Shown here one piece after another: positions 1-64,000 of a stretch of 64,000 bases of DNA. The notes under the pieces are model-generated. The model saw only the letters and a program-made list of their open reading frames with translations. It did no database searches and was not told where the DNA came from. Within the stretch, counting starts at the first letter, position 1; each line of letters opens with the position of its first letter. The position numbers and the translations under genes are program-made. The stretch is from Candidatus Nomurabacteria bacterium (GTDB lineage: Bacteria; Patescibacteriota; Minisyncoccia; Phycocordibacterales; JACOZG01). The DNA lies in assembly GCA_020847275.1 (NCBI GenBank), contig JADLCI010000001.1, positions 2,540 to 66,539 of the forward strand, written 5' to 3'.

Positions 1-975
1 CATGGCAACCTCCCTGTGGGCAACGAGTAATTCACGCAGAATTTCGGGCAAGCGCTCTGCCCTCTCGTGTGTGGCTAGACTTCTAATTGTTTTCACTTCA
101 TCTGTGCTCAAGTTCTTCAGCCACTCTTCCTGATTATTTTTATCCAAGCGCACCAGCAAGGCGAGCCTAATCTGGCGCAAGAGTAACCTGATCAGAGTTT
201 TAACATCTTGATTTTTCAGGCTACTCGCTCGGACTTTCTCGAGTGCTCGTTCTAAATTCTGATCCAGAATCGCGCCGGCCAGATCCCGCACCAGATGCGC
301 TGGCGGAGCGCCAGTTACCAGCTCGGCTTCGGCGAGAGTAATCTTGTTATCTGCGGAGGCACTCATTGCCTTCTGCAGGAGACCAACAGCGTCACGGAAG
401 GAACCATCGCCGAGAAGCGCAATTAATTCCGCCGCTTCGGTTTCTAATTTGAACTTTTCTGACTTTGCAATCTGAAGCAACAAGGTCTGGATTTCATTCT
501 GACTGGGCTTGCTGAAGGTGAAAGTCTGACAACGAGAAATAATCGTTTCCGGTACTTTATTCAACTCCGTGGTCGCAAAAATGAAGACAACATGCGCCGG
601 CGGCTCTTCCAATGTTTTCAGAAGCGCGTTCCAAGCATCGCGCGTGAGCATATGAACCTCGTCAATCAGGTAAACTTTCCGCGGAGAACGAAAGGGCATC
701 GTGCTTACGCCCTCTCGCAACATGCGAACCTCGTCAATGCCACGATTGGAGGCCCCATCGATTTCGTATAGATCCTCTGGCATCACCTCGAGCTCACTGG
801 CCAATATTCGAGCAACAGAAGTTTTCCCCGTACCCCGAGAGCCGGCGAATAAGTAAGCGTGGGAAACATTATTAATCCGTAATGCTCCCTCCAGCACCCT
901 GATCACCGACTCCTGGCCAATAACTTCGGAAAATTTGCTTGGTCGATATTTACGATAAAGGGCAAGTTCGGACAT
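1..975 (-). CDS. dnaX: DNA polymerase III subunit gamma/tau, N-terminal part (extends beyond window start)
   Basis: Minus-strand translation begins MSELALYRKYRPSKF...HAYLFAGSRGTGKTS with Walker A, DEVHML and the clamp-loader box; ATG at 975 preceded by a GGGGG SD; the ORF runs off the 5' edge of the window. Confidence 0.9.
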   Translation of the reverse strand, partial: MSELALYRKYRPSKFSEVIGQESVIRVLEGALRINNVSHAYLFAGSRGTGKTSVARILASELEVMPEDLYEIDGASNRGIDEVRMLREGVSTMPFRSPRKVYLIDEVHMLTRDAWNALLKTLEEPPAHVVFIFATTELNKVPETIISRCQTFTFSKPSQNEIQTLLLQIAKSEKFKLETEAAELIALLGDGSFRDAVGLLQKAMSASADNKITLAEAELVTGAPPAHLVRDLAGAILDQNLERALEKVRASSLKNQDVKTLIRLLLRQIRLALLVRLDKNNQEEWLKNLSTDEVKTIRSLATHERAERLPEILRELLVAHREVAM

Positions 976-1011
976 TTGCCCCCATTATATAGAAAAACGA
1001 GTATAAAAGAA

Positions 1012-1317
1012 GCCCGCCCCACATTACGTGGAACGGGCTTTCTTGCAGAAACGGCGTAAGTCGAACTAGGTCAAACCACACCCCTTTCTTTAGTTTGTGG
1101 CTACGAACCGTTCGTGGCCAGTGGTCGCCGTGGCTGATCAACCAGCGATCAGCTCGCCGTGCGCGCCGAGGTCAGCGATGATTGGTCTCAAAAAAAGAAT
1201 GAATCTCAGGCTCAAAACAACCACCATAATGAGTCTTCATAAACGACTCCTTCCTGGTTCCCAAAGAACCAAGTGAAAAGAACTGCCCCCAGTGGCTCTG
1301 TCGAACCCTCGACAAAC
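1012..1317 (-). ncRNA. Unassigned ~290-nt transcription unit between dusB and dnaX; candidate small RNA (possibly SRP RNA/ffs) or structured dnaX leader
   Basis: Near-consensus sigma70 promoter on the minus strand (TTGACA-16-TATACT) at 1324-1351. Intrinsic terminator hairpin at 1019-1049 followed by a U-tract. No long ORF, only a 22-codon ORF with an AGGAAGGAG SD. ffs commonly sits upstream of dnaX, but I could not find a clean domain IV GGAA/AGCAG motif. Confidence 0.3.
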
Positions 1318-1323
1318 AAGCCA

Positions 1324-1351
1324 AACTGCGACCAGTATAGCAAGCCTCCAG
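1324..1351 (-). promoter_or_regulatory. sigma70-type promoter (TTGACA-16-TATACT) driving the ncRNA candidate
   Basis: Reverse complement of 1346-1351 is TTGACA and of 1324-1329 is TATACT, with a 16-nt spacer. Confidence 0.45.
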
Positions 1352-1357
1352 AAATTG

Positions 1358-2311
1358 TCAAGCACCCCCCTCCTTCAGCCACGCCTCAATAATTGAGATC
1401 GCTTCCCCGGCAGTATTTGTATCCATCAGCCTTAGTCTAAGATCTTTATCTGAAACATAGGCCTTGAAATGCTTTTTCATCACCGCAAAGCTCTTAATCT
1501 GGCCAAGTAGTTCCCCGAAGAGTTCAATATGCCACGCTAGAATCTTCAGTTTTTCTGAAGAGCTCGGTAAATCTCTATTCTTTGCAAAAAGAAACGGATT
1601 GCCAAAAATTGCCCGACCCAACATTCCCCCATCAGCCCCACTGGCATTCACCCTTTCTCGCGCATCAGCTAAATCACGTAGATCTCCATTACCAATGATC
1701 AGGGTCTCGCTTTTTAGCTCATTCCTAATTTCTACTGCCCGACCCACTTCTTCCCAGCGCGCGTCCACCTTCGACATCTCCTCCCTCGTTCGAGCATGAA
1801 TTGTCACAACCGTGGGTTTCTCCGCCAAGAGCTCTGGCAACCATTCTTCCAGTTGACTATCCTCATAACCCAAGCGCGTTTTCACTGAAACGGGTAAATC
1901 GCCCGCACCACGCTTGGCGGCCCTAATTAGTTCTCTGGCCAATTTTGGATTCTTGATTAGGGCAGCCCCAGCACCCTGCTTCTCTACACTACGATCTGGA
2001 CAACCCATGTTGATATCGAGACCGTCGAAACCAAGTTCAGCCACCAGTCTAGCGGCCTGCTCCATTTTCTCCGGTTTACTGGTAAAAATTTGGGCCACGA
2101 TTGGTCTTTCTGGCTCGGTAAATTTCAAATCATTCAGCAACACCTCCCGACCGGGACTACACAAACCATCGGCCGAGACAAACTCTGTCCACAAAACATC
2201 CGGCTTCCCACACTTCGCGATCACTCGGCGAAAAGCCGCATCCGTCACATCGGCAAGCGGGGCGAGGACGAAAAAGGGTCGAGGTAAGCTAAACCAAAAG
2301 TTCTTGGACAT
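1358..2311 (-). CDS. dus: tRNA-dihydrouridine synthase
   Basis: 317 aa; FFVLAPLADVTDAAFR, TEFVSADGL and DINMGCP motifs of the Dus TIM-barrel flavoenzyme family. Confidence 0.85.
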   Translation of the reverse strand: MSKNFWFSLPRPFFVLAPLADVTDAAFRRVIAKCGKPDVLWTEFVSADGLCSPGREVLLNDLKFTEPERPIVAQIFTSKPEKMEQAARLVAELGFDGLDINMGCPDRSVEKQGAGAALIKNPKLARELIRAAKRGAGDLPVSVKTRLGYEDSQLEEWLPELLAEKPTVVTIHARTREEMSKVDARWEEVGRAVEIRNELKSETLIIGNGDLRDLADARERVNASGADGGMLGRAIFGNPFLFAKNRDLPSSSEKLKILAWHIELFGELLGQIKSFAVMKKHFKAYVSDKDLRLRLMDTNTAGEAISIIEAWLKEGGA

Positions 2312-2312
2312 T

Positions 2313-3176
2313 CTAAGATTCTAGAAATTTATAAAAAACCTTGTCAGCAAATCGCGCATCTAGGTAGTCTAGCCGACGACCAGACTCGAGATTCTTTCGA
2401 TACTCTTTGACAAAGACCTCCGTACCGAGGGCCACTTTAAAATCGGCAAACAACTTTTCTGGATCAGAATTTAAGTTCAAGAAAACAACGGCATTGTTAG
2501 ACAGAAAGAATTTTAATTCCCCATCTAAACCCAGAGCAACCCGTTCTATTCCCAACCCCAAAACAGACTCAGCTAAAGCTTCCGCCAAGCCTGTTTTAAG
2601 ATCAATCAACTTTTTGAAATCCGTCTCAGCAAGTGGGCGACCACCAATCGGGGTTATCGGCAAAGCTCCCTCAATCACAAATAGTGGTCGACCCAAGAAT
2701 TCCGGTGCGGACGCAAAGGCAAGACCATGCTCATCTAAGAAAAAACAGTTGTCACCACCACCATCACACCAAAAATATTTAGCCTCCCGCTCACTGACAC
2801 TGATTGATAGGAGATTATCCTTCTGCGACACTTTTATCTCCTTAAGATCCGGCAGGGACTGCGACAGGGTGCTGATAATGGTCTCCCGCGGGTAAAAGAA
2901 AATGTTTTTTCGGGGGAGAAGACCAAAATAACTACCAGCCAGAATTTCAGCGGACAGATTTTCAATTTTCTCTGCCTTAGTTGGGCTTGCACCACTAATC
3001 CGAACCTCTTGCAACAGAAATTTGTCCCAATGAGCCAGCCAGAGTATCTCTCCGACAAAGACAAGGAGGAGTGTCAGACGAAAAATAAGTTTAAGTCGAT
3101 AGCGTCGTTTACGTTGAGCTTGCGCCTGCTTCAAAATCCCCGACCGACCAGTGATAATCTGTCGTGACATTGCCAT
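2313..3176 (-). CDS. FtsQ/DivIB-like cell-division protein (N-terminal TM plus POTRA-like region), tentative
   Basis: 287 aa; basic N-terminus, a single TM helix and a periplasmic domain of FtsQ-like size and composition. Confidence 0.4.
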   Translation of the reverse strand: MAMSRQIITGRSGILKQAQAQRKRRYRLKLIFRLTLLLVFVGEILWLAHWDKFLLQEVRISGASPTKAEKIENLSAEILAGSYFGLLPRKNIFFYPRETIISTLSQSLPDLKEIKVSQKDNLLSISVSEREAKYFWCDGGGDNCFFLDEHGLAFASAPEFLGRPLFVIEGALPITPIGGRPLAETDFKKLIDLKTGLAEALAESVLGLGIERVALGLDGELKFFLSNNAVVFLNLNSDPEKLFADFKVALGTEVFVKEYRKNLESGRRLDYLDARFADKVFYKFLES

Positions 3177-3177
3177 T

Positions 3178-5574
3178 CTATAAAATAATCAACTTGCCAC
3201 CCAAGAACTCGATCCGCGTCCCCGCTCCAACCTCACCACTAATTATTCTATCCGCAACAGCCTGCTCAACCTTATCCTGAATAAAGCGGGCCAATGGCCG
3301 AGCACCAAAAACTCGATTGGTTCCGGCGTCGGCCACACGATTAATCAGATCATCATTGAGTTGCAGCTCGATGCCCTGAGTCCTCAATCGGGCAACTAAG
3401 CGATTAAGAAGTAGACGAGCAACCTGAAATAGTTCCGCCCCGACCAGTGGATGGAAGATCACAATCTCATCGAAACGGTTGAGCAACTCCGGCCGGAAAA
3501 GTGACCGTTTGATAAGGTGGTTCACCAACTCATCCCGCGCGGTGCTTGGGTCACGCCCCGCCTCTACCATCTCCCAGATCATCTCGGCGGCGGCATTAGA
3601 GGTCGCGATAAAGATGATATTACGCGTATTGACTCGACGACCAAATGCATCAGAGAAAAACCCTTCGTCCAGAATCTGAAGAAACAAGTTAAGCACCTGC
3701 TGACTGGTCTTCTCAAACTCATCCAAAAGTAGAACCCCGTAAGGGTTCTGCCGTAGAAGATTAGCGAGTATCCCCTGTTTATTTTCGGCAAAAGAGCCAA
3801 TCAGACGATTCAAGGCATCATCTGATTGATATTCCGACATATCTAGCCGCAAAAGCGCCTCCTCGCGCCCGAAAAGTGTCCGCGCTAACGCCTTTGCTGT
3901 TTCCGTCTTACCGACGCCAGTTGGCCCCAAAAAAAGAAAACTGCCGATCGGGCGCCCGCGGTTCGCCGTACCCGCACGACTCCGACGAAGCGCCTGACTA
4001 ATTGCTCGTAAAGCCACCTCCTGGCCGATCACTTGATGTTGTAAATTTTGTTCCAAACTCAATAAAGATTCCCGTTCTAAAACAGAAACCGAACCAGCGG
4101 GGATCTTCGTTTTCTGACTGACAAAGGCCAAGACCTCTTCTCGCCCGATAATCTTCTCCCCACTACTCACCGCCCAAGGCACTAACTCCACCAATAAATC
4201 AAGGGCTCGGTCACTGATTGAATCTGTCTGGAAATATCGTCCAGCACTTTCAACCAAAGAAACAAGGGATTGGTAGGTAAAAAAGATTCCCAGCTTCTTT
4301 TCAAAATTTACCGCCACTTCCTCGAGAAAAATGATTAAACGCGACTGGTCGATTTCTGTCGCACGAATAACCTCGAAACGACGGGCTAATTCGGGCACAC
4401 CAGCAATTGACTGTTGATAGGAATCCGTGTCGACAAGAGCAATAATCGGTAAAATTGCCGCCCCAAGATACGGATCGAGAAGCGAGGTTAATTCGCTGCC
4501 AAGTCTCCGCGCGCCAGCAAGCAAAACAGCGAGATCATCAATTACCAAAATCGTATTACCCGACTTGGCGGCCTCATTCATGATCTGCAAAACTGTCTGC
4601 TCAAAAGTGCCGCGCTCTCGATGGTCAGCAATCAGCAGGGCGGCGTGGAGAAGAACCGGGCGGCGGTGTTCTAGGGCCGGCACTACGAAACCACTCTTAA
4701 TTTCATTCGCCAATTGCCAAATTATATCCATCTTTGACTCCCCTGCGGGCCCAACAATAAGCGCATTTGATTCTTGGCTACGCAGGAGGACATTCTCCAA
4801 CTGTCGAACCTCGTCGCGACGCACCGTGGCGGTCTGCCGAAAGCCACTTGATTGTGGTGCCAGCAATAAATCTTCACTGTAACGATCGAGGACAAAGGTC
4901 TGTCCGAAAGACCAATCCTTAGCCAAACCAGGAATTCTTCCCAAACTCTCACGACTCCACCAGCGCTCGGCAAGAGCCTTGCGCTCAATCTCACTCACCA
5001 CCCAAGCAACCGCGCCAACCAATTCCGGCTGATTGATCTCGTGGCGGAAAAGGAATTTGGCAAAATCTTCATTGTTGGAATAAATCCAGTCCGCCAACTT
5101 GGCCAAGGTTAGCGGTTCAGCGCCCGCGAGAGAGAGGGTGGGCAGATTCTTTTTCTGTGGTCGTGTCTGAAGAAAAGATCGGATCTCCGTATCCATCACC
5201 CCAAGACGTCTTAAAACCAAATTTCCCGTCTTGGATAACATAAAAGCCGTCAGAACATCCTCATCTTTATTTCTCAATCGATACAAAATACGCCCAACCG
5301 TAAAGGTGAAGAGATCCTCACGCCGATAACGATTAGTAATGATGCTAGAAAAATAATAAGAACGGAAAAAAACCTCAAGGAGGTGAAGCATCAGAATTGC
5401 CGTCGCGAGAATAAGCACCAATCCCAACCATCGAGAAGTCTGATCGAGAGACAAGAGCAATGCGAGTGTCATCACCTCCACTACCCAACGAAGAAATCGT
5501 CGGTCGCGACGGGAAATCAGGTTCTCCAAAACAAGAACTGGGTAAAGTCGACTAGATTTTATTCTTTCAAACAT
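3178..5574 (-). CDS. Membrane-anchored Clp/Hsp100-family AAA+ ATPase with degenerate first nucleotide-binding domain
   Basis: 798 aa; two N-terminal TM helices. The D2 domain is intact ([15 protein letters not shown]...LLRLDMSEYQ, sensor-2 region). The D1 Walker A is replaced by GPAGESKM. Confidence 0.7.
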   Translation of the reverse strand: MFERIKSSRLYPVLVLENLISRRDRRFLRWVVEVMTLALLLSLDQTSRWLGLVLILATAILMLHLLEVFFRSYYFSSIITNRYRREDLFTFTVGRILYRLRNKDEDVLTAFMLSKTGNLVLRRLGVMDTEIRSFLQTRPQKKNLPTLSLAGAEPLTLAKLADWIYSNNEDFAKFLFRHEINQPELVGAVAWVVSEIERKALAERWWSRESLGRIPGLAKDWSFGQTFVLDRYSEDLLLAPQSSGFRQTATVRRDEVRQLENVLLRSQESNALIVGPAGESKMDIIWQLANEIKSGFVVPALEHRRPVLLHAALLIADHRERGTFEQTVLQIMNEAAKSGNTILVIDDLAVLLAGARRLGSELTSLLDPYLGAAILPIIALVDTDSYQQSIAGVPELARRFEVIRATEIDQSRLIIFLEEVAVNFEKKLGIFFTYQSLVSLVESAGRYFQTDSISDRALDLLVELVPWAVSSGEKIIGREEVLAFVSQKTKIPAGSVSVLERESLLSLEQNLQHQVIGQEVALRAISQALRRSRAGTANRGRPIGSFLFLGPTGVGKTETAKALARTLFGREEALLRLDMSEYQSDDALNRLIGSFAENKQGILANLLRQNPYGVLLLDEFEKTSQQVLNLFLQILDEGFFSDAFGRRVNTRNIIFIATSNAAAEMIWEMVEAGRDPSTARDELVNHLIKRSLFRPELLNRFDEIVIFHPLVGAELFQVARLLLNRLVARLRTQGIELQLNDDLINRVADAGTNRVFGARPLARFIQDKVEQAVADRIISGEVGAGTRIEFLGGKLIIL

Positions 5575-5580
5575 GGTGCA

Positions 5581-5967
5581 TTATAATAAAAGCTTTATTC
5601 CCAAAAGAAGGCTCGCGACAACGATAAACGGCAAAGCAAACCAAACAATAAAAACAGCAAATCCTATCAACATTGAGATAAACAAAACAAATGTCCCGAA
5701 AACGACCAACAGAAAACGGATCAGGAAACCAATGAGACGCATAAATGTATTGATGAAGAAGCTTGCGAAAATTTCTGACAGATTAAAGCGACCAGGATAA
5801 GCCTCCCCCAGCCGTCTCCATGGAGAAAATAAAGTTTTCAGTAGTACGGGCAGAGAAAAGAAGTGGTAAATAAACCAGAGAAAGTCGCGGTAAATCCGGG
5901 AGAGGTCTCCCCAGGCAACCGTGTAATGCCAAACGAGATAATTAAATGGCAGAACCAAAATTGGCAT
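5581..5967 (-). CDS. hypothetical polytopic membrane protein
   Basis: 128 aa, highly hydrophobic with about 4 TM segments; no recognisable motif. Confidence 0.4.
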   Translation of the reverse strand: MPILVLPFNYLVWHYTVAWGDLSRIYRDFLWFIYHFFSLPVLLKTLFSPWRRLGEAYPGRFNLSEIFASFFINTFMRLIGFLIRFLLVVFGTFVLFISMLIGFAVFIVWFALPFIVVASLLLGIKLLL

Positions 5968-7201
5968 ATTGCTCTAGAACTGTTGGCAATTTAACCTTGC
6001 CATCAGCTTGCTGATAATTTTCCACCAAAGCGGCGATAATTCGTGGTGTTGCCATCGCCGTACAGTTGAGCGAGTGAGCAAAGTGAATCTTGCCATCGGT
6101 TCCACGATAGCGAATATTGAAACGTCTTGTCTGGAAATCGTGATAATAGGACGCACTAGACCCCTCGCGATAAGTTTTCTGACTTGGAAACCAGATCTCC
6201 GTGTCATACTGTTTTACCTTACTCAGTCCAAGATCACCGCCACAAATAAGAAGCCTTCGATAAGGCAACCCGAGTGACTCTAGAAATTCCTCATAATTAC
6301 GATTTAGCTCTTCGTGTATCCGGGCTGACTCAGTGTGATCAGCTTTGCATAAGATGAGTTGCTCTAGTTTAAAAAACTCATGGACCCGAATTAGACCCTT
6401 CACGTCCTTACCGTGACTCCCGGCCTCACGACGATAACACGGTGAGAAAGCAAGATAACGCTTCGGTAAATCTAACTCATCTAAAATTTCATCCCCATGA
6501 TAAGCCATCATGGGTACTTCGGCTGTCCCAGAGAGATAATCATCGTCCTGGGTCTTAAACAAATCTTCAGACTCTCTTGGAAGATGGCCCGTACCATAGA
6601 AATATTCTTTTTTTACAATTGCCGGAGCAATAAATGGCTGATAATCTTTCTGGCCAAAAAAAGCTCGCGCGGAGTTCCATAGCGCCCAAGAAAGTTCGGC
6701 CCCATCTCCACAAAGAAAGTAGCCCCGAAATCCGTGAACTTTTGTCCCCCTCTCGAAATCAACCCAGCCCAAATTCTGCATTAACTCAATGTGATCCTTA
6801 GGGGTGAAATCAAATTTAGGCTTCTCCCCCCAAGTGGCCACCTCCACATTCTCGCTTTCATCTTTCCCGTCTGGAACCGAAACATCTGGAACATTCGGCA
6901 CCTGAAGCATCAGTCTCTGCCAATCGATCACAATCTCCTTCAGATCCGCTTCGTCTGTTTTGAGCTTAGTCTTTAAATCACGTAACTTGGTTAGAATCTC
7001 TGCTTGACCAGAAATATCTGTCTTCGCCACCTCTTCTCCCAGTTTATTCTGTTCAGCCCGCTTAGACTCTACCTCCGCCAACAACTTCAAGCGTTTCTCG
7101 TCTAAGACCAACAATTCTTCCACATTAAAGTCCAGGTGCTTTTTCATCACCGCGCTTTTGACTAATTCCGCATTCTCTCGAATAAACTTGATGTCCAACA
7201 T
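5942..7201 (-). CDS. serS: seryl-tRNA synthetase
   Basis: 419 aa; N-terminal coiled-coil arm (MLDIKFIRENAELV...) and class II aaRS core motifs. Confidence 0.93.
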   Translation of the reverse strand: MLDIKFIRENAELVKSAVMKKHLDFNVEELLVLDEKRLKLLAEVESKRAEQNKLGEEVAKTDISGQAEILTKLRDLKTKLKTDEADLKEIVIDWQRLMLQVPNVPDVSVPDGKDESENVEVATWGEKPKFDFTPKDHIELMQNLGWVDFERGTKVHGFRGYFLCGDGAELSWALWNSARAFFGQKDYQPFIAPAIVKKEYFYGTGHLPRESEDLFKTQDDDYLSGTAEVPMMAYHGDEILDELDLPKRYLAFSPCYRREAGSHGKDVKGLIRVHEFFKLEQLILCKADHTESARIHEELNRNYEEFLESLGLPYRRLLICGGDLGLSKVKQYDTEIWFPSQKTYREGSSASYYHDFQTRRFNIRYRGTDGKIHFAHSLNCTAMATPRIIAALVENYQQADGKVKLPTVLEQYANFGSAI

Positions 7202-7216
7202 ATGGCGGAATTATAA

Positions 7217-7246
7217 CAAAAAAAGCCCCGCGCGACAACGCGGGGC
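7217..7246 (-). terminator. intrinsic terminator after the 138-aa gene
   Basis: GCCCCGCG-CGACAA-CGCGGGGC hairpin followed on the minus strand by TTTTTTTG. Confidence 0.55.
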
Positions 7247-7258
7247 TTGAGTCTCAAA

Positions 7259-7675
7259 TCAACCTTTTCTCTTCTTTCTTTTCTTTTTCTTGGGTCGGAC
7301 TTGATCACGGCGGAAATCCCGGAGAAACTGCTCAAGTCTTGCAAATTCTTCTTCCGAGAGAGCGTCGACAAAAACATCCTTGGTCCGCCTGGCACCAAGA
7401 ATCCGATCGTCAGGCCAACGCAAAATCGCAAACGTATCAACCCAACCATCCGGACAATTCCGGGCGAGACAACGGAGGTTCACGGCCAACAGACCCAAGG
7501 ATAACCCCATAGACTCCGCTCCATCGCCCGATTCCCCGTTCAGATTAAAACGATAGTATCTAACCCCATCACTTCCGACCCCAACGAACATAACGATTCT
7601 CGCCTGAACCCGCTCTGCCGTGTCCGATGAACCTCGAACGAATGAATCCATACCTATCTCCTTTGTAAAAGACAA
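7259..7675 (-). CDS. hypothetical protein with poly-Lys/Arg C-terminal tail
   Basis: 138 aa; the C-terminus is RPKKKKRKKRKG; no family recognised. Confidence 0.4.
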   Translation of the reverse strand: MSFTKEIGMDSFVRGSSDTAERVQARIVMFVGVGSDGVRYYRFNLNGESGDGAESMGLSLGLLAVNLRCLARNCPDGWVDTFAILRWPDDRILGARRTKDVFVDALSEEEFARLEQFLRDFRRDQVRPKKKKRKKRKG

Positions 7676-7710
7676 GAAACTATCCAGGCTAATGATACAA
7701 TGTTGTTACC

Positions 7711-8577
7711 ATGTCTGCAATTAATCGTCTATCCCCAGACACTTTCCCGCCCCAACTCCGAGAAATACCCGAACCACCAAAAGAATTATACCTTGAGGGC
7801 GCTTGGCCAAGCCCAGAAAGCGTTCTTGTGACGATTGTCGGTTCACGCAAGTATTCCAATTATGGTCGAGAAGCCTGCGAAAAAATCATTAGCGAACTAT
7901 CTGGATATCCAATCGCCATTGTCTCTGGTCTGGCGATTGGCATTGATACAATTGCGCACAAGGCAGCGCTGGCGGCAAAACTCTATACACTCGCTGTTCC
8001 AGGTTCTGGCCTCGAACGCCGCGTGCTCCACCCGGCCTCCAACCGCCAGTTGGCTGACCAGATCCTAGAATCCGGTGGAGCACTCTTATCAGAATTTCCA
8101 CCGGAATACCCAGCCGGACTTCATACTTTTCCCCGACGCAATCGAATCATGGCTGGACTCGCCAATGCCGTTTTAATAATAGAGGCTGGTGAAAAGTCAG
8201 GCACACTTATCACCGCGCGACTGGCAACTGATTATAATCGTGATGTCTACGCTGTTCCTGGCTCTATTTTCTCTGCCGGTTCCGTTGGTACAAATAACCT
8301 AATCCGACAGGGCGCGACACCAATCATGAGCGGTGGTGACCTGCTTACAGCACTTGGATTTGAATTACCAAATGAGTCTGCGCAACAAAAACTAAACCTC
8401 GATGAACTCTCCGAACCGGAGAAGAAGATTTACGAAATCTTAAGCGTGGAATCAATGCACCGCGACGAGCTCATCCGTATTCTAGAATTACCAACCAGTG
8501 AAGCCAACTCTCTTCTCGGTATTATGGAAATTAAGGGAATTATCAAGGAAACGATGGGTGAGATTAGATTAAATTAA
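7711..8577 (+). CDS. dprA: DNA processing protein A (Smf)
   Basis: 288 aa; Rossmann-like DprA core (TIVGSRKYS...IVSGLAIGIDTIAHKAAL...GTLITARLA). Confidence 0.9.
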   Translation: MSAINRLSPDTFPPQLREIPEPPKELYLEGAWPSPESVLVTIVGSRKYSNYGREACEKIISELSGYPIAIVSGLAIGIDTIAHKAALAAKLYTLAVPGSGLERRVLHPASNRQLADQILESGGALLSEFPPEYPAGLHTFPRRNRIMAGLANAVLIIEAGEKSGTLITARLATDYNRDVYAVPGSIFSAGSVGTNNLIRQGATPIMSGGDLLTALGFELPNESAQQKLNLDELSEPEKKIYEILSVESMHRDELIRILELPTSEANSLLGIMEIKGIIKETMGEIRLN

Positions 8578-8787
8578 AAAACGGCTCAGGAAAGGAGGTC
8601 CTGAGCCGTGGTGCCGCGAACAAGTGCGTCAGCAATCGTGTCTTGGCCATCGCGGGGGTATCTAATCCCCGGAATCTACCTGTGACACGGCGCCACACAA
8701 ATTCAACGAACGACACCAATACCAGTCTAACACAAGTAAGACAAATTTGCAAAATATGAGCATCCATAGTACTAATTAGCGAAACTT

Positions 8788-10968
8788 ATGAAATTGCTCA
8801 TTGTTGAATCGCCAGCAAAAGCGAAAACGATTTCAAAATACCTGGACGGTGAATATACCGTGCGGGCAAGTGTTGGGCATATTCGTGATTTACCAAAATC
8901 AAACAAGAATGCGATTAATATTGCAGATGGTTTCGTACCGCATTATGAAATCTCACCAGGAAAGGAGAAGGTGGTGAAAGAGTTAAAGAGTTTAGCAAAG
9001 CGGTCAGAGAAAACCTTGCTCGCAACAGACCCCGACCGCGAGGGTGAGGCAATTGCTTGGCACATTAAGGAAGCAATCGGGCTGAAGAAACCAGAACGCG
9101 TCGTTTTCCACGAAATCACAAAGGAGGCGGTACAAGAAGCCATGAAACATCCCCGCCAGATTGATGAAAATCTTCGCTCCGCCCAAGAAGCACGGCGAGT
9201 GCTGGACAGATTGTTTGGCTACGATCTTTCTGGATTGATTTGGCAGAAATTACGCTACGGCCTATCGGCCGGAAGAGTTCAATCTCCGGCCCTACGAATC
9301 CTTGTGGAACGTGAACGAGAGATTAAGGCCTTTGTTCCAGAAAAATTTTGGGTGATAGAAGCGCTCCTTACCACAAAGGATGAAACCGAAATCAAGTTCA
9401 CCTGTACGGTTGAGCCGAAAACGGGCGAAGAGGCGGCGAAAATCGTAGATCTGAGTCAGAAAAGTGATTGGCAAATAGATACCGTTAAACAAAGTGAGGC
9501 CAAGCGAACAGCCCGAGCACCATTTACCACCTCCACACTTCAACAAGCTGCTAGTTCGCGACTAGGCTATTCACCATCAATCACCATGCGGCTCGCCCAG
9601 AAACTTTACGAGGCGGGGCATATTACTTACATGAGAACGGACAGCACCAATCTGTCGCAACAGACGCTTGGTGAGATTGCCACGGTGGTGAAGGATCGGT
9701 TTGGTGATAAATATTACACTCGCCAGACCTATGCGACAAAAAGCAAGAACGCCCAGGAGGCCCACGAGGCCATCAGACCAACTCATCCCAATACCACAAA
9801 GGTTGGAAACTCCGCACAAGAAGAAAACCTATACCGTCTAATCTGGGCCCGAACAATTGCCAGCCAGATGAGCGCCGCTGAAATTCTAAAAACAGAAATT
9901 ATTGCCCGGCCACAAAATCCAGAAATTCCTGACTTCAAGACCACGGGTTCGGTAATCACTTTTGCCGGTTGGTTGGAAGCTGACCCAGATGCCCGTGGTG
10001 AAGATCTGGAATTACCAGAAATCGAGAGTGGAGAAAAACTAAGATTGAAAAATATCGAGTCGCTTGGCAAAGAGACCCAGCCACCAAGACGATATTCCGA
10101 AGCTGGTTTGGTAAAAGAATTGGAAAAGCGTGGCATTGGTCGACCGTCAACCTATGCCCCAACGATTAAAACAATCATCGATCGTGGCTATGTTGAGAAG
10201 GAAGCCCGAAGCTTAAAGCCGACAGAAACCGGAGAAGTTGTAAGCACTTTCCTGGAACAATATTTTGCGTCCTATATTAGTGATGACTTCACTCGCGAGA
10301 TGGAGGACAATCTCGACCAAATTGCCAGCGGCGAGCGTGAGTATGTAAAGACGTTAAAGGACTTCTATGGCCCCTTCAAGAAAGCGGTGGCTGAGAAAAA
10401 AGACATTCCCAAGATTACAAACCTTGGTGCTGCCCCAGAAGAGACGCGGTGTCCCCTTTGTGTCGGACCAATGATTATCAAACTGGGTCGCTCGGGCAAG
10501 TTTTATTCCTGTGCCAAATTTCCCGACTGTACTGGCGCCCGCAAACTTACTGGTGAAGAAATGTCGGGACCAAAGGAGACTGGTGAATCATGCCCGGAAT
10601 GTAAGGACGGGAAGCTGGTAGAACGAGACGGAAAATTTGGCAAATTCATCGCCTGTGCCAACTATCCGAAATGTAAGTTTATAAAAAAAGACCCCGAACA
10701 GGAGGCGAAAAACGACACCGGAATCCAGTGTCCGAAATGTAAAAAGGGAACAATGGGAGAACGGCGTGGGCGCTTCGGCATCTTCTATGGCTGTTCCAAT
10801 TATCCGGCCTGTAAAAATATCATCAAAACCAAACCAACTGGTAAACTCTGTGATATTTGTGGCGCCCTGATGATGACCGGGACCAAAACCATCCCTGATC
10901 GTTGTTCAGACAAAACCTGCGTTAATCACAATCCACACAAAGTTGAGAAGGCTAGCACGAAGAAGTAG
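8788..10968 (+). CDS. topA: DNA topoisomerase I with C-terminal C4 zinc ribbons
   Basis: 726 aa; Toprim domain (MKLLIVESPAKAKTI), the active-site region, and four CxxC...CxxC zinc-ribbon repeats at the C-terminus. The dprA-topA adjacency is conserved. Confidence 0.95.
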   Translation: MKLLIVESPAKAKTISKYLDGEYTVRASVGHIRDLPKSNKNAINIADGFVPHYEISPGKEKVVKELKSLAKRSEKTLLATDPDREGEAIAWHIKEAIGLKKPERVVFHEITKEAVQEAMKHPRQIDENLRSAQEARRVLDRLFGYDLSGLIWQKLRYGLSAGRVQSPALRILVEREREIKAFVPEKFWVIEALLTTKDETEIKFTCTVEPKTGEEAAKIVDLSQKSDWQIDTVKQSEAKRTARAPFTTSTLQQAASSRLGYSPSITMRLAQKLYEAGHITYMRTDSTNLSQQTLGEIATVVKDRFGDKYYTRQTYATKSKNAQEAHEAIRPTHPNTTKVGNSAQEENLYRLIWARTIASQMSAAEILKTEIIARPQNPEIPDFKTTGSVITFAGWLEADPDARGEDLELPEIESGEKLRLKNIESLGKETQPPRRYSEAGLVKELEKRGIGRPSTYAPTIKTIIDRGYVEKEARSLKPTETGEVVSTFLEQYFASYISDDFTREMEDNLDQIASGEREYVKTLKDFYGPFKKAVAEKKDIPKITNLGAAPEETRCPLCVGPMIIKLGRSGKFYSCAKFPDCTGARKLTGEEMSGPKETGESCPECKDGKLVERDGKFGKFIACANYPKCKFIKKDPEQEAKNDTGIQCPKCKKGTMGERRGRFGIFYGCSNYPACKNIIKTKPTGKLCDICGALMMTGTKTIPDRCSDKTCVNHNPHKVEKASTKK

Positions 10969-10974
10969 AATTTT

Positions 10975-11934
10975 CTACAGTGAAAAATTCTTGAGATTAT
11001 AAAGCTCGCTCTCCGGATCATCGGGAATGGTATCGTCAGCGGGTGCTTCGGCCATCTCACCCTCCGGGGCAACAAGATTCTCCTCTACCACTTTCTCCTT
11101 ATCGCCGTTCAATAGTTCCAAAATCTGCGCCAAGTCATTGTTATCAAAGAAGTCAATCGTAACCTTCCCGCCCACCTCCTTACGATCCACCCGTACTCGT
11201 GTGCCAAGCTTTTCTGTTAGCTTTTGCTCCAACTCAACAATCTCCGGATCAACGAGATATGTTTTGTTGCGCACTTTCTCAAAAGCGATGCGTCGAGCAA
11301 TTGATTCTGTCTCCCGTACAGTAAGTCGCTTCTGTATAATTTCCTGGAAAAGTGTCCTCTGTTCTTCTGGTCGATCAATTAACATTAGAATTGGTCGTGA
11401 GTGGCCCTCGGTAATCTTCCCGGCTGTCAGTGCCTCAATCATCTCCTCTGGCATCCCCAACAAACGAATTGAATTGGAGACATACTCTCGACTCTTCCCC
11501 ACCCTCTTGGCCACATCAGCGTGGGTGAGCGTGAAATCATTCACCAACTGATGGAAGGCTCGAGCCCGGTCAACCGGATTCAAATCCTCACGCTGGAGAT
11601 TCTCAATAATGGCCATCTCCAATTTCATCTTATCTGTCTCAATACCATCCTTAATTAGAGCGGGCACGGCACTAATACCCGCGATCTTTGACGCTCTCCA
11701 CCGGCGTTCGCCAGCAATTAGCTCGTACTCCACTGCCAATCCACCATCTTCACGTTCCACCTCCTTCCGAGTGACGACTAACGGCTGAAGCACTCCGTAC
11801 TGACGAATGGAATCCGCCAGAGCGCGTAGTTTATCCTCGTCAAACTCATGTCGTGGCTGAAACGGATTAGGTTTAATCTTGTCCACGCCAATCCAGAAAA
11901 TTGCACTGTTGTAGGTTTCACTCATTTGCTTCAT
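10975..11934 (-). CDS. parB: chromosome partitioning protein ParB (Spo0J)
   Basis: ParB N-terminal box (LQPLVVTR...ELIAGERRWRASKIAG) and HTH. The longest ORF starts at 12027 and would overlap tRNA-Leu, so I trimmed the start to the ATG at 11934 (MKQMSETYNS). Confidence 0.85.
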   Translation of the reverse strand: MKQMSETYNSAIFWIGVDKIKPNPFQPRHEFDEDKLRALADSIRQYGVLQPLVVTRKEVEREDGGLAVEYELIAGERRWRASKIAGISAVPALIKDGIETDKMKLEMAIIENLQREDLNPVDRARAFHQLVNDFTLTHADVAKRVGKSREYVSNSIRLLGMPEEMIEALTAGKITEGHSRPILMLIDRPEEQRTLFQEIIQKRLTVRETESIARRIAFEKVRNKTYLVDPEIVELEQKLTEKLGTRVRVDRKEVGGKVTIDFFDNNDLAQILELLNGDKEKVVEENLVAPEGEMAEAPADDTIPDDPESELYNLKNFSL

Positions 11935-11975
11935 TTTAACACAAAGCAACTTTTGTGCTAAGCTCAATTCCGATA

Positions 11976-12058
11976 GCCGGAGTGGCGGAATGGCATACGC
12001 ATACGACTCAAAATCGTACGGCCGCAAGGCCTTGTGGGTTCAAGTCCCACCTCCGGCA
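11976..12058 (+). tRNA. tRNA-Leu (anticodon CAA)
   Basis: Cloverleaf with acceptor GCCGGAG/CTCCGGC, anticodon loop CTCAAAA, long variable arm and a GTGGG-TTCAAGT-CCCAC T-arm. Confidence 0.85.
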
Positions 12059-12065
12059 CATCGTT

Positions 12066-12137
12066 GTCCCCGTAGTCTAATGGATAGAACACGGGCCTCC
12101 GAAGCTCGAGATACAGGTTCGATTCCTGTCGGGGACA
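12066..12137 (+). tRNA. tRNA-Arg (anticodon CCG)
   Basis: Acceptor GTCCCCG/CGGGGAC, anticodon loop CTCCGAA, T-arm ACAGG-TTCGATT-CCTGT; 72 nt. Confidence 0.8.
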
Positions 12138-12172
12138 CCGCGCTGAAACAAAAGAGATTCTCGATTCCGTTT

Positions 12173-12201
12173 TTGACTTGACATAATAGACCAGATATGC
12201 T
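12173..12201 (+). promoter_or_regulatory. candidate sigma70 promoter (TTGACT-17-TATGCT) for the high-GC gene
   Basis: Hexamers at 12173-12178 and 12196-12201 with a 17-nt spacer, about 190 nt upstream of the start codon. Confidence 0.4.
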
Positions 12202-12394
12202 AGCCTCTGTTCATAATTTGGGGTGGTGAATTACCCTTCAAATTACGGTAGCTCTTTGATAAGACGGGAGGAAAAATCGAGAATTCTCCATCTAAGCAGT
12301 GAGTAGCGCATTGGACACCTAAATTAGGTATCTAGTGCACTACTCATTGTGGGTAGGCGAAATCAAACAAACTCAAACCAAAAGGAGAATTATC

Positions 12395-13051
12395 ATGAAA
12401 GTCCTAGTTTTCGACGACAACGAGACCCATCGCGCCGCCGCTCATGCCCAACTCAAAGACCACGACCTCACGGTCGTCGGTACCTACGACGAGGCACAGA
12501 AGCTGCTCACGCCACAGTTCGACTACGAGAAGGCCTCGGCCACTCTCAAGGGTCAGTTCGGCGACTTCAACCCCTATCGTTCCGACGATGAGGCGAAGAA
12601 GGCCGAATACTTTGCGGCCGAGAAGGTGGCGAACGAGCAGGCGACGACCTACCCCAACTTCGATGTTGTTCTGTCCGACCTCCTCGTGCCCGCTTCGCGG
12701 CAGGCGCAGGGTTCGATGGAACTCGTCGGCAAGGAGATGCCCGTCGGCATCTTCATCGGGCTACTGGCCGCGGTCAAAGCTCGTGCGAAGTATGTCGCCG
12801 TCTTCACGGATAGCGACCATCACTCGCATCCTGCCTCCGCCTGCTTCGACACCTTCAACGATGGCGAGACTGCCCCCACGCCGTTCATGATCGAGGGCAG
12901 CAAGGTCCTCCTCTCCAACACGAGGAACTGGGTTAACAAGTACGATCCGCAGGACCTCTCGAGGGCGCTGGGGTACGAGGAGTACAGCAAGCGGTCCGAC
13001 ACGGTCCGCGCCAAGAACTGGTCTGCGCTCCTCTCATACCTCACCGCCTAA
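12395..13051 (+). CDS. receiver (REC/CheY)-like domain protein, horizontally acquired (high GC, GC3-rich)
   Basis: 218 aa from the ATG at 12395, preceded by AAAGGAGAAT. MKVLVFDDNE...FDVVLSDLLVP resembles the receiver beta1/beta3 acidic pocket. GC is about 62% with GC3 about 80%, against about 46% in flanking genes. It has its own promoter and terminator. Confidence 0.6.
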   Translation: MKVLVFDDNETHRAAAHAQLKDHDLTVVGTYDEAQKLLTPQFDYEKASATLKGQFGDFNPYRSDDEAKKAEYFAAEKVANEQATTYPNFDVVLSDLLVPASRQAQGSMELVGKEMPVGIFIGLLAAVKARAKYVAVFTDSDHHSHPASACFDTFNDGETAPTPFMIEGSKVLLSNTRNWVNKYDPQDLSRALGYEEYSKRSDTVRAKNWSALLSYLTA

Positions 13052-13071
13052 CCCGCCTCCCACCAACCCAA

Positions 13072-13109
13072 CGCGCCATGTCTTCGGACCTCTGGCGCGT
13101 TTTCTTTTT
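13072..13109 (+). terminator. intrinsic terminator
   Basis: CGCGCCA-(14 nt)-TGGCGCG hairpin followed by TTTTCTTTTT. Confidence 0.7.
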
Positions 13110-13205
13110 CATAATTCAAAGAACAAAGGATTTGCCGCTAAGACTGAAGTCCGTTAGAATCTCAGTAAATCCGAATTCTGCCAAAGAGAAAACTGAAATC
13201 GTCAC

Positions 13206-14121
13206 ATGAGCAAGCAAGTCTTAGTAATTGTCGGCCCCACAGCCAGTGGTAAAAGTGCCTTGGCGGTTCAGCTGGCCAAGAAGTTTGATGGTGAAATTAT
13301 TTCGGCAGATTCAAGACAGGTTTATCGTGGCTTAGATATCGGGAGCGGAAAGATTACCGAGAAAGAGAAGCGTGGTATTCCCCACCACCTCCTAGACATC
13401 GCTTCACCCAAACGCATCTTTACTGTGGCGCGATATCAAAAATTAGCAAAACAAAAGATCGCCGAGATCATTGGTCGAGGAAAGTTACCAATCATCTGTG
13501 GCGGCACAGGCTTCTATATCCAAGCGATTGTCGACGACCTGGCTTTACCGAAAGTGAAACCGGATTCTCGTCTCCGGAAAAGTCTCGCCCAGAAAACTGT
13601 GCCCGAATTATTTAAAATGCTTCAGAAACTAGACAGCAACCGGGCGAGAAAAATTGACAGAAATAATCCCCGGCGACTAATCCGCGCGATAGAGATTGCC
13701 AAACATGGGCCAAAAAAGTGACTACCAGTTTATTATAATCGGCCTCAATCCCGGGCCCGAAAAGTTGAAACGGCTAATCAGAGTCCGGCTAGAAAAACGC
13801 CTAAAAAATGGACTAATTGATGAGGTCAGAGACTTGAGAAGGGGCGGCTTGAGCTGGCGAAGATTGGAAAGTCTTGGTCTGGAATATAGGTTCGTCTCTC
13901 TTTACTTGCAGAAAAAACCAGACAGAAAAGAGCTGGTGGAGAAATTGAATATCGCCATCTGGCATTATGCTAAGCGACAAATGACTTGGTGGAAACGCGA
14001 CGAGCGAATACAGTGGCTAGAACAAAAATCAGCGTTGAAGTTAAAGCTGAAACCAAACAGTACTGACACCAAGAACCTATTACAAACCCCTGCAAATAGA
14101 CGAAGACAAGCGAGGCGATGA
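13206..14121 (+). pseudogene. miaA: tRNA dimethylallyltransferase split by a +1 frameshift in an A6 run (or homopolymer sequencing error)
   Basis: ORF 13206-13721 carries the P-loop GPTASGKS, DSRQVYRGLDIGSGK and the RRLIRAIEI motif. ORF 13696-14121, in the +1 frame, carries the MiaA C-terminal half (QFIIIGLNP...YAKRQMTWWK). Both reading frames cover AAAAAA at 13712-13717, and deleting one A restores a continuous 300-aa MiaA. Confidence 0.8.
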
Positions 14122-14440
14122 AAGCCAGGAGCGACAGAAACCAAAGCGTATTCACCACCCACTTTCTCTGCTCCTGTAAATAAAACAGAACCAAGACAAA
14201 GACAGCGAGATAAAACAGCGACCCAAGTAGCGCCACTGGAATACCGGCAACGGTGGAATAAATACTACTAGTGACAGTATCGCAACCATCAAGGAAAGAA
14301 CAAGGGATGGGAGCCCCGGTGTAATGTTTAATCGCCAGAAAAGTGGCGTCGGCAAAACCGAGAAAACTAAGCCCCAAGATTGTCAGTAATAAGTTTCTTG
14401 AATTCTTCATAACTCTGTGGGTTATTAATTCTTTTCCCAT
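13970..14440 (-). CDS. vitamin K epoxide reductase (VKOR)-family membrane thiol oxidoreductase
   Basis: 156 aa, about 4 TM helices, loop cysteines CSFLDGC and an active-site CQYC in the last helix. The 3' end overlaps the miaA 3' end convergently by about 150 nt. Confidence 0.7.
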   Translation of the reverse strand: MGKELITHRVMKNSRNLLLTILGLSFLGFADATFLAIKHYTGAPIPCSFLDGCDTVTSSIYSTVAGIPVALLGSLFYLAVFVLVLFYLQEQRKWVVNTLWFLSLLAFIASLVFVYLQGFVIGSWCQYCLVSALTSTLIFVLATVFARRVSTKSFVA

Positions 14441-15122
14441 TCAGAAAAAAGCTTGGTGTTGAATCAACACCAGAACTTACGCCACTCTGGAGATCTTGTT
14501 CTACCGCCTTCTTCACCATTGCGCTATCAATATCCTGCTCCAGTTTAGAAAGATTGAGACCAAGCGGTTGAAGCAACTTTACCAGCGTTTGACGGGCTAA
14601 AATTTGCTCGGACCAGAGTTTCTGGTTGTCAAAAATGATATCCGCCGCCAGCCAGAACTTACCCTGCAAACCGGCCGCCTCAACGACCTGAGAAGAAATC
14701 TGGGCATTAGCATGAATGGTCCGAAGTGGGAAATGGCGATAGACCACTACTAATTGTTCGTCGGCAAATTCGTCACGCAATTGCTTGATCCACGGAGCAT
14801 AAAAAGCGCAAGCTGGACACTGGAAATCACTATATTCAACTAACTGAACCTTGGCATCAAGGTTACCGTCGAGCCAATCAGCCTCCGTTACCGGAATCGA
14901 AAGCGCCCCATCGCTAGGTACACCGCCGGGCGGAGTGACTGTCGCTAGTTTATATAGACCAAAAACGGTACCCCCAAGAATCAAAATAGCCAGAATCCAG
15001 GGCCAAATGCCCCGTCCTGACCCAGAAGCAACTGGCCGTACACCCGCACCACCGCGCTCGGCACGCTTCAATTTCTGCTCCTGTTCGTATTGCTCCTTAG
15101 GACTTAATTGATTTTCTGCCAT
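14367..15122 (-). CDS. DsbA-family thiol:disulfide oxidoreductase (membrane-anchored)
   Basis: 251 aa; N-terminal TM, thioredoxin fold with a CPAC active site (SDFQCPACAFY) and a cis-Pro region. Confidence 0.8.
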   Translation of the reverse strand: MAENQLSPKEQYEQEQKLKRAERGGAGVRPVASGSGRGIWPWILAILILGGTVFGLYKLATVTPPGGVPSDGALSIPVTEADWLDGNLDAKVQLVEYSDFQCPACAFYAPWIKQLRDEFADEQLVVVYRHFPLRTIHANAQISSQVVEAAGLQGKFWLAADIIFDNQKLWSEQILARQTLVKLLQPLGLNLSKLEQDIDSAMVKKAVEQDLQSGVSSGVDSTPSFFLNGKRINNPQSYEEFKKLITDNLGA

Positions 15123-15145
15123 ATTTTCTATATCCTAACAGATAC

Positions 15146-15217
15146 GGGCCTGTAGTTTCAATGGTAAAACATCGGTCTCCAAAACCGAGGTTCCGCGTTC
15201 GAGTCGCGGCGGGCCCG
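15146..15217 (+). tRNA. tRNA-Trp (anticodon CCA)
   Basis: Acceptor GGGCCTG/CGGGCCC, anticodon stem TCGGT/ACCGA with loop CTCCAAA, T-arm CCGCG-TTCGAGT-CGCGG. Confidence 0.85.
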
Positions 15218-15219
15218 CC

Positions 15220-15378
15220 CTATTTCTTCGCTTCCTTATGACCCGTGTGCTTGCGACACCAGCGGCAGTGCTTCTTAATCTCAATCTTGCGTTCCACCAG
15301 CTTGCGATTCTTCCGACTCCAGTAATTAACCCGTTTGCAGGTTTGGCAAGCCAGCTTGATTAGTTGATCCTGTGACAT
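15220..15378 (-). CDS. rpmG: 50S ribosomal protein L33
   Basis: 52-aa minus-strand ORF missed by the ORF track: MSQDQLIKLACQTCKRVNYWSRKNRKLVERKIEIKKHCRWCRKHTGHKEAKK, with the L33 zinc-ribbon CxxC...CxxC pattern and the conserved KHT.HKE ending. Confidence 0.8.
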   Translation of the reverse strand: MSQDQLIKLACQTCKRVNYWSRKNRKLVERKIEIKKHCRWCRKHTGHKEAKK

Positions 15379-15518
15379 AGGTTAATAAGGCTAATATATT
15401 TAGGAGGAAAAGGCAAATTTAATTTTTTAGCAGAAATAAAGGTAAGACAACTTGGTACGCACCACGAAACGAGACGAAACTATTTTGAGCCTTGCTTTGG
15501 GGTGGTATATTGTAGCCT

Positions 15519-16250
15519 ATGTATTTTGCTGGTGATCTGACAAAATCAAGCAAATGGGAACTTCTTCACCTAAAAGAAGTGTCCTACTGGCATCGGGCCG
15601 GCAGTGGTATCCAAGAGGTATTTAACAGAATGCGGGCGTCCGGTAAGAAGCATCTAAGTGAGATGGACACTGAAACTATCGAGGTCTGGGTCACCACCAT
15701 GCTTGCTCTGGCAATGCAGCACAGAGAGAAAAAGATTTTTTGGCTTGGAAAACCAAAAAACGATCCACCTGACATGGCAGTTATGACCGTTACGGAAACG
15801 GGTTATTTTCATGCGCGAGAAATCGAGGTCACAAGATGTATGCACCCAAACGAGAACCTGATCAAAAATATTTTGAAAAAAGACCGAGAAAATAAATTAT
15901 CAGAAAAATATATTCTATGTGGTTTTATGGAGATTCATGGTCATTACAATTTAGTCTCTATCGGCAATTACCTTCAAACTAAATTGGAGAATATTAAAAA
16001 TGTGGTCTTGGTTTTTAATGGGGGGATGATTTTTAATACAGATGAAATTGCGACAAGAAATTTGTGGACTGTGGCTCAAATATCACCAGTCTTTGACGCT
16101 ATTACTGTGAACATATCGTCCGAATACAATAACTGGTTAAACGACCCAGACAAGCTCCGTTATACAAAAAATGGCCAAATATATTTTGGTAAGAAAACAC
16201 TAGACGAGACTTATCCTACAATTTTACCTAATACTCCAATCTCTTTTTGA
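15519..16250 (+). CDS. hypothetical protein (orphan; AT-rich 3' half)
   Basis: 243 aa, no recognisable motif. GC falls to about 33% in the second half. Candidate promoter TTGAGC-17-TATATT lies just upstream. Confidence 0.5.
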   Translation: MYFAGDLTKSSKWELLHLKEVSYWHRAGSGIQEVFNRMRASGKKHLSEMDTETIEVWVTTMLALAMQHREKKIFWLGKPKNDPPDMAVMTVTETGYFHAREIEVTRCMHPNENLIKNILKKDRENKLSEKYILCGFMEIHGHYNLVSIGNYLQTKLENIKNVVLVFNGGMIFNTDEIATRNLWTVAQISPVFDAITVNISSEYNNWLNDPDKLRYTKNGQIYFGKKTLDETYPTILPNTPISF

Positions 16251-16286
16251 AATAACCCGGGTGAGAGAGTCTCATCACTAATCGCC

Positions 16287-16529
16287 CTAGAAAGGCTTTA
16301 TAAGTTCTTTGCCACGACACAGTGCATGCAGTCTCGTGTGCGCACTGCGTGTCATAAGCCACAGGTTGTTCTTGCGGAAATTTCGCTTATTACCGTCTAC
16401 GTGATGCACAACGTATCCATGGAAAATAACACCCCCAACCTTATTGGCGGCCACAGTTCTGTGAACCAAGGTTTTGCTGTCTTTCCATCTAGGGTAGCCC
16501 TTTTTGTCTATGTAGAAATTTTGCACCAC
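16287..16529 (-). CDS. HNH endonuclease
   Basis: 80 aa; HHVDGNKRNFRKNNLWLM...H matches the HNH beta-beta-alpha motif (His-His...Asn...His). Confidence 0.7.
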   Translation of the reverse strand: MVQNFYIDKKGYPRWKDSKTLVHRTVAANKVGGVIFHGYVVHHVDGNKRNFRKNNLWLMTRSAHTRLHALCRGKELIKPF

Positions 16530-16562
16530 AACAGACTACCATACTAAAATAGCATTGTCAAG

Positions 16563-16584
16563 TTTGTGCGCCGGGCAGGATTCG
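16563..16584. repeat. 22-bp direct repeat duplicating the 3' end of tRNA-Tyr (att-like scar), distal copy
   Basis: TTGTGCGCCGGGCAGGATTCGA at 16563-16584 matches 16737-16758 (the tRNA-Tyr T-loop through its 3' end) at 21/22 positions; the 153-bp segment between them is 63% GC. Confidence 0.7.
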
Positions 16585-16736
16585 ACTACAACTCTCGGCT
16601 TGCCGTCGCTCGCCTCGGTCGCAGTCCCAGCTCGCGGCCTCGCGTACTCGCTCGGCATCGCTCCGCTCTTCGAATCCTTCAGCAGGGGCAGTATAGCGCA
16701 CAATAAAACCGAGCAAAAGCCCGGTTCTATTGGCGC

Positions 16737-16758
16737 TGTGCGCCGGGCAGGATTCGAA
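16737..16758. repeat. proximal copy of the 22-bp repeat (part of intact tRNA-Tyr)
   Basis: TGTGCGCCGGGCAGGATTCGA lies within the tRNA-Tyr 3' half; see the partner at 16563-16584. Confidence 0.7.
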
Positions 16759-16821
16759 CCTGCGTAGCCCAAAGGGCGACAGATTTACAGTCTGTTGTAA
16801 TTGACCACTCTACCACCGACG
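16738..16821 (-). tRNA. tRNA-Tyr (anticodon GTA)
   Basis: On the minus strand: acceptor GCGTCGG/CCGGCGC, anticodon stem ACAGA/TCTGT with loop CTGTAAA, long variable arm, T-arm GCAGG-TTCGAAT-CCTGC. A terminator-like hairpin follows the 3' end. Confidence 0.85.
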
Positions 16822-16842
16822 CGCGACCTTACTATATATATT

Positions 16843-19521
16843 TTAGGCCGTAGACACAAGCCGTTTACCATTCGTTCGTAGTGTCCGTTTCTTCAATTCA
16901 ATTACCGGCTCACCATTCTTCATTTCTACCACGAGAACTCCCCCACTCTCGATTTTCCTCCCAATAATAAACTCCGCGACTTGATTAAGAATTTTATTTT
17001 GAATTAAACGCTTGAGCGGACGCACGCCATATTCAGAACTATAACCCTCGCGAGCGAGATAGGCCATTGTCTCCGTTGAGACTTCCAATTTGATCTGCTT
17101 GTGTGCTAAACGCCCCCTCACCAGCTGAAGCTGGATATCCACAATCTCCTTAATCGTCTCGGCCGGTAGCGGGTTGAAGATAATGATGTCATCCAGGCGG
17201 TTCAAGAATTCCGGGCGGAAGTGATTCTTAAGACTTTCCATGATGCGCTGTTTAGTTTCATTGTAATCAGTCTTCGCCGTGCCGTCACCACTAGAGAAAC
17301 CAATCTTTTGAAGTCGTTGGATATACTCACTGCCAATATTGGACGTGAGAATAATAATTGTGTTCTTGAAATTGACGACGCGACCCTTGCCGTCCGTAAG
17401 ACGGCCATTATCCAGGACCTGAAGTAAGATGTTGAAAACTTCCGGATTCGCTTTCTCAATTTCATCGAAAAGTAAAACGGCATAGGGCCGATGACGCACC
17501 GTTTCGGTCAATGACCCGCCCTCTTCGTAACCCACATAACCTGGTGGTGAACCGATAAGTTTGGAGATAGAATATTTCTCCATATATTCACTCATATCAA
17601 TCCGCACCAACGCCTTCTCATCGTCAAACATAAAGTGAGCAAGAGTACGAGCTAATTCGGTCTTACCAACACCGGTTGGGCCAAGCAAAATAAAGGAGCC
17701 AATTGGTCGATCTGGATCACCCACACCCGCGCGTGAACGCTTGACCGCCTCGGCGATTTTCTTAATTGCCTCATCTTGTCCACGAACCCGTTTGCGCAAC
17801 TCATCTTCAATCCGCGTCAGTCTCTGTGATTCTCCCTCCAACATTTTCGTCACCGGAATATGAGTCCAGCGCGCCACCACTTTGGCAATTTCTTCATCCG
17901 TTACTTCTTCCTTCAGAATCCGCCTGGAACTCTGCAGTTTCTTAAGCTTTAATTCCTTGACCTTCAAATCCTTCTCCAGCTGAGGGATTTTGCCATAACG
18001 AATCTCGGCCGCATGAGAGAGGTCGGCCCGCCATTCCGACTGTTCAGCCTCCAGGCGCGCCGTCTCTAAATCACGCTTCACCACTTTGATTTCGGAAATT
18101 ACCTCTTTCTCATTTTTCCACTTTAACTCCAATTCACGGACCTCTTCGCGGAGATCACTAACCTCTTTCTCAATCTTCTTAATCCTGGCCCTAGTTTGTT
18201 TATCATCCTTGAGAGATAGCTCTTTTTTCAATGCCTCCTTCTCAACCTCCAAACGCATAATCTTAGTATCCGTTTCCCCCAAGAGTTCTGGTTTGTTTTC
18301 TAGTTGTAAGCGAAGGGCTGAAGCCGCTTCATCAACCAGATCAATTGCCTTATCGGGCAGAAAGCGATCACTGATGTAGCGGGCAGAGAGCTGGGCCGCG
18401 GCAACAATTGCGCTATCGGTAATATGAACACCATGATGTGACTCGTAACGCTCCTTCAATCCGCGCAAGATCGTAATTGCGTCATCAACTGAAGGTTCTT
18501 CCACATGAACAGGCTGGAAACGACGAGTAAGTGCTTGATCCTTCTCAATATATTTCTGGTATTCCTTAATCGTTGTCGCCCCAATCGCCCGCAACTCACC
18601 TCGCGCCAATGCCGGCTTGAGCATGTTGGAAGCATCAATTGCCCCCTCAGCCGCACCAGCTCCCACAATCGTATGAATCTCGTCGATAAAGAGAATAAAC
18701 TTGTTACCAGAACGTTCTAGTTCTTTCAAAACCCCCTTCAATCGTTCCTCGAATTCACCACGATATTTTGTACCAGCGACAATCAAACCGAGGTCAAGTG
18801 AGACTAGCTCTTTATCTCGTAAAGATTCAGGTACATCATTTTTTGCAATCTTGATTGCTAAACCCTCCGCAATTGCCGTCTTTCCCGTTCCCGCTTCGCC
18901 AATCAGAATCGGGTTATTTTTTGTCCTTCGAGAAAGAATCTCCATCAAGCGTTGAATTTCCTCCTCTCTCCCAATGACCGGATCAAGCTTATCCGCCTTC
19001 GCTAATTCCGTTAGATTTTTTGTAAATTTTTCGATATTACGAAACTTCTTTGACTGGTCTACTTCATGTGTCTGGCTCATCCGCAACTCCTGCAAAACCT
19101 TCAACACCCTTTCCTTTGTCACACGGAAACGGGCCAGAATCTCGTGGGCTTGATTTGGTGTCTCGAGAAGACCAAGCAGAAGATGCTCCGTGGAAACAAA
19201 CTCGTCTTGCAAATTAGCGGCAATTTTTCCGGATGTATCAAAAACTTTCACCAATTCTGGTGTTAGATAAATCTGGTAAGCCGCCGAGAGTACCCCTGTC
19301 TGCTCACTACCCTCAAGACTTTCCACGACATAGTCTGTCAGCATTGCCGTGTCCACCTCAATTTTATCCAAAATGGAAACAAACATACTTTCCTCCTGCA
19401 GAAGAAGAGCGGCCAAGAGATGAACCGGGCCGACCTGATTCTGACCCCGCTCAATAGCGAGTTCATGCGTCTTCCGAATTACCTCTTTCGCTTTCGCTGT
19501 GAAGTTAGAAAATGGTGGCAT
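16843..19521 (-). CDS. clpB: ATP-dependent chaperone ClpB
   Basis: 892 aa; N-domain, D1 ([15 protein letters not shown]), long coiled-coil M-domain, D2 ([15 protein letters not shown]) and the C-terminal sensor. Confidence 0.95.
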
Positions 19522-19529
19522 ATAAAATT

Positions 19530-20348
19530 TTATTTTAGAATACTATTGTTTGTCGCTCCAATCATTGCCGCTGTCACCGCTACCCCCGCATCACGTGAGA
19601 GACCAATCACCTTACCCTTGGTATTCAGAAGCGGTCCACCAATGTTATTTAAATTTGAGGCACTTGTATTGATGAAAGAGGTGCCGGAAACCGTATCCTT
19701 AAATAGTCCGGAAACAATACCGCCAGAAACATTGATTGGGCCATTATCTGGTACACCGAGCGCTACGACAGTTTGACCGGGCAAAACTTCCGTCTCAACT
19801 AAATCCAGTTTTACTAATGGTGCCTTAGAGGCATCTTTCCCATCACCATCTCTCAAACTAGCCAGAACGAGTTGAAGCAGAACCACACTTTTCTTTGCGT
19901 CGGTTCTAATTAATCTTGCGTCACCATGACGACCATCACCCAAGAAAATTTGATAGGAATCATTGATTGTCGGGCCAGTAAGAAAAACCTTATCGACTGT
20001 CGCAATCCGACCATCGTCCGAAATAATAAAACCCGTACCAAGAGCCACACCCGATCTATCTGTAATACGCACCGTTGCGGGCGAGGCAGAGTTAATCACA
20101 TCCACAATCAGCTGTTCTTCGGTCACAATTACCGGCACCTCTTTTATTACAGTTGTCGTCTTGGTTTCTCCAGGGACAGTTTTCTCAATCGTCCGCTCTA
20201 CCACTCGATTAATTGTTTGCGTCACGCCCGGTGGCGCCTGCTGAAGTAGTGTCACCGTTACGATACCTGTAGCGATAGAGGTGACGAAGCTAACGAGTAG
20301 AACCAACAAAACAACCTGATTTTTATTTAATTCCTCCATTTTGTGCAA
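19530..20348 (-). CDS. trypsin-like (S1C/HtrA-like) protease homolog without PDZ, possibly catalytically inactive
   Basis: 272 aa; N-terminal TM, chymotrypsin-fold motifs (GTGFIISDDGRIATV, GGPLLNTKGKVIGL). The expected His (TNAHV) and Ser (GDSGGP) positions read ATVDK and NNIGGP. Confidence 0.55.
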   Translation of the reverse strand: MHKMEELNKNQVVLLVLLVSFVTSIATGIVTVTLLQQAPPGVTQTINRVVERTIEKTVPGETKTTTVIKEVPVIVTEEQLIVDVINSASPATVRITDRSGVALGTGFIISDDGRIATVDKVFLTGPTINDSYQIFLGDGRHGDARLIRTDAKKSVVLLQLVLASLRDGDGKDASKAPLVKLDLVETEVLPGQTVVALGVPDNGPINVSGGIVSGLFKDTVSGTSFINTSASNLNNIGGPLLNTKGKVIGLSRDAGVAVTAAMIGATNNSILK

Positions 20349-20895
20349 TATACCATACTTTTTCCCAATTCACAATATTCCAAAAAGCATCAACGTATTC
20401 GGCCCTGCGGTTTTGATACCTTAGATAGTAGGCGTGCTCCCACACATCTAATCCAAGTAACACTGTCCCCTCCGGCACATCCTGATTCGCCGTACTCGTT
20501 ATCTCCATTTTACCAGCGCTTCCTAATGTGAGCCAGACCCAACCAGAACCAAACCGCCCCAAAGCGGCCTCCTTAAATAACTTCTGAAAATTTCCAAAAT
20601 TTTCGAAACTCTCATCAATTTTTTCCTTGATTGATTTGCTCTCCTTTGATCCCAGAATCCCCCAGAAAAAAGTGTGATTCCAGTGTCCTCCGGCATTATT
20701 TTTCACCGCCGGTATTTCGCTTGCGCACAGATCGTCCAAACTTTTATTTTTCAAGTCTGGATTCTTTTCCAATTCGGCGTTTAGTTTATCAATATAGACT
20801 TGATGGTGCTTGGTGTGGTGGATACGCATTGTCTGTTCATCGATCCACGGTTCCAACGCATTGTATTCGTAATCTAATTTAGGAAGTGTGTACAT
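20323..20895 (-). CDS. sodA: Fe/Mn superoxide dismutase
   Basis: 190 aa; LPKLDYEYNALEP, HHTKHHQ.Y and the DVWEHAYY metal-ligand motifs. Confidence 0.9.
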   Translation of the reverse strand: MYTLPKLDYEYNALEPWIDEQTMRIHHTKHHQVYIDKLNAELEKNPDLKNKSLDDLCASEIPAVKNNAGGHWNHTFFWGILGSKESKSIKEKIDESFENFGNFQKLFKEAALGRFGSGWVWLTLGSAGKMEITSTANQDVPEGTVLLGLDVWEHAYYLRYQNRRAEYVDAFWNIVNWEKVWYIAQNGGIK

Positions 20896-20898
20896 CGT

Positions 20899-21945
20899 TT
20901 ACAAAATTATTTTATTTAAAACCCTCACTCTTTCTAATTTTTCTAAAATTCTTGGCAGGACTTTCAAAACATAATCTAAATCCTTCTTTCTTGTCTCTGT
21001 TGCCAATGAGAATCGTACTGAATTTATTATAACATGGGAATTATTTCGTGCAGAAATAGAACAAGCAGAACCAGTAGAAACAGCCACCCCCTTCGCATCC
21101 AACTCCAGCGCAATTTGTTCACCAAGCAGGCCGTCAAAACTGACATTCACATTGTTTGCCAGTCTCCACTCTCCTTCCGGACCGTTCAATTTTACACCGG
21201 GCAATTTTAGTAGTTCAGAGATGAAATAATCCCGCAACTTGGCCACTCTTTTGCTTTCCCGATTCCTATTTTTGCTTGCCAGTTCTAACGCTCTTGCAAA
21301 CCTGGTAATCCCTTCCACATTTTCTGTCCCCGATCTTAAACCTTTCTCTTGTCCACCACCAAGAAAAACTGGGCTTAGACTAACGCCACGCCGCACAAAG
21401 AGGCAGCCAACTCCCGGCACACCCAGCTTACTGCCGTTTAGGGTCATTAAATCTACGCCTAATTTCTGAACATTCAGATCTAGATATCGTGGTGCTTGGC
21501 AGGCGTCGATATGCAAATATGGCTGGTGTGTTTTATTTTTCTGGCGAAACTTTCTAACAGACTTCGCCACCTCTCTAATTGGCAGGATCACGCCAGTTTC
21601 ATTGTGGGCATAGATAATTGAGACTAGATCTGTTTCACGGCGCAAAGACTCTTTTAAACTAGAAATATCCTTCAAAAAAGTGGCGTTAAGGGTCGCAGCA
21701 GGTTCCAGAACCGAAGCATGTTCTAACTCGGTGACAATAAGATGCCTGGGACGAAGGCCAAAAATTGCTAAATTATTGCCCTCTGTCCCGCCCGAAGTGA
21801 AAATAATCTCGTCTGGTTGAGAAAACAGGACACGCGCCACCTTGTCTCTGGCTTTTTCCAGTTTTATTTTGGCCACCACCCCGCTGGCATGTAAGCTAGA
21901 TGGATTCCGTGGTCCAGCCGCTGCGTCTAGAAAAATTTGCTTCAT
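20899..21945 (-). CDS. cysteine desulfurase / class V aminotransferase (NifS/IscS-like)
   Basis: 348 aa; PLP-fold motifs (IIFTSGGTEGNN, HNETG, LNGSKLGVPGVGCL). Confidence 0.8.
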   Translation of the reverse strand: MKQIFLDAAAGPRNPSSLHASGVVAKIKLEKARDKVARVLFSQPDEIIFTSGGTEGNNLAIFGLRPRHLIVTELEHASVLEPAATLNATFLKDISSLKESLRRETDLVSIIYAHNETGVILPIREVAKSVRKFRQKNKTHQPYLHIDACQAPRYLDLNVQKLGVDLMTLNGSKLGVPGVGCLFVRRGVSLSPVFLGGGQEKGLRSGTENVEGITRFARALELASKNRNRESKRVAKLRDYFISELLKLPGVKLNGPEGEWRLANNVNVSFDGLLGEQIALELDAKGVAVSTGSACSISARNNSHVIINSVRFSLATETRKKDLDYVLKVLPRILEKLERVRVLNKIIL

Positions 21946-21975
21946 TATCGCGATTCTAGTATAATTTCTCCCACG

Positions 21976-22422
21976 ATGCCAGACCTTAGCTTTTTTGACC
22001 CTTTCTATCTACTGGTTGGAGCCTGCGTCCTCCTGCTTGCTTGGTCTGTTTACCTAGAGTGGCGTCTACGCCGCTTTACGCTCGGCAAAAATGGTAACAG
22101 TCTAGAAGATTCATTCCACTCCCTTGCAGACAGTGTCAAACAAACGGATAAGGTCAATCAGGAAATAAAAGAACACCTAATCAAGATGGAAGAGCGCCTA
22201 CAGAAAAGCGTCCAACAAGTAAAGACGGTTCGTTTCAATCCCTTTGCTGTTCAGGGTGGAAATTACAGTTTCGCCACGAGCTTCTTGGACGAACACGGTG
22301 ATGGCGTTGTAATCTCTACTCTCTATTCGCGAGAGAAGACAAGTGTCTTCGCTAAGCCAATCAAGAACCGCGCTTCAGAATTCGAGCTCTCCGACGAGGA
22401 GCGCCGCGCCATCGCGCTTTAA
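21976..22422 (+). CDS. hypothetical membrane-anchored protein
   Basis: ORF 21937-22422, trimmed to MPDLSFF (21976) to avoid overlapping the divergent desulfurase start; one TM followed by a coiled-coil-like region. Confidence 0.4.
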   Translation: MPDLSFFDPFYLLVGACVLLLAWSVYLEWRLRRFTLGKNGNSLEDSFHSLADSVKQTDKVNQEIKEHLIKMEERLQKSVQQVKTVRFNPFAVQGGNYSFATSFLDEHGDGVVISTLYSREKTSVFAKPIKNRASEFELSDEERRAIAL

Positions 22423-22431
22423 CTCAAAATT

Positions 22432-23907
22432 ATGTCTAACCAAACAAGACCACCAATCGTTGTGGTGATGGGCCACATTGACCACGGTAAATCAACTCTT
22501 CTTGACTACATCCGCAAGACAAATGTCGTCGACGGAGAAACGGGTGGAATCACCCAAGCAATCAGCGCCTACCAAACTGAAAAAATCACTTTCTTAGACA
22601 CTCCGGGACACGCGGCCTTCACCGGAATGCGCGAGCGTGGTGTAAACATTGCTGACTTGGCGATCCTTGTCGTTTCCGCAGAAGAGGGCGTGAAGACACA
22701 AACACTGGAAGCACTAGACGATATCCTTGACGCCAAACTTCCCTTCATCGTCGCCATCAACAAAATTGACCGCCCAAACTCCAACCCAGAATTAATTAAG
22801 CAACAGTTGGCAGAAAAAAATGTCTTACTTGAAGGTTATGGCGGCACCATTCCTGTGATGGAACTTTCGGCAAAAACGGGTGCCAATGTTCCAGAACTTC
22901 TAGAACTACTATCGCTCCTCGCCGAAATTCAGGATCTCTCGGCTGATCCCACCGCCCCGGCCACTGGTTTTGTGCTGGAAGCCAACCTCGACCAACGAGT
23001 TGGTGTTTCTGCTACTCTAATTATCAAAAACGGGACTCTTAACACTGGGGATTTACTAGTTATCGCTGGCGTCGTAAGTAAGGTAAAGAGACTTAACAAT
23101 TTTGCCGGTGTCATGGTAAAAACCTTACCTCCATCATCCCCCGCCCAAGTAGTTAGTCTTACCGAATTACCACCAGTTGGTGCCACCTTTCAAGCATTCT
23201 CAGACAAAAGGGCGGCGGAACAATTCGCAACCGAAGAACGGGCCAACCGAGAAAAGATTAAACCAGAGGCCACCAAACCAACGAGCGCAACGCCAGAAAA
23301 CGCAATCGAAATTTCCCTCATATTGAAAGCTGACGTGGCCGGTAGCCTAGAGGCGCTGGAGAAGGAAATCAACAAACTGAGTAATGAGCAGACAAGAATC
23401 AAAATAGTTAGTACTGGGGTCGGTAGAATTGGCGATAACGATATTAAGCTGGCGGGGGCTACGAGAGGTGCAATTGTTCTCGGTTTCAAAACTAGCTTGG
23501 AAAAAAATACGACTGATTTGGTAGAAAAACTGAAAGTAGAAGTAGCCACATTTGATATCATTTATAAGTTGTCGGAATGGCTTGAGGAAAAAATCAAATC
23601 AAAACAACCTAAACGCGAAGAGATTACCGTTATTGGTCGAGCCAAACTGCTCAAGGTTTTCGGTAGCGACAAAGACCGCCAAGTCATCGGTGGTGTGGTC
23701 ACGAGCGGTAGAATGGTGTTAGGAAAAACTGTCAAAGTAATCCGCCGCGATAATGAAGTCGCTCGTGGTAAAATTTTAGAATTACAACAGCAGAAATTAC
23801 CGACCAAAGAAGTAGCCCAAGATCATCAGTTTGGTTCCCTAATCGAAACGAAGTTACCACTGGCTTCGGGGGACACGCTAGAAATTTTAGAAATTACCGA
23901 GCATTAA
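22432..23907 (+). CDS. infB: translation initiation factor IF-2 (short form lacking the N-terminal extension)
   Basis: 491 aa; starts directly at the G-domain (VVVMGHIDHGKSTLLD, DTPGHAAF, NKID) followed by the beta-barrel domains; infB-rbfA synteny. Confidence 0.9.
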   Translation: MSNQTRPPIVVVMGHIDHGKSTLLDYIRKTNVVDGETGGITQAISAYQTEKITFLDTPGHAAFTGMRERGVNIADLAILVVSAEEGVKTQTLEALDDILDAKLPFIVAINKIDRPNSNPELIKQQLAEKNVLLEGYGGTIPVMELSAKTGANVPELLELLSLLAEIQDLSADPTAPATGFVLEANLDQRVGVSATLIIKNGTLNTGDLLVIAGVVSKVKRLNNFAGVMVKTLPPSSPAQVVSLTELPPVGATFQAFSDKRAAEQFATEERANREKIKPEATKPTSATPENAIEISLILKADVAGSLEALEKEINKLSNEQTRIKIVSTGVGRIGDNDIKLAGATRGAIVLGFKTSLEKNTTDLVEKLKVEVATFDIIYKLSEWLEEKIKSKQPKREEITVIGRAKLLKVFGSDKDRQVIGGVVTSGRMVLGKTVKVIRRDNEVARGKILELQQQKLPTKEVAQDHQFGSLIETKLPLASGDTLEILEITEH

Positions 23908-23908
23908 G

Positions 23909-24226
23909 ATGTCACGACGAGAAGATCGACTGGTAGCAGAACTCCAGCGGCTAGCCGCAGAGTTTCTCGGTCTTCACGCTGGACCACGATCACTGATAAC
24001 GGTTACCGACTGCATTCTCTCCAACAATAGCCAGCGCTTACAAATTCTAATCTCGGTTCTCCCCGAAACCGAAGAACGGGCGGCCCTCGCCTTTGTCCGC
24101 CGGCAGTTGAGCGAGTTCATCCTTTTCGTCCACAAACATTTACGCGCTGGGTACTTACCTCAAATCAGCTTCGCGTTGGACGCGGGCGAGAAACATCGCC
24201 AAAAGATTGATAAACTGTTACAGTAA
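23909..24226 (+). CDS. rbfA: ribosome-binding factor A
   Basis: 105 aa; KH-like RbfA fold, RLAAEF...LITVTDC...D signature; start codon overlaps the infB stop. Confidence 0.85.
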   Translation: MSRREDRLVAELQRLAAEFLGLHAGPRSLITVTDCILSNNSQRLQILISVLPETEERAALAFVRRQLSEFILFVHKHLRAGYLPQISFALDAGEKHRQKIDKLLQ

Positions 24227-24234
24227 TCCAGAGC

Positions 24235-24307
24235 TGGCCTAGTCGCCAAGTGGTAAGGCAAGAGTCTGCAAAACTCTTACGCGGCGGTTCGATTCCGCCC
24301 TAGGCCT
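24235..24307 (+). tRNA. tRNA-Cys (anticodon GCA)
   Basis: Acceptor GGCCTAG/CTAGGCC, anticodon stem AGAGT/ACTCT with loop CTGCAAA, T-arm GGCGG-TTCGATT-CCGCC; CCA is encoded. Confidence 0.85.
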
Positions 24308-24310
24308 CCA

Positions 24311-24394
24311 GCCCGGGTGACGTAATTGGTAGCCGTAACAGACTTAAAATCTGTTGCTCGAAAGGGCGTGTGGGTTCGAGTCCCACCCCGGGCA
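24311..24394 (+). tRNA. tRNA-Leu (anticodon TAA)
   Basis: Acceptor GCCCGGG/CCCGGGC, anticodon loop CTTAAAA, long variable arm, T-arm GTGGG-TTCGAGT-CCCAC. Confidence 0.85.
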
Positions 24395-24415
24395 CCTTGT
24401 TTCATTGAAATTCAG

Positions 24416-24487
24416 GCCCTGTTAGCTCAGTTGGTAGAGCAGTCGCCTCTTAAGCGAACGGTCGGGGGTTCGAATCCCTCACAGGGC
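24416..24487 (+). tRNA. tRNA-Lys (anticodon CTT)
   Basis: Acceptor GCCCTGT/ACAGGGC, D-arm GCTCAGTTGGTAGAGC, anticodon loop CTCTTAA. Confidence 0.8.
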
Positions 24488-24500
24488 ACAGTTTTTACAA

Positions 24501-24584
24501 GCCGAGGTGGCGAAATTGGCAGACGCACCAGCCTTAGGAGCTGGCGGGGGCAACCCCATGGAGGTTCAAGTCCTCTCCTCGGCA
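24501..24584 (+). tRNA. tRNA-Leu (anticodon TAG)
   Basis: Acceptor GCCGAGG/CCTCGGC, anticodon stem CCAGC/GCTGG with loop CTTAGGA, long variable arm. Confidence 0.85.
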
Positions 24585-24588
24585 CTAC

Positions 24589-24618
24589 TTGACAAGAATA
24601 GTTCTATGGGTGTATAAT
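24589..24618 (+). promoter_or_regulatory. sigma70 promoter (TTGACA-18-TATAAT with an upstream TG) for the SPFH gene
   Basis: cTTGACAagaatagttctatgggtgTATAATaag lies immediately after the tRNA cluster, about 95 nt upstream of the ATG at 24714. Confidence 0.5.
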
Positions 24619-24713
24619 AAGGGTCGGATGATTATAGAGGTCGTGTGACCCCTTTCATCAAGTTTGATCCTTGAAAACGGGCTTTCAAACCCCATATACA
24701 GAAGGAGAATGAC

Positions 24714-25823
24714 ATGTTTGAGGTAAACTGGGCAAATATCTGGTCAACAACCACTCCATTCCTTTGGTGGTTCGGAATTCCTCTCATCACGGTTTTCCTG
24801 ATACTTCTGGTTAATCTGATGGCAAGGAACGATTTCATCATTGGGTTCGTCCCAGAGGGTCAAATCAAGGCGGTCTTAGCTGGTGATTCGTTACACAAAC
24901 TACTGGTAAATATCGGTGGTTATGATTACGATCGCGAGCTCAGAGAAATTACACCCAGCAGTAAGAAAAAACCATGGAGACCCTTTGGAATTTACTGGAT
25001 TGGCCTACCGCCATTCAAAAGTGTCCTACGTTATCCTTTCTCATGGGTAAAGTGGGATAAGCCGGAAGACTCAGCCCACTTTGCGCTGATTCCGCGGAAT
25101 CGAGAGATTGTCAGTTCCCTTTTCTTCCGGTATCCGTATGGCGTACAGGTCAGGGGCATCAGACTAAAAGGAAACATTGAGGTTGAAATCACACTTGTAG
25201 TCACACTCGAAATAGTTAGACCAGAAACAACCCTATTTCGGATCCAACCAACTGGTAATTGGCTCGGACTCGTTATAGCCAAAGTCGAAGAGGCTACTCG
25301 TGGTTGGGCTGGTGAAAAGGGAAACGAAGGGGAGGAGTTTGATGTTGAAAAACTTCGTTCCTTGGCCGCGAGAGAAGAAGGTGCCGCAGATGACCTGCGA
25401 ACACGAATTATGGAAATGAACGGGCATCCACCCACAGAGGGGTTGCCAGAATCAGCAGACGGCACCAGAAGACTTTGCGGTGTAGACATCATCTCTGTTG
25501 ATTTCCAGGGTTGGAAATTCGTCGACCCGGACGCTGAAAAAGCTTACCAGAGTGAGGAGATTGAGAATCGAGTGGCCGATGGCGTAAGAGCCAAAGCAGA
25601 CGGTGAAGCGGCCCGAATCGGAAAAGTTGGTGACGCCGAAGCAAGGGTCATCGCCGCCAAACTTAACGCCGCAGGTGGTAACCACACCCTGGCCGCGAGC
25701 CTGGCACAAGCAACAGCTCTGCAAGAAACCAATGTCAGAGTCCTGTCTCTTGCTGGTGGGACACCACCAATCAACACCATTCCGGTTGATGGACCAACAG
25801 CAGATGACACAAGGGAAGACTGA
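24714..25823 (+). CDS. SPFH/band-7 (flotillin/YqiK-like) membrane protein
   Basis: 369 aa; SD AGAAGGAGAAT; N-terminal TM, an SPFH beta/alpha core, and a C-terminal Ala/Glu-rich helical region (AEKAYQSEEIENRVADGVRAKADGEAARIG...). Confidence 0.55.
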   Translation: MFEVNWANIWSTTTPFLWWFGIPLITVFLILLVNLMARNDFIIGFVPEGQIKAVLAGDSLHKLLVNIGGYDYDRELREITPSSKKKPWRPFGIYWIGLPPFKSVLRYPFSWVKWDKPEDSAHFALIPRNREIVSSLFFRYPYGVQVRGIRLKGNIEVEITLVVTLEIVRPETTLFRIQPTGNWLGLVIAKVEEATRGWAGEKGNEGEEFDVEKLRSLAAREEGAADDLRTRIMEMNGHPPTEGLPESADGTRRLCGVDIISVDFQGWKFVDPDAEKAYQSEEIENRVADGVRAKADGEAARIGKVGDAEARVIAAKLNAAGGNHTLAASLAQATALQETNVRVLSLAGGTPPINTIPVDGPTADDTRED

Positions 25824-25840
25824 ATTTCGTTACAGAACAA

Positions 25841-25879
25841 GGCCGTTTGGGGTTAGCAACCCAAACGGCCTTTTTATTT
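25841..25879 (+). terminator. intrinsic terminator after the SPFH gene
   Basis: GGCCGTTTGGG-GTTAGCAA-CCCAAACGGCC followed by TTTTTATTT. Confidence 0.75.
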
Positions 25880-25882
25880 CGC

Positions 25883-25910
25883 TTGACAAAAAAGTTGCTT
25901 GTGATATAAT
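25883..25910 (+). promoter_or_regulatory. strong sigma70 promoter (TTGACA-16-TATAAT)
   Basis: Consensus -35 and -10 hexamers immediately downstream of the terminator; drives the two-gene membrane-protein operon. Confidence 0.6.
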
Positions 25911-25972
25911 AGAAACAGTTGATTGTTCCCTGACAAAACGTGTTGTCTAGATACAGAAGGAGTAAGGTCGCC

Positions 25973-26146
25973 ATGTTTGAAAGTGTTGGGATTGTGTCCA
26001 TTGTGAGTGTTGTCTCAATACTCTATGGAGTATTGGGAATCCTCTGGTGTTTCCGGCGAGAAATCAAAACCACACTGCGTTTTCTACACAAATTATGGAA
26101 GGCTCGCAAAGAACTCTGGCAAAAAGCCAAGGAGGAAAACAAATGA
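25973..26146 (+). CDS. small membrane protein (57 aa), first gene of a two-gene operon
   Basis: SD AGAAGGAG; MFESVGIVSIVSVVSILYGVLGILWCF is one TM followed by a basic amphipathic tail; its stop overlaps the next start (ATGA). Confidence 0.45.
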   Translation: MFESVGIVSIVSVVSILYGVLGILWCFRREIKTTLRFLHKLWKARKELWQKAKEENK

Positions 26147-26817
26147 CGAGAAAGATTCTTTTACTTTCGTCTGTCGTGGCGATAATGATGGGTAGTTTTT
26201 TTCTTTTCTCAAATGGCACAAGAAAAGCTGTTGTCCCGTCACCACCGGCCATAGAAACTAACAACCCCTTAAACCTGGCAGAGAAACTTGTCACCATATC
26301 TCTAATTGGGCTTCTAGTGGCAATCGGACTTCTGGCGATCTACAGAATGTGGAAAATAACCAGAGGTAACCATGACAAACAGGATAAAGACAAAAATGGG
26401 GAGGACAGAAAATCGACACCGATCAACTGGAAGTGGGTCGGGAAAACAGCGGGAAGTTTTGTCTTACTCATTCTGCTTGTTCTTGGTGGTTACTGGCTAT
26501 ACACCAGCGATCAATCAATCACCGGTCGGTGGGCACGGCCACAACAAACGAACCGAGGCCGTGTTGGCACCCTTGGCTGGGACGAACTGATCGCAACAAG
26601 CGATGCGTGGTCCAGACCAACGAAACCGATCCCCGGTGATTGTGACTTCCAGATCCACGAGGACGGAGACGGCTGGATCAAGTTTCCCAACGGGGAAATC
26701 CATGAGATTGGACCAATGGTTCTGGTTAATTGGCCAGATATCCCAAGGGGAAGTTTCCAGTTCAAAGCCAAGGAAGGGTCAATCAAGGTTAAGGTCGTCT
26801 GGCAACCGAGGCGCTAG
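26143..26817 (+). CDS. hypothetical membrane protein (3 predicted TM helices plus a C-terminal soluble domain)
   Basis: 224 aa from the ATG at 26143 (SD AAGGAGGAAAA); TM helices at about 10-30, 75-97 and 130-150; the C-terminal 70 aa are hydrophilic. Confidence 0.5.
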   Translation: MTRKILLLSSVVAIMMGSFFLFSNGTRKAVVPSPPAIETNNPLNLAEKLVTISLIGLLVAIGLLAIYRMWKITRGNHDKQDKDKNGEDRKSTPINWKWVGKTAGSFVLLILLVLGGYWLYTSDQSITGRWARPQQTNRGRVGTLGWDELIATSDAWSRPTKPIPGDCDFQIHEDGDGWIKFPNGEIHEIGPMVLVNWPDIPRGSFQFKAKEGSIKVKVVWQPRR

Positions 26818-26823
26818 AGACCA

Positions 26824-26877
26824 AAACCCCCCAGTCATTGTTGCGCGATGCAACGATGACGGGGGGTTTTATTTTTT
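26824..26877 (+). terminator. long GC hairpin terminator between convergent genes
   Basis: CCCCCC...GGGGGG stem of about 18 bp followed by TTTTATTTTTT. Confidence 0.65.
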
Positions 26878-26886
26878 CCAGAATAT

Positions 26887-27159
26887 TTATCTCGTAACCG
26901 TAATATAAATTAGACTGAGAATACCTTTAACCGAGAAAATGATGAAGAGACCGATCACCCCGTAGAGAACATGCTGTTGACCCTTCTTCCGTTCTTCTTC
27001 ATTCGCCGCCCCCATCACCATCTCGTAAACCCCATAGAGGAACATCCCGAGAGAGGCGGCGGCCAGCAACAAGATTAGCGGATCGACAATTGCTTTATTA
27101 ATCCGATCCAGAATCGGCAAATTGGTAGCCGCAGAAGCAGTCTTAACCAACCAATTCAT
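26887..27159 (-). CDS. VirB2/TrbC-like pilin-family small membrane protein (paralog 5)
   Basis: 90 aa; two hydrophobic helices separated by a charged loop (EEERKKGQQ). Confidence 0.5.
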   Translation of the reverse strand: MNWLVKTASAATNLPILDRINKAIVDPLILLLAAASLGMFLYGVYEMVMGAANEEERKKGQQHVLYGVIGLFIIFSVKGILSLIYITVTR

Positions 27160-27534
27160 TTAGAAGCCCTGAGGTGGAGGAACTGTAGGAATCTGGGTTG
27201 GACGATTGGCCCCGCCGAAGTTAAACGTCCCACCAAGCACATTGACCAAACCCCAGACCGAGACCATCACGAAGAGAGCGATAACACCGTAGATCATTGT
27301 GGAACGGCCAGCCGCCTTTTTCTCATCGTCACCACCAGCGGTAACATACTGAAGAACACCCCAAAGGAAATACACGACCCCCAGACCAATTATCAGCGGG
27401 ATGATGTAGTTATTGATTAAGCGAATAATCGTAGCAAAACCACCTTCAAGACTAGTCACACTCTGAGCCAGAGCAAACACCGGAAGAGCAAGGGTTAGAC
27501 CAGAAACAGAAACTTGCTTGAAAAACTTGTTCAT
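27160..27534 (-). CDS. VirB2/TrbC-like pilin-family protein (paralog 4, with signal peptide)
   Basis: 124 aa; signal peptide ...ALA-QS, TM1, loop GGDDEKKAAGRS, TM2 MIYGVIALFVMVSVWGLVNVLGGTFN. Confidence 0.55.
   Translation of the reverse strand: MNKFFKQVSVSGLTLALPVFALAQSVTSLEGGFATIIRLINNYIIPLIIGLGVVYFLWGVLQYVTAGGDDEKKAAGRSTMIYGVIALFVMVSVWGLVNVLGGTFNFGGANRPTQIPTVPPPQGF
27221..27298. repeat. gene-conversion tract shared by pilin paralogs 3 and 4 (copy 1)
   Basis: 61 bp identical to 27604-27664 (TTAAACGTCCCACCAAGCACATTGACCAAACCCCAGACCGAGACCATCACGAAGAGAGCGA), with partial identity continuing. Confidence 0.8.
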
Positions 27535-27557
27535 TTATTTTTATTAAACTATTAATA

Positions 27558-27842
27558 CTATCTGTCGGAAAGCGACGGCACGGGGAGAGAATTATTGTCG
27601 AGATTAAACGTCCCACCAAGCACATTGACCAAACCCCAGACCGAGACCATCACGAAGAGAGCGACAATTCCATAGATCATCATCTTCCTCCCCTCTTCTC
27701 GGTCGTCATCACTACCCGATTGCCTAACATATTTTAGCACGCCCATCAAAAAGTACGCAACCGCAACCGCCAAGAACAAGTAGGAAAGCGGATTAAGGAC
27801 CTTCGTAATCAATGTATTCACCAAATAAGCGAAATCTTTCAT
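27558..27842 (-). CDS. VirB2/TrbC-like pilin-family protein (paralog 3)
   Basis: 94 aa; same two-helix topology; TM2 is identical to paralog 4 over about 26 aa. Confidence 0.55.
   Translation of the reverse strand: MKDFAYLVNTLITKVLNPLSYLFLAVAVAYFLMGVLKYVRQSGSDDDREEGRKMMIYGIVALFVMVSVWGLVNVLGGTFNLDNNSLPVPSLSDR
27604..27680. repeat. gene-conversion tract (copy 2)
   Basis: See 27221-27298. Confidence 0.8.
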
Positions 27843-27850
27843 AAATTATT

Positions 27851-28186
27851 TTATCGTCCGACCTCTAAACTAGTAATCGTATTCTCAATAACACTGGAAA
27901 TCACGAACGCCCCAAGCACAATTGCTGCGCCAATCACAACCGTTAGAAGAGCGTTCTTGGCCTTCTTCAGACCATCCTCACTGCCACGAGCAGAGACAAA
28001 CAGGAAGCCGACGTAAACCACGGCTAGGACCAAAATTGGCATCCCCACCTGGATAATAATCTCCAGGATCTTATTCACCAAATCACTCAAACTGTTAACG
28101 TTAATCGGGTTGCTTATTAGACCGCCGGATCCAGTATTCCCTGTTTGCTGCTGTGCGTGAGCAACGAGTAATTTCCAAGTAGACAT
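27851..28186 (-). CDS. VirB2/TrbC-like pilin-family protein (paralog 2)
   Basis: 111 aa; two TM helices separated by the loop ARGSEDGLKKAKN. Confidence 0.5.
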   Translation of the reverse strand: MSTWKLLVAHAQQQTGNTGSGGLISNPINVNSLSDLVNKILEIIIQVGMPILVLAVVYVGFLFVSARGSEDGLKKAKNALLTVVIGAAIVLGAFVISSVIENTITSLEVGR

Positions 28187-28204
28187 TAGTTTAATCCTAA
28201 CATT

Positions 28205-28609
28205 TTAATTACCAAGTGGCACCACTCGTTCGATACTACTACGAAATTCAGGCTTAATTAAAGATTTCACGATTGTGGTAACAATCAACCAGGCCCCAAT
28301 GACTAAAACGAGCCCAATGACCGCCGCTTCAATAATCTCCTTACCTTCAGTCCGTTTCCCTTCTTTACCTGGATTACTGGCCATAATAATACCAGCGTAA
28401 ACAATTGCGATGGTGGCCACCGGCACAGCCAATGTAAAAACGAAATACTTAATAATCTTGTCGAGAAGAATGAAGAAATCTGCCGCACCACAATCGTCAC
28501 CAGCACAAGTGGGAACCAGCGGCGCTTGAGCGTATGCAAGAGTCGCCACTCCCAAGAAGCCAACTAGACAAAGGGAAACGACAAGGACTTTAATTGCTGA
28601 TGTTCTCAT
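28205..28609 (-). CDS. VirB2/TrbC-like pilin-family protein (paralog 1, with signal peptide)
   Basis: 134 aa; signal peptide ...LAYA-QA, TM1, loop NPGKEGKRTEGKE, TM2. Confidence 0.55.
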   Translation of the reverse strand: MRTSAIKVLVVSLCLVGFLGVATLAYAQAPLVPTCAGDDCGAADFFILLDKIIKYFVFTLAVPVATIAIVYAGIIMASNPGKEGKRTEGKEIIEAAVIGLVLVIGAWLIVTTIVKSLIKPEFRSSIERVVPLGN

Positions 28610-29924
28610 CTCGGCGTGGTAACAAATTTTCTAATTCTATATCGGCATTACTAATTGCCCGATCGGCATCGACCTGGCCAAGTGCAATTGACTCTGCTAG
28701 ACGACGAAAAATTGCCTGCGTCTTGCTTGGATCTGGATCTAGCCAGTCACGAGCAAGAATTGCGGCCTGATAGAGCACGGCCAGATTGGGATCCGACGGT
28801 GCTTTGGTAAGCAAATCATTGCGCGCTGGTGGTAAGCCAACCGCACCCGCAATCATCGCGCCAAACTTACTGCCGGCGAGTATGGTGGAAACAAGATAGG
28901 CCGTCGTCGGATTCTTAGCGCCAAGGGGAATACCGAGAAAATAAAACCGCCCGAGCGTAACTTGCTTTGCGCCCACGTCACGCTGCGGCGGCAGTGTTAG
29001 ATAAAAATTGAGTTGCGGATTCTGTACCGCCAGGCGTGAAAGCTCGCTTCCGAAACCAAAGTAGAGAGCAAGGCGACCGCGAAGAAATGCCTCGAGTGCT
29101 TCCGGCTGGGAGCTATTCCAAGCATAAAGGGTATTAGTCGGATCAGTAAAACGAAGAAAAAAGGCAACCGCTTCGCCGGCCGGCGCCTTATTGAAACCAA
29201 GCGAATCTTTTAGCGTTACGGTCGGGAAACCATTGCTACGGGCGACGATTGGATTGCCGGCTTGGATGAAAAGTAGCGAGAGCAATTCCTTGGCATGTGT
29301 AATATTACTAAAAGAACCTATCGCCATCGCTGCCTGATTAATATTTCCCCGACCATCAGCTTGTGTGAGTAATTTAATCGCCGGTGCTAAATCCTTCCAT
29401 AAACGAGGGACCAGTGGCAGCTTAGCGTTAGTCAGCAAATCTTGATTATAATAGAGAACCAGTGGGTCAACATAAATCGGTAGACCGATCACGCCGTTTG
29501 ATCCAAACATGAGTTCCCAATCTTTCAAACTAGTCCCCAATACAAAAGTGTCTTTAAAAGATTGTCGAGAAATTGAGGCATAGGGAATCGGCTGAAGTTT
29601 TGCTTCCTGTCGTAAAAGTTGATCCGAGGCAAGGGTAACCAAGTCTGGTCCGCGACCGAGGGCTAGAGCCTCCACCAAATCGTTCTCAATAGTTTCGGGA
29701 TTTTTCTCAACATATTGTAGGGTGAAATCACCGTCATGTTCACGACTAATCTGATTCAACATCTCCCCCAAACTATCTTCAGGAATTGTCCCCCACCACA
29801 CAACTAACCCCCCTGTTCCTCCTTCCGGCGCACGAAAACCCGGCAAAACACCAGCAAAGACAAGCACGCCAACAATGAGCGCGACGATAAAAGCTCCGAC
29901 AATTGTCATCTGAAAGCCGTTCAT
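28590..29924 (-). CDS. membrane-anchored extracellular solute-binding protein (ABC-type, family 1-like)
   Basis: 444 aa; N-terminal TM anchor and a periplasmic-binding-protein-like bilobed domain typical of sugar-type SBPs. Confidence 0.55.
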   Translation of the reverse strand: MNGFQMTIVGAFIVALIVGVLVFAGVLPGFRAPEGGTGGLVVWWGTIPEDSLGEMLNQISREHDGDFTLQYVEKNPETIENDLVEALALGRGPDLVTLASDQLLRQEAKLQPIPYASISRQSFKDTFVLGTSLKDWELMFGSNGVIGLPIYVDPLVLYYNQDLLTNAKLPLVPRLWKDLAPAIKLLTQADGRGNINQAAMAIGSFSNITHAKELLSLLFIQAGNPIVARSNGFPTVTLKDSLGFNKAPAGEAVAFFLRFTDPTNTLYAWNSSQPEALEAFLRGRLALYFGFGSELSRLAVQNPQLNFYLTLPPQRDVGAKQVTLGRFYFLGIPLGAKNPTTAYLVSTILAGSKFGAMIAGAVGLPPARNDLLTKAPSDPNLAVLYQAAILARDWLDPDPSKTQAIFRRLAESIALGQVDADRAISNADIELENLLPRRDENISN

Positions 29925-30487
29925 GGTTGTCTAGAATTTTTCTGGAACATTAGACCATAATGATGCTCCCCGGCCGGAAAATCGTTTAGAAAAGTCATTT
30001 CTGCTTGTGCGCCAATCTCCTTAACCTCTTCTGGGTGAACTACTCTATCCTCCGCGGGACCGAGATTCCCAAAGGAGCCTGACCACTCTACCACAGCTAG
30101 ACGACCCCCAGCTCTCAAGACCCGTTTCGCCTCTAATATCATCGTATATTTTGCATCAGACTGAAAGAGGATGTTGGCCAGTAGAACAAGATCGGCAACG
30201 CCGTCGCGAAGACCCGTACCGCCAATCTTATCGACATCGCCATGAACAATCTTGAGGTTGTTGATTCGCTGAGTCTTGACCTCCCTAGCTAACCGTTCAA
30301 GCAAAACCTGCTGAACTTCCACAGCATAAACCAACCCCGTAACACCAACCTGACGAGCCATTGCCAAACTATAAGCCCCAGACCCAGACCCAAAGTCCAC
30401 GGCCCGATTACCCTCTACTAAACCAAGTCTCTTCACATTCTCAATTGGATCGGAGAACATGGAGAAATTATAACACAGACTAATCAC
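29921..30487 (-). CDS. class I SAM-dependent methyltransferase
   Basis: 188 aa (possible internal start at 30460); motif I VDFGSGSGAYS, acidic motif II and LVLLANIL. Confidence 0.7.
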   Translation of the reverse strand: MISLCYNFSMFSDPIENVKRLGLVEGNRAVDFGSGSGAYSLAMARQVGVTGLVYAVEVQQVLLERLAREVKTQRINNLKIVHGDVDKIGGTGLRDGVADLVLLANILFQSDAKYTMILEAKRVLRAGGRLAVVEWSGSFGNLGPAEDRVVHPEEVKEIGAQAEMTFLNDFPAGEHHYGLMFQKNSRQP

Positions 30488-30494
30488 GAAAACC

Positions 30495-32936
30495 CTACAA
30501 AAACGCCAGCGAAGCTAAATGATCCTTCTCTCGAAGTTTCATAATGCGCACTCCTTGTGTTTGACGGCCAAGTGTCGAGATCTCCCCGAGCGCTGTACGA
30601 ATTACTTGCCCTTGTTTACTCATTGCCACAATTTCGCTTTCTTCTGGATAGATTACTTTTCCCGCCACAAGTTTACCTGTTTTCGCTGTTAACTGGGCTG
30701 TTTTGATACCAGAACCTCCACGCCTTTGAGTTTTATATTCAGATAGTTTTGTTTTTTTGCCATAACCATTTTCGGTCATCACGAGAAAGGTGCTATCGCG
30801 ATGTGAAGACTTAATCACACTTGCGCCAACAACCTCATCATTCTTTTTCAGTTTAATCCCCCTCACACCGCCAGCCGCCCGGCCCATCTCGCGAATATCT
30901 TTCTCAGTAAAACGAATCGACTGCCCAGCGGAGGAAGCCACGATCACCTCATCACCAGTTTCCACCAACAGGACGGAGAGCAATGCGTCTCCTGGACTTA
31001 GCTTGATGGCCATAATACCACTGCGTCGCACATCCGAGAAACTCTCACCGGAAACCTTTTTTGCCACGCCATTCTTGGTCAGCATTATTAAACCCGCCTT
31101 CTTCCCCTTCTGTCCCTTGGGAATAGACAGAACGGAAGTAATCTTCTCGTCATCAGCGAGTGGCAAGAAATTCATCACCGACTTACCACGAGTCGCCCTT
31201 TTACCTTCTGGTAAATCATACATTTTCAATTGATAGGCCTTGCCACGATTGGTAAAGAAAAGCATGTCGCTATGGGTATTGGCAGAAAGTAAAATTGTCA
31301 CAAAATCCTCCTCCTTCACATTCAGATCTACAACTCCCACTCCACCACGTCGCTGGGCCCGGTATTCGGAAGGATCGGTTCTTTTAATATAGCCGCCGGC
31401 CGTAACCACCAAAACATTTTCTTTCTCTGGCACAAGATCCTCGGTGTTAATCTCCCCCGCCGCATGTTTAATTACTTTAGTTTTGCGAGGTTTACCATAT
31501 TTCTGGATAATCTCAGTAAACTCTTGTTTAATCACCCCACGAATCTTCTCGTCACTAGCAAGAAGGGCCTTCAGTTCTTTGATCAACGCTTGCTTCTCCT
31601 TCAATTCTTCCAAAATTTTCTTAATTTCTAAACCAGCCAATCGCTGCAACTTCATCTCCAAGATAGCCACAGCCTGCCTGTCAGAGAACTTAAACTTACT
31701 TATCAAGTTCGTCTTTGCCACATCAGCGTCAGTCGACTTCTTGATTGTTGCAATAATCTCGTCAATGATATCAATGGCTTTCTTCAGGCCGAGCAGGATG
31801 TGTTCGCGCTCTTCAGCACGAATGAGATCAAACTTCGTCCGACGAGTTATAATCTCCCGCCGATGTTTGATAAACTCTTCTGCCACATCACGAAGCGAGA
31901 GCAAGCGCGGGACACCATCTACTAACGCCAACTGATTGTAGTGAAAAACTGTTTCTAACTCCGTGTTTTTATATAAAGCATTTACAATTTTCTGTGGGAA
32001 AGCACCGTTCTTCAAATCGATTACGATGCGCATATTATCAAGAGTAGTGGATTCATCGCGCATATCTCTAATCCCCTCAAGCTTCTTCTCCCGCACCAGA
32101 TCAGCAATCTTTACAATAAGATCCGCCTTGTTGACCTGATAAGGAATAGAGGTGATTACAATCTGAAAAGAGCCTGATTTGTGCTCGACGATCTCTGTCT
32201 CACCGCGCACCAGAACACCGCCACGACCAGTGGCGCTCGCATGAGCAATATCTTTTTCGTTGAAAATAAGTCCGCCCGTTGGAAAATCCGGACCCTTCAC
32301 AAATTTTAACAAGTCGTCAGTGGTCGCCTCGGGGTCATCTACCAAATGGGTGAGCGCCGACATAACCTCAACCAAATTGTGTGGCAAAATTTTGGTTGCC
32401 ATACCAACAGCAATCCCGACGGTACCGTTGATTAATAAATTAGGAATGACTGAGGGCATTACTGTCGGCTCAGTTCTTGTGCCATCGTAATTAGGCGCAA
32501 AGGTAACGGTGTCCTTATCGATGTCACGCAGTATTTCTGCTGTAAGCGGTGCCATTTTGATCTCGGTATAACGCATCGCCGCCGGTGGGTCGCCATCAAT
32601 GGAGCCGAAGTTACCCTGACCAACGGCCAGAGGATGGAGCATTGAAAAATCTTGAGCTAAACGAACCAGCGCATCGTAACAAGCGGTATCGCCGTGAGGA
32701 TGGTATTTGCCGAGCACATCGCCGACAACCAAAGCCGACTTGCGAAATTTCGCCGCTGCACCTAGACCCAGCTCGTTCATCGAATGGAGAATCCGTCGGT
32801 GAACTGGTTTCAGTCCATCACGCACATCGGGAAGCGCGCGCGCGACAATTACACTCATCGCGTAATCAATGTACGAATCTTTCATCTCGCGGACAATGTC
32901 CACGCCGACTATTTTGTTAGTATCAGAGTTTTCCAT
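30495..32936 (-). CDS. gyrA: DNA gyrase subunit A
   Basis: 813 aa; catalytic-Tyr region (AAAMRYTE), the GyrA box and a C-terminal beta-pinwheel. Confidence 0.95.
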
Positions 32937-33154
32937 CCCGTTATTATTTTCAATTTAGCATCTGCCAGCCAATTTGTCTCGCTCGCCGGTTCCAACACCG
33001 GTGAGAATACCGGCCGAGCAGACAGGCGCCAGGCAAGCAACCAGAGTAGGATGATGAGGATTGTGAGCAGACTGGTACTCCACCATAGAATCCTCTTCCG
33101 TTTTGCCTCTGGCTCACGCCTCAACCCTTCTAGTTTCTGCCACCAATTTGTCAT
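32909..33154 (-). CDS. small hypothetical membrane protein
   Basis: 81 aa; basic N-terminus and one TM helix ([14 protein letters not shown]). Confidence 0.35.
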
Positions 33155-33156
33155 TT

Positions 33157-33765
33157 TCAGAAAGACTTAATGACAACGACTTCGCCTTCCTTATCCACCA
33201 AATCTTTCCTCTTCATCGTCCAACTATCAATCGGCTCGACCGTTTCACCCATATCCTTAAGGAAGGCCGCTAAACCTTTTGCGTCAAAGTTAACCGGAAC
33301 AACCACCCGTGGTTCAAGCAGGGTGGCAAGCTTGTTGGCTCCTTTTGGACCCAGCAGGTCATCACTAATGGGAAGAAAAATAACATCAATCTTGCCGAGT
33401 GTTTCCACAACCGAATCTGGAAGTTCGGGCTTCGCAAGCGCCCCAAGATGTGCGAGACGGACACCATCGAGAACAAGGAGATAGGCTACATTAATCTTCT
33501 CACTTGGACCAGAAGTGGAAAAACCTTGAACAAAGTCACCGGCAATCTCATATTCACCCGGACTATCGATGACAAACGGCACCCGGTCACCACGCGAAAC
33601 TTGCTCTACACCGTTATAAGCCGAGTCACGCAATGAGACAAGTGCTAAATCCGCACCAAATTTTGTAGGTTCAATGTCAGCTCCTTTACCAATGGGATTG
33701 AAAACAATCACCCGATCACCGAGCTGAACCTTCACCATCCCTAAGCCGAAATGACTAATAACCAT
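33157..33765 (-). CDS. MBL-fold metal-dependent hydrolase family protein
   Basis: 202 aa; beta-lactamase-like fold signature (AYLLVLDGVRLAHLG, DVIFLPIS). Confidence 0.55.
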   Translation of the reverse strand: MVISHFGLGMVKVQLGDRVIVFNPIGKGADIEPTKFGADLALVSLRDSAYNGVEQVSRGDRVPFVIDSPGEYEIAGDFVQGFSTSGPSEKINVAYLLVLDGVRLAHLGALAKPELPDSVVETLGKIDVIFLPISDDLLGPKGANKLATLLEPRVVVPVNFDAKGLAAFLKDMGETVEPIDSWTMKRKDLVDKEGEVVVIKSF

Positions 33766-33781
33766 GGCATTTAATTATAGC

Positions 33782-33810
33782 AAAAAACTGGCTTGAAAGC
33801 CAGTTTTTTA
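33782..33810. terminator. bidirectional intrinsic terminator
   Basis: AAAAAA-CTGGCTTGAAAGCCAG-TTTTTTT. Confidence 0.7.
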
Positions 33811-33830
33811 GTCGAGTAAATCAGCTAAAC

Positions 33831-34283
33831 TTAAATGTGGATGCAAGTGCCAAAGAAGCCGAAGGAATGGGCCAAACCGATGGTCATGTAAGTATAACCA
33901 GCTGGACAATTTGGCAAACTTACACCCTGACAATCCATCACGCCAGATAAAGCACCGGAGAAACCACACCACTCACCGCGAAGATTAGTCTTACAGTTAC
34001 CAGCATCTTCACCCACACAGAGACGGCTCACGGCATGGAGCGTGCCATCAACACGAACATCTCCTCGAACAACCTGAGCATTTGCGCCCGAACCACCAGT
34101 GGTCAAACTAAGCGAAGGCGTTGTCGCGGGAGTGCCGACAGTGGCACCGTTAGGAGTGTTAATTTCATCAATAACATCCTTCGCGATACCGGACAAACTC
34201 TTAGGCACCAGAGCATCTGCGACCATAATACTCGAGAGAACAAGTGTTATAGCGGCCATGACTACTGCAAAATATTTAAACAT
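33831..34283 (-). CDS. hypothetical secreted cysteine-containing protein
   Basis: 150 aa; signal peptide, a Thr/Gly-rich linker, and a C-terminal domain with 6 Cys. Confidence 0.45.
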   Translation of the reverse strand: MFKYFAVVMAAITLVLSSIMVADALVPKSLSGIAKDVIDEINTPNGATVGTPATTPSLSLTTGGSGANAQVVRGDVRVDGTLHAVSRLCVGEDAGNCKTNLRGEWCGFSGALSGVMDCQGVSLPNCPAGYTYMTIGLAHSFGFFGTCIHI

Positions 34284-34371
34284 AGAAAATTAGCTAATTG
34301 GTTAATAATCTTTTTCTGCTAACCATTATACAGCTAGGACTTGATAAATAAAAGTAAATCTATATAATGCT

Positions 34372-35472
34372 GTGGATATGTTAAAGGAAGAGAAAAAGGA
34401 AGCAGTCATCCTAACAGTGATGGATGAGATCTTGCGCGACACCATCGAGAAGCCTCGCGAGCAGTCTATTGTGACCGGAACGGTTATCGGTAAGGCAAAA
34501 ATGGCCGTCTATGTGGATATTCCACCCTTTGGAACAGGGCTAATCTTCGGACGGGAATACTTAAATGCTAGGGATCTGCTGAAAGAAATCAGTATCGGGG
34601 ACACGATCAGCGCCAAGGTTGTGACGTCAGAAGGTGAGGACGGCTACATGGAGCTGTCGCTGAAAGAAGCCAAGCAAGCATTGATCTGGGCCGAGGCCAA
34701 ACGGGCGATTGAAGAAAATACGCTCTTTGAGGTGCTCGTTAAGAATGCCAACAAAGGTGGTTTAACCCTAGCTTGGCAAGGATTGGATGGTTTCATCCCC
34801 GCCTCCCAACTAAAACCAGAACATTACCCGAAAGTGGTTGACGGAGATAAAAACAAAATAATGGAAGAACTGAAAAAGCTCGTCGGAGAGAAGCTCCCAG
34901 TCTATCTGATCGGAGCAGACCCGAAAGAGGGCAAGCTCATTTTTTCAGAAAAAGCTGTTTCTAGTAAGAGCCGTCGCGACATTGTCTCGAAATATAGCCT
35001 CGGCGATGTGGTTTCCGGTGAAGTAACCGGCGTAGTAGACTTCGGTATCTTCGTGAAGATTGAGGAAGGCTTCGAAGGTTTGGTACACATTTCAGAATTA
35101 GATTGGTCGCTAGTAGAAAATCCTCGTGACCACTTCAAGGTTGGCGATAAGCTGAAGGCAAAAATCATTGAGATAAAAGATGATAAAATTTCACTTTCCA
35201 TCAAAGCGCTGAAACCAAATCCCTGGCAAGCGGCAGAGAAAAAATACAACAAAGAGGAGCGGGTAACCGGGGTCGTAATCAAACACAATAAACACGGCGC
35301 GCTTGTTTCCATCGAGGAAGGTGTAGCTGGCCTGGTTCATATCTCCGAATTTGCGAATGAAGATGACCTAAAAAAGAAGCTGGAGCTTGGCAAGACCTAT
35401 CCTTTCACCATCAACGTTTTCGAACCCAAAAACCACAAGATGACACTCTCGTTCGGACACAAGGAAAAGTAA
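34372..35472 (+). CDS. rpsA: 30S ribosomal protein S1-like (four S1 domains)
   Basis: 366 aa; repeated S1 OB-fold motifs (G.V.G.V..I...G.FV...). Confidence 0.8.
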   Translation: MDMLKEEKKEAVILTVMDEILRDTIEKPREQSIVTGTVIGKAKMAVYVDIPPFGTGLIFGREYLNARDLLKEISIGDTISAKVVTSEGEDGYMELSLKEAKQALIWAEAKRAIEENTLFEVLVKNANKGGLTLAWQGLDGFIPASQLKPEHYPKVVDGDKNKIMEELKKLVGEKLPVYLIGADPKEGKLIFSEKAVSSKSRRDIVSKYSLGDVVSGEVTGVVDFGIFVKIEEGFEGLVHISELDWSLVENPRDHFKVGDKLKAKIIEIKDDKISLSIKALKPNPWQAAEKKYNKEERVTGVVIKHNKHGALVSIEEGVAGLVHISEFANEDDLKKKLELGKTYPFTINVFEPKNHKMTLSFGHKEK

Positions 35473-35504
35473 GAGAAACTGGGGAGAAAAAAGTTGGTCA
35501 GAGA

Positions 35505-35535
35505 GAAACCCCCCAAGTAAAACTTGGGGGGTTTA
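35505..35535. terminator. intrinsic terminator
   Basis: AAACCCCCCAAG-TAAAA-CTTGGGGGGTTT. Confidence 0.6.
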
Positions 35536-35557
35536 ATGGCCGACCACTGCGACTAAT

Positions 35558-35782
35558 TCAACACGGGGGAAGGAAAAGTGGTCCCGAAGATTCGCCATCC
35601 ATGTGTTTAGAAACAGGACAGGCCAACAGGGAAATGGCCACTACCAAGAGATCCAGAACAAATAAGATCGCGTACCAGAGGGTCCAGGAACCCCCATTAA
35701 CATTCCTTAGTATCGCAAAAACACTCAGGAACCAACAAACTAGGCTGATAGCACACATCTGCTTACAGGTAGGCATCTTCAT
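35558..35782 (-). CDS. small hypothetical membrane protein
   Basis: 74 aa; SD GAGGAGAG 6 nt upstream of the ATG; two TM helices. Confidence 0.4.
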   Translation of the reverse strand: MKMPTCKQMCAISLVCWFLSVFAILRNVNGGSWTLWYAILFVLDLLVVAISLLACPVSKHMDGESSGPLFLPPC

Positions 35783-35885
35783 TTTCTCTCCTCAAAAGAA
35801 CTAGATCCAGTATCATTTCAGAAGCTACCACAATTATGACAAAGTCAACGCACAGATGTCAACATCAACGAAAAAACGGTTAGTT

Positions 35886-36431
35886 TTAGTTGAAAAGTGT
35901 CATTGCTTTTTCCTTCCCCTCTTCAACAATCAATTCAATTGCCGCCGCAACCTTTTTGCCTAAACCTTGGACTGTTTTGAGCTCCGCTGGTTTGAAGTTA
36001 CCAAGAATGTGCTTAAGAATTGGTTGTTTTTTACCAATTCCCAATCGAATTCTGACAAACTCCCTTGTCTTGATTTGTTTAATAATAGAATCTAAACCAC
36101 GATGACCCCCAGAACCACGATTCCAACTAATTCTAAGAATGCCCGTCGGCAAATCTAGATCGTCATGAACAACAATCAGTTTTGCCGCCGATTTTTTGTT
36201 TTTTATCAAACCCACCAAACTTTTTCCAGAATTATTCATCATTGTTTCTGGCAACAGAAAGAGTAAACTTTTATCGCCAGATTTAAGAGCCTTCCATTTT
36301 TTATCCGTCTTCCAATCAGCCAATTCTAATATCTGTCGAACTCTTTCTAGCACGATTCGACCGGCATTATGTCGCGTGTTTTTATACTCCTCTCCTGGAT
36401 TACCCAGACCAACAATTAAGTGGGGCATCAT
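35886..36431 (-). CDS. pth: peptidyl-tRNA hydrolase
   Basis: 181 aa; LIVGLGNPG...Y..TRHN.G...D. Confidence 0.9.
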   Translation of the reverse strand: MMPHLIVGLGNPGEEYKNTRHNAGRIVLERVRQILELADWKTDKKWKALKSGDKSLLFLLPETMMNNSGKSLVGLIKNKKSAAKLIVVHDDLDLPTGILRISWNRGSGGHRGLDSIIKQIKTREFVRIRLGIGKKQPILKHILGNFKPAELKTVQGLGKKVAAAIELIVEEGKEKAMTLFN

Positions 36432-36483
36432 TGAATATTAACACAGTTGCAAGGACATTAAAAAGAGAGTAAAATAGCGCGAT

Positions 36484-37017
36484 ATGTGGCAGAAAATTCG
36501 GTCTGGAATCTGGGAAACAGTGAAGTTTATCTTCATCACCCTTGTTATTGTCATACCGATTCGTGCCTATGTGGCCCAACCATTCATTGTCAGTGGAGCC
36601 TCCATGGATCCAACCTTCCACAACAATGAATATCTGATTGTGGACGAACTATCTTACCATCTTCGCGAGCCAGTGCGTGGTGAAGTTGTTGTCTTCCAAT
36701 ATCCGAAAGCGCCACAGACTCATTTCATTAAAAGGATAATCGGTCTACCGGGAGAAACAATCGCCATTCATGGAAACGAAGTAACGATTAACGGCGTCAA
36801 GCTGAATGAAGATTATATTAAAAAGCCATTTGATTCGGAATTACCACCGACAAAACTTTTTGATAATGAATATTTTGTAATGGGCGACAACCGATCGGTA
36901 AGTCTCGATTCACGCGCCTGGGGAACAGTAGAAAAACACTTTATGACCGGAAGAGCTTTTCTACGTCTATTCCCGTTGACGAAAATTTCCCTCCTCCCCG
37001 GTCAACAGAATTTCTAA
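36484..37017 (+). CDS. lepB: signal peptidase I
   Basis: 177 aa; TM, SGASMDPT (Ser box), the KRIIGLPGE Lys box, and GDNRSVSLDSR. Confidence 0.9.
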   Translation: MWQKIRSGIWETVKFIFITLVIVIPIRAYVAQPFIVSGASMDPTFHNNEYLIVDELSYHLREPVRGEVVVFQYPKAPQTHFIKRIIGLPGETIAIHGNEVTINGVKLNEDYIKKPFDSELPPTKLFDNEYFVMGDNRSVSLDSRAWGTVEKHFMTGRAFLRLFPLTKISLLPGQQNF

Positions 37018-37025
37018 AAAGGAAA

Positions 37026-38363
37026 ATGAAAAAGACCAAAACCACCAAATCAGTAAAAGCTCCTAAGAAAAAGAACTTGGGTGAAGCTTCGATTCAAATA
37101 CCAAAAGGGATGCGCGACTTCTTCGACTCAGAATCTTATCACCTGCAGGGTTTTGCTGAGAAAGCGGCAGAAATTGCTACCTACTATGGCTTCCGCCCAA
37201 TTGAAACCCCAATTATGGAGCAGACCAACCTCTTCACTCGGGCGGTGGGAGAAGCCACCGACATTGTTGAAAAAGAAATATACACCCTGCGCACGAAAGG
37301 TGGTGACCAACTTGCCCTTCGACCAGAATTAACCGCACCAATCATGCGAGCCTATTTTGAGCTCGGTCTACAATCTGAACCACAACCAATCCTTCTCTAT
37401 TCTTATGGCCCCGTTTTCCGTCACGACAAACCTCAACGCGGACGTTATCGTGAATTCCGTCAATTCGACATGGAAGCAATCGGGACAAGCAAGGCGGTGG
37501 CCGATGCGATGATTATTAAGGTGACGATGCTCATATTAAACGAGGCGGGCTTCGAAAATTTACGCCTAGAACTCAACAGCCTCGGCGACAAAGATTGCCG
37601 TCAAAATTACCGCCGAGAACTAATTAATTACTACAAAAAACACCTACGCGATGTTTGTACCGACTGCCGAGAACGATTCAAAACTAACCCACTTCGTCTA
37701 CTCGATTGTAAAAACCCAGAATGTCAACCAATCAAGTCTGGCGCACCATCTTCCATCAGTTTTCTTTGCCACGACTGCCAAAAACATTTTCAAGAAGTTT
37801 TGGAATACCTAGAAATGATGGGCCTTGCTTACGAGATAAACAATAACCTAGTACGCGGATTAGACTATTACTCGCGGACTGTTTTTGAAATAACAGAAGC
37901 AGCGCCGCCCGACAATCCCGACAACTCCCCTATTCTCACGCTAGCCGCTGGTGGTCGCTATGATTATCTCGCGCGCGCGATTGGGAACAAGAAAGATGTG
38001 CCGGCCGTGGGCGTAGCAATCGGCGTAGATCGTTTATCGGTCTCCCCCAACTACAAGCCGCTTAACCCACGGATAATCAAGAAGCCAAAAATCTTTTTTA
38101 TTCAACTTTCTTTTGACGCCAAGTTAAAAAGTTTTGCGGTAATTGAGACCTTAAGAAAGGCAAAGATTCCGGTCGCGCAATCACTCTCTAAAGATTCCTT
38201 GGGCGCCCAATTGGCCATAGCTGAACGCCTCGCCGTTCCCCTCACCATCATCCTGGGGCAAAAGGAGGCAATGGAAGGTACCGTCATTGTTAGAAATATG
38301 CAAAATCGCTCCCAAGAAACAGTTAAAATTGCCGACCTTGCAGAACACATTAAGTCGTGTTAG
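37026..38363 (+). CDS. hisS: histidyl-tRNA synthetase
   Basis: 445 aa; class II motifs, the HisA/HisB regions and a C-terminal anticodon-binding domain. Confidence 0.9.
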   Translation: MKKTKTTKSVKAPKKKNLGEASIQIPKGMRDFFDSESYHLQGFAEKAAEIATYYGFRPIETPIMEQTNLFTRAVGEATDIVEKEIYTLRTKGGDQLALRPELTAPIMRAYFELGLQSEPQPILLYSYGPVFRHDKPQRGRYREFRQFDMEAIGTSKAVADAMIIKVTMLILNEAGFENLRLELNSLGDKDCRQNYRRELINYYKKHLRDVCTDCRERFKTNPLRLLDCKNPECQPIKSGAPSSISFLCHDCQKHFQEVLEYLEMMGLAYEINNNLVRGLDYYSRTVFEITEAAPPDNPDNSPILTLAAGGRYDYLARAIGNKKDVPAVGVAIGVDRLSVSPNYKPLNPRIIKKPKIFFIQLSFDAKLKSFAVIETLRKAKIPVAQSLSKDSLGAQLAIAERLAVPLTIILGQKEAMEGTVIVRNMQNRSQETVKIADLAEHIKSC

Positions 38364-38375
38364 GTTTAAGTACCC

Positions 38376-38597
38376 ATGGTTACGGTAATTGAGGTAACAC
38401 GCGAGGGAAACGAGTCTAACTCAAGCGTTATGCGACGTTTTTCGAAGCGCGTCCAAACCTCCGGTGTTATTCGTCGAGTGAAAAGCTTGAAGGCCGCCGA
38501 GCGACCACAATCTCACTACAAACGCAAGAAATCAGCCCTCAAGCGTCTAAAGCGCCGTACAGAGTATGAACGGCTTAAGAAACTGGGAAAAAATTAA
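38376..38597 (+). CDS. rpsU: 30S ribosomal protein S21
   Basis: 73 aa; basic S21 signature (RRFSKRV...GVIRRVKSL...KRKKSALKRLKRR). Confidence 0.85.
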   Translation: MVTVIEVTREGNESNSSVMRRFSKRVQTSGVIRRVKSLKAAERPQSHYKRKKSALKRLKRRTEYERLKKLGKN

Positions 38598-38877
38598 ATG
38601 CGAAGTCCTGGGCGACGCTTACGACCTAAGCGTCGCTTTCGTAACCGACCGTAAGTCAACTCATAATGTTTTAAGCTATCCGCTTAGTTCTGAGTCGGGT
38701 GAAATTTTGATTAATAAAAAAAGGGCAAAAAAAGATGGTTACACTCCGCTAGAGCTTTTTATCCACGGACTTCTTCATTTGAAAGGCATGCGTCATGGTA
38801 GTAGAATGGAAAGTGAGGAAAAGAAATTAATTAAACTCTTCACTTCTAATGGCCCGTCACATCGTCGCCGGACTTGA
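38566..38877 (+). CDS. ybeY: rRNA maturation endoribonuclease YbeY (short)
   Basis: 103 aa; DLSVAFVTD...VLSYPL and the metal site HGLLHLKGMRHG (H3xH5xH); overlaps the rpsU 3' end. Confidence 0.6.
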   Translation: MNGLRNWEKIKCEVLGDAYDLSVAFVTDRKSTHNVLSYPLSSESGEILINKKRAKKDGYTPLELFIHGLLHLKGMRHGSRMESEEKKLIKLFTSNGPSHRRRT

Positions 38878-40018
38878 TATCGGAACCGCGAGTATTCGTC
38901 TCGTTGTCAGTGAAGTGGTGCCCGAATCAAGTTCTCCGCGCGTACTCTGTCAGGTCAAAAAAGATTCACGCGGTTTGAGGCGCGGTTACATCATCAACCC
39001 CGACGAAACACTAGAAAATCTCAAAGACGCGGTGAAAGAAGCAGAACGTCAGACCAAAATTAAATTAAAGAGCGTTTTACTTTCCATCGGTGGCATAACC
39101 CTAGACGCTAAAGTTGCAAGTGGCCAGGTAACAATCTCCCGGGCGGATCAAGAAGTAAGCGACGCTGACCAGAAACGTGCCTTGGAGACCGCCCGTGCTT
39201 CTCTTGGAGATTTCCCCAACCGCCAGGTTATCCATCAAATTCCACTTAGCTTTAAGCTAGACGGGGAGAAGGTGCTCGGTCAGCCAGTGGGTCTTCGCGG
39301 CAATAAGCTGGAAGTAAAAGTACTTTTTATCCACTCGCTATCTCAACACCTAAATGATCTCATTCGTGTCGTTGGTCTAGCGGGGCTTAGCGTAGACGAT
39401 GTCGTCGCGGCGCCACTGGCGGGCAGTTTCTCTACCCTTTCAACCACCCAGAAAATGGCAGGTGTCGCCTTGGTGAATATCGGCTCGCAAACTACCTCAA
39501 TTATTACTTTTGAAGAAGGGATCCCCCTATCTCTCCAGGTTTTTCCCTTTGGTTCCAATGATGTCACCAATGACATTGCGCTCGGCCTGAAAGTTTCACT
39601 TGAGGAAGCCGAACAGTTAAAGCTTGGTGGTAACCAGAATCAGGCGGTGGGTCTGAAGAAAAAACTAGACGAGATAATAGAGGCCCGTCTTACTGACATT
39701 TTCGAGTCTGTGGAAGCACATTTGAAAAAGATCGGTCGCAACAGTCTTCTCCCGGCCGGCATTATTATTGTGGGTGATGGTGGTAATTTAGAAAACATTG
39801 AACGACTTGCCAAAACCTCACTACGCTTACCGGCCCGCTTATTCGACCCGCTTCAGGCACCACAGCTCAAAACCCAAATTAGAGATGCCTCATGGGTCGT
39901 GGCCTATGGCCTTTGTCTCTTCGGCTTTGGACTTGTTTCCGAGGAACCACTTGGAACAACGTTGGTTCAGACAACTAAATCATCTTTCGTTCGTTGGATC
40001 AAAGAATTTTGGCCGTAA
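38849..40018 (+). CDS. ftsA: cell division protein FtsA
   Basis: 389 aa; actin-fold phosphate-1 GLDIGTASIRLVV, VNIGSQTTSIITFEEG and GIIIVGDGGNL. Confidence 0.85.
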   Translation: MARHIVAGLDIGTASIRLVVSEVVPESSSPRVLCQVKKDSRGLRRGYIINPDETLENLKDAVKEAERQTKIKLKSVLLSIGGITLDAKVASGQVTISRADQEVSDADQKRALETARASLGDFPNRQVIHQIPLSFKLDGEKVLGQPVGLRGNKLEVKVLFIHSLSQHLNDLIRVVGLAGLSVDDVVAAPLAGSFSTLSTTQKMAGVALVNIGSQTTSIITFEEGIPLSLQVFPFGSNDVTNDIALGLKVSLEEAEQLKLGGNQNQAVGLKKKLDEIIEARLTDIFESVEAHLKKIGRNSLLPAGIIIVGDGGNLENIERLAKTSLRLPARLFDPLQAPQLKTQIRDASWVVAYGLCLFGFGLVSEEPLGTTLVQTTKSSFVRWIKEFWP

Positions 40019-40030
40019 AAGTTTTGAGAA

Positions 40031-41221
40031 TTAGGTGTTTTTGTAGTGTCGTAAAAAATCTAATTTATACTCCTCAAAGTTGTTGTCCAGAATTGACTGA
40101 CGAATTTTTTTAACTAAGTTGACCGAGAAATAAAGGTTGTGAATAGAGGCGAGTGTTGCCCCAAGCATTTCTCTAGCACGGAAGAGATGCGCAAGATAGG
40201 CCCTGGAATATTTTTTACAGGTATAACATAGACAGCCATCCTCAACGGGAGTAAGATCATCACGATATCTAGCATTGAGAATATTTAGACGGCCAACTCT
40301 CGTTTGTAATGTCCCGTTGCGCGCCATTCGTGTGGGTGCAACGCAGTCGAAAGTATCAGCGCCATTTTCGACACCGACAAAAAAATCTAGGGGCTCACCA
40401 ATGCCCAAGAGATGCCTCGGTTTCTCTTCGGGTAAAATATTATTGACCCAAACCAAAACCTCGTTGACCTCCTCTTTTGTATAAGAACCACCAATACCGA
40501 ACCCCTCGAACCCTAGTTCGCTGATTTTTCTGGCACTCTCCTCTCGCAAATCCTGGAAACGGCCGCCCTGTACAATTCCCCACAGACTTTGCTCGCCACT
40601 TTTGTCTAATTTCTGATGTTTTAGCAAACTACGTTCTGCCCAAGAGTGAGTCCGTGCTAGTGATTTGTCATGATATTCATGGTCGTGTAGAGGCGAGGTG
40701 CACTCATCGAAAGTAAAAATGATGTCTGCGCCCAACTGATATTGGATTTCCATCGAACTTTCTGGGGTAAATCGGTGTTCCGCACCATCTAGAGGTGAGC
40801 GGAAGTTTACTCCATCATCATCTACTCTTGCCGGTCGAGCAGAAGAATTCTCTATTTTCTTGTAATTTTCTACCTCATCACGATTTACAAATTTGGTGAG
40901 CGAGCTATCAAATCCAGCCCCAAGTGAGAATACCTGGAAACCACCAGAATCTGTAAAGGTCGGCCCGCTCCAATTCATAAATCTCCCTAGTCCGCCAGAT
41001 TTAGCAACTAAGTCTGGACCAGGCTCAAGAAAGAGATGGTAAGTATTGGCCAAAACCGCTTCCGCGCCAATGGAAGTAACCTGCTCTGGGGTCAAAGACT
41101 TTACCGTGGCCTTAGTGCCAACCACAATAAAAGCTGGGGTGTTAATCTCCCCATGCGGAGTAGAAATTGTCCCTGCGCGACCTAAACCTCGCGCTAATTT
41201 TTTCTCGATTTTAAATTTCAT
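40031..41221 (-). CDS. tgt: queuine tRNA-ribosyltransferase
   Basis: 396 aa; TIM barrel with GGFQVFSLG, the catalytic Asp regions and a Zn site CLCYTCKKYSRAYLAH. Confidence 0.9.
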   Translation of the reverse strand: MKFKIEKKLARGLGRAGTISTPHGEINTPAFIVVGTKATVKSLTPEQVTSIGAEAVLANTYHLFLEPGPDLVAKSGGLGRFMNWSGPTFTDSGGFQVFSLGAGFDSSLTKFVNRDEVENYKKIENSSARPARVDDDGVNFRSPLDGAEHRFTPESSMEIQYQLGADIIFTFDECTSPLHDHEYHDKSLARTHSWAERSLLKHQKLDKSGEQSLWGIVQGGRFQDLREESARKISELGFEGFGIGGSYTKEEVNEVLVWVNNILPEEKPRHLLGIGEPLDFFVGVENGADTFDCVAPTRMARNGTLQTRVGRLNILNARYRDDLTPVEDGCLCYTCKKYSRAYLAHLFRAREMLGATLASIHNLYFSVNLVKKIRQSILDNNFEEYKLDFLRHYKNT

Positions 41222-43206
41222 CAGTAAACTGGATTACAAGACTTACAGACACCAAGTTCTTCTAGCTTATCTAAGTAAAGGACGAGAGTATTCACAAATT
41301 CCGCATGACTCCAAACCAGCGGGGTTGCCGAGAGTGGTCCGCCAGTTTCCGGGTTTAATTGTTCAGACAGAATCCCCGCTTCACTTGCGTGTTTGGCAAC
41401 CCAGTCTAACGTGTCTTTCACGCTAGCCAAATCTTCTTCGTTCTTTGCCTGTCTAATCTCATACTGGGCCAACCAGAGTGTCGTGATAAACCAGGGATTA
41501 CCAGGCACCGCCGCACCGGTGTGTCCATAACCGTCATTCTGGTAACGAGCAAAGCCCCCAACCGAGGTATGCACCGCGAGCGTATCGCGGGCAACCACAC
41601 TAGCCCGTACCAGTCGCGGATCACTCGGCGGTAAAATACCGAAAAATGATATTCCATGAACACTTGAGAGATCAATGATTTCGTCACGAGCGGCACCACC
41701 AGCCGCGTCAATCAGCTGACCAAAAAAGAATCCGGTCTTTTCGTCATATAAATCCCGTAGAATTGCGTCCCTAACCTCAGAGGCGGCTTGTTGGTAGAGA
41801 ACTGAACCCTCTTCCTTCCCGAGCAATTTTGCAAAGCGTGACGCGGCCTCCAGTGCGCCAAAGACGGCGCTGGCGGTAAAGACACTCACACCAAACTTCT
41901 CCTCCCAAAGATTATAAGATGGTCGCGGTAATCCCGTCTTGAGATCGCGATAAATCACCATAAAATCCGCGGTGGCCTTAATCAATGAATTATAAATTTC
42001 TTCGATAAACTCGATATCCTTAGAAATCTGGTAATACTGCCAAAGAGAAGAAAGCACAAGGGCCGTTTCATCCTCCTGAATTGGCAACTCTGGCCGCCCA
42101 TCACGCATCCACGGATGCCAAGAACTACCGAGAGATTTGTCTGGACTATACTTATGCATCAAGTATTCGCCTCCATCCAGAATGTCGTTACAAAACATGA
42201 AAAACCGCCGGGCAACATTAAGATCGCCAGCGCGCGCCAGTGCCAGCGCAGCGAAAGCAGCGTCACGCGGCCAAACATAGTTGTAGGTGTCTCTCCCCCC
42301 CTGTTGGAAAATTTGAAAATCCGTCGAAGCGACAATGCCGCCAGCCGAATCGGCGTGAGCACGAATTATGAAAAGTGACTTTTGAAATAGAGAAATCACA
42401 TCCTTCGATAAACCGTGGAAACTCCAGTTTTGTCTGCTAACCCAGGCCCGCCAGAAGTCACGCGTTGTCTCAACCAAGTGACTAGGGCTGTTCTGAACTA
42501 CATAGTAGTTGAGACGCAGAACTTCGGTGATTGAGCGCCCCACAGTGAGCCAATAATAAAGGGTTTTTTCCTCCCCCGATTGATACTTCGCCGACAAACC
42601 AATGACCGAATCAGCTCGTCCATGTTCAATCGGATTCTGAGACAAGATCCCGTCAAAGGCATCAGTGTGCGTCCCCTCTTTACCTTCTGTCTCAAAAATG
42701 CCGGTGGAATAATCATCAAAATCTTTACCTTCTAACCTGGCATTGACCAAGAAAGCGCGCTGATTGCGATAATGAATAACGGCATGGTGATTGGGGTCAA
42801 AATAGGCCGTGTGAGCCGCATGTGACTCATATAATTCAAACTGTTGTGCAAAAAATATCTTTATATCTCGTTCATGTTGCGCCATGTTCTTAACGATAAG
42901 TTTCCTGACAAAAATATTCTTCTCATTGTAAACCAGATCATTAAACATAATCGAAACCTCAAACCTTTCATTAACGGCTGAAATATTGCTCGCAAAAGTG
43001 CCATCCTCATAATCAATCTTTATCTTCCAGGTATCATCACTGGTCCAGGATAATCTACCGTCAACAAAGACCCCAACACGGTGAACATAGTGACCACCGA
43101 GTTGATTCTCCAGACCAACGTGAGGAAAGTAAAAATCCCGAACCTGCCCAGCGGTATCTAGGTTGACAAGAATCTGGCCATTCCCCAAAACTAACGCTCT
43201 AGACAT
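41221..43206 (-). CDS. glycoside hydrolase family 15 (glucoamylase/glucodextranase-like)
   Basis: 661 aa; (alpha/alpha)6 barrel motifs YNYVWPRDAAF, LWEE and PLVWSHAEF. Confidence 0.8.
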   Translation of the reverse strand: MSRALVLGNGQILVNLDTAGQVRDFYFPHVGLENQLGGHYVHRVGVFVDGRLSWTSDDTWKIKIDYEDGTFASNISAVNERFEVSIMFNDLVYNEKNIFVRKLIVKNMAQHERDIKIFFAQQFELYESHAAHTAYFDPNHHAVIHYRNQRAFLVNARLEGKDFDDYSTGIFETEGKEGTHTDAFDGILSQNPIEHGRADSVIGLSAKYQSGEEKTLYYWLTVGRSITEVLRLNYYVVQNSPSHLVETTRDFWRAWVSRQNWSFHGLSKDVISLFQKSLFIIRAHADSAGGIVASTDFQIFQQGGRDTYNYVWPRDAAFAALALARAGDLNVARRFFMFCNDILDGGEYLMHKYSPDKSLGSSWHPWMRDGRPELPIQEDETALVLSSLWQYYQISKDIEFIEEIYNSLIKATADFMVIYRDLKTGLPRPSYNLWEEKFGVSVFTASAVFGALEAASRFAKLLGKEEGSVLYQQAASEVRDAILRDLYDEKTGFFFGQLIDAAGGAARDEIIDLSSVHGISFFGILPPSDPRLVRASVVARDTLAVHTSVGGFARYQNDGYGHTGAAVPGNPWFITTLWLAQYEIRQAKNEEDLASVKDTLDWVAKHASEAGILSEQLNPETGGPLSATPLVWSHAEFVNTLVLYLDKLEELGVCKSCNPVY

Positions 43207-44404
43207 TTACTTTTTCTCTGGTTCTTAATTCTAAATCGGTTACAACATTCATAAAGGAAATAAACGCGTCATATGGTGATTCATACGGTGAGAAATATTT
43301 ATGAACATCTCCATCGTTCCACCACTTAGTACACATGTAGTATAAATGATCGGATGTTAGCAATCTACGCCAACTTTCGATTAGGGCTTCATTTTTAGTG
43401 CGCAAAATCGGCTTCTCTAAAGCGTAAACCTTCCGTGCCGCATCTTGCTGCATCGGATTCCCAAGCCACGCAGAAAGATCGCGCTCAGTGTCGGCCCAAG
43501 AATAGAAATGGGGCGCATCAATTTCCCCCTTCGACTCAAATCGACGAAGCGCCTCAGAAACAGTAACAAAACTATTATCTCTATGTTGCAAAATTTCCGT
43601 CGGAAGTGAGCGCAAGAAATCAAAAATACCCGTATCCGCCCATTGGTGTTCACCAAAAGTTTCATAATCCATAAACAAATTTACTACTTCGCCGGAACCA
43701 TTTAAGGCTGAAACCCACGAAGCAAACTTAGGAGCGGACAGTGGCCACTCACTCCAATCACGAGAAGAAAAACGGAAAGCGATATCGTCGGATAGTTTGT
43801 AATTTTTTAATAGCAACTTCAAACCGCTAGTCCCCGACGGGGAATAGACGAAATTGGGGCTACGCCAACCAAGAATGTGGTCAGCGCCTTCGGCCAAAAT
43901 ACCACGAAAACCGAGTTCAGAAATTTCTCGCGCTAAATCGTTGTTATAAACTAGTTCCGTGTGACGAAAAACCTCTGGCTCGTAATTAAACAAATCAATA
44001 ATCTTCCGCCGATGTAGGCGTACTTGCTTGCGGAATTCTGTCGGCGAATAAAGATAGGCAAGCGAATGATGATAGGTTTCATTCAAAAGTTCCACCCTCC
44101 CTGTCTTCACCAGGTTCTGAAACGACACAAGAGCATCGGGCGCGTACTCTTCCATTTGCTCTAAGGCCACCCCAGAAATAGAAAAGGAAACTTTAAACTC
44201 TGGATGTCGTTCTAACAATTCTCCAATTACTTGATTGGTCGGTAAATAGCATTTCTCGGCGACCTTACGCATAATCTTCCGATTATTCGTATCGGCCTCA
44301 CTAGAGTCATTGAAATAATGTTCATCGTGCCCAATGTCAAACACCCGATACTTCTTGATTCGGCGTGGTTGGTGAACCTGAAAATAGAAACAAACTGCGG
44401 GCAT
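43199..44404 (-). CDS. glycoside hydrolase family 57 (alpha-amylase/branching-enzyme type)
   Basis: 401 aa; N-terminal FYFQVHQPRR (the GH57 HQP motif) and a following (beta/alpha)7 region. Confidence 0.7.
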   Translation of the reverse strand: MPAVCFYFQVHQPRRIKKYRVFDIGHDEHYFNDSSEADTNNRKIMRKVAEKCYLPTNQVIGELLERHPEFKVSFSISGVALEQMEEYAPDALVSFQNLVKTGRVELLNETYHHSLAYLYSPTEFRKQVRLHRRKIIDLFNYEPEVFRHTELVYNNDLAREISELGFRGILAEGADHILGWRSPNFVYSPSGTSGLKLLLKNYKLSDDIAFRFSSRDWSEWPLSAPKFASWVSALNGSGEVVNLFMDYETFGEHQWADTGIFDFLRSLPTEILQHRDNSFVTVSEALRRFESKGEIDAPHFYSWADTERDLSAWLGNPMQQDAARKVYALEKPILRTKNEALIESWRRLLTSDHLYYMCTKWWNDGDVHKYFSPYESPYDAFISFMNVVTDLELRTREKVNV

Positions 44405-44415
44405 AGACCCTCATT

Positions 44416-45594
44416 TTAACATAACTCTCGGTAAATCCTGATACATTTTTCGGCGGCCGCATCCCAAGTCACCCGCCTGACTTCCTCTTGCCCACTCCTA
44501 GCTAATGTTTGCTGTAAACTACCATGCTCAAGGACAGACAGAATCTGATTGGTCATCTCATCAATATCCCAAAAATCAACCTTGAGTGCATGCCTAAGTA
44601 CCTCAGAGACACCAGATTGCCTAGAGACAAGCACCGGCGTCCCTGCGGCAAGAGATTCGAGGGGTGTAATTCCAAATGGTTCAGAAACTGAAGGTAAAAT
44701 ATATAAATCAGCCGCCTGATAGAGACGCGTCAACTCTTCACCCCGAAGGAAACCGGGGAAAAAGATGCGGTCCGAGAGACCAAGTTGGGCGGTTAAATCC
44801 ATCATCTTCGGCGCCATATCACCAGCTCCAGCCATTACAAAATAAGTATTGGGTGCAAACTTTAGTACTCTACGGGCAACAAGGATGAAGTAATCAGGGC
44901 CTTTTTGCAAAGTAATCCGACCGACGAAAAGTACAATTTTGTTCCCGCGAGCACGGAGTGCAGTAAGCGCCTCTGGTAAATTGATATTACTTTCAACACG
45001 AACACCGTTGTGAACCACCTCAATCTTCTCAGGAGCGATACCATAATGTCGCACGATCAACTGCTTCGTCCAATCAGATACGGCGATAACTTTTACCGCC
45101 TGCTCCATGCCCATTTTTTCAATCTGGTAAACATCCTGGTTGATACTATTACCACCACCGCGGTCAAACTCGGTAGCGTGCACGTGGACAACGAGCGGTT
45201 TACCGCTGACCTTTCTCGCCGCCAACCCAGCCGGGAAAGAAAGCCAATCGTGAGCATGAATGATGTCGAAATTTTCTCTCCTGGCAAGTCGCTCTGCCCG
45301 ACGAGCATAGAGTTTCACCTCGTCCATCAAGCTCAGACCACTCGCATCATGGCTTTCCTCATCGCCTTTTGCATAAGCGGAAAACATCACCCGCTCTAGT
45401 CCCCGCGCTGGAGTTGGTCCAGCAAAAATTAAACGAAATTTACTAGAATCAATCGGCAGTTTTTGGGGTAACACAAAAATTATCTCGACTGATTTTTCAG
45501 TAAGAGCGTCGACAAGACCTTCACAAGCAGTACCAAGACCACCACTATTGTGGGGCGGAAGCTCCCACCCGAACATCAAGACCCGGGGTGACAT
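44416..45594 (-). CDS. glycogen/alpha-glucan synthase-like glycosyltransferase (GT-B, GT4/GT5)
   Basis: 392 aa; N-terminal FGWELPPHNSGGLGT, a C-terminal GT-B domain with an E..E motif (PSVSEPFGITPLESLAAGTPV). Confidence 0.7.
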   Translation of the reverse strand: MSPRVLMFGWELPPHNSGGLGTACEGLVDALTEKSVEIIFVLPQKLPIDSSKFRLIFAGPTPARGLERVMFSAYAKGDEESHDASGLSLMDEVKLYARRAERLARRENFDIIHAHDWLSFPAGLAARKVSGKPLVVHVHATEFDRGGGNSINQDVYQIEKMGMEQAVKVIAVSDWTKQLIVRHYGIAPEKIEVVHNGVRVESNINLPEALTALRARGNKIVLFVGRITLQKGPDYFILVARRVLKFAPNTYFVMAGAGDMAPKMMDLTAQLGLSDRIFFPGFLRGEELTRLYQAADLYILPSVSEPFGITPLESLAAGTPVLVSRQSGVSEVLRHALKVDFWDIDEMTNQILSVLEHGSLQQTLARSGQEEVRRVTWDAAAEKCIRIYRELC

Positions 45595-45617
45595 AAGCTA
45601 CCATATTATACAACAAA

Positions 45618-46544
45618 CTATTGCGAGAGCGGTGCTTCGATTTGTAGATAACTCGTTTGAAGTTTACTGACAAAGAATTCTTTGTTTACAAGAAGAACAC
45701 CAAAAAGTACGAGGATTAGAAGCAACCCGTTCACGATGATATGCGGGTGCTGAATTTTAATTCTGATAAAAAAGTTAAGAAGGAAGGCAACAATGGCCAG
45801 AGCAAGAAGGGAATAATAGACCTTACTGGAGACGGTATGTAGACGCGTGGCTAGAATCTGCCAATAACTTAGCTTCGTTGCCGCTACCGCCGCACCAAGC
45901 ACCTGATTAAGGCGTGGCGAATCATCAGGCGATTCACTAATGTTAATACTGGCGAGGGTCTGCGTGGTGGCAATAGCGGGTTTACCAAAAAACTGGACGA
46001 CAAAGAGAGTATTGCGACCTTGATAATTCCCAGCCGCCACGCCGATACCAATTTCGCTAAAAACTGGCCGAATCAGGTTAGCCTCGTGGGTCGGTGAACG
46101 CCGCCACGCTTCTGCAACATCACGAGAATCAAAGAAGTTGACGGCCAGGTTCTCACCAGCATAACTAAACTTGTATCCCACTTTATCCAGCCAAGTCCAC
46201 GGCTCCTCTCCCTCGGGACTTTGGTGTGAGAAGTAGCCACGGGTCGCCATGTCCTCAGCTTTCAATTGCGCCGCCCGCGTTAGCAAGGAGTTGGTTTCTA
46301 AGTCAGGTAAAGAAGTCGCCTGTCTTGTCTCGTTGGTGAGAGCCACCAGAGCTTCCGGTAGAACCGCAGCAAGGAAGCCATTACGTGGCAAAACAAAGAA
46401 AGAAGGAATCACTACGGCCGCCTCAATCAGCACCACCAACACCAGCAGGGCAACCACACTCCCCTCGCGCAAAAAATGCGGTTGGTGAGTATTGTCATCA
46501 TGTGGGATGAAATACTTCTTGAATCGTTCTAGCCAGCGATTCAT
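45618..46544 (-). CDS. CAP (SCP/PR-1/YkwD-like) domain membrane protein
   Basis: 308 aa; TM, a CAP motif (GYFSHQSPEGE...YAGENLA...AWRRSPTHEANL), and C-terminal TM helices. Confidence 0.6.
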   Translation of the reverse strand: MNRWLERFKKYFIPHDDNTHQPHFLREGSVVALLVLVVLIEAAVVIPSFFVLPRNGFLAAVLPEALVALTNETRQATSLPDLETNSLLTRAAQLKAEDMATRGYFSHQSPEGEEPWTWLDKVGYKFSYAGENLAVNFFDSRDVAEAWRRSPTHEANLIRPVFSEIGIGVAAGNYQGRNTLFVVQFFGKPAIATTQTLASINISESPDDSPRLNQVLGAAVAATKLSYWQILATRLHTVSSKVYYSLLALAIVAFLLNFFIRIKIQHPHIIVNGLLLILVLFGVLLVNKEFFVSKLQTSYLQIEAPLSQ

Positions 46545-46559
46545 TTACTTAACTAAGAA

Positions 46560-47813
46560 TTAACGAGAACGATTAAGGATTGTGGTAAGTTGCTGAAGAG
46601 TGTTGAGAAGTTGCAGGTTGGGTGTAAAAGCACCACGAACTTGAGCAATAGCGGGGCGAGACGAACGATTGCGCAGGGCAATCAAGAGTTTGGCAAACAA
46701 TTCACCAAGATCAACATCGCCAGTAAAGGCACCCAAGACTTGCCCCGTTACCGGAGGAACAGGTTGCCCAACGAAGCCACCACCGCCACGAGTACCACCC
46801 CCACCACCGCCACCGGAAGTAGAAGTTGGAGGAGTTACCACGGGAGGAATCTCCGGTTCTGGAGTGTCATCTACCGGTTCAGATAAAACTACCTCAATGC
46901 TATCGCTGACCGGTTCGGAAATATTGTTGTAAACATCCCTGCAACGATATTCTGCAGTGTAAGTTCCCTCCTCAAGCGGACCGAAAATGTACTCTGTGTC
47001 CATTGGATCCAACGTTCCATTGTCTCCCCAATCTTGGGTAGATAAACGAATTTCGCAGTACTGAATCTCCGTGTCATCCGTTCCGGACGAGAAGTTTGCC
47101 ATCACTAATCCTGTATTGTTTTGAGCTGCGCCACCATCCAACTCTAGACTTAGTCCAGTTGGTGGCATTGTATCAGTCGGTTCAACTGGAACTGATACTT
47201 CTATAGATTCTTCCGCGCTAGAGTAATTCCCGGCATTGTCGTAACAAATAAGAAATGTTGGGTACAAACCGTCTCCAGGAAATGAGTGAACAACTGGGCC
47301 ATCTGCAAGAATTTCCTCTTCAGGAGTTCCATCTGCCCAGTCCATCACACAGGTATTAAGTCCTGAACCATCGTCAGTCCCCCGAGTAAGTACCACAGAA
47401 ACATCGGTTGAATTTGAAATTGGGCCACCTACAAAATCAATATCTGTACCCGCTGGCGCAACAGTATCAACAGTGATTTCGGTTTCGATTGAATTGGCAA
47501 GCGATTCTCCGTTAAAGCAAACGAGGGATACGGTGTAGGTGCCATCGTTTGAATATCCGTGGTTGACTAAGCCTGGTGTGACCTCTTCAGCGCTTCCGTC
47601 GGCCCAGTCGATCTCACAAACGATTATCCCCGATTCTGGATCAGTTGCTTCAACAACCGCACTGACGGTTCCGGTATTGTTGTATTGGGCACCGCCGTCT
47701 AGTGTAAGCGAAACTTCAGGAGGGGTTGCGTCGGCCACTCCCGCTGAAGCTTGACCGGCAAGAAAGACTGATAAAATGAGAGCGGTAACCAAAAAAGCCT
47801 TATTTTTAAACAT
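46560..47813 (-). CDS. secreted repeat protein (three Ig/PKD-like repeats, Gly-run, amphipathic C-terminal tail)
   Basis: 417 aa; signal peptide, three repeats each about 100 aa (DxTPP...LDGGA.NNTG...C...DWADG), then GGGGGGGTRGGGG. Confidence 0.5.
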   Translation of the reverse strand: MFKNKAFLVTALILSVFLAGQASAGVADATPPEVSLTLDGGAQYNNTGTVSAVVEATDPESGIIVCEIDWADGSAEEVTPGLVNHGYSNDGTYTVSLVCFNGESLANSIETEITVDTVAPAGTDIDFVGGPISNSTDVSVVLTRGTDDGSGLNTCVMDWADGTPEEEILADGPVVHSFPGDGLYPTFLICYDNAGNYSSAEESIEVSVPVEPTDTMPPTGLSLELDGGAAQNNTGLVMANFSSGTDDTEIQYCEIRLSTQDWGDNGTLDPMDTEYIFGPLEEGTYTAEYRCRDVYNNISEPVSDSIEVVLSEPVDDTPEPEIPPVVTPPTSTSGGGGGGGTRGGGGFVGQPVPPVTGQVLGAFTGDVDLGELFAKLLIALRNRSSRPAIAQVRGAFTPNLQLLNTLQQLTTILNRSR

Positions 47814-47927
47814 ATTTTTATTGCTAACTAATAATCCTGTTTGAACCCCGATTATATATCAAGCCGTATCAAATTGTCAAGCCCAAGATCTTTTGCGCTA
47901 CTATTCAACAGCATATCATCATTCCGG

Positions 47928-47999
47928 TGCCGCTGGCAGGAATTGAACCCACATTTATCCCTTAGGACGGGATTGTTCTATCCGTTGAACTACAGCGGC
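47928..47999 (-). tRNA. tRNA-Arg (anticodon CCT)
   Basis: On the minus strand: acceptor GCCGCTG/CAGCGGC, anticodon stem ATCCC/GGGAT with loop GTCCTAA, T-arm GTGGG-TTCAATT-CCTGC. Confidence 0.75.
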
Positions 48000-48018
48000 A
48001 GGGAGAAAATGGGATAAA

Positions 48019-48267
48019 CTAGACGCCAAGTGCCGCTCCAAGCGAACGCTTGTCGAAACCTACAATCCTCTGCTCTTCGCCATTTTCGTCTGTGATTACA
48101 ATCACTGGCACACCCATCTGACCACTCTTATCAATCATCTCCTGACGCCTAGCGGCATCCGTGCCCACATTATACTCCTCATAAGCCACCCCCTTCTCCT
48201 GAAAAAATGCCTTCGCCATCCGGCAATAGGAGCAAGTCGCAGTTGTATAAATTTCTACTTTTTTCAT
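48019..48267 (-). CDS. glutaredoxin/NrdH-like redoxin
   Basis: 82 aa; thioredoxin fold with CSYC near the N-terminus and a GVPVIV cis-Pro region. Confidence 0.75.
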   Translation of the reverse strand: MKKVEIYTTATCSYCRMAKAFFQEKGVAYEEYNVGTDAARRQEMIDKSGQMGVPVIVITDENGEEQRIVGFDKRSLGAALGV

Positions 48268-48276
48268 GAAAAATTA

Positions 48277-48540
48277 TTAAGCGATTAAGACATCCAGTTT
48301 ATCACCCCTATCCAATTTATTCCACTTCTCATGCCCACATTTCTCACAATGATGTAACACATCGTAACCACCGGAGACTGCCCGGTAATCCACGGGGGCC
48401 ATCATCCCGCCACACCGAGCCAACCGATCGCCAGGATGGTTATCCACATGGCGACTCCACAAACAATCTGGGCAATGGTTGGTATAACCATTGCCACGGA
48501 CAGCTAGTCCGCAATGACCACAGACAAAATCCTCAATTTT
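48277..48540 (-). CDS. double zinc-ribbon protein (start codon uncertain; probably non-canonical)
   Basis: The ORF track calls 61 aa from a TTG start. The in-frame upstream sequence, with no ATG/GTG/TTG, encodes ...EDFVCGHCGLAVRGNGYTNHCPDC..., adding two more CxxC pairs to ARCGG...HHCEKCGH. The stop-free frame runs to 48570. Confidence 0.45.
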   Translation of the reverse strand, partial: KIEDFVCGHCGLAVRGNGYTNHCPDCLWSRHVDNHPGDRLARCGGMMAPVDYRAVSGGYDVLHHCEKCGHEKWNKLDRGDKLDVLIA

Positions 48541-48578
48541 TTTCTGAAAAGTGGTTGTCAGAATTAATTCTCAAACCA

Positions 48579-48833
48579 CTATGAAAGGTGGTTGGAGACC
48601 AGCTTTGTCATCTCAAACATCGAGACAGTCTTCTTGCCGCCAAAAACGGCCAGGAGATTGTCGTCGGCGTTGATATTGCGCTTATTCTGGGGATCCTGCA
48701 AATCGTTCTTCTTGATATAAACCCAGAGTGCTTTGACCACCTCAGAGCGAGGCATTGGACCCTTTCCCACAACGAGAGCCAGTTCTGGACTGATCGTCAT
48801 CGGTTTCATGAATGCGGAATTCGATTTTGCCAT
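48579..48833 (-). CDS. SWIB/MDM2-domain protein
   Basis: 84 aa; ISPELALVVGKGPMPRSEVVKALWVYIKKNDLQDPQNKRNINADDNLLAVFGGKKTVSMFEMTKLVSNHL is a canonical SWIB domain. Confidence 0.75.
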   Translation of the reverse strand: MAKSNSAFMKPMTISPELALVVGKGPMPRSEVVKALWVYIKKNDLQDPQNKRNINADDNLLAVFGGKKTVSMFEMTKLVSNHLS

Positions 48834-48973
48834 AATTGTTTAGCTATTTACTTAATAACATTTAATAACCAGACTATCATAGCATGAAAGTACCCCGCTA
48901 GCGACTACCACGGTAGAGACAAACAATGATTAAACCCTTTCGGTCTAATCATTGTCGTTATATAATATGCAAC

Positions 48974-50374
48974 ATGAAATCACTTCTACTTCTAACTGTT
49001 CTCGTTTTTGGATTTTTTATCCCCCTTGCAAATGCCTCCGTCGTTCCCACATTTTCCGTTTCCAGTAACGGTTACAATGCGCTAGCCACCGTCCACGGCG
49101 ACCCAAACACCGCCGTAGAACTTCACTACGGCAATTCTGCCGAAAACATAAACACTATCGGCACCACAGACTCAAACGGTAATTTTTCTACCCCACTAAG
49201 TGTCTCAAGCTACCAATTCGGTTGTGGAAAAACGGCCTATGTGAGAGTTGGCACTTATCAATCTGCCACTATCCCTTGGTCACTCAATAATAGCTCCTGC
49301 CAAAGCCTCGCCCTTAGTCAAACTAATGTTTCTCTCAATCCCGGACAAAGCACCATCATTACCGCCACGATTAGCGGTGGTCTGTATGTCTCCAGTAACT
49401 CCAACCCGAGTGTGGCCGGCGCTAGCGTGAGTGGCAACCAGATTACCATCACCGCCGCCAGCTACGGCACAAGCAATCTTACCGTCTGCACCACCAATGA
49501 AATGTGCGGAGTTATAAACATCACCACCAATGCTCCTGGCGCCAACGCCGGTAGCAACCTCTCCTTTAGCCAAACTAATGTTGAGGTCAATGTGGGACAG
49601 AGCAGTGTTGTCACCATTTATGGTTCGGGCAACAATTACACTATTCCAACCAACTCCAACCCCGCCACCGTCTCTACCTCTCTAAGTGGGAATGTCCTCA
49701 CTCTCACGGGCCTTGCTTTCGGAGGCTCTAATGTCACGATCTGTCAGAATAATAATCAGTGTGGGGTGGTCTATGTCATTGTGGTTAATAATCCAGCCTT
49801 GACCGGTACTTATACCAACAACGCCGAGCCCACAATTACCTCTCTCAATATTAGCTCCGACAATGTTGGCGGAGAATTCATTAAGGCTGGCAATCGCCTG
49901 ACCATTACCTTCAATACCAATAAACCAATAAGTAACCCGCTGATGCTCGTTGGTCTTACTCGAGTTAACCTAACAGGAAGCGGCTCTGGTCCTTACCTCG
50001 GCACATACTCCGTCACAAGCAATAATCCACTGCCTCTCATTATCACTTTCAGCGATTCCTCAGGTCGAAGCGGTCGAGCAACCCTCACTTTGGGAGATTG
50101 GTCAGCCCCATCAAATATCTCGAACAGCCCGATCACCACACCAACTCCCGGGCCCCGCTACACCTTCTCAACCTTCTTAGGCGTTGGTGATAACGGCAAA
50201 ACGGTGACTGAATTACAAAAACGCCTGACCGAACTAGGTTTCTACCACGGTCCCACCAACGGCAACTTTGGACCCCTAACTGAAGCGGGGGTAACGGCGT
50301 TACAGAGGGCCAACGGGATAAAATCCGTTGGGTATGTCGGCCCAGCCACACGGGCCATCTTGAACCAGTATTGA
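48974..50374 (+). CDS. secreted protein with Ig-like repeats and a C-terminal peptidoglycan-binding (PG_binding_1) domain
   Basis: Start trimmed to MKSLLLLTVLVF (signal peptide; -10 TATAAT just upstream). The C-terminus KTVTELQKRLTELGFYHGPTNGNFGPLTEAGVTALQRANG matches the PGBD helical-repeat motif. Confidence 0.6.
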   Translation: MKSLLLLTVLVFGFFIPLANASVVPTFSVSSNGYNALATVHGDPNTAVELHYGNSAENINTIGTTDSNGNFSTPLSVSSYQFGCGKTAYVRVGTYQSATIPWSLNNSSCQSLALSQTNVSLNPGQSTIITATISGGLYVSSNSNPSVAGASVSGNQITITAASYGTSNLTVCTTNEMCGVINITTNAPGANAGSNLSFSQTNVEVNVGQSSVVTIYGSGNNYTIPTNSNPATVSTSLSGNVLTLTGLAFGGSNVTICQNNNQCGVVYVIVVNNPALTGTYTNNAEPTITSLNISSDNVGGEFIKAGNRLTITFNTNKPISNPLMLVGLTRVNLTGSGSGPYLGTYSVTSNNPLPLIITFSDSSGRSGRATLTLGDWSAPSNISNSPITTPTPGPRYTFSTFLGVGDNGKTVTELQKRLTELGFYHGPTNGNFGPLTEAGVTALQRANGIKSVGYVGPATRAILNQY

Positions 50375-50423
50375 CCACTGGTGTATAATGAGAGCAGATT
50401 ATAAGCATTAATAATTTTTCTCT

Positions 50424-50549
50424 ATGAATCCAGAAGAATGTGGCTGTGGTGAACACAGTACCTGCAAAATGGGCGATGCTACTTGCACCGCCTGCAACAA
50501 GAAGTGCCCAGCAGCTCCATCTGCTCCAGAAGGTGGGATGGGAATGTAA
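50424..50549 (+). CDS. 41-aa cysteine-rich peptide (8 Cys; metallothionein-like or RiPP-precursor-like), unannotated in the ORF track
   Basis: MNPEECGCGEHSTCKMGDATCTACNKKCPAAPSAPEGGMGM. An extended -10 TGTATAAT lies at 50381-50388 and an intrinsic terminator at 50578-50609. No obvious SD. Confidence 0.35.
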   Translation: MNPEECGCGEHSTCKMGDATCTACNKKCPAAPSAPEGGMGM

Positions 50550-50577
50550 GAAGACCCGGCAATCTTGTTCTCCCAAA

Positions 50578-50609
50578 ACAAACCGCCCATTGGAGCGGTT
50601 TGTTTTTTG
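50578..50609 (+). terminator. intrinsic terminator
   Basis: ACAAACCGC-CCATTGGA-GCGGTTTGT followed by TTTTTTG. Confidence 0.7.
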
Positions 50610-50689
50610 TTGGCGAGACCATGGAATTGATTACATCCTTGCTTATGGAAATTGAATTATGGGTTGGAAGAGTATAAACTTTAAATAAC

Positions 50690-51718
50690 ATGAAAAAGAT
50701 AACGAAACTAGTATTAACTGGATTACTTGTCACACTAGTCATTCCTCAAATCGCACTAGCCGCTTGGTGGAACCCAATTAGTTGGTTAAATAACTGGAAC
50801 CTTTTTAAACCAGCAACTCCTGAGGAAACCAAAACCCAAGTCCTAGAAAATCGAATAAAGGAGCTTGAGAAGAAATTGGAAAAAAGTGTAGATATTTCAA
50901 ATAATCCTAGCACCACAACCCTAGGAACTAAAAAAGAAGCGCTTAAACAAACGGTGAGGACAAACGATGTTACGCCGATAGAGTCACCAACACTTACCAA
51001 GCCTAAGCCAATAGTTACCCAACCCACCATAGTGACACCGCCCCTGGTGAAATCAATCCAGCCAGCACAAGTAGTTGATATTTATCAAGCCAAAGATAAT
51101 CTGATGTCAAAGCTAAATAATTTAAAGTCTCAAGTAGAAAACATTATATCTGATCGAGGGTATACTCAACCCGATAAATTAAGCGGCCGCGACTATGTCG
51201 AGGCTACAAACTTAACTCAAATCGTGCAGAAGCTAGGATCTAGTTTATATGATTTGAAATCAACCAACCCATCTCAAAAAAGCATTGATTATCACACGAG
51301 CCAATACAGCAGTTTAGAAACTTCTTTCAATAGCCTAGGCTTCAACGAGTCTGACTGGTCTCCACGAAAAACAGAAAAACTAGACAAGGGAGAAAACCCC
51401 CTTCTAGTGCAAATGAGAATGGTGCAGTCTGAGATTGATAAATATAAAAGATTCCTTTTAGAAATTAACGCTGGCCATTACAGTTGTGTCCGCAACGACA
51501 CTAATACTTGTCCAGATGTTTACACACCACAAAACCCAATCCCGCAGGAAATCATCGATATAATATTTCGTGCGTCATTTTCAGCCACCGATGGTGGAGA
51601 TGCTAAGATTCTCACAAAAGGCACTTCTCTAGCTAGGTACGTCGAACAACAAATTGAGTTTATACTTTTCGACTTAGAAGCCAAACTTAGGCAATTAAGA
51701 TTAACCGTTCAATACTGA
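50690..51718 (+). CDS. hypothetical secreted protein (AT-rich, lineage-specific)
   Basis: 342 aa; signal peptide (IALA-AWW), coiled-coil and Thr/Pro-rich segments, 2 Cys near the C-terminus. Confidence 0.5.
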   Translation: MKKITKLVLTGLLVTLVIPQIALAAWWNPISWLNNWNLFKPATPEETKTQVLENRIKELEKKLEKSVDISNNPSTTTLGTKKEALKQTVRTNDVTPIESPTLTKPKPIVTQPTIVTPPLVKSIQPAQVVDIYQAKDNLMSKLNNLKSQVENIISDRGYTQPDKLSGRDYVEATNLTQIVQKLGSSLYDLKSTNPSQKSIDYHTSQYSSLETSFNSLGFNESDWSPRKTEKLDKGENPLLVQMRMVQSEIDKYKRFLLEINAGHYSCVRNDTNTCPDVYTPQNPIPQEIIDIIFRASFSATDGGDAKILTKGTSLARYVEQQIEFILFDLEAKLRQLRLTVQY

Positions 51719-51748
51719 TCCTTACCAAAAAAACGCGAAGATACTAAC

Positions 51749-52121
51749 TGGTGGAGATGGCGGGAATCGAACCCGCGTGCAAAAGGTTGACCTAAATTGT
51801 TCTACATACTTATCTCACTTTAAATTTTCGCCAACGCGACTCGAAATGAGCCAAACATCGCGCCAGTTAGCATCTTAGTTTTGAATTCGTGCCGATGCGA
51901 TCATGAATTCTAGCTCGCGAGTATAACACCCCTAGCCAGTCAGCAAGCGAGACCGGTAGAGACGCCGAGTTAAGCTAAAGCGAAACTCGGAACAGCGAAG
52001 TACGGTGAAACCGTACCGCCCTGCTTAGCCGTAGTTTTGGCAAGTAGATTTTACCTTTTGATTAACGAGAGTAAGGCGCTCTCGGTATGCCCAAAATGAG
52101 GACCGTCCAATTGTCTAGGCC
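51749..52121 (-). ncRNA. ssrA: tmRNA (SsrA)
   Basis: The 5' end is GGGGAUGAUCGGCCUAGACAAUUGGACGG and the 3' end is GCGGGUUCGAUUCCCGCCAUCUCCACCA (tRNA-Ala-like acceptor with a G3:U70 pair and encoded CCA). An internal tag-like reading frame ends ...AVPSFALA-UAA. It begins 14 nt downstream of the smpB stop. Confidence 0.8.
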
Positions 52122-52134
52122 GATCATCCCCGTT

Positions 52135-52593
52135 TTAAAAGCGACTTTTCAAAGTCCGATCAAGGTCTCGTTTATTCTCCCGTTTTTTAATCTTCTCACG
52201 CTTATCATACTTTTTCTTCCCCCGTGCAAGCGCAAGACCAAGCTTCAAACGACCGCCTTTATTATATACTGATAATGGAATGATTGTCAATCCCCGCTCA
52301 CCAATTCTGGCCGCCAAATCGCTAATTTCTTTTTTCGTCAGCAGAAGTTTCAGGGCTCGCCCTTTCTCGTAGTCTGGTGGCAAATTCGCCGCCTGATAAG
52401 GACTAATTTCTGCACCCACCAGGAAGGCCTCCCCTCCGCGAACCAAGACTCGTCCACCCTCTAGCTTACCTCGTCCCAGTTTGAGTGCCTTTACCTCAAA
52501 TCCGGATAATTCTAAGCCAGCCTCTAGTTTTTCTAAGAGTTCGTAGTCGTAGTGCGCTTTCGGGTTATTCACAAGATTAGACATTGTCCCCAT
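52135..52593 (-). CDS. smpB: SsrA-binding protein
   Basis: 152 aa from the ATG at 52593 (MGTMSNLVNNPKAHYDYELLEK...GFEVKALKLGRGKLEGG...ISPY...KLLLTKKEI...GLTIIPLSVY). The ORF-track N-terminal extension to 53085 is not SmpB-like. Confidence 0.85.
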   Translation of the reverse strand: MGTMSNLVNNPKAHYDYELLEKLEAGLELSGFEVKALKLGRGKLEGGRVLVRGGEAFLVGAEISPYQAANLPPDYEKGRALKLLLTKKEISDLAARIGERGLTIIPLSVYNKGGRLKLGLALARGKKKYDKREKIKKRENKRDLDRTLKSRF

Positions 52594-52638
52594 TGTAGCA
52601 TTGCGCTTACAGCGTCTTCTAGTATATACTACTGTCCT

Positions 52639-52878
52639 ATGACTAAAAATAAAAAGAAAGGGTTTGGTCTTGGTAGTTTGATTGTTATCATCGCTTTGGT
52701 GCTCATTGTTGGCGCCTACATGTACTACCGCGGCGATAATGCCGTTCCAGTCAGCGAGACAACAGTCGAGACTACCTACCCGCCCACCGCTTCTGATATT
52801 CCTGCCGGTCAGATGGAGCAGGGAGATGAAGCTGTGGTAACCGAACCTACGGGCACCACCACGCCGGTTAAGAATTAA
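52639..52878 (+). CDS. small membrane-anchored hypothetical protein
   Basis: 79 aa from MTKNKKKGFGLGSLIVIIALVLIVGAY (one TM), followed by an acidic, Thr-rich tail. Confidence 0.35.
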   Translation: MTKNKKKGFGLGSLIVIIALVLIVGAYMYYRGDNAVPVSETTVETTYPPTASDIPAGQMEQGDEAVVTEPTGTTTPVKN

Positions 52879-52882
52879 GCCT

Positions 52883-53419
52883 TTGTTGACTTCTCGTCCC
52901 CAATCGGTTAGGATAAACCACCAGATTAGAGTTGCCGAGTTGCGTGTAATCGATGAACAAGGCGTTAATCTGGGTGTCCTAAGCCTAGCAGCAGCTCTTA
53001 GTGAGGCCGAGTCCCGTGGCGTAGATCTGATTGAAATCTCACCGCTTGCCGTTCCACCAGTTGCAAAATTGATGGATTTTGGCAAGTATCAGTACCTCGA
53101 GAATAAGAAGCAGAAGCTATCGCGCGGTAAGACTCAAGTAACGGAGACGAAATCAATTCAGGTAAAGATTGGTACTGGCGATCACGATCTGGCCATCAAG
53201 GCGGCTAAGGTATCAGAATTTCTTAATGAGGGTCACCGAGTGAAAATTGACCTCTTTCTCCCCGGACGCGCTAAGTACCTAGACAAGAATTTCCTACAAG
53301 AACGACTGGAGCGCCTACTCAAACTGGTCACTGTGGGATACCGTATCGCCGACAGTATTAAGAAAGGACCAAAAGGTTTGAACTTAGTTGTAGAACGAGA
53401 CAGACCCGCTGGCAAATAA
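52883..53419 (+). CDS. infC: translation initiation factor IF-3 (non-ATG start)
   Basis: 178 aa; RINHQIRVAELRVID...GVDLIEISP...KIG.GDHDL; infC-rpmI-rplT operon order. Confidence 0.85.
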   Translation: MLTSRPQSVRINHQIRVAELRVIDEQGVNLGVLSLAAALSEAESRGVDLIEISPLAVPPVAKLMDFGKYQYLENKKQKLSRGKTQVTETKSIQVKIGTGDHDLAIKAAKVSEFLNEGHRVKIDLFLPGRAKYLDKNFLQERLERLLKLVTVGYRIADSIKKGPKGLNLVVERDRPAGK

Positions 53420-53423
53420 TCTA

Positions 53424-53621
53424 ATGGCAACTAAAACAAATAAATCTTTCACGAAACGTCTCCGCGTCACCCGACGGGGCAAGATTCTAGCGCGCCGTGG
53501 CGGTCGAAACCATTTCAATGCTAAAGAGGGCCGTGGCTCTCAACTCGCCTCACGTCGAAACTTTGATTTCCCAATGAGCAACAAGGATGCCGGACGCTTT
53601 TTACCAAATTTAGTTAAATAA
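53424..53621 (+). CDS. rpmI: 50S ribosomal protein L35
   Basis: 65 aa; basic, with KTNKSFTKRLRVTRRGKILARRGG. Confidence 0.85.
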   Translation: MATKTNKSFTKRLRVTRRGKILARRGGRNHFNAKEGRGSQLASRRNFDFPMSNKDAGRFLPNLVK

Positions 53622-53627
53622 ACCCCC

Positions 53628-53969
53628 ATGCCACGAGTTAAGAAAGGAACAATCGCTCTCAAACGTCGCCGTAAGGTACTGAAAGCCGCTAAAGGTTTCC
53701 GTTTCGGTCGCAGCTCGAAGGAACGCGAAGCTCGCACCGCCCTCCTTCATGCCGGTGTCCACGCTTTTGCCCATCGACGCGACAAGAAGAACGACTTCCG
53801 CCGCCTGTGGAATATCCAGATCGGAGCCGCCTCGCGACCCCTCGGCCTCTCTTACAGTCAATTAATTGGCAAGCTAAAGAAGAGCAAGATTGAGCTAGAC
53901 CGCAAAGTACTGGCAACACTCGGCGCAGAACACCCTGAAGTCCTTGCCCGTCTCCTTAAGCAGTTATAG
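53628..53969 (+). CDS. rplT: 50S ribosomal protein L20
   Basis: 113 aa; MPRVKKG...KRRRKVLKAAKGFRFGRS...R. Confidence 0.9.
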   Translation: MPRVKKGTIALKRRRKVLKAAKGFRFGRSSKEREARTALLHAGVHAFAHRRDKKNDFRRLWNIQIGAASRPLGLSYSQLIGKLKKSKIELDRKVLATLGAEHPEVLARLLKQL

Positions 53970-54581
53970 AATCGGCTCCCCCGGATTCCGATAGGTTTTG
54001 TACTCCTTCACTTCCTTTTTCTCTTTTTGTAAAATATCGACAATGTGGGAAACCAGCTTCGCTGGTTCTTTTTCAAAAATAACACGGTCCGAGTGGCGAT
54101 TACCCTTGTCCATAATATCGCGAATAACTTGCCCTGTTGGCCAATCTCCGTCCAAGACACCAAGCAACTTCCCATCTTCGAAAGCAATGGAAAACTCATT
54201 GATTGTTCCGACCCGCCCACAACCCACCAAGACAGCATCGGAACAACGCGTCAGCATTAGGTTCCGCCCAGAATAGCCGAACCCGGTATAGATGATCAAA
54301 TCTAGGTAGTCGAGAGGTAGACCGTAAACTTCGACATGCTCTCGTTCACTGGTCGCCGGTGAGAGGCCGACAGAATAACCTCCCGCTTCCTTCGCACCAA
54401 TCGCCGCCCAGAGTGGGAAGCCAGTTGTCGCTCCCGTGACCAGAACGCCTCCTTGCTTCACAATTTGCCGACCAAGCTCCTTTCCCTCCTCCATCGCATT
54501 CGGACCACAATGCCCTGTCTCCGCCGCGCCAGAAACGCAAATCTTAAATTGCTGATGAGGATGTTTGAGTATGGTTTCCAT
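53964..54581 (-). CDS. LOG/TIGR00725-family (SLOG) Rossmann-fold protein
   Basis: 205 aa; ICVSGAAETGHC...GGVLVTGATTG...PGGYGTLEE-like pattern of LOG-family nucleotide-binding proteins. Confidence 0.55.
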   Translation of the reverse strand: METILKHPHQQFKICVSGAAETGHCGPNAMEEGKELGRQIVKQGGVLVTGATTGFPLWAAIGAKEAGGYSVGLSPATSEREHVEVYGLPLDYLDLIIYTGFGYSGRNLMLTRCSDAVLVGCGRVGTINEFSIAFEDGKLLGVLDGDWPTGQVIRDIMDKGNRHSDRVIFEKEPAKLVSHIVDILQKEKKEVKEYKTYRNPGEPIL

Positions 54582-54583
54582 AA

Positions 54584-55723
54584 TTATTCTTCCAGTTTCA
54601 CAAACTGACCGTTTTTGATTGTTTTAATAAAGATATCCTTAACCGCATCACCATTATCGTCAATACTAAATACTCCACTTGCTCCAGCAAAATTACTTGT
54701 ATTATATAGACATTTCTTCACCTCTTCTACGTCGTTACCATTTTTCTCAAGACAGTCACTTAATAGATAGACCGCATCATAAGAATTGGCAGCTAGCGTA
54801 TCTGGCTCGCCCATAAACCTTGCCACATACCTATTGTAAAAAGATCTTACACTTTCTTCTCCACCATGACTATCGTAAGAATAGGGGTATAGAAGTCCTT
54901 CAGCCAAAGAACCAGCAACATTAACTATGTCTGGTCCTTCGACACCAATGTTGTAAAACTGAGCCCTTATCCCTAGTTCGTGTGCTTGTTTAAGAATTAA
55001 CCCGACCATCTTAGGTGAAGCAATTAAGAAAACATCAGATGGATTTTGTGCCTTAATCTTGGTAAGTTCGGTTTTGAAGTCTATCGTCTTTTGATCAAAT
55101 CTTTCTATCAAACCAATTTTTCTGCCGGTAGACTCAAATACAGGTATAAAAGTCTTTAGATAAGGATCAGTAATTGCTGTATTTATAACAAGAAAATGTA
55201 ATGTGTCATTCTTTATTTTTTCCGCCACGAACCTAGCAAAAATCGGGGCCTCCTGTGCGCTATTATGAATAATCCTAAACACATAGTCCCCAAGTAGGGA
55301 TATCTCGTCTGACTGAGCGCCAGTTACAATCAGAATCGCTTTTGACTCTTCCGTTATGGGCCCAACAGCCATTACTTCTGATGAACCGTAAGGACCAATA
55401 AGGTAGCGCACCCCGTCCAGATTTAACAATTTACGTACCGCACTTACTGCTACCTGCGCTTCGTACCTGCTGTCCTCATAAAGAAGATCAATCTTGTGTT
55501 TCCTATTAGGATCAGTATTGATCTCTTCTACTGCCAAGTTCAGTCCGTTCTGACTAAATTCACCTGCGTCTGCCCTCACACCAGATAAAGGCAAAATCAC
55601 CCCAATCTTAACCACCTCATTACTCTCCGGAGTGACTGACTCTTTCTTGTTTAAACTAAACAAACCCCAAACCACGAGCGCAATTACCACTAGCCAAGCG
55701 AGTATCTTTGTCTGTTTATCCAT
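54584..55723 (-). CDS. ABC transporter substrate-binding protein, branched-chain amino acid (LivJ/Peripla_BP_6) type
   Basis: 379 aa; N-terminal TM anchor; KIGVILPLSGVRADAGEFSQNGLNLAVEEIN...LIGPYGSS. Confidence 0.7.
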   Translation of the reverse strand: MDKQTKILAWLVVIALVVWGLFSLNKKESVTPESNEVVKIGVILPLSGVRADAGEFSQNGLNLAVEEINTDPNRKHKIDLLYEDSRYEAQVAVSAVRKLLNLDGVRYLIGPYGSSEVMAVGPITEESKAILIVTGAQSDEISLLGDYVFRIIHNSAQEAPIFARFVAEKIKNDTLHFLVINTAITDPYLKTFIPVFESTGRKIGLIERFDQKTIDFKTELTKIKAQNPSDVFLIASPKMVGLILKQAHELGIRAQFYNIGVEGPDIVNVAGSLAEGLLYPYSYDSHGGEESVRSFYNRYVARFMGEPDTLAANSYDAVYLLSDCLEKNGNDVEEVKKCLYNTSNFAGASGVFSIDDNGDAVKDIFIKTIKNGQFVKLEE

Positions 55724-55731
55724 TTTCTGTA

Positions 55732-57060
55732 TTATAACTCCAATTCCACCCTCTCGCCAGCATTCGGTGCTGTGGCCATAAGACCAAGATAATCACGAAT
55801 CTTCTGCACTAAATAAAGTGACGATTTCGGTTCCCCCATAACGACAAAAACCTGTTTAACAGTATCAGAGGTGTGTGCAACAAACTCTAATAAATCATCA
55901 GAACCCTTGTGCCCAGAATAGCCGCTGACAGAAACAATTTTCGCCCGTACCGACACCTCCTCGCCCAGAATTTTAACTTGCTTCATCCCATCTTCTAGTT
56001 GGCGACCCAATGATCCGGCGGCTTGATAGCCGGCAAGAAGTAGGGCACTAGCTGGGTCAGGCAGGTAACGTTTCTCGTGATGAATAATCCGCCCGCCATT
56101 ACTCATACCAGACCCCGCCAACAAAATTTTCCTTCTCGGCGCGGCAGTAATCGCTCTCGATTGCTCGGTTGTTAAGGTTCTCTCAAGTTGAGAAAAGTCA
56201 AAAAGTTTACCAACATACTTCTCGTAAACACCCGTCACCTTAATTGCCAGCGGTGAATCAAGAAAGACGGGCACTGGCGGAATCCGTCCAGCCTCCATCA
56301 TTTTTTTAATCTCAAAGATCATTTCCTGTGTTCGTTCAATCGAGAAAACTGGAACCATGAGCGTGCCACCGGCTTTCATTGTTTCCTCAATCACATCTTC
56401 CAGCTCCTCGCGACTACGCTCCCGATTATCATGATTACGATCACCATAAACTGATTCCATTATCAAGTAATCGGCGTCTGTGATAGATTCCGTATCGGCG
56501 AGGAGTAAACTTGGTGAATTTCCCAGATCACCGGTGAAAACGATTTTCCGACCATTCACCTTAATCTCAAACATTGCCGAACCAAGAATATGCCCAGCGT
56601 CTCGCATTGTCACCTCCAAATTTTCCCCCAATTTGAATGTTTGTTTATAATCATGCGTTTCCCACATCCGCAAGGCCTGTTCTACGTCTGCTTCATTATA
56701 GATCGGGGGTAAATTGGAACCACGGGCCTCTTTCTCCAGCACGCCCATGCTATCAATCAAACTTAACTCAGAAACTGCCCGTGTGGCCGGAGTGGAATAA
56801 ATCTTTCCCTTAAAGCCGTCCCGCACTAGCTTGGGGATCCGGCCGATGTGATCAAGATGCGCATGAGTCACCAGTAGAAAATTGATACTCGCTGGATTGT
56901 AAGCAAAGCTCTCCCGATTCTTGTCATCGGCAACTTTTGACCCCTGAAAAAAACCACAATCAACTAGAATCTTAGTATCTCCAGCCTCCAACAAAAAATT
57001 CGCGCCCGTAACGCTTCCCGCTCCGCCATAGAATGTAACCACTGCTTTATTATCCGCCAT
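55732..57060 (-). CDS. MBL-fold beta-CASP RNA-metabolising hydrolase (RNase J/CPSF-like)
   Basis: 442 aa; metallo-beta-lactamase motifs (HAHLDH, DAGH), beta-CASP motifs A-C, and a C-terminal RNA-specificity domain. Confidence 0.75.
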   Translation of the reverse strand: MADNKAVVTFYGGAGSVTGANFLLEAGDTKILVDCGFFQGSKVADDKNRESFAYNPASINFLLVTHAHLDHIGRIPKLVRDGFKGKIYSTPATRAVSELSLIDSMGVLEKEARGSNLPPIYNEADVEQALRMWETHDYKQTFKLGENLEVTMRDAGHILGSAMFEIKVNGRKIVFTGDLGNSPSLLLADTESITDADYLIMESVYGDRNHDNRERSREELEDVIEETMKAGGTLMVPVFSIERTQEMIFEIKKMMEAGRIPPVPVFLDSPLAIKVTGVYEKYVGKLFDFSQLERTLTTEQSRAITAAPRRKILLAGSGMSNGGRIIHHEKRYLPDPASALLLAGYQAAGSLGRQLEDGMKQVKILGEEVSVRAKIVSVSGYSGHKGSDDLLEFVAHTSDTVKQVFVVMGEPKSSLYLVQKIRDYLGLMATAPNAGERVELEL

Positions 57061-57102
57061 CTAGTTCTCTTATTATAAGCGATTCATCCCTTCCAGACAA
57101 CC

Positions 57103-57131
57103 AAAAAATCTCCGAAAATTGGAGATTTTTT
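57103..57131. terminator. bidirectional intrinsic terminator
   Basis: AAAAAA-TCTCC-GAAAATT-GGAGA-TTTTTT. Confidence 0.6.
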
Positions 57132-57266
57132 GGTGAGGCCTCTGGCTGTTGCCTAGATTGAATCTAGGTGGGTGTCCGCAAGACGCAACCAAGATCACGC
57201 CCGTATAAGACTCCCTGAAAATGTTATCTAGTCAAATTCACCAAAGACCTCACCCCCATTCTCTTC

Positions 57267-57878
57267 TTATTCCAAAAGACCGTCAATATTTACATCATAC
57301 AGAATCTGTTCTTGAACAAGTCTGTAATCAATCAGCTCCTCTGGTTTAAACCAATGCTTAATCTCCAACTCCGCTTCGGGAACAGTGCCAGAAGCGTGAA
57401 TCAAATTACGGACCGAACGACCATCGCCATCGCTCATAACATAAGAATCCAAGACAAAATCGCCACGAATCGTGCCAATATCAGAAGTAAGCGGTTCGGT
57501 ACCACCAGTAATTTTCCGCACAATGGGGACGGCATGACCGCCCTGCCAAACCATCGCGATCACTGGGCCACTTGTCATATATTTCTTCAGATTCTCCAGA
57601 ATCCGCCCGGTAATCTCCAGTGGGTCCATTGACGGTGGTTTAAGTCCCTTTTTTTCATAGCTCGCAATAGTCTTCTCGCCAGTAATTCGCCGCCAATTTG
57701 GGTCAAGAGTGTAGTGCTTCTCCACCATATCAGCTGTTGGTACAAGCATTTTGACACCAACCAACTTCAAACCGGTACGCTCATAGCGCTTTATTATCTC
57801 ACCGATGAGAGTGCGCTGAATACCGTCCGGCTTAATCAACACCAGTGTTCGCTCAATTTTGGGGTGATTCTGATTCAT
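57267..57878 (-). CDS. ndk: nucleoside diphosphate kinase (long form with insertion)
   Basis: 203 aa; ERTLVLIKPDGIQR, the NLIHASG active-site His region and YMTSGPV. Confidence 0.8.
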   Translation of the reverse strand: MNQNHPKIERTLVLIKPDGIQRTLIGEIIKRYERTGLKLVGVKMLVPTADMVEKHYTLDPNWRRITGEKTIASYEKKGLKPPSMDPLEITGRILENLKKYMTSGPVIAMVWQGGHAVPIVRKITGGTEPLTSDIGTIRGDFVLDSYVMSDGDGRSVRNLIHASGTVPEAELEIKHWFKPEELIDYRLVQEQILYDVNIDGLLE

Positions 57879-57896
57879 TGTTTGTTTAATCTAACA

Positions 57897-57926
57897 CAAA
57901 AGACCCCTGTCTCCAAGGGTCTTTTG
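57897..57926 (-). terminator. intrinsic terminator after the DUF378 gene
   Basis: AAAGACCCTTGGAGACAGGGGTCTTTT on the minus strand, followed by GTGTT. Confidence 0.6.
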
Positions 57927-57944
57927 TTAAAAACAAAGACTGAA

Positions 57945-58169
57945 TTACATCGCTGCTCCAGAACCACCGTTGCCGCAGGACTTGCAACCCTTCTTGTGGG
58001 TAACAAGTTCGTAAATCGCCGACAAGCCCACCAAAACAAAGATGATATTGCTAAGGGTCATCCCGAGCATACCAACCACATTCCAGTCACTGCCAGCGAA
58101 ACCACCAATACCAACGAGGCCCCAATTGAGACCACCGATGATAAGCAGAATCCAAGAAAGCATGTGCAT
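57945..58169 (-). CDS. DUF378-family small membrane protein
   Basis: 74 aa; LLIIGGLNWGLVGIGGF...VLVGLSAIYELV matches the DUF378 two-helix signature; Gly/Cys-rich tail. Confidence 0.6.
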   Translation of the reverse strand: MHMLSWILLIIGGLNWGLVGIGGFAGSDWNVVGMLGMTLSNIIFVLVGLSAIYELVTHKKGCKSCGNGGSGAAM

Positions 58170-58220
58170 AAAGATTTTTCTTTATTAACTAATAATAAAA
58201 ACGCCTCTCTAATTATAGCA

Positions 58221-58982
58221 TTAACGGGTCAACACTTCAGCTCCATTTCTGTTGATAACGACTGTGTGTTCAAAATGGGCTGAAAGCGAACCGTCTGCCG
58301 TCTTAACGGTATAGCCGTCAGGTAAGAACTTGACTCCCCAACCACCAAGATTAAGCATCGGCTCAATCGCCAAAACAAGGCCCTCTTCAAGCACCAAACC
58401 GCTCCCGCCAGGGCCAAAATTGGCAATCATTGGCTCCTCATGAACCTTATACCCCACGCCATGGCCACCCAAATCGCGAACTAATCCAAGGCCATTCTTT
58501 TTAGAAACTTTCTCGATTGCCGCACCAATATCGCTCAGATGGGCACCGGGTACAGCCGCCTCTATTCCCCGATCTAGTGCCTCTCTCGTTGCGGTGATTA
58601 ATTTATCTACTTCTGGCAATGTGTCCCCAATAGCAATAGTAATAGCTGAGTCAGTGAAAAGACCACCGTGTTTCAAGCCAAGATCCAAACTAACCACGTC
58701 ACCATCTTGCAAAGCACGACTACCAGGAATACCGTGAACGACTTCATCGTTTATAGAAACACAAAGTGCGGCTGGGAATGGTGCTGGAGCGCCAGCAGGT
58801 TGATAGTTGAGGAAAGCCGGCTCGTCACCATTCTTGGCAATTAAATCACGCGCAAGTTGATCCAGTTCACCAGTTGTTACACCAACCTTCGAGATTTGGG
58901 CCAGCTCACGTAAGATTTCCCCCAATCTCTTGCCCCCGACACGCAAAATGGCAATCTCATCGTCACTCTTTTTTTTAATCAT
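58221..58982 (-). CDS. map: methionine aminopeptidase type I
   Basis: 253 aa; pita-bread fold with metal ligands (D..D, H, E, E) in conserved spacing; HGVGYKVHEEP. Confidence 0.9.
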   Translation of the reverse strand: MIKKKSDDEIAILRVGGKRLGEILRELAQISKVGVTTGELDQLARDLIAKNGDEPAFLNYQPAGAPAPFPAALCVSINDEVVHGIPGSRALQDGDVVSLDLGLKHGGLFTDSAITIAIGDTLPEVDKLITATREALDRGIEAAVPGAHLSDIGAAIEKVSKKNGLGLVRDLGGHGVGYKVHEEPMIANFGPGGSGLVLEEGLVLAIEPMLNLGGWGVKFLPDGYTVKTADGSLSAHFEHTVVINRNGAEVLTR

Positions 58983-59593
58983 AAACCAATTTTCCCTATG
59001 ATTTCTTGGTGCACTTCCGGAATAGTCTGCAAACCATTAATATCGAGAAAGGTATGCCCCGAGTGGGTACGATAATAATCTACGACCGGAGCCACATCGG
59101 TCATAAACCAACTTAGGCGCTTCTTTATCCCAGCCTCTGTGTCATCTGCCCGACCAGTTTCTTGTGCCCGCTTTAATAATTTCTCTACCGACCAATCATC
59201 GTGAACATCCAGATGGATGATTGTCGACTTACTTGCACCATAAAAACGGAATGCGGTATCAAGGGCCTCCGCCTCAATCACCGTACGTGGGGTACCATCG
59301 ATTACAACCCGTTCCCCGCCCTTTAAATTGTTAATAAAAAAATTAGCCCAGTTGTAGATGGCCAGAAAAGCAAGGGTCAAACCACCGCCGCCATTATCTA
59401 TTACCTCCTGAGTCAAGCGAGAAGTATAATTGTCGCGCGACTTAAACTCACGGAGGAGAGCACCTGTCTCCATGTAGTAAACAGGCCGAGACGAGTCGCC
59501 CCGCTTCAGATAATCAATAAGAAGTGCTGCCTGCGTTCCCTTTCCTGCTCCTGGTCGACCCAAGAAAACATAAGGCTCAATCGGCTGATTCAT
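58979..59593 (-). CDS. adk: adenylate kinase-like nucleoside monophosphate kinase
   Basis: 204 aa; P-loop GRPGAGKGTQA, an NMP-binding region and a LID-like segment; secY-adk-map order. Confidence 0.75.
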   Translation of the reverse strand: MNQPIEPYVFLGRPGAGKGTQAALLIDYLKRGDSSRPVYYMETGALLREFKSRDNYTSRLTQEVIDNGGGGLTLAFLAIYNWANFFINNLKGGERVVIDGTPRTVIEAEALDTAFRFYGASKSTIIHLDVHDDWSVEKLLKRAQETGRADDTEAGIKKRLSWFMTDVAPVVDYYRTHSGHTFLDINGLQTIPEVHQEIIGKIGL

Positions 59594-59626
59594 TCGGACA
59601 GTATAACAAAAAACTCGGTGATAGTT

Positions 59627-60898
59627 CTAGTACTCCCGCATTGAAAGCTGTGCCCCAACCTGCTTCATAAATTCAAGTGCCACCGATACAACGATAAGTA
59701 GTCCCGTGCCACCAATTGCGAGTGATGTTAGTCCAGTCAGTGACTGCATGGCGAGTGGCAAAATAGCGATTAGCGCAAGGAAAACTGCCCCAACAAAGGT
59801 CAAGCGGTAGAGCACGAAAGCAACATGTTCCGCCGTTGGTCGTCCGGGGCGAATTCCAGGAATGAAAGCACCGTTTTTCTGCAAATTAGTGGCCACTGAT
59901 TCCGGGTCAAACGTAATCGCTGAATAGAAATAGGTAAAAATAAAAATAAGGAAAAAGTAGGCCACGCCATAGAACCAAGCATTATTCAGCGCGGCGGTAA
60001 CCCAGCCAGACAGGTTCTTGATCCAGAAAATATCCACCCGTGTCAAAAAGCCGGCAATCATCTGTGGGAATAGAAGAACGGAGAGAGCAAAGATAATTGG
60101 CATCACTCCAGCCTGATTTAGACGGAGAGGTAGGTAGGTAGAGGCGCCGCCATAGACCTTGTTTCCGCGGACACGCTTGGCATAAGTCACGGGAATCGGT
60201 CTCTCCGCCTCGGTCACCACGACAACACCAGCTGTCACAATTAGGGCAACGGCAAGAAAAACGAGGTAAAGTGGAACCTGGCTAGCTTCAAAATTGACAG
60301 CCAATTGACTAACCGTAGAGGGAATGCCTGCCAAAATACCGGCAAAGATTATCAAAGATACACCGTTGCCAATTCCATATTCGCTAATCAGTTCACCAAT
60401 CCACATGAGAAGCACTGAACCGGCCACAATGGTGACCACGTTGATCAGTTTAGAACCCAAACTTAAGTGGAGAAGGACCCCCTGATTCTCGAGCAAGGCA
60501 AGAAGTGCATACCCTTGGATAATCGCAAGTGGCACCGTGAGCAAGCGAGAATACTGAGTAAACTTTCGCCTACCGGCCTCGCCCTCTTCGCTATAAAGAC
60601 GCTTAATGGCTGGAAACATAATCGTGAGGAGTTGCATGATAATCGAGCCAGTGATAAATGGACCGACCCCAAGCATGAAAATGGAGAGGTTAGAAAGTCC
60701 GCCACCAGAAAAGACGTTTAAAAGACCCAAGAATTGGTTCCCAGAGAAAAACCGTGCCAGTGCTTCACTATTCACACCCGGAACTGGTATGGTTGTACCT
60801 AGGCGAAAGAGGACCAAAGCACCGAGTACAAAGAGTAGGCGTCCGCGAAGGGTGCTGTCGGAGAGAATAAGTTTAATTTTGCTACCGAAACTATTCAT
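59627..60898 (-). CDS. secY: preprotein translocase subunit SecY
   Basis: 423 aa; 10 TM helices and the plug region; follows rplO. Confidence 0.95.
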   Translation of the reverse strand: MNSFGSKIKLILSDSTLRGRLLFVLGALVLFRLGTTIPVPGVNSEALARFFSGNQFLGLLNVFSGGGLSNLSIFMLGVGPFITGSIIMQLLTIMFPAIKRLYSEEGEAGRRKFTQYSRLLTVPLAIIQGYALLALLENQGVLLHLSLGSKLINVVTIVAGSVLLMWIGELISEYGIGNGVSLIIFAGILAGIPSTVSQLAVNFEASQVPLYLVFLAVALIVTAGVVVVTEAERPIPVTYAKRVRGNKVYGGASTYLPLRLNQAGVMPIIFALSVLLFPQMIAGFLTRVDIFWIKNLSGWVTAALNNAWFYGVAYFFLIFIFTYFYSAITFDPESVATNLQKNGAFIPGIRPGRPTAEHVAFVLYRLTFVGAVFLALIAILPLAMQSLTGLTSLAIGGTGLLIVVSVALEFMKQVGAQLSMREY

Positions 60899-60909
60899 AT
60901 TTTTATTTA

Positions 60910-61359
60910 CTAAGAAATCTTACCACCCGCTTTTTCAATCTGGACACGCGCCGAGGCGGAAACGAGACAATCAGTAAACTGGAAAGTCTTTGAAAGCGCC
61001 CCGCCAGCAAGAATCTTCACCTTTGGTAATTTGCCAGACTCCCTTCGAATCAATTTCTGTTCAAAAAGTGCCGCTGGATTAATCGTTGCGCCAGAAGCGA
61101 AGACTTTGTTAATTGAACCAAGTTGCACCACTTTTGCCTTCACAACCCCGTCATTCACGGTCAACCCACGATTACGACCGTACCCACGACGCTTGGGGAT
61201 CTTTTTGATTATGTCGCGCAATTCGGGACGAAGCTTACGGCCAGAGCGAGCGAGTTGTCCCTTGGTGCCACGTCCGGCTGTCTTACCACGCTTACCACCA
61301 CGACCAATTTGGCGAGATTTCTTTAGGGGATGTTCACGTTTTAATTGATGAATTTGCAT
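60910..61359 (-). CDS. rplO: 50S ribosomal protein L15
   Basis: 149 aa; KKSRQIGRGGKRGKTAGRGTKGQ. Confidence 0.9.
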   Translation of the reverse strand: MQIHQLKREHPLKKSRQIGRGGKRGKTAGRGTKGQLARSGRKLRPELRDIIKKIPKRRGYGRNRGLTVNDGVVKAKVVQLGSINKVFASGATINPAALFEQKLIRRESGKLPKVKILAGGALSKTFQFTDCLVSASARVQIEKAGGKIS

Positions 61360-61370
61360 AAATTTTAAAT

Positions 61371-61877
61371 TTACTGGGCAAAAGCTTTTAGCGCTTCCAT
61401 TGTGACACGCGAATTATTCAGTTTATTCTTGCTCTTGGAGAGAATCTTCGCACTTACATCACGGACGCCAGCTAGGTTAAGAATCACCCGAACAGCGCTC
61501 CCCGCCACCAAACCACGTCCAGGCGCAGGCTTAAGTAGAAGACGCGAGCTGGAATATTTGACCAAAACTTCGTGTGGCACAGAGCCGGTCTTGGTTAGGC
61601 GAAGAGTCATCATCTCCTTCTTGGCTTGATGAAAAGCTTTCTCAATCGCACTTGAAATATCTGAGGACTTGCCAACACCAAGACCAATCTTACCCTTGCG
61701 ATTTCCCGCCGCAAGAACGAGTGAAAAAGAGAAGCGACGTCCGCCGCGAACCACGCGAACCACGCGACGAATATTGACAATCGCTTGATCGAATTCTGAC
61801 TTTGGCTTCTCGGGTCGTCCTCCGCGACCACCTCGGCCACCGCCACCTCGTCGATCATTGGTATTGTTGTTGTTCAT
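61371..61877 (-). CDS. rpsE: 30S ribosomal protein S5
   Basis: 168 aa; RVVRVVRGGRRFSF...VGKSSD...AIEKA. It is directly adjacent to rplO, with no rpmD in between. Confidence 0.9.
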   Translation of the reverse strand: MNNNNTNDRRGGGGRGGRGGRPEKPKSEFDQAIVNIRRVVRVVRGGRRFSFSLVLAAGNRKGKIGLGVGKSSDISSAIEKAFHQAKKEMMTLRLTKTGSVPHEVLVKYSSSRLLLKPAPGRGLVAGSAVRVILNLAGVRDVSAKILSKSKNKLNNSRVTMEALKAFAQ

Positions 61878-61882
61878 AAAAT

Positions 61883-62224
61883 TTAGAAAATTAGGCCGCC
61901 AGAGCGAGCACCTTCGGCAACTTGTTTAACTCGACCAGCGTAGATGTAACCCCCACGGTCAAAGGCAACTGTCTTTATTTTTTTTGCCAAAGCCTCTTTA
62001 GCAATGAGCTCACCCACCCCCTTTGCGTCAGGTGTTGGCTTAACTTTCAAATCACTCGCGGCGGCAATAGTTCGTCCAGCCACATCGTCAATCAGCTGAG
62101 CATAGATGTGCTTCTCCGAACGAAACACTGCCAGTCGCGGACGCAAAGCCGTACCGCGCACTCGGGCACGGACACGCGCCCGCCGTCGAGCTCTCTGATT
62201 TTTTTTGATATTAGCTTTAATCAT
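61883..62224 (-). CDS. rplR: 50S ribosomal protein L18
   Basis: 113 aa; [19 protein letters not shown]...[13 protein letters not shown]. Confidence 0.9.
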
Positions 62225-62230
62225 AAATAT

Positions 62231-62767
62231 TTAGGCTGTTACTTTTTTACCAGCCTTACGCCGAACAGTTTCCGTTGAGTAACGAATTCCTTTTCCTTTG
62301 TATGGCTCCGGTGGCCGGTAATCACGAATCTTAGCGGCAAAGTGGCCGACCAATTCCTTATCAGTCCCGCTAATTGTCAAATTACCTTTATCGACCGCCA
62401 CCTTGATTCCTTCTGGAACCTTAAGCTCAATTGGGTGAGAGAAACCGAGAGCAAAAACCAACTTATCGCCAGTCAAAGTGGCACGATAACCAACCCCCTC
62501 AATCGTCAATTGTTTCTGGAAACCAGTCGTCACCCCAGTAACCATATTAATTAAGTGAGACGCATATGTACCCCACAAAGCATTTGTCTCCAAGTTAAGT
62601 TTAAGAGGCTTAACTTGCGCAACATTTCCTTCAACCGTCACGGCTAGGCGCGGATCAAATTGTCGTTCGCTCTTACCAAGTGGACCAGAAACGGTTACCA
62701 AACCATCCTTAACAACACAAGTTGTTTTTTCTGGAAGCGTAATCAATCTTTTGCCAATTCTAGACAT
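62231..62767 (-). CDS. rplF: 50S ribosomal protein L6
   Basis: 178 aa; two L6 alpha/beta repeats; MSRIGKRLITLP. Confidence 0.9.
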   Translation of the reverse strand: MSRIGKRLITLPEKTTCVVKDGLVTVSGPLGKSERQFDPRLAVTVEGNVAQVKPLKLNLETNALWGTYASHLINMVTGVTTGFQKQLTIEGVGYRATLTGDKLVFALGFSHPIELKVPEGIKVAVDKGNLTISGTDKELVGHFAAKIRDYRPPEPYKGKGIRYSTETVRRKAGKKVTA

Positions 62768-62770
62768 AAA

Positions 62771-63163
62771 TTACCAGATTTTAAATAAAAGTTCGCCACC
62801 AACCTTAGCCATCCGTGCTTCCTTATCCGTGAGAAGTCCCTGTGGCGTGGAATAAATTCCGACACCATGTCCCTGGCGGACAGAGCGGATCTGGGTTGCA
62901 CGATGATAAAGACGCTGAGATGGTCGCGATACCCGCAACACATCTTCAATTTTCGGCTTTCCATTCTGATAAAACAACTCCACCTCAATCGTTTTCTGCA
63001 CTTTCTTGCCGCGTTTGCTAACGCTTTTCAAATAGCCAACCTGTTTCAATTTCTCGGCAATTGCGAGTTTAAGATTGGACGCTGGAAAAGATGCCGTTGG
63101 ACGCTTGGCCATACCAGCATTCTTCAAACGAATAATCATATCGGAAATTGAATCAGTGAGCAT
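62771..63163 (-). CDS. rpsH: 30S ribosomal protein S8
   Basis: 130 aa; MLTDSISDMIIRLKNA...GVGIYSTPQGLLTDKEAR. Confidence 0.9.
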   Translation of the reverse strand: MLTDSISDMIIRLKNAGMAKRPTASFPASNLKLAIAEKLKQVGYLKSVSKRGKKVQKTIEVELFYQNGKPKIEDVLRVSRPSQRLYHRATQIRSVRQGHGVGIYSTPQGLLTDKEARMAKVGGELLFKIW

Positions 63164-63174
63164 AAAAATTTAGA

Positions 63175-63360
63175 TTACCAAGATGACTTTTTCACTCCAG
63201 GAATTTTGCCTTCATTCGCCAACTCGCGGAAACAAATCCGACAAAGAGAGAAATCGCGCATGAAGGCTCGCTTGCGACCACAACGAAAACAACGCCGCAC
63301 AATTCTGGTGCTAAATTTTGGGGTCTTTTCTGACCGAGCAATAACTGATGTTTTCGCCAT
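63175..63360 (-). CDS. rpsZ: 30S ribosomal protein S14 (type Z, zinc-binding)
   Basis: 61 aa; [25 protein letters not shown]. Confidence 0.9.
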
Positions 63361-63395
63361 AGCGAGTGTTTTATCTTAGCAAATAGGCCGTCTGT

Positions 63396-63427
63396 CGTCA
63401 AATGACGAAAAAACCGGCTCACATTCT
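63396..63427 (-). terminator. intrinsic terminator immediately upstream of the rpsZ promoter
   Basis: On the minus strand: GGCCCGGCTCACAGAATGTGAGCCGG followed by TTTTTTCG; then TTGACG-17-TAAGAT before the S14 ATG. Confidence 0.6.
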
Positions 63428-63472
63428 GTGAGCCGGGCCAGTCAAGCGCTTGTCTGGCAAGAGCGACCCGTC

Positions 63473-63988
63473 TCAGAACGGGCAAATAGACGAGAGGTAA
63501 TCACGAACCTCCGCTGTGTCCGGAGCCAAGTAAGACATCTCTTCCTCCCAACGAGAAAGATCAGAGATGCCAACGAAACGCAAGGTAATCAGATGGTCTT
63601 TCTTCAACTTCTGAAATTCGGTGAAGAAAGTGTGCAGGGCCGAAACTTCGAAAGCCCGTGATTCCAGCCCCGTAGCACTTGCCCCACCGCCACCAAGGGG
63701 CTTAAGGTGAATCAGAATCGTCCGTTTAAACGGCGATTGCTTCGGTGGCGTTTCGAGCACCCTCCATCTCTGTGGTTGCTCCTGCGACGCCCCCGTCATC
63801 AGAATCGCCCTGTCTCTGGCCTTCTGTCTCATGTCGACCGATACTGATTTCCCTTTTTCTTCTACAGGAGAATCCGGTGGGCGAATACCGATAACCACCG
63901 CTCCAGCAAAAGACAATACGACGAGCCAAACGAAGAACTCAAGAGCAGTCATACGACCCGATCGGTTCCAATTCCTTCTTCCAGCCAT
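63473..63988 (-). CDS. hypothetical membrane-anchored protein (GC-richer, occupies the expected rplE position)
   Basis: 171 aa; strong SD AAGGAG; one TM (ALEFFVWLVVLSFAGAVVIGI), then a soluble domain with GGGGASATG; GC is about 53-55% against a 46% background. Confidence 0.5.
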   Translation of the reverse strand: MAGRRNWNRSGRMTALEFFVWLVVLSFAGAVVIGIRPPDSPVEEKGKSVSVDMRQKARDRAILMTGASQEQPQRWRVLETPPKQSPFKRTILIHLKPLGGGGASATGLESRAFEVSALHTFFTEFQKLKKDHLITLRFVGISDLSRWEEEMSYLAPDTAEVRDYLSSICPF

Positions 63989-64000
63989 TTCAAACTCCTT

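Follow-up and report, generated by a model that had tools for sequence, protein, structure and literature searches.

The second copy of the 3' tail of tRNA-Tyr found in the window (i.e. the whole 64 kb stretch of DNA that was analysed) is probably the 3' closing strand of a protein-less structured element that captures the tail of the tRNA behind which it lies. The element is a member of a large family of structured elements of 100–190 nt, which occur in Patescibacteria (CPR) immediately 3' of tRNA genes and on the tRNA strand. The assignment of the window element to this family is as good as certain, and the fold predicted for it is very likely to be correct. The family is apparently undescribed so far: full-text literature searches returned no description of the element, and the candidate papers do not mention it.

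The starting point is an exact direct repeat of 21 nt (TGTGCGCCGGGCAGGATTCGA on the plus strand), the two copies of which, at 16565–16585 and 16737–16757, are separated by 172 nt from start to start and by 151 intervening nt, with 0 matches in 100 shuffles. Read on the minus strand, it corresponds to the final 19 nt of tRNA-Tyr(GTA), from T55/C56 to A73, followed by 2 nt of the trailer. The initial annotation of the locus had reported a 22-nt repeat with a copy at 16563–16584; the observation is real, and the match exact, with a length of 21 nt instead and an offset of 2 nt. The additional partial copies of the tRNA 3' end that it suggested to look for are not present, no third copy being found within 64 kb with up to three mismatches allowed. 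The interval between the copies is indeed GC-rich (0.59–0.63, 63% having been claimed, versus approximately 0.45 around it) and, as also claimed, devoid of an integrase: it contains no ORF and has no room for one. The features of tRNA-Tyr and of the stretch that follows it, the helices being those of the predicted fold, are the following.

16738–16822, minus strand: tRNA-Tyr (anticodon GTA), intact, without encoded CCA (ARAGORN; Rfam RF00005, 60.6 bits)
16737–16757, minus strand: repeat copy 1, formed by the T-loop (T55/C56), the 3' strand of the T-stem, the 3' strand of the acceptor, A73 and 2 further nt
16695–16737, minus strand: hairpin H of approximately 19 bp with loop UUUU, followed by UUUUAUUG; it begins exactly at the tRNA end (MFE fold)
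16696–16702, minus strand: P1 5' strand UGUGCGC, antisense to the tail end GCGCACA (sequence and fold)
16669–16677, minus strand: P2 5' strand GGAUUCGAA, antisense of nt 54–62 of tRNA-Tyr, i.e. T-loop and T-stem
16629–16667, minus strand: P3 hairpin with the conserved CGGAG...CGAG (GGA/GA) internal loop (fold; covarying helices 3 and 4 of the alignment)
16584–16626, minus strand: P4 hairpin, a type-C variant of the GGGGUCGCG/YGUGACC stem of the family (fold; helix 5 of the alignment)
16565–16585, minus strand: repeat copy 2, the P2 plus P1 3' strand and a replica of the tRNA-Tyr tail
16564–16702, minus strand: whole element, from the P1 5' strand to the tail copy (covariance-model match over 16564–16688)
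16565–16736, minus strand: 172-nt insertion/deletion (indel) unit, comprising trailer, H, antisense strand, core and tail copy (alignment to locus L076)

The element is the sole match in the window to R1, a covariance model constructed on the basis of related loci (cmsearch, 86.8 bits, E 6e-19), and it carries the features by which the R1 family is recognised, namely the P3/P4 core, the 21-nt tail copy, an antisense match to the tRNA tail (10 nt, the longest inverted match in this copy) and hairpin H. The fold z value is −4.99 for the minus strand versus −2.42 for the plus strand. The P1 5' strand overlaps the 3' arm of H, so that the H and P1 pairings are mutually alternative. Furthermore, since an 18-nt internal loop separates the P1 5' strand from P2, the 5' strand, and with it the window copy, may be partly degenerate. 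Hairpin H, an equivalent of which lies upstream of every family member, looks like a terminator and could be a processing stem of the RNase III type. The GGA/GA loop of P3 has been considered as a kink-turn on account of its sequence. One of the nine tRNAs of the window is followed by an element.

None of the RNA classes compared accounts for this region. A search of Rfam 15, including introns of groups I and II, known ribozymes, Drum, ROOL, GOLLD and YrlA, gave no match in the window region at E ≤10, and six strong family representatives returned only tRNA and spurious hairpin matches at E ≤1. Neither ARAGORN nor RF00005 scores a tRNA cloverleaf over 16564–16702, or over the element at six other loci. 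A second tRNA or tmRNA-like gene, considered because of the GGAUUCGA motif, was rejected for want of a T arm, an ORF and a match to RF00023; a standard tmRNA is found elsewhere in the window, at 51749–52131.

Single-sequence folds of family members concur on a P1/P1a/P2/P3/P4 arrangement. In the seed alignment of 12 sequences, 82% of the cells at paired positions are paired, versus at most 37% in slid controls; in the alignment of 108 sequences the figure is 91.3% versus at most 41%, although the latter alignment was fitted to the covariance model and its paired percentages are thereby inflated. In the same 108 sequences, compensatory double changes are observed at 25 of 26 pairs, including all 12 pairs of helix 5 (P4), with 485 double-change cells versus at most 80, and a covariation score of 0.432 versus at most 0.078, in slid controls. 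The wobble pairs are also asymmetric, with 181 G.U cells as opposed to 31 A.C cells, and one fixed G.U pair in the GGGGUCGCG/YGUGACC stem of P4 persists in 94 of 107 sequences. The folded strand is thus the tRNA-sense strand, and these strand-specific G.U pairs make RNA the somewhat more probable folded species, by comparison with single-stranded DNA; a single-stranded DNA hairpin tolerates such wobbles equally, as G.T. Coding capacity is lacking throughout the family, which numbers more than 100 members.

Two database scans were carried out, which were biased in that one demanded the tRNA-Tyr tail and the other a type-A core: with this bias, GGATTCGAA and the conserved body were found within 200 nt downstream of 31 of 95 tRNA-Tyr loci of species-representative genomes (the 95 being those with the common 19-mer tail), at least 120 metagenome contigs matched a restrictive exact core pattern, and a core-only pattern yielded at least 123 metagenome elements. 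Most of the 31 tRNA-Tyr-linked elements terminate in ..GACCGAATCCTGCCCGGCGCAC(CA). Elements are also found behind tRNA-Trp, Leu, Val and Glu, and in each case both the tail copy and the antisense strand are particular to the tRNA concerned. Among the 123 metagenome elements listed, 75 are found within 170 nt behind a tRNA on the same strand, and these tRNAs belong to at least 18 amino-acid specificities, among which are Gly, Ser, Pro, Ala and His. In 44 of these 75 listed elements a direct repeat is exact over at least 12 nt (at most 9 in shuffled controls), and in 47 of them an antisense match is exact over at least 8 nt (at most 8 in controls). The repeat almost always starts at C56, and its median length of 19 nt takes it to position 74, with a range of 16–23 nt.

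The order of parts is tRNA, hairpin H, 5' antisense strand, core (P3, P4) and direct tail copy. The closing helix consists of a direct copy of nt 56–74 of the adjacent tRNA and of an antisense copy of its tail (nt 54–74), so that P1/P2 form a rod like the acceptor stem plus T-stem that closes a three-way junction, and it always fits the neighbouring tRNA while the core remains constant behind at least 18 specificities. The initial annotation had stated that its reading would be refuted if the repeat belonged to a second tRNA-like gene, which is essentially what was found, the tail copy being the 3' strand of this closing helix. A link to class I aminoacyl-tRNA synthetases, considered because each of the five tRNA types found at first is a substrate of class I, was refuted by the 18 specificities. 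Reverse transcription primed by the tRNA, with the 5' strand as the primer-binding site, was likewise rejected, in that the antisense strand tracks the genomic trailer and not the added CCA (loci L094, L105 and L114).

The comparison with an empty site, which had been proposed as a check, was possible in L076, the closest syntenic relative (ClpB 78% identical), where tRNA-Tyr abuts exactly the sequence that is found past the second repeat copy in the window. Because of the repeat, the boundaries of the unit can be shifted, 16586–16757 being equivalent to 16565–16736. Similarly, comparison of the occupied locus L072 with the empty locus L110 shows that the original CCA-bearing trailer now lies behind the element copy, and further occupied/empty pairs are found behind tRNA-Cys, Trp, Pro and Glu. 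Hairpin H is missing at the empty sites of L076 and L110 and belongs to the unit. From these exact pairs of aligned sequences, the 172-nt stretch is with high probability a unit of insertion or deletion.

Whether the element is mobile or duplicative is an even call. Its presence is scattered on the ClpB tree, with different subtypes in sister genomes, and tandem arrays occur at five loci (L030, L171, L033, L015 and L059). However, each presence/absence difference can be read in either direction, since recombination between the tail copies would delete exactly the indel unit. Furthermore, the three paralogues of a single genome (L113) have diverged considerably, with compensatory changes, and the tRNA-Tyr-linked cores of different genomes are alike and have P4 features in common, so that long vertical residence under selection is at least as good a fit as recent mobility. 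Between the sister loci L024 and L090 the tRNA is inverted relative to clpB, which confounds the comparison of flanks.

According to the reading that we favour, the element would be a non-autonomous insertion (or duplication/deletion) unit targeting the segment of a tRNA gene from the T-loop to the 3' end, with the tRNA left intact and its tail captured. The folded form would most likely be RNA co-transcribed with the tRNA, its release could take place by cleavage within H, and, given a terminus that resembles a tRNA minihelix, it would be a candidate for the action of enzymes that process tRNA ends. As a tentative extension, against which we see the balance tilted, the family may represent a new type of protein-less, self-retargeting RNA-fold element that is directed to the T-loop of any tRNA gene and comes to be bordered by templated copies, direct and antisense, of the tail of this tRNA or, else, phylum-wide tRNA-specific tail mimics, one for each tRNA, that guard against nucleases attacking the T-loop or the acceptor stem.

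The alternative that survives best, though we consider it rather unlikely, is that of a vertically inherited family of cellular non-coding RNAs serving tRNA biology, with one co-transcribed tail mimic per tRNA gene and a patchiness due only to precise loss, repeated many times by recombination of one tail copy with the other. Its role could be that of a processing module, or of a decoy or guard where enzymes or toxins recognise the acceptor/T-stem stack. The strong purifying selection on the fold, the divergence of the L113 paralogues as opposed to the common P4 features of tRNA-Tyr-linked cores across genomes, and the lack of a linked mobility gene speak for this hypothesis, and deletion between direct repeats accounts equally well for every empty site. 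The terminus also retains the discriminator base, and the element copy is followed by an encoded CCA in 18 of 63 cases, the partner tRNA in only 8 of 63. This excess is real, but it is accounted for by displacement of the original trailer behind the copy, as seen with L072 and L110, and the encoded CCA was discarded as an indication that the 3' end is functional. Moreover, only approximately one-third of the tRNA-Tyr loci and one-ninth of the window tRNAs are occupied, indicating that the element is dispensable, sister genomes carry different subtypes at one site, and a single core behind 18 specificities with swapped termini calls for at least an ancient transposition or duplication.

Several RNAs outside the tRNA family proper are tRNA-like, such as the plant mitochondrial t-elements, the MALAT1 mascRNA and the tRNA-like domains found in tmRNA and in the bacterial Y RNA (YrlA). 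The element shares with them the discriminator base, in many cases (C)CA, and a terminal helix in which the equivalent of the acceptor stacks onto that of the T stem, and because of this end RNase P, RNase Z or the CCA-adding enzyme could see it. However, it lacks a T-loop, a D arm and the cloverleaf, the T-loop being replaced by the three-way junction; its 5' strand is the antisense of the full tail, loop nucleotides included; it is missed by tRNA and tmRNA models; and the mimic is particular to the neighbouring tRNA.

Less probable still is a hairpin element acting at the DNA level, of the REPIN or IS200/IS605-PATE type, the conserved stems of which, as hairpins in single-stranded DNA, would be recognised by a strand-specific HUH (Y1) transposase encoded elsewhere, and which would make no functional RNA. 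The elements do resemble MITEs, REPINs and IS200/IS605-derived PATEs in being short, non-coding, multi-copy, hairpin-forming, patchy and strand-asymmetric, their wobbles fit G.T pairs in single-stranded DNA equally well, and related genomes contain IS200-type Y1 transposases with subterminal hairpins (L002). On the other hand, MITEs, REPINs and PATEs have constant terminal repeats with a short target duplication or none, whereas here the ends are copied from, and vary with, the adjacent tRNA, and a 19-nt target-derived repeat, which IS200/IS605 elements and REPINs lack, is present. Position and orientation are also fixed, invariably 3' of the tRNA and on its strand, and the retention of a G.U pair in 94 of 107 copies within a sequence-conserved stem is more typical of RNA.

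The initial annotation had interpreted the locus as the scar of integration at a tRNA 3' end, left by the decayed remnant of a small integrative element or by a nested or partially deleted insertion. If such an element were integrase-borne, two nearby genes would be leftovers of its cargo.

16287–16529, minus strand: free-standing HNH endonuclease of 80 aa, outside the indel unit (PF13392 HNH_3, E 1e-11; PHROG HNH families)
15519–16250, plus strand: orphan of 243 aa, outside the indel unit (small family with 16 homologues)

A repeat that reaches from the T-loop to the 3' end of the tRNA, combined with a precise empty site, is the classical mark of tRNA-targeting integrases, and the duplicated tail does delimit a discrete indel unit behind tRNA-Tyr whose empty site is equally exact, as expected for a tRNA island; the gene content between tRNA-Tyr and rpmG also differs between L076 and the window. 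This part of the interpretation stands, but a remnant of an integrase island is very improbable. In place of a recombinase and cargo, the repeats enclose 151 nt without an ORF, which make up an intact, high-scoring member of a family with more than 100 loci and covarying helices, while random deletions would not yield one fold. The PF13392 match bears out the identification of the 80-aa protein as an HNH nuclease, and the GC content to which the 3' half of the orphan drops, given as approximately 33%, was measured as 0.27–0.39. Both genes, however, lie outside the repeat pair, with no third repeat copy, and, save for an orphan homologue beside the L004 element, neither is present in L076 or at the other element-bearing loci compared, so that they are neighbours rather than cargo. 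No integrase was seen beside any element examined, nor was any other recombinase, transposase or reverse transcriptase linked to these elements. The proposed search of phage and plasmid collections gave matches of the segment to the tRNA alone and the core pattern has no match among viral contigs, which led us to reject a phage or plasmid origin.

In the classification of tRNA attachment sites by Williams (2002, Nucleic Acids Res), a T-loop class is reportedly included. Sites of this class share with the loci described here a repeat that begins within the T-loop and extends as far as the 3' end of the tRNA, an intact tRNA, precise empty sites and tandem accretion at one tRNA. By comparison with integrase-borne islands, which have one cognate tRNA, the element is only 100–190 nt long, lacks an integrase or any other ORF, has a conserved covarying fold with an inverted tail copy, and has its core behind at least 18 specificities.

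That the second tail is merely a tRNA-Tyr pseudogene, which would have arisen by tandem duplication and degenerated, can be dismissed as scarcely credible: the ends of the element do equal the acceptor and T-stem strands, a tRNA origin of the termini is plausible and a true partial duplicate lies 89 nt downstream of tRNA-Tyr in L032, but the 5' strand is antisense, not sense, to the T-loop nucleotides, the D and anticodon arms are missing, neither ARAGORN nor the Rfam tRNA model recognises the element, and one common non-tRNA core under structural selection is found behind 18 specificities.

With respect to other RNA-based systems, the tail-capturing element that we favour has points in common with retrons, whose non-coding RNA has a1/a2 closing repeats around two hairpin regions: in both cases paired ends close a junction bearing one short and one long variable hairpin. 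In contrast with retrons, no reverse transcriptase gene is adjacent, the closing repeats are copies of a tRNA tail, and many copies are present per lineage, always behind tRNAs. Group I introns in the tRNA genes of Patescibacteria are found in the anticodon loop (position 35/36), match RF00028 and usually lack an endonuclease gene (PMC13011429). They too are tRNA-associated RNA elements enriched in Patescibacteria, but they are larger and interrupt the tRNA (PMC13011429), whereas the element lies outside an intact tRNA and has no match in Rfam.

If the reading as a tail-capturing element is correct, an abundant and structurally conserved element of Patescibacteria (CPR) lies outside current RNA annotation. 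The elements produce false signatures of attachment sites, so that predictors of islands and prophages that use partial tRNA repeats will mis-call them, and they displace the native tRNA trailer, including its encoded CCA. To our knowledge, a constant core closed by a sense and an antisense copy of the upstream tRNA has no described parallel, and we know of no described family in which the termini are dictated by the neighbouring gene. Such a design raises the questions of how the antisense copy is templated and how the unit moves without a linked protein. The ends, similar to a tRNA minihelix, would be candidate partners of RNase P, RNase Z, the CCA-adding enzyme and tRNA-directed toxins, and could have a bearing on how tRNAs mature in organisms whose genomes are very small.

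Some observations concern the neighbouring genes. An exact-sequence look-up of the L33, orphan and HNH proteins gave no record. The HNH gene was rejected as a partner of the element, no homologue being present beside other elements or, more generally, among the 131 loci compared. The orphan matches nothing in Pfam, PHROG or PADLOC, and a low-confidence model points to a possible PD-(D/E)xK nuclease fold; as a partner it is no more than a lead, its 16 homologues being few and found in unrelated and varied contexts, with the element in only two of eight. Finally, a promoter-like sequence lies just past the tail copy and is kept directly after tRNA-Tyr in L076; it probably drives the downstream gene.

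16533–16561, minus strand: promoter-like TTGACA-17 nt-TAGTCT

The tail of tRNA-Tyr in the window is present twice, as the initial annotation had stated with coordinates that were 1–2 nt off, and its second copy takes part in a folded unit of approximately 140 nt 3' of the tRNA. The features concerned are:

16738-16822, minus strand: tRNA-Tyr(GTA) (ARAGORN, Rfam)
16565-16585 and 16737-16757: 21-nt exact direct repeat, TGTGCGCCGGGCAGGATTCGA in the plus-strand reading (sequence search)
From the exact end of the tRNA, minus strand: hairpin H, ~19 bp, followed by a U-rich stretch (fold)
16670-16677 and 16696-16702, minus strand: GGAUUCGA and UGUGCGC, both paired with repeat copy 2 in the closing helix of a three-way junction (fold)
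16287-16529, minus strand: HNH_3 gene of 80 aa, beyond repeat copy 2
15519-16250, plus strand: orphan ORF of 243 aa without family match, beyond repeat copy 2
Just past the tail copy: promoter-like TTGACA-17-TAGTCT, conserved after tRNA-Tyr in the related locus L076

No third copy of the repeat was found in the 64 kb allowing up to 3 mismatches, and shuffled sequence gave 0 matches. In the orientation of the tRNA, the repeat extends from the T-loop (T55/C56), along the 3' strands of T-stem and acceptor stem, to A73 and 2 trailer bases, and the 151 nt separating the copies have a GC content of 0.59-0.63. Relative to shuffled sequence, the minus strand of 16540-16740 folds markedly better (z-score −4.99), which the plus strand does not (−2.42). 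As the closing helix is formed with repeat copy 2, the ‘duplicated tail’ is one helix strand; the opposite strand is an antisense copy of the same tRNA-Tyr tail. A search of the window with R1, a covariance model built from related loci, returned a single match (16564-16688, minus strand, 86.8 bits, E 6e-19), whose subtype clusters with those of loci L031, L090 and L109 and with that of the L004 element, located behind tRNA-Glu(CTC).

A survey with the 19-mer tail as query, using one genome per species, yielded 120 loci, 95 of them tRNA-Tyr genes and nearly all of these from Patescibacteria. A hairpin, then GGATTCGAA and a conserved body, lie within 200 nt downstream in 31 of the 95, and most of these elements terminate with ..GACCGAATCCTGCCCGGCGCAC(CA), i.e. 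the tRNA-Tyr tail again. Single-sequence folding of 28 tRNA-Tyr elements gave one common layout, namely an acceptor-like helix (P1), an optional hairpin bulging from the 5' strand after GGAG (P1a), a T-stem/T-loop-like helix (P2) and two junction hairpins, P3 with a CGGAG...GAG internal loop and P4 with a GGGGUCGCG/YGUGACC stem, the latter two being where the subtypes (A, B and C) diverge. Elements at four loci (L151, L161, L189 and L224) possess an additional small hairpin, G(C/U)GUAC(U/C)C(A/G)C, just after GTGACCGAA, inserted where the P4 3' strand gives way to the T-stem copy, and a comparable UUCAUGUAAUGAA hairpin occupies this position in B-type elements. At L094 (983-1075) and L105 (2842-2935) the 5' strand is perfectly complementary, over 21-23 nt, to the tRNA-Tyr tail and the genomic trailer, which generates a palindrome of approximately 45 bp with hairpin H at its centre; in L094 the tail copy belonging to the element has degenerated.

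The fold is conserved, with covariation. In the 12-sequence seed alignment A2, 82% of the cells are paired (at most 37% in slid controls), with compensatory double changes in 10 pairs. For the 108 sequences of A3, the corresponding value is 91.3% (at most 41% in slid controls), with double changes in 25 of 26 pairs, 485 double-change cells (at most 80 in controls) and a covariation of 0.432 (at most 0.078), statistics to be read bearing in mind that this alignment was fitted to the R1 model. The excess of G.U over A.C cells in A3 (181 versus 31), together with the retention of a single P4 G.U pair in 94 of 107 sequences, indicates that the tRNA-sense strand is the folding strand, although the asymmetry is equally expected from G.T pairs in single-stranded DNA.

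The element is not restricted to tRNA-Tyr. Among the loci already collected, R1 matches are found directly 3' of tRNA-Trp, tRNA-Leu, tRNA-Val and tRNA-Glu; in each case the 3' end is a copy of the tail of that tRNA and the 5' strand its antisense, the core being constant. A metagenome scan by a core-only pattern gave at least 123 elements on at least 120 contigs, both scans being biased, one by requiring the tRNA-Tyr tail and the other a type-A core. Among the matches listed, 75 of 123 elements lie within 170 nt behind a same-strand tRNA, with 18 amino-acid specificities represented; in 44 of these 75, a direct repeat of at least 12 nt matches the neighbouring tRNA tail exactly (shuffled controls, maximum 9), and 47 have an exact antisense match of at least 8 nt (controls, maximum 8). 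The direct repeat starts at C56, with almost no exceptions, and its median length of 19 nt takes it to position 74. A ‘short form’, mainly behind tRNA-Arg, Lys, Ile and Val, is without the tail copy, and a 7-9-nt antisense stretch pairs with the tRNA's own end at the foot of hairpin H.

The element behaves as an insertion/deletion unit. The clpB-tRNA-Tyr synteny is widespread among the loci, and the closest relative, L076, has a 78% identical ClpB and rpmG, tRNA-Trp, dsbA and vkor in the same order. There, tRNA-Tyr runs straight into CAATTTGACAAT..., homologous to the window sequence after repeat copy 2, so that the window is longer by exactly 172 nt. The att-like behaviour initially proposed for the repeat is supported. 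In a second clean pair, the trailer of the empty locus L110, including its encoded CCA, is the sequence following the tail copy in the occupied locus L072, the tRNA of which has acquired a new trailer and H. Such displacement of the original trailer behind the copy accounts for CCA being encoded after the element copy in 18 of 63 cases versus 8 of 63 after the partner tRNA. Further occupied/empty pairs occur behind tRNA-Cys, Trp, Pro and Glu. Each pair is compatible with insertion as well as loss, because recombination between the tail copies would remove exactly the inserted unit. Presence is scattered on the ClpB tree, and the sister genomes L024 and L090 carry different subtypes (A versus C, in L024 versus L090), with tRNA-Tyr and element oppositely oriented relative to clpB. 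Tandem arrays of mixed subtypes are present in L033, L015 and L059. Arrays of identical units, three of 165 nt behind tRNA-Tyr (L030, 3419-3922, partly N-masked) and three of 134 nt behind tRNA-Arg(TCT) (L171, 9574-9925), are either real amplification via the flanking repeats or assembly artefacts.

Two further structures were observed. At L076 4797-4870, a copy of the initial 11 nt of tRNA-Tyr (GCGTCGGTGGC) is followed by a GC-rich hairpin, approximately 100 nt upstream of the genuine gene (4909-4992); R1 matches weakly here (E 0.01), and the structure is possibly the 5'-side equivalent of the 3' element. In contrast with the element, a second tRNA-Tyr-like sequence 89 nt past tRNA-Tyr in L032 (4605-4712), without 5' acceptor strand and with an odd anticodon arm, is a true partial tRNA duplicate.

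That these are insertion elements appears moderately probable. A protein-less, non-autonomous unit would insert at, or be duplicated from, the T-loop-to-3'-end segment of the tRNA, which would be restored, a resemblance to the T-loop class of integrase targets. The element is probably co-transcribed with the tRNA, and hairpin H (17-25 bp, often perfect) could serve as a terminator or as a stem cleaved by an enzyme of the RNase III type. Because the P1/P2 rod mimics the stack of acceptor stem on T-stem, discriminator base included, the predicted RNA could plausibly act as a substrate of, or competitor for, RNase P, RNase Z or the CCA-adding enzyme. The antisense tail copy, which at some loci (L094, L105) continues into the genomic trailer and into hairpin H, might arise by fold-back priming at that hairpin or by gene conversion within the tail-H-antisense palindrome, both put forward as ideas only. 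The main rival, a vertically inherited family of cellular RNA genes repeatedly lost by repeat-mediated deletion, is favoured by the three copies of L113, diverged with compensatory changes, and by the likeness of Tyr-linked cores across genomes, and is considered less probable.

The initial annotation's reading as an integrative element in decay, with the HNH gene and the orphan as cargo, is not supported: no ORF fits within the unit, homologues of the HNH protein are absent from the loci compared, the 16 orphan homologues (64-81% identical) occur in varied contexts, and phage and plasmid collections returned nothing beyond the tRNA itself. The core pattern was likewise absent from viral contigs. 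ARAGORN and Rfam gave no match identifying the element as a tRNA or tmRNA; a standard one-piece tmRNA at 51749-52131 (minus strand; tag AKTTAKQGGTVSPYFAVPSFALA) shows that the cell has its tmRNA elsewhere than in the element with GGAUUCGA. The families of Rfam 15 matched neither the window element nor six strong representatives. No description was found in the full-text literature, subscription journals, where one is possible, being outside the search; a 2017 survey of 224 RNA motifs does not mention the element (PMC5737381), and a 2026 paper on Patescibacteria tRNA introns concerns anticodon-loop group I introns only (PMC13011429).

The 80-aa ORF encodes a small HNH endonuclease of the usual free-standing kind. 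For the orphan, a protein of identical sequence is recorded in the databases under a Candidatus Nomurabacteria (Patescibacteria/CPR) bacterium. In L002, L003 and L007 the orphan homologue ends in a stop codon that overlaps or adjoins the tRNA-Glu(TTC) 3' end, and in L004 the homologue adjoins the element behind tRNA-Glu(CTC), an intriguing lead that falls short of a finding; a general partner of the elements would have to belong to a far larger family than the orphan's. In L002 (4380-4930), an IS200-type Y1 transposase with matching subterminal hairpins lies immediately upstream of the homologue. Unrelated small genes separate tRNA-Tyr from rpmG in L076, and thus this interval is variable irrespective of the element; the TTGACA-17-TAGTCT site probably drives whichever gene is downstream. 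On opposite strands, tRNA-Trp (15145-15220, plus) and the end of rpmG (L33; 15220-15378, minus) adjoin or overlap by 1 base, a pairing kept in L076 and many further loci. A miaA-like gene (tRNA isopentenyltransferase) is apparently split into two overlapping ORFs (13206-13721 and 13696-14121, plus strand), reflecting either a frameshift/pseudogene or a sequencing error.

Follow-up and report, generated by a model that had tools for sequence, protein, structure and literature searches.

The region under study (24589-26817) lies in a stretch of 64,000 nt, hereafter the window, from a Candidatus Nomurabacteria bacterium (assembly GCA_020847275.1, contig JADLCI010000001.1, positions 2,540 to 66,539, forward strand). 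It contains three genes, designated A, B and C, between a tRNA cluster and a convergent pilin operon, with the following features.

24236-24585: tRNAs Cys, Leu, Lys and Leu, upstream of gene A
24589-24618, + strand: gene A promoter, TTGACA-18-TATAAT, 12/12 consensus positions
24619-24713, + strand: A leader (5'), with conserved box TTGAAAAC at 24671-24678 and an AAGGAG Shine-Dalgarno site
24714-25823, + strand: gene A, 369 aa, assigned as a divergent SPFH/Band-7 protein
25839-25872, + strand: intrinsic terminator of A, 13 pairs and U-tract UUUUUAUUU, dG -25.2 kcal/mol, z -6.4
25883-25910, + strand: B-C promoter, TTGACA-16-TATAAT, TG-extended, 12/12 consensus positions
25911-25972, + strand: B-C leader (5'), with conserved box CTGACAAA at 25930-25937 and an AAGGAG Shine-Dalgarno site
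25973-26146, + strand: gene B, 57 aa, single-pass membrane peptide
26143-26817, + strand: gene C, 224 aa, membrane protein with three transmembrane (TM) segments and a predicted C-terminal all-beta domain
26823-26870, both strands: hairpin terminator between C and the convergent pilin operon, dG -35.2 kcal/mol, z -7.45
26887-28609, - strand: five tandem VirB2/TrbC-like T4SS_pilin genes, 90, 124, 94, 111 and 134 aa
28590-29924, - strand: solute-binding-protein (SBP) gene, preceding the pilin genes

An earlier note on this DNA had described the three genes and their signals as a module following a tRNA cluster, and all of these elements, including the four tRNAs, were found in place. The Rfam scan of 24200-27000 returned tRNAs only. 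B and C share an ATGA at the junction of their reading frames, and an AGGAG-type Shine-Dalgarno site precedes each of the two genes. Hydropathy analysis gave one TM segment in A, one in B and three in C.

The sequence signals indicate that A and B-C are separate transcription units in the window. The earlier note had given A its own promoter and terminator and had assigned a second consensus promoter to the overlapping genes B and C; both promoters agree with the consensus at every position, and the hairpin behind A is a strong one. Four 12/12 promoters occur in the 64-kb window in all, the remaining two belonging to the tmRNA gene and to a secreted PKD/CAP-protein operon. Among related loci, which we refer to by L numbers, the promoter upstream of A scores 12/12 in L001 and L008 and 11/12 in L007. 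A 12/12 promoter occupies the B-C promoter position in each of L007, L001, L008, L004 and L016, and in these five loci a hairpin and T-run, read by eye, are found at the position of the A terminator. The hairpin at 26823-26870 has a U-tract on the + strand and UUUUGG on the - strand.

The leaders of A and B-C have a TTGACAA-like box in common. In the alignment of A leaders TTGA[CA]AA is near-invariant and its flanks have diverged, while TGACAA is invariant in 6/6 aligned B/C leaders; the leaders of the other five strong promoters in the window lack it. The possibility that the box is the -35 element of a second promoter was rejected, since sequence inspection revealed no consistent -10 after the box across loci. 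Furthermore, we do not call the leaders a structured RNA element, because Rfam, RNAalifold (no consensus structure for the A leaders) and single-sequence folding (z -1.3 for the A leader; nothing significant for either leader) were all negative. We infer that A and B-C are co-regulated through the leader box.

Gene A is labelled hypothetical by standard annotation. In its product, one N-terminal TM segment (residues 15-33) precedes an SPFH core that carries insertions, and the C-terminal part is a long helix. The protein itself had no match at E≤1 in Pfam or NCBIfam, including Band_7 (PF01145), nor in PHROG or PADLOC, and a profile of 7 A sequences found no SPFH chain in the PDB; the designed Kelch-like PDB proteins that this profile retrieved were dismissed as chance matches. 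A profile of close homologues identified 995 representatives of the A family at E≤1e-3. Band_7 was matched by 31 of the 83 members scanned (best E 1e-11), and one member is named HflC-like by IMG. The 83-sequence profile matched the PH (Pyrococcus) stomatin (1.2e-15), HflK (2e-7) and QmcA (9e-7), as well as human stomatin and prohibitins, and the syntenic A homologue in L018 reached 40.3 bits against Band_7, for which the cutoff is 23.6.

The AF2 model of A, built on a very shallow alignment of 7 sequences, contains strands at 139-151, 155-167 and 257-269 with helices between them, followed by a long helix at 272-319; its pLDDT is approximately 70-79 in the SPFH region and averages 54. In a Foldseek search of the PDB with this model, SPFH proteins made up all of the top 44 matches (E down to 5e-6), and the TM-score against isolated stomatin SPFH domains was 0.70-0.76. 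The shallow alignments and mean pLDDT values (54 for A and 64 for C) limit the fold assignments for both proteins to their better-predicted parts. These results indicate that A is a divergent SPFH-superfamily protein, at the level of the family profile and the predicted fold only. Thus, the reading of A as an SPFH protein in the earlier note stands at that level, whereas the direct SPFH profile test of the protein itself failed. Hydropathy and the positive-inside rule predict a cytoplasmic SPFH domain. In L016, a 474-aa protein is placed as the A orthologue from synteny and the shared leader; hhalign against the A-family profile gave it a probability of 2%, and its Band_7 E-value was 0.05.

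GenBank omits B. Small TM ORFs are present at the B position in L001, L008, L004 and L007, and in L009/L010 an ORF cut by the contig end finishes on the C start codon. B is a genuine gene, as shown by its Shine-Dalgarno site, its ATGA overlap with C, the small ORFs that are its counterparts in five other loci, and a pN well below pS (0.25 and 0.62 between L001 and L008). The peptide consists of a TM segment (residues 5-23) and a basic C-terminal tail with 11 K/R, which is predicted by hydropathy and the positive-inside rule to be cytoplasmic (N-out/C-in). Together with the predicted N-in/C-out topology of C, this arrangement equals the 4-TM topology of the fused partners in L006, L016 and L017; the sequence similarity of B to the first TM segment of these fused partners was not significant. 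Searches of Pfam, NCBIfam, PHROG and PADLOC with B and C yielded nothing usable.

Every domain of life has SPFH scaffolds, and in prokaryotes their textbook partner is NfeD. Hinderhofer et al. 2009 (PMC2636767) describe NfeD proteins as having an N-terminal part with three hydrophobic stretches, followed by a short hydrophilic linker and a C-terminal domain that is soluble and all-beta. C has this architecture: its TM segments lie at residues 5-23, 49-67 and 98-116, with a K/D-rich loop predicted to be cytoplasmic, and an all-beta domain of about 85 aa occupies residues ~137-222. C homologues range from 215 to 294 aa. The C gene in GenBank encodes 240 aa from a start at 26095, where there is no Shine-Dalgarno site; the start at 26143 has AGGAGG 7 nt upstream.

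Despite this layout, C is not a member of the NfeD family by sequence or by predicted fold. C and six homologues had no match to NfeD (PF01957) at E≤1, and a PDB search with a profile of nine C homologues retrieved no NfeD chain at E≤10. Weak matches of C (Tcp10_C, Sulf_transp and others) were below threshold, reflect TM composition and were rejected. The C-terminal domain in the AF2 model (5-sequence alignment, mean pLDDT 64) has the double-stranded beta-helix of a cupin and not an OB-fold. The invariant residues of this domain are A151, P164, P191, F207, V216, V218 and W220, with no His or Glu among them; the His/Glu metal-binding motifs of cupins were not found in it, and C and its homologues had no match to the Pfam cupin models. 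The domain is best seen, as modelled, as a non-catalytic cupin-like module. The earlier note had proposed a partner other than an NfeD-type protein, which agrees with these results; its description of C as lacking recognisable domains holds for the sequence, but not for the predicted fold. In all split and fused forms, the positive-inside rule predicts that the beta domain of C is outside the cell and the SPFH domain of A in the cytoplasm. If this topology is right, the two domains lie on opposite sides of the membrane, and A-C contact must go via the TM helices and cytoplasmic loops.

A and C were adjacent in 9/9 distinct loci in which both positions were readable (the window, L001, L003, L004, L006, L008, L016, L018 and L019); the L007 contig stops within B. 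The A-C gap is 20 nt in L006, and the A stop overlaps the C start in L018 and L019, whose A proteins share only 28-29% identity with that of the window. Furthermore, the upstream flank of A varies (IF2-RbfA-tRNAs, PheST or MurJ), and the A-C pair stays together. The earlier note had linked the downstream genes to A and suggested a co-occurrence analysis; the nine readable loci, and the overlapping frames in the two most distant ones, bear out this linkage. The co-occurrence evidence comes from 12 contig contexts, 11 of them informative, against ~1000 A-family representatives, because the search for related loci yielded few: a close A alignment search found 2 loci in GTDB genomes, 1 already-known JGI metagenome locus and 0 in IMG/VR. 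Some of the A-C adjacency could be inherited synteny, since the wider neighbourhood (pilins, SBP, methyltransferase and GyrA) is also conserved.

The most constant neighbour of the module is the convergent VirB2-like pilin array, which the earlier note had missed. Each of the five pilin genes in the window matches PF18895 (E 5e-8 to 1.5e-12), and the first pilin ORF ends at 26887 on the - strand. C is immediately convergent with one or more PF18895 genes in the window, L001-L004, L006, L008, L009, L010 and L016-L019, that is, in all loci that extend past C. The array comprises 4-7 genes where it is fully covered, and it persists when A has a different upstream flank. Arrays of the VirB2-like type are known as a feature of Patescibacteria, and one of them is reported to be essential in Ca. 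Southlakia epibionticum, a cultivated Saccharibacterium (PMC12102498). The ten large ORFs scanned at 33-48 kb yielded no T4SS ATPase or channel gene, and no virB4. The genes of the neighbourhood are housekeeping genes. The earlier note had also suggested a stress/defence unit; its defence part is unsupported, as there were no PADLOC or PHROG matches at E≤1 and no relatives of the module on IMG/VR viral contigs, and with nothing in its support we rejected the defence-system reading.

Drawing on the gene structures, the signals, the SPFH affiliation, the predicted folds and the A-C adjacency, which are the established part of our analysis, we propose that the region is probably a CPR (Patescibacteria)-specific membrane-scaffold module composed of the SPFH protein A and a split, non-NfeD partner, B/C. 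A would be anchored by its N-terminal TM helix, with the SPFH domain and the long coiled-coil helix on the cytoplasmic face, and, to judge from SPFH assemblies of solved structure, it probably assembles into an oligomeric ring or cage that fences off a membrane patch. The TM helices and basic cytoplasmic loop of C may sit in or at this patch, in physical interaction with A and B, and the small cupin-like beta domain of C, without conserved cupin metal ligands, would project outside the cell. In the present sub-lineage, the partner appears to have been split into B (one TM and a basic tail) and C (three TMs and the beta domain). B and C combined would then have the same 4-TM topology as the partner that other lineages encode in one piece. 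Between A and B-C, a terminator and a further consensus promoter would have been inserted, both leaders bearing the TTGACAA-like box. In genomic position and architecture C takes the place of NfeD, without belonging to the NfeD family. Since the layout of NfeD recurs in C, the module is a variation on the SPFH-partner theme and not something unrelated; the alternative three-gene membrane module of the earlier note is upheld in its non-NfeD partner and its linkage, but not as a wholly new system.

The closest comparison is with the SPFH1/stomatin-NfeD pairs (E. coli QmcA-YbbJ, Pyrococcus PH1511-PH1510 and B. subtilis FloT-YuaF). In both cases, an anchored SPFH gene stands beside a polytopic protein with three hydrophobic stretches and an all-beta domain, and the best profile and fold matches of A are the PH stomatin, HflK, QmcA and human stomatin. 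In contrast to the SPFH-NfeD pairs, the partner here has no NfeD signature, is predicted to have a cupin-like rather than an OB fold and an outward domain, and is split into a peptide and a 3-TM protein. Moreover, the present lineage has two transcription units instead of a single operon, and A carries family-specific insertions that put it below the Pfam Band_7 threshold.

Other known systems share individual features with the module. B. subtilis offers a precedent: there, the membrane proteins SamG and SamH are working partners of the SPFH protein SamI, which restrains or organises them in envelope-stress signalling (10.64898/2026.02.06.704340). The PspA-SamG-SamH-SamI (YdjGHI) system resembles the module in gene arrangement, with two membrane proteins encoded beside the SPFH gene; no PspA/ESCRT-III gene adjoins A. 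Unlike A, SamI has a zinc finger and no membrane anchor of its own. HflK and HflC of the HflK/C-FtsH cage are among the top fold and profile matches of A, and the succession of SPFH domain and long helix in the model, as in HflK/C, suggests a ring-forming architecture. However, HflK/C is a heteromeric pair with periplasmic domains that encloses FtsH, whereas the module has a single SPFH gene, a predicted cytoplasmic domain and no adjacent ftsH. As for the VirB2-like arrays of Patescibacteria (PF18895/PF04956), the module adjoins one, which with five genes here and 4-7 in related loci agrees with those described in PMC12102498; A, B and C themselves are neither pilins nor known T4SS parts, and the link to the array is positional only.

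Two other explanations concern the relation between A and its partner. C may be a true but extremely diverged NfeD, which would make the locus an ordinary SPFH-NfeD operon beyond sequence recognition. Its exact match to the NfeD layout beside an SPFH gene is consistent with this idea, weakly conserved NfeD homologues may escape detection (Hinderhofer et al. 2009, PMC2636767), and the model of C derives from 5 sequences only. We nevertheless regard it as quite improbable, in view of the missing PF01957 and NfeD-chain matches for C and the homologues scanned, the predicted position of the C domain outside the cell, and the length of C (215-294 aa against 140-150 aa in a typical short NfeD). Alternatively, the adjacency could be inherited synteny and nothing else, with A a stand-alone SPFH protein and B-C an independent, unrelated membrane-protein operon. 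The separate promoters, the strong terminator of A and the synteny of the entire 10-kb neighbourhood among the compared genomes fit this view. It seems very unlikely to us, since the A/C overlap in L018 and L019 and the 20-nt gap in L006 imply co-transcription and probably translational coupling there, the pair survives changes of the upstream flank, and the leaders of A and B-C share a box that is missing behind the other strong promoters of the window.

A further alternative assigns the module to its neighbour: A-(B)-C would be an accessory of the VirB2/TrbC-like pilin array that organises, quality-controls or anchors the small two-TM pilin-like proteins in the membrane, with the outward domain of C contacting assembled pilins or the host cell surface. 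The convergence of C with PF18895 genes in every locus extending past C, the one strong hairpin terminator common to B-C and the pilin operon, and the recognition of such arrays in Patescibacteria, one of them reported as essential (PMC12102498), speak for this alternative; in addition, the Agrobacterium T4SS is reported to lie in detergent-resistant membranes (PMC8656257). In contrast, the convergent orientation means that B-C and the pilins are not co-transcribed, the neighbourhood may be a frozen housekeeping one, given that SBP, methyltransferase and GyrA are equally conserved, and the ten ORFs scanned at 33-48 kb include no T4SS ATPase/channel gene. The paper on the Patescibacteria T4SS (PMC12102498) does not contain the word SPFH. 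We consider a pilin accessory possible but rather doubtful. A more specific proposal, that A/B/C form a platform assembling or anchoring the neighbouring VirB2-like array at the CPR surface, its units co-regulated via the TTGACAA box, is in our estimation unlikely. We favor the membrane-scaffold module with a split, non-NfeD partner.

A genome-reduced CPR bacterium retains an SPFH gene too diverged for standard annotation, and A and the partner genes are driven by promoters as strong as the tmRNA promoter (all 12/12). The partner copies the NfeD layout with a different predicted fold and orientation, which would represent either partner replacement or divergence beyond recognition in SPFH systems. 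Three hypothetical genes, among them the unannotated B, receive an annotation at the level of function, and functional insight would transfer widely, since the A family has ~1000 representatives. The locus also points to a candidate connection of membrane scaffolding with the enigmatic VirB2-like pilin arrays that Patescibacteria carry; a pilin platform, if true, would add a lineage-wide part, so far unrecognised, to the episymbiotic surface apparatus.

The Candidatus Nomurabacteria (CPR/Patescibacteria) contig carries a gene for a 369-aa protein (A), followed by genes for a 57-aa transmembrane (TM) peptide (B) and a 224-aa membrane protein (C). Every feature listed in the earlier note was found in the window, including the ATGA overlap between the stop codon of B and the start codon of C:

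ending at 24585: last of four tRNA genes (Cys, Leu, Lys, Leu)
24589-24618: promoter of A, perfect TTGACA-18-TATAAT
24714-25823, + strand: gene A
25839-25872: GC-rich 13-bp hairpin with U-tract (dG -25.2, z -6.4)
25883-25910: promoter of B-C, perfect TTGACA-16-TATAAT, TG-extended
25973-26146, + strand: gene B, 57 aa
26143-26817, + strand: gene C, 224 aa
26823-26870: very strong hairpin terminator (dG -35.2, z -7.5)

At 24347-24474, Rfam gave a YrlA (Y RNA-like) match below threshold (25 bits, E 0.02, vs gathering score 69); it overlaps two tRNA genes and most likely arises artefactually from tRNA-like structure. The 64-kb window contains only four 12/12 consensus promoters, two being those of A and B-C; therefore, both units look highly expressed from their sequence. 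The other two sigma-70-type sites are at 52290 (-) and 47880 (-); one precedes the tmRNA gene (51749-52131), the other a PKD-domain protein/CAP-family secreted-protein operon (45618-47813).

In GenBank, A (IT398_00185) and the next gene (IT398_00190) are both labelled "hypothetical protein"; the latter is C as a 240-aa protein from the ATG at 26095, and B is absent. No Shine-Dalgarno site was found at 26095, while AGGAGG lies 7 nt upstream of C's ATG at 26143 and AAGGAG 10 nt upstream of B's ATG. These sites, together with the ATGA overlap and what is seen at orthologous loci, lead us to favor B plus the 224-aa C over the GenBank model. At the sequence level, B is shown to be a real gene by its Shine-Dalgarno site, its overlap with C, its positional counterparts, and the ratio of pN (0.25) to pS (0.62) between L001 and L008 (L numbers denote related loci on contigs of other genomes). 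Small TM ORFs occupy its position in L001, L008, L004, and L007, and in L009/L010 an ORF truncated by the contig end finishes on C's start.

A is a divergent SPFH protein, since the family profile, Band_7 matches among relatives, and structure prediction are all consistent. The SPFH identity proposed earlier was not recovered by the protein's own profile test: A alone gave zero matches at E<=1 in Pfam, NCBIfam, PHROG, and PADLOC, and a profile built from its seven close homologues found no SPFH protein in the PDB. It was borne out by family profiles and the predicted fold. The A-family profile search retrieved 995 cluster representatives at E<=1e-3, of which 443 also passed E<=1e-10; 31 of 83 diverse members matched Pfam Band_7 (best E 1e-11), and the 83-sequence profile matched the Pyrococcus stomatin core at 1.2e-15, as well as HflK, QmcA, human stomatin, prohibitins, and erlins. 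The AF2 model is low in confidence overall (mean pLDDT 54), but reaches about 70-79 across residues 139-320, where two long strands are followed by three helices, another strand, and a helix of 48 residues. Its top 44 Foldseek matches in the PDB were SPFH proteins without exception (44/44), and TM-scores against isolated stomatin SPFH domains were 0.70-0.76. One family member is named "regulator of protease activity HflC" in IMG. The Pfam miss is explained by insertions specific to the family (roughly residues 60-135, poorly modelled). Hydropathy and charge distribution suggest an N-out anchor and a cytoplasmic SPFH domain.

An SPFH gene followed by C, or by B and then C, was present in every readable locus (the window, L001/L002, L003, L004, L006, L008, L016, L018, and L019; the L007 contig stops inside B). 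L018 and L019, the two most distant loci, are also the most informative: identity between their A and the window protein is only 28-29%, and the L018 copy passes Band_7. In L006, the A-to-C gap is 20 nt. A terminator and consensus promoter between A and its partner are common to the window, L007, L001, L008, L004, and L016, and are a derived feature. The A slot of L016 (Ca. Vogelbacteria) holds a 474-aa protein (5405-6829) that scores only marginally against Band_7 (E 0.05). Its promoter and leader can be aligned with the ones preceding A in L004, which makes it a probable A orthologue of still greater divergence. Upstream in L016, Leu-taa and Lys-ctt (4306-5241), two members of the conserved set of four tRNA genes, are inverted relative to the window. 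A DUF4446 protein gene (21937-22422, E 4e-33) lies directly 5' of infB and rbfA in the window, an order (DUF4446-IF2-RbfA) also seen in L001 and L016.

A TTGACAA-like box recurs in the 5' leaders of A and of B-C:

24671-24678: leader box of A, TTGAAAAC
25930-25937: leader box of B-C, CTGACAAA
other loci: L001 5958 and 7255; L004 206 and 1611; L008 1585; L016 6960

TGACAA is invariant in B/C leaders (6/6), and the box is nearly invariant among A leaders, though the flanking sequence diverged. It is identical to the extended -35 hexamer and follows the -10 at a distance of about 20-55 nt; no consistent -10 after it was seen across loci. It was found in 0/5 other strong-promoter leaders of the window; no conserved RNA structure including it was detected, and no Rfam family matched. 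The box may be an operator or an RNA signal common to the two units, through which they would be co-regulated. A 204-aa gene (L006 2117-2834, L013 3081-3798) has a consensus-like promoter and a TTGACAA box in its leader, as in the module. Its product is N-terminally hydrophobic, with a C-terminal half resembling an SPFH core by eye; it matched nothing in Pfam, and the window contains no homologue.

Very few relatives of C could be detected. Neither C, its relatives, nor its syntenic homologues gave Pfam matches above noise, and none matched NfeD, the usual SPFH partner. Its C-terminal domain is predicted outside the cell (positive-inside rule) in every homologue, whatever the number of TM helices. 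L006, L016, and L017 have no separate B and a partner with four TM helices. B is a single-pass peptide with 11 K/R in its tail, and predicted B (N-out/C-in) plus C (N-in/C-out) reproduces this four-TM topology; from this we infer that B and C may be related to the four-TM partner by gene split or fusion, for which the sequence similarity was not significant.

In the best-supported reading, which we hold with moderate confidence, A would, like its structural relatives, assemble into an SPFH ring or cage at the cytoplasmic side of the membrane, and the split partner B+C would sit within or at the patch of membrane so enclosed, touching A via TM helices and basic cytoplasmic segments and displaying a small cupin-like domain outside the cell. 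The module would work like an SPFH-NfeD pair; B. subtilis SamGHI illustrates that an SPFH protein can act through membrane partners encoded alongside (10.64898/2026.02.06.704340). C is not an NfeD member: it resembles NfeD in layout and gene neighbourhood but differs in sequence and predicted fold, and its predicted topology points the opposite way (Hinderhofer 2009, PMC2636767), so that a true, diverged NfeD is improbable. Inherited synteny as the sole reason for the A/B-C adjacency is less probable still, as A and C stay together while the upstream flank of A changes (IF2-RbfA-tRNAs, PheS/T, MurJ), and the reading frames of A and C overlap at the stop and start codons in L018 and L019.

The module could also be an accessory of a pilin array, which is compatible with the ring-and-partner reading and which we consider rather unlikely, though less so than the other two alternatives. 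In its favor, C is always convergent with an array of VirB2/TrbC-like "T4SS_pilin" genes (4-7 in loci covering the complete array). The window has five tandem, mutually divergent pilin genes (26887-28609, - strand), 5/5 matching PF18895 (5e-8 to 1.5e-12), and the terminator at 26823-26870 is common to B-C and the pilin operon. Pilins and a solute-binding-protein gene together span 26887-29924 (-); the latter precedes the pilins on the same strand and overlaps the first of them by 20 nt. Next come a methyltransferase gene and gyrA, and this block of pilin, solute-binding-protein, methyltransferase, and gyrA genes recurs in L001, L004, L006, L016, L018, and L019. VirB2-like arrays have been described as a feature of Patescibacteria, with one reported essential in Ca. 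Southlakia; that paper does not mention SPFH proteins (PMC12102498). Since, in addition, a scan of ten large ORFs at 33-48 kb turned up no T4SS ATPase gene, the link is positional only, and conserved synteny could also account for it.

The suggested defence role gained no support (PADLOC and PHROG gave no matches). The finding is real, and the core idea of the earlier note largely stands. The module varies a known theme in a lineage-specific way and is not a wholly new kind of system. Its chief value lies in re-annotation: a divergent SPFH protein A, a missed small gene B, and a corrected start codon of C. It also offers a testable lead tying membrane scaffolding to CPR pilin arrays.

Follow-up and report, generated by a model that had tools for sequence, protein, structure and literature searches.

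A run of five small genes in a Candidatus Nomurabacteria (Parcubacteria group) MAG is a real member of the VirB2-like pilin arrays already described in Patescibacteria. The genes probably encode a fixed, non-redundant set of VirB2-like pilins of a chromosomal Patescibacteria type IV secretion system (T4SS), with a dedicated, membrane-anchored MalE-like solute-binding protein (SBP) as partner. The novelty is modest, the kind of array being known and its near-universal coupling to the SBP gene being apparently new; no link between an SBP and pilins in Patescibacteria was found in the literature and supplements searched, the coverage of which was incomplete.

Arrays of VirB2-like pilins have been catalogued 441 times in Patescibacteria, with 2–11 genes each and a paralog identity of 25% on average and 54% at most (Quinonero-Coronel et al., 2025, PMC12102498). 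An array was defined there as at least two pilin genes in a Patescibacteria genome, in tandem or with one non-pilin gene between them, and the five contiguous pilin genes have this arrangement; the definition also expects VirB4 in the same genome, of which the 64 kb analyzed here contained none. In Southlakia epibionticum, a series of PF18895 pilins (SEML1_0014-0019) lies inside the T4SS cluster and was described as essential (Wang et al., 2023, PMC10633639). Both studies agree with the first-pass annotation, which had called such arrays characteristic of episymbiotic Patescibacteria.

Gene string and pilin family

The window, i.e., the whole 64 kb of DNA that was analyzed, contained the following features around the array, given in the order of transcription:

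30495..32936, minus strand: gyrA, head of the co-directional gene string
29921..30487, minus strand: class I SAM-dependent methyltransferase, overlapping the SBP gene by 4 nt; present at most, not all, related loci
28590..29924, minus strand: membrane-anchored MalE-like SBP, 444 aa, overlapping the class 5 gene by 20 nt
28205..28609, minus strand: pilin class 5, 134 aa, transcribed first; signal-peptide-like N-terminus ending AYA|Q; two transmembrane (TM) helices
27851..28186, minus strand: pilin class 4, 111 aa; short leader ending VAHA|Q; two TM helices
27558..27842, minus strand: pilin class 3, 94 aa; leaderless, with two TM helices; probably received a conversion tract
27160..27534, minus strand: pilin class 2, 124 aa; signal-peptide-like N-terminus ending ALA|Q; two TM helices; tail rich in Pro; probably the source of the conversion tract
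26887..27159, minus strand: pilin class 1, 90 aa, final gene of the array; short leader
26822..26871, no strand assigned: GC-rich hairpin with an A-run on one side and a T-run on the other, located between the class 1 gene and the convergent gene 26047–26817

The five consecutive minus-strand genes of 90–134 aa at 26887–28609, as first annotated, were present as ORFs, and the class 3 protein matched GenBank IT398_00205 at 100%. The array was the end of a conserved string, gyrA–(methyltransferase)–SBP–pilins, with gyrA upstream on the same strand at all 42 loci having at least 3.5 kb of upstream sequence. From the SBP gene through classes 5, 4, 3, 2 and 1 the spacing was −20, 18, 8, 23, and 0 nt, the class 1 start codon immediately following the class 2 stop. 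The hairpin folded as RNA at −32.1 kcal/mol (z = −7.25), with none of 200 shuffles as stable, and is a probable bidirectional intrinsic terminator closing the transcription unit. It was recognized by reading and folding the sequence; scans for sigma-70 promoters and simple terminators gave counts at chance level.

The convergent genes downstream (26047–26817 and the SPFH-like 24714–25823) were syntenic in close relatives, with a Band_7 protein at this place in L007. This pair was considered as part of the module and left out, having been recovered at just 3 of 31 distant loci in single-sequence searches.

Judged by their profile matches, the five genes are homologues of VirB2/TrbC-type T4SS pilins. 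The profile check proposed at first pass gave a divided result for the two families. PF18895 (T4SS_pilin, gathering cut-off 26.6 bits) was exceeded by all five proteins, with 33.3, 45.8, 47.8, 32.9, and 42.6 bits for classes 1–5, respectively, whereas with PF04956 (TrbC, cut-off 27.9 bits) the best scores in the window, 27.2 for class 4 and 23.0 for class 5, fell below the cut-off and the other three genes had no match. Among 25 orthologues tested, all exceeded the PF18895 cut-off with this family as top match and every other family below its own cut-off; eight also matched PF04956 (E ≤ 0.001, best E-value 2.9e-8). The L012 orthologue passed the TrbC cut-off (30.8 vs. 27.9 bits). Homologues carry the annotation “pilin” from both NCBI and JGI.

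The architecture described at first pass, two helices with a charged loop, was borne out by Kyte-Doolittle profiles, which in each of the five proteins show a pair of hydrophobic helices on either side of a short charged loop, and by an AlphaFold2 model of the 94-aa class 3 protein (helix 3–40, turn, helix 45–78; pLDDT 74.8). A Foldseek search of this hairpin model against the PDB gave nothing at E ≤ 0.001, archaeal conjugative pilins coming no higher than ranks 14 and 28, and PDB sequences searched by profile yielded non-specific helical matches and no pilin. Neither search was used as evidence either way, because such methods cannot cope with a fold as simple as a hairpin of two helices. The N-terminal hydrophobic segments of classes 5 and 2, ending in an AxA|Q motif, resemble signal peptides, in line with the two putative signal peptides first annotated in the 134-aa and 124-aa proteins; classes 4 and 1 had leaders of 9–12 aa with the same motif, and class 3 had none. 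The predicted mature N-terminus of the class 5 pilin is marked by a Cys pair (VPTC...DC).

Solute-binding protein and secretion machinery

The membrane-anchored solute-binding protein named as the neighbor of the array in the first-pass annotation was indeed encoded there, its gene overlapping the first pilin gene. It matched Pfam SBP_bac_8 and SBP_bac_1, and its AlphaFold2 model (pLDDT 88) combined a TM helix at residues 3–24 with a type II binding-protein fold, for which the best Foldseek matches were maltodextrin- and oligosaccharide-binding proteins (E about 1e-22). The TM anchor was conserved throughout the family, with F4 and F23 retained in 90% or more of the sequences. A pilin gene lay directly downstream of the SBP gene at 69 of 71 metagenomic loci (median gap 2 nt) and in all 11 contexts collected earlier, often with overlapping stop and start codons. 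No BPD_transp-type permease was found among the ORFs of the window, and no ABC permease gene in the listed neighborhoods of 11 related loci.

Two fusions, P0131 and P0132, joined the SBP to a class 5 pilin. They were uncommon, being found in 2 of 75 homologues but at none of 80 metagenome loci and in none of the 150 best representatives, and P0132, which retains a short hydrophobic stretch at the junction, may be a read-through artefact. Classes 5 and 4 were fused to each other at three loci (L012, L028, and L035), and large extra N- or C-terminal domains were present on some subunits (L011, L013, L040, L066, L073, and L082). A pilin topology with both termini outside would fit the fusions and the extra domains alike.

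Pfam scans of ambiguous ORFs and inspection of all ORFs of at least 180 aa found no VirB4, VirB6, VirD4, or VirB11 in the window, as first reported for secretion ATPases and assembly genes; its sole large ATPases were Clp-type AAA+ proteins. For this genome the absence says little, because the window makes up 64 kb of a MAG contig of 66.6 kb. VirB4, VirB6, and VirD4 were likewise not found among the large ORFs scanned within 10 kb of related arrays, and nowhere in this search space did the pilin genes lie beside virB3/virB4 in a T4SS cluster, the location typical of TrbC/VirB2. The lack of an adjacent ATPase turns out to be a general property of the SBP–pilin cassette at the loci checked. Separation of this kind is known from the catalogued arrays: VirB4 is widespread in Patescibacteria and often encoded far from pilin genes, a pilin gene is near virB4 in only 1135 of 1948 VirB4-containing assemblies, and in Paceibacteria VirB4 and VirB6 are located near dnaA (PMC12102498). 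A T4SS pilus has so far been seen in no Patescibacterium (PMC12857230, PMC11665869).

The gyrA-linked cassette of Parcubacteria/Paceibacteria could, quite tentatively, be a distinct organelle module in which a MalE-like glycan-binding protein is mounted or docked on the first subunit of a heteromeric VirB2-type assembly of fixed order. The result would be a tip or gate with specificity for a ligand, used to attach to the host or to capture nutrients, and the module might work without a VirB4 ATPase. That the cassette is self-contained and independent of VirB4, forming a membrane oligomer or a short Sec/YidC-assembled structure exapted from T4SS pilins, with the orphan SBP and the pilins together receiving or taking up oligosaccharides derived from the host, appears unlikely. 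Such independence would fit the adjacency of gyrA wherever upstream sequence suffices, the absence of T4SS ATPases within 10 kb at the loci checked, and an SBP that has no ABC permease or ATPase partner nearby, a confident maltodextrin/oligosaccharide-binding fold, an anchor conserved like an interaction surface and occasional fusions to the pilin. All subunits, however, belong to PF18895 and some match TrbC/VirB2, the homologous array of Saccharibacteria sits inside a T4SS cluster and is essential along with it, and VirB4 is widespread in the phylum, often at a distance from the pilin genes. To our knowledge, SBP-dependent transport through two-helix pilin-like subunits is without precedent.

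Class order, selection, and the identical tract

The five genes were one-to-one orthologous across relatives, with 50–64% identity within a class and 11–45% between classes; orthologues of class 5, for example, occurred in L001, L002, L005, L006, and L014. Within the window, the paralogs shared 16–49% identity. When genes were assigned to their best whole-protein class, the order 5-4-(2/3)n-1 was conserved over 48 arrays, class 5 being first in 41, class 4 second in 40 and class 1 last in 46. The middle was filled by classes 2 and 3, and copy number varied only there; class 2, the copy-number-variable class, accounted for 91 of the 119 middle genes. This restriction of copy-number changes suggests that class 2/3 is likely the bulk subunit. 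In the two pilin genes that could be compared with an unsaturated relative, dN/dS was 0.047 (class 5) and 0.033 (class 4), against 0.036 for the SBP, which indicates that the pilin genes are under strong purifying selection. On this sequence evidence, the paralogs are a stable, ordered, non-redundant set of five subunits and not a fast-varying repertoire.

Classes 3 and 2, the third and fourth genes in the order of transcription (94 and 124 aa), shared an identical tract in the region of their second TM helix (TM2):

27221..27281, minus strand: 61-bp tract, copy in the class 2 gene, TM2 region
27604..27664, minus strand: 61-bp tract, copy in the class 3 gene, TM2 region

It was the sole exact repeat of at least 25 nt in the window. 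At the DNA identity of ∼0.70–0.77 found for the same segment within other genomes, 61 consecutive matches would arise by chance with a probability of ∼1e-7. The 61 bp were exact, as first annotated, whereas the 26-aa identical TM2 claimed with them was not: the identical peptide run is 20 aa (ALFVMVSVWGLVNVLGGTFN), with 24 of 26 positions identical over the stretch, in proteins that are 49% identical overall. In four related genomes the same two paralogs had exact matches of just 8–23 bp, with an equally conserved peptide and differing synonymous sites, and synonymous codons were identical between the paralogs at 18 of 21 sites in the window vs. 4–9 of 16–18 within the other genomes. Because the relatives share such short matches and differ at synonymous sites, the tract is, on this comparison, one short gene conversion in this lineage only, within a segment already near-identical in protein, and not the ongoing concerted evolution proposed at first pass. 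The direction was probably from class 2 to class 3. In the closest relative, L014 (SBP 91% identical), the contig breaks off within the class 3 gene, so that class 2 is missing, and the conversion can be dated only as later than the divergence from the L005 lineage. The identity hardly changes the protein and would be a by-product. Selection at the nucleotide level, for an embedded RNA or regulatory element, was considered and rejected, the DNA at this place being unconserved in other genomes.

These results bear on the reading of the array as a stock of major pilins that can replace one another to vary antigenicity or host range, partly homogenized by ongoing gene conversion, an idea also raised as a speculation for such arrays in PMC12102498 and close to the variable surface filament of the first-pass annotation. 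The high divergence of the paralogs (16–49% identity), the existence of a conversion tract and the differing copy number of classes 2/3 would speak for it. Every paralog, however, had a one-to-one orthologue in fixed order in every related genome, dN/dS (0.03–0.05) equalled that of the neighboring SBP, and the single 61-bp conversion affected one lineage in a segment that is protein-conserved in all genomes. In addition, the Tn-seq rows of SEML1_0017-0019 in S. epibionticum are scored as growth-defective or essential (PMC10633639), which fits non-redundant subunits and argues against redundancy. Variation of this kind is very unlikely here, and the reading appears largely refuted by the comparison of genomes.

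Finally, it is highly improbable that the genes encode unrelated small two-TM membrane proteins whose Pfam matches come from hydrophobic composition, since, despite many weak matches to unrelated TM families beside the pilin match and a non-specific fold search, PF18895 was the top match and above its cut-off in 25 of 25 orthologues, homologues are annotated as pilins by NCBI and JGI, and the essential pilins at the T4SS locus of S. epibionticum are members of the same family.

Proposed assembly and comparison with known systems

As a fixed set of T4SS pilins with a dedicated SBP, the array could work as follows. The pilins would be expressed together with the SBP as the tail of the gyrA–methyltransferase–SBP–pilin string, and the subunits would enter the membrane so that the N- and C-termini both lie outside, with signal peptidase trimming four of them at the conserved AxA|Q site. 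A VirB4/VirB6 machine encoded elsewhere in the genome, on the assumption that the pilins depend on a T4SS ATPase, would extract the subunits and build from them a heteromeric filament or conduit at the surface. The bulk of this structure may consist of classes 2/3, while classes 5 and 4 may combine with the SBP into a specialized end or adaptor for binding a glycan or an oligosaccharide that sits on the host cell or comes from it; these shaft and tip roles are suggested by analogy only.

Few systems have been demonstrated to be indispensable to a Patescibacterium living as an epibiont, and the T4SS with its pilin series is one of them (PMC11665869, PMC12857230). The locus adds no new kind of system, and its comparative analysis yields three testable constraints: the pilin paralogs would be a fixed, ordered and non-redundant set as opposed to a repertoire for variation; changes in copy number are confined to class 2/3; and in the Parcubacteria lineage the pilin set has a genetic coupling with a binding protein of the oligosaccharide type. 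If this coupling reflects a physical complex, it would point to what the apparatus recognizes, and the ligand of the SBP would give a handle on host recognition in bacteria of which hardly any are in culture.

Among known systems, the array is most directly comparable to the other arrays of Patescibacteria, with which it shares PF18895 (some members also PF04956), tandem arrangement, low paralog identity, a chromosomal location and no relaxase nearby. It differs in position, as the S. epibionticum array is inside a T4SS cluster and the present one is beside gyrA with no T4SS gene in 64 kb, as well as in its fixed class order and its place after a MalE-like SBP gene, which is unmentioned in PMC12102498 and PMC10633639. 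With the VirB2/TrbC/TraA pilins of Gram-negative bacteria the proteins have in common their small size, two hydrophobic helices with a short charged loop, profile similarity at or near threshold and a leader ending of the Ala-X-Ala|Gln type, the removal of which is established for VirB2 and predicted here. In those systems, however, one major pilin is encoded in a virB/trb/tra operon beside VirB3 and VirB4 and serves a diderm envelope, whereas here five distinct subunits, three of them with no or a very short leader, are encoded apart from the machinery in a monoderm.

The VirB2 arrays of Bartonella and Anaplasma are likewise tandem pilin paralogs of host-associated bacteria, for which antigenic or host-adaptive variation has reportedly been proposed. 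In contrast, the paralogs described here are ancient, orthologous across species, under purifying selection and in fixed order, which points to different roles and not to interchangeable variants.

The SBP has the same fold (Foldseek E about 1e-22) and Pfam domains as the MalE/SBP_bac_1 proteins of ABC importers, but stands beside no permease or ATPase genes, carries a conserved N-terminal TM anchor and not a lipobox, and is joined to pilin genes through overlapping stop and start codons and occasionally by fusion. In its organization, the set may be likened to the minor pilins of type IV pili and type II secretion systems, where several distinct small subunits are likewise encoded in fixed order in one operon, some have a large adhesin domain outside the cell or recruit one, and the bulk is likely formed by a single class. 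The fold is unrelated and the assembly machinery is another, which makes the likeness a working analogy and not homology.

The pilin cassette and its genomic setting

The window is ordinary chromosome of a MAG belonging to the Parcubacteria group of Patescibacteria, with gyrA, topA, two Clp-type ATPases, infB, secY-adk-map, serS, hisS, ftsA and tgt, along with glycoside hydrolases, nine tRNAs and one tmRNA. The first-pass annotation had described five tandem pilin genes with no secretion ATPase nearby; all five ORFs are present, and VirB4, VirB6, VirD4 and VirB11 were not found within the 64-kb window. In order of transcription, the pilin genes are:

28205-28609, minus strand, class 5 pilin, ORF of 134 aa
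27851-28186, minus strand, class 4 pilin, ORF of 111 aa
27558-27842, minus strand, class 3 pilin, ORF of 94 aa
27160-27534, minus strand, class 2 pilin, ORF of 124 aa
26887-27159, minus strand, class 1 pilin, ORF of 90 aa

In each pilin a short charged loop lies between two hydrophobic segments, as proposed, and the two signal peptides appear as signal-peptide-like N-terminal segments in class 5 (ending AYA↓Q) and class 2 (ending ALA↓Q). The class 3 protein matches IT398_00205, encoded on a 66.6-kb contig of a Candidatus Nomurabacteria MAG, at 100% identity, and was modeled by AlphaFold2 from 56 homologues as a helix-turn-helix (3-40, 45-78; pLDDT 74.8). The pilins form the tail of a co-directional, operon-like string, in which gyrA is followed after 7 nt by a methyltransferase gene that overlaps the solute-binding protein (SBP) gene by 4 nt, itself overlapping class 5 by 20 nt. 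Gaps within the array are 18, 8, 23 and 0 nt from class 5 to class 1, and the string closes with a hairpin that lies between an A run and a T run (-32.1 kcal/mol, z = -7.25). Within 10 kb of related arrays, the ten largest ORFs left unassigned encode LigA, RpoB, a P-type ATPase, UvrB, three UvrA, a Mur ligase, FtsH and an ABC exporter, and none is a T4SS ATPase; separation from virB4 is therefore a property of the cassette.

Downstream of the array lies a convergent pair without Pfam matches (24714-25823 and 26047-26817, both plus strand), encoding a 369-aa membrane-anchored protein and a two-TM protein of roughly 225-256 aa. Close relatives share the pair in synteny, but among distant loci only 3 of 31 yielded it; the positional counterpart of the 369-aa protein in contig L007 is a Band_7/SPFH protein. 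Elsewhere, 3178-5574 (minus strand) encodes an unusual, membrane-associated relative of Clp, an AAA+ protein of 798 aa whose N-terminal part has hydrophobic segments. Only its second ATPase module has confident Pfam matches (AAA_2, ClpB_D2-small). The gene lies beside an FtsQ-like gene; canonical ClpB is at 16843-19521. Two secreted repeat proteins (46560-47813, minus strand; 48926-50374, plus strand), probably of the cell surface and not linked to the array, differ in their domains: PKD domains in one, and in the other a peptidoglycan-binding domain at the C-terminus plus a weak match to T2SS-T3SS_pil_N. A four-tRNA cluster (Cys, Leu, Lys, Leu; 24236-24585, plus strand) lies between rbfA and the SPFH-like gene at 24714-25823, the ORFs over it being artefacts, and the tmRNA (51749-52131, minus strand) adjoins a long ORF (52135-53085) with an SmpB-like C-terminal part.

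Coupling to the solute-binding protein and array order

The SBP (28590-29924, minus strand) combines a TM helix (3-24) with a confident MalE-type fold (model pLDDT 88, pTM 0.85), whose best Foldseek matches were maltodextrin- and other oligosaccharide-binding proteins (E about 1e-22). Among 939 family representatives (E <= 1e-30), aligned from residue 1, the anchor is conserved: at least 90% of sequences have F4 and F23. In 11 of 11 contexts recovered via pilin or SBP homologues, at SBP identities down to 31%, the pilin array follows the SBP gene and gyrA precedes it, usually with the methyltransferase gene between. The first-pass annotation had not claimed this coupling. A metagenome scan with the SBP alignment yielded at least 576 relatives, and 80 loci were kept. 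A same-strand pilin ORF directly follows the SBP gene in 69 of the 71 loci with at least 500 nt of downstream sequence (median gap 2 nt; overlap in 27/69), and gyrA lies upstream in all 42 with enough sequence. No ABC permease gene occurs in the listed neighborhoods of 11 related loci. In two diverged homologues, also well diverged from each other, SBP and class 5 pilin are fused in frame into proteins of 549-550 aa: P0131 (three samples; L010 10001-11653) and P0132. The signal-peptide core of the pilin part is degenerate in P0131. At the P0132 junction a short hydrophobic stretch persists, so that this fusion could be an artefact.

The window also encodes an apparently orphan second binding protein (54584-55723, minus strand), with an N-terminal anchor and no adjacent transporter genes, by eye Leu/Ile/Val-type receptor-like (Peripla_BP_6); Peripla_BP_6-annotated proteins occur upstream of gyrA in L002, L006 and L014. 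The gyrA-SBP context is not shared by every Parcubacteria pilin array: on the Campbellbacteria-like contig L008, three PF18895 pilin genes (4916-5955) follow mreB-mreC-mreD-PBP2 without an SBP gene.

Complete metagenome arrays hold 4-8 pilin domains (mode 5-6). When the genes of 48 complete arrays were each assigned to the best of five class profiles (median margin over the runner-up 19 bits), the first gene was class 5 in 41, the second class 4 in 40 and the last class 1 in 46, with classes 2/3 at 116 of 119 middle positions, in one to five copies. The window's own 5-4-3-2-1 was the commonest pattern. Class 5 and class 4 are fused in tandem at the first position in L012 (11332-12138), L028 (8439-9263) and L035 (1673-2485), which suggests that fused subunits are neighbors in assembly. 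Four-gene arrays arise because two pilin domains sit in one gene. Mid-array genes with two tandem pilin domains were seen in L062, L064, L089 and L094; Pro-rich or short linkers join such domains. Some subunits have a large additional domain on one side or the other of the pilin domain:

Extended pilin proteins
L011, 11355-13604 (749 aa) and 14179-15252 (357 aa)
L013, 11351-12703 (450 aa)
L040/L042, 11320-12726 (468 aa)
L066, 7557-8684 (375 aa)
L073, 3871-5397 (508 aa)
L082, 3254-4306 (350 aa)

The extensions, whether N- or C-terminal, have a high content of Ser, Thr, Asn and Cys and no Pfam match, and may represent adhesin-like surface domains that the pilin subunits carry. All fused and extended architectures fit both pilin termini outside the cell, the established membrane topology of VirB2 and TraA.

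We favor, with some reserve, a mechanism in which pilin subunits would insert with both termini outside and then be trimmed at AxA↓Q, and a distant VirB4/VirB6 machine would assemble them into a heteromeric filament or conduit. Its bulk would consist of classes 2/3; together with the SBP, classes 5 and 4 would form an end or adaptor that binds glycan. The main rival, an SBP-linked membrane or surface module independent of VirB4, has the separation from virB4 beside it and the T4SS-pilin profile matches of all five proteins against it, and we hold it to be rather unlikely.

Orthology, selection and the shared tract

Related loci found via SBP and pilin homologues (L001, L002-L004, L005, L006 and L014) all carry these five pilin genes in the same order, with identities across genomes of 50-64% inside a class versus 11-45% between classes. 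Relative to the closest, L014 (SBP 91% identical, dS about 0.8-1.2), dN/dS was 0.047 for class 5 and 0.033 for class 4, against 0.036 for the SBP and 0.011 for gyrA, indicating purifying selection. The same genes in the same order speak against the variable filament proposed at first pass, and an array serving as a repertoire for variation is very improbable.

Class 1 orthologues have a conserved C-terminal Cys pair, e.g., LVCATINCR (L001 12869-13150, L002 10705-10977, L005 8743-9021, L006 10751-11047), lost from the window's class 1 (26887-27159), which ends LIYITVTR. A Cys pair near the N-terminus of class 5 is conserved, and a DsbA-like thioredoxin gene is at 14367-15122.

The 61-bp stretch common to class 2 (27221-27281) and class 3 (27604-27664) is real and the only exact repeat of at least 25 nt in the window. 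The identical TM2 peptide reported as 26 aa is actually a run of 20 aa, within a 26-aa stretch identical at 24 positions. This TM2 peptide is conserved in every genome, with identical DNA only in the window: in each of the other four genomes, exact matches of class 2 to class 3 extend to no more than 8-23 bp, DNA identity over the 81-nt TM2 segment is 0.93 versus 0.70-0.77, and codons at conserved residues are identical at 18/21 versus 4-9 of 16-18. Sequence comparison thus identifies the tract as one short gene conversion in the window's lineage. Window class 3 has two class 2-type residues, V65 and N79, in the tract or at its edge, so class 2 is the putative donor. A single conversion, seen only in the window's lineage, does not support ongoing concerted evolution, and the evolutionary inferences of the first-pass annotation were wrong.

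Family membership and known pilin arrays

All five proteins score above the curated cut-off of PF18895 (T4SS_pilin; 33-48 bits versus 26.6), and class 4 (27.2 bits) and class 5 (23.0 bits) also come close to that of PF04956 (TrbC/VirB2; 27.9). The 25 orthologues from five genomes all match PF18895, and 8 match TrbC (best E-value 2.9e-8); NCBIfam matches to the Mbov_0395 pilin-like conjugal transfer family were all sub-threshold. Neither a fold search, run on the hairpin model, nor a profile search against PDB sequences gave specific matches, so membership rests on sequence profiles, by which the VirB2/TrbC-like assignment is right and a spurious one scarcely credible.

When 3,035 genomes of Patescibacteria were searched with PF18895 and PF04956, 441 arrays of 2-11 pilin genes emerged; identity inside arrays averaged 25% and did not exceed 54%, and the pilin gene lay near virB4 in only 1135 of 1948 VirB4-positive assemblies (PMC12102498). 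In Southlakia epibionticum, the predicted pilin series inside the T4SS cluster is essential (PMC10633639); among the table rows listed, SEML1_0014-0016, 0018 and 0019 are annotated PF18895, and SEML1_0017-0019 scored growth-defective or essential (PMC10633639). In reviews, pilin arrays count as a hallmark of the T4SS of Patescibacteria, described there as a system of unknown function. No mention of the SBP-pilin link was found in PMC12102498 or in the wider literature searched; the conserved SBP-pilin-gyrA cassette with its fixed class order is modestly new and testable. Since pilin arrays and an essential series are already published, the finding is not new as a kind, and the array, though genuine, is an ordinary representative of a class already documented.
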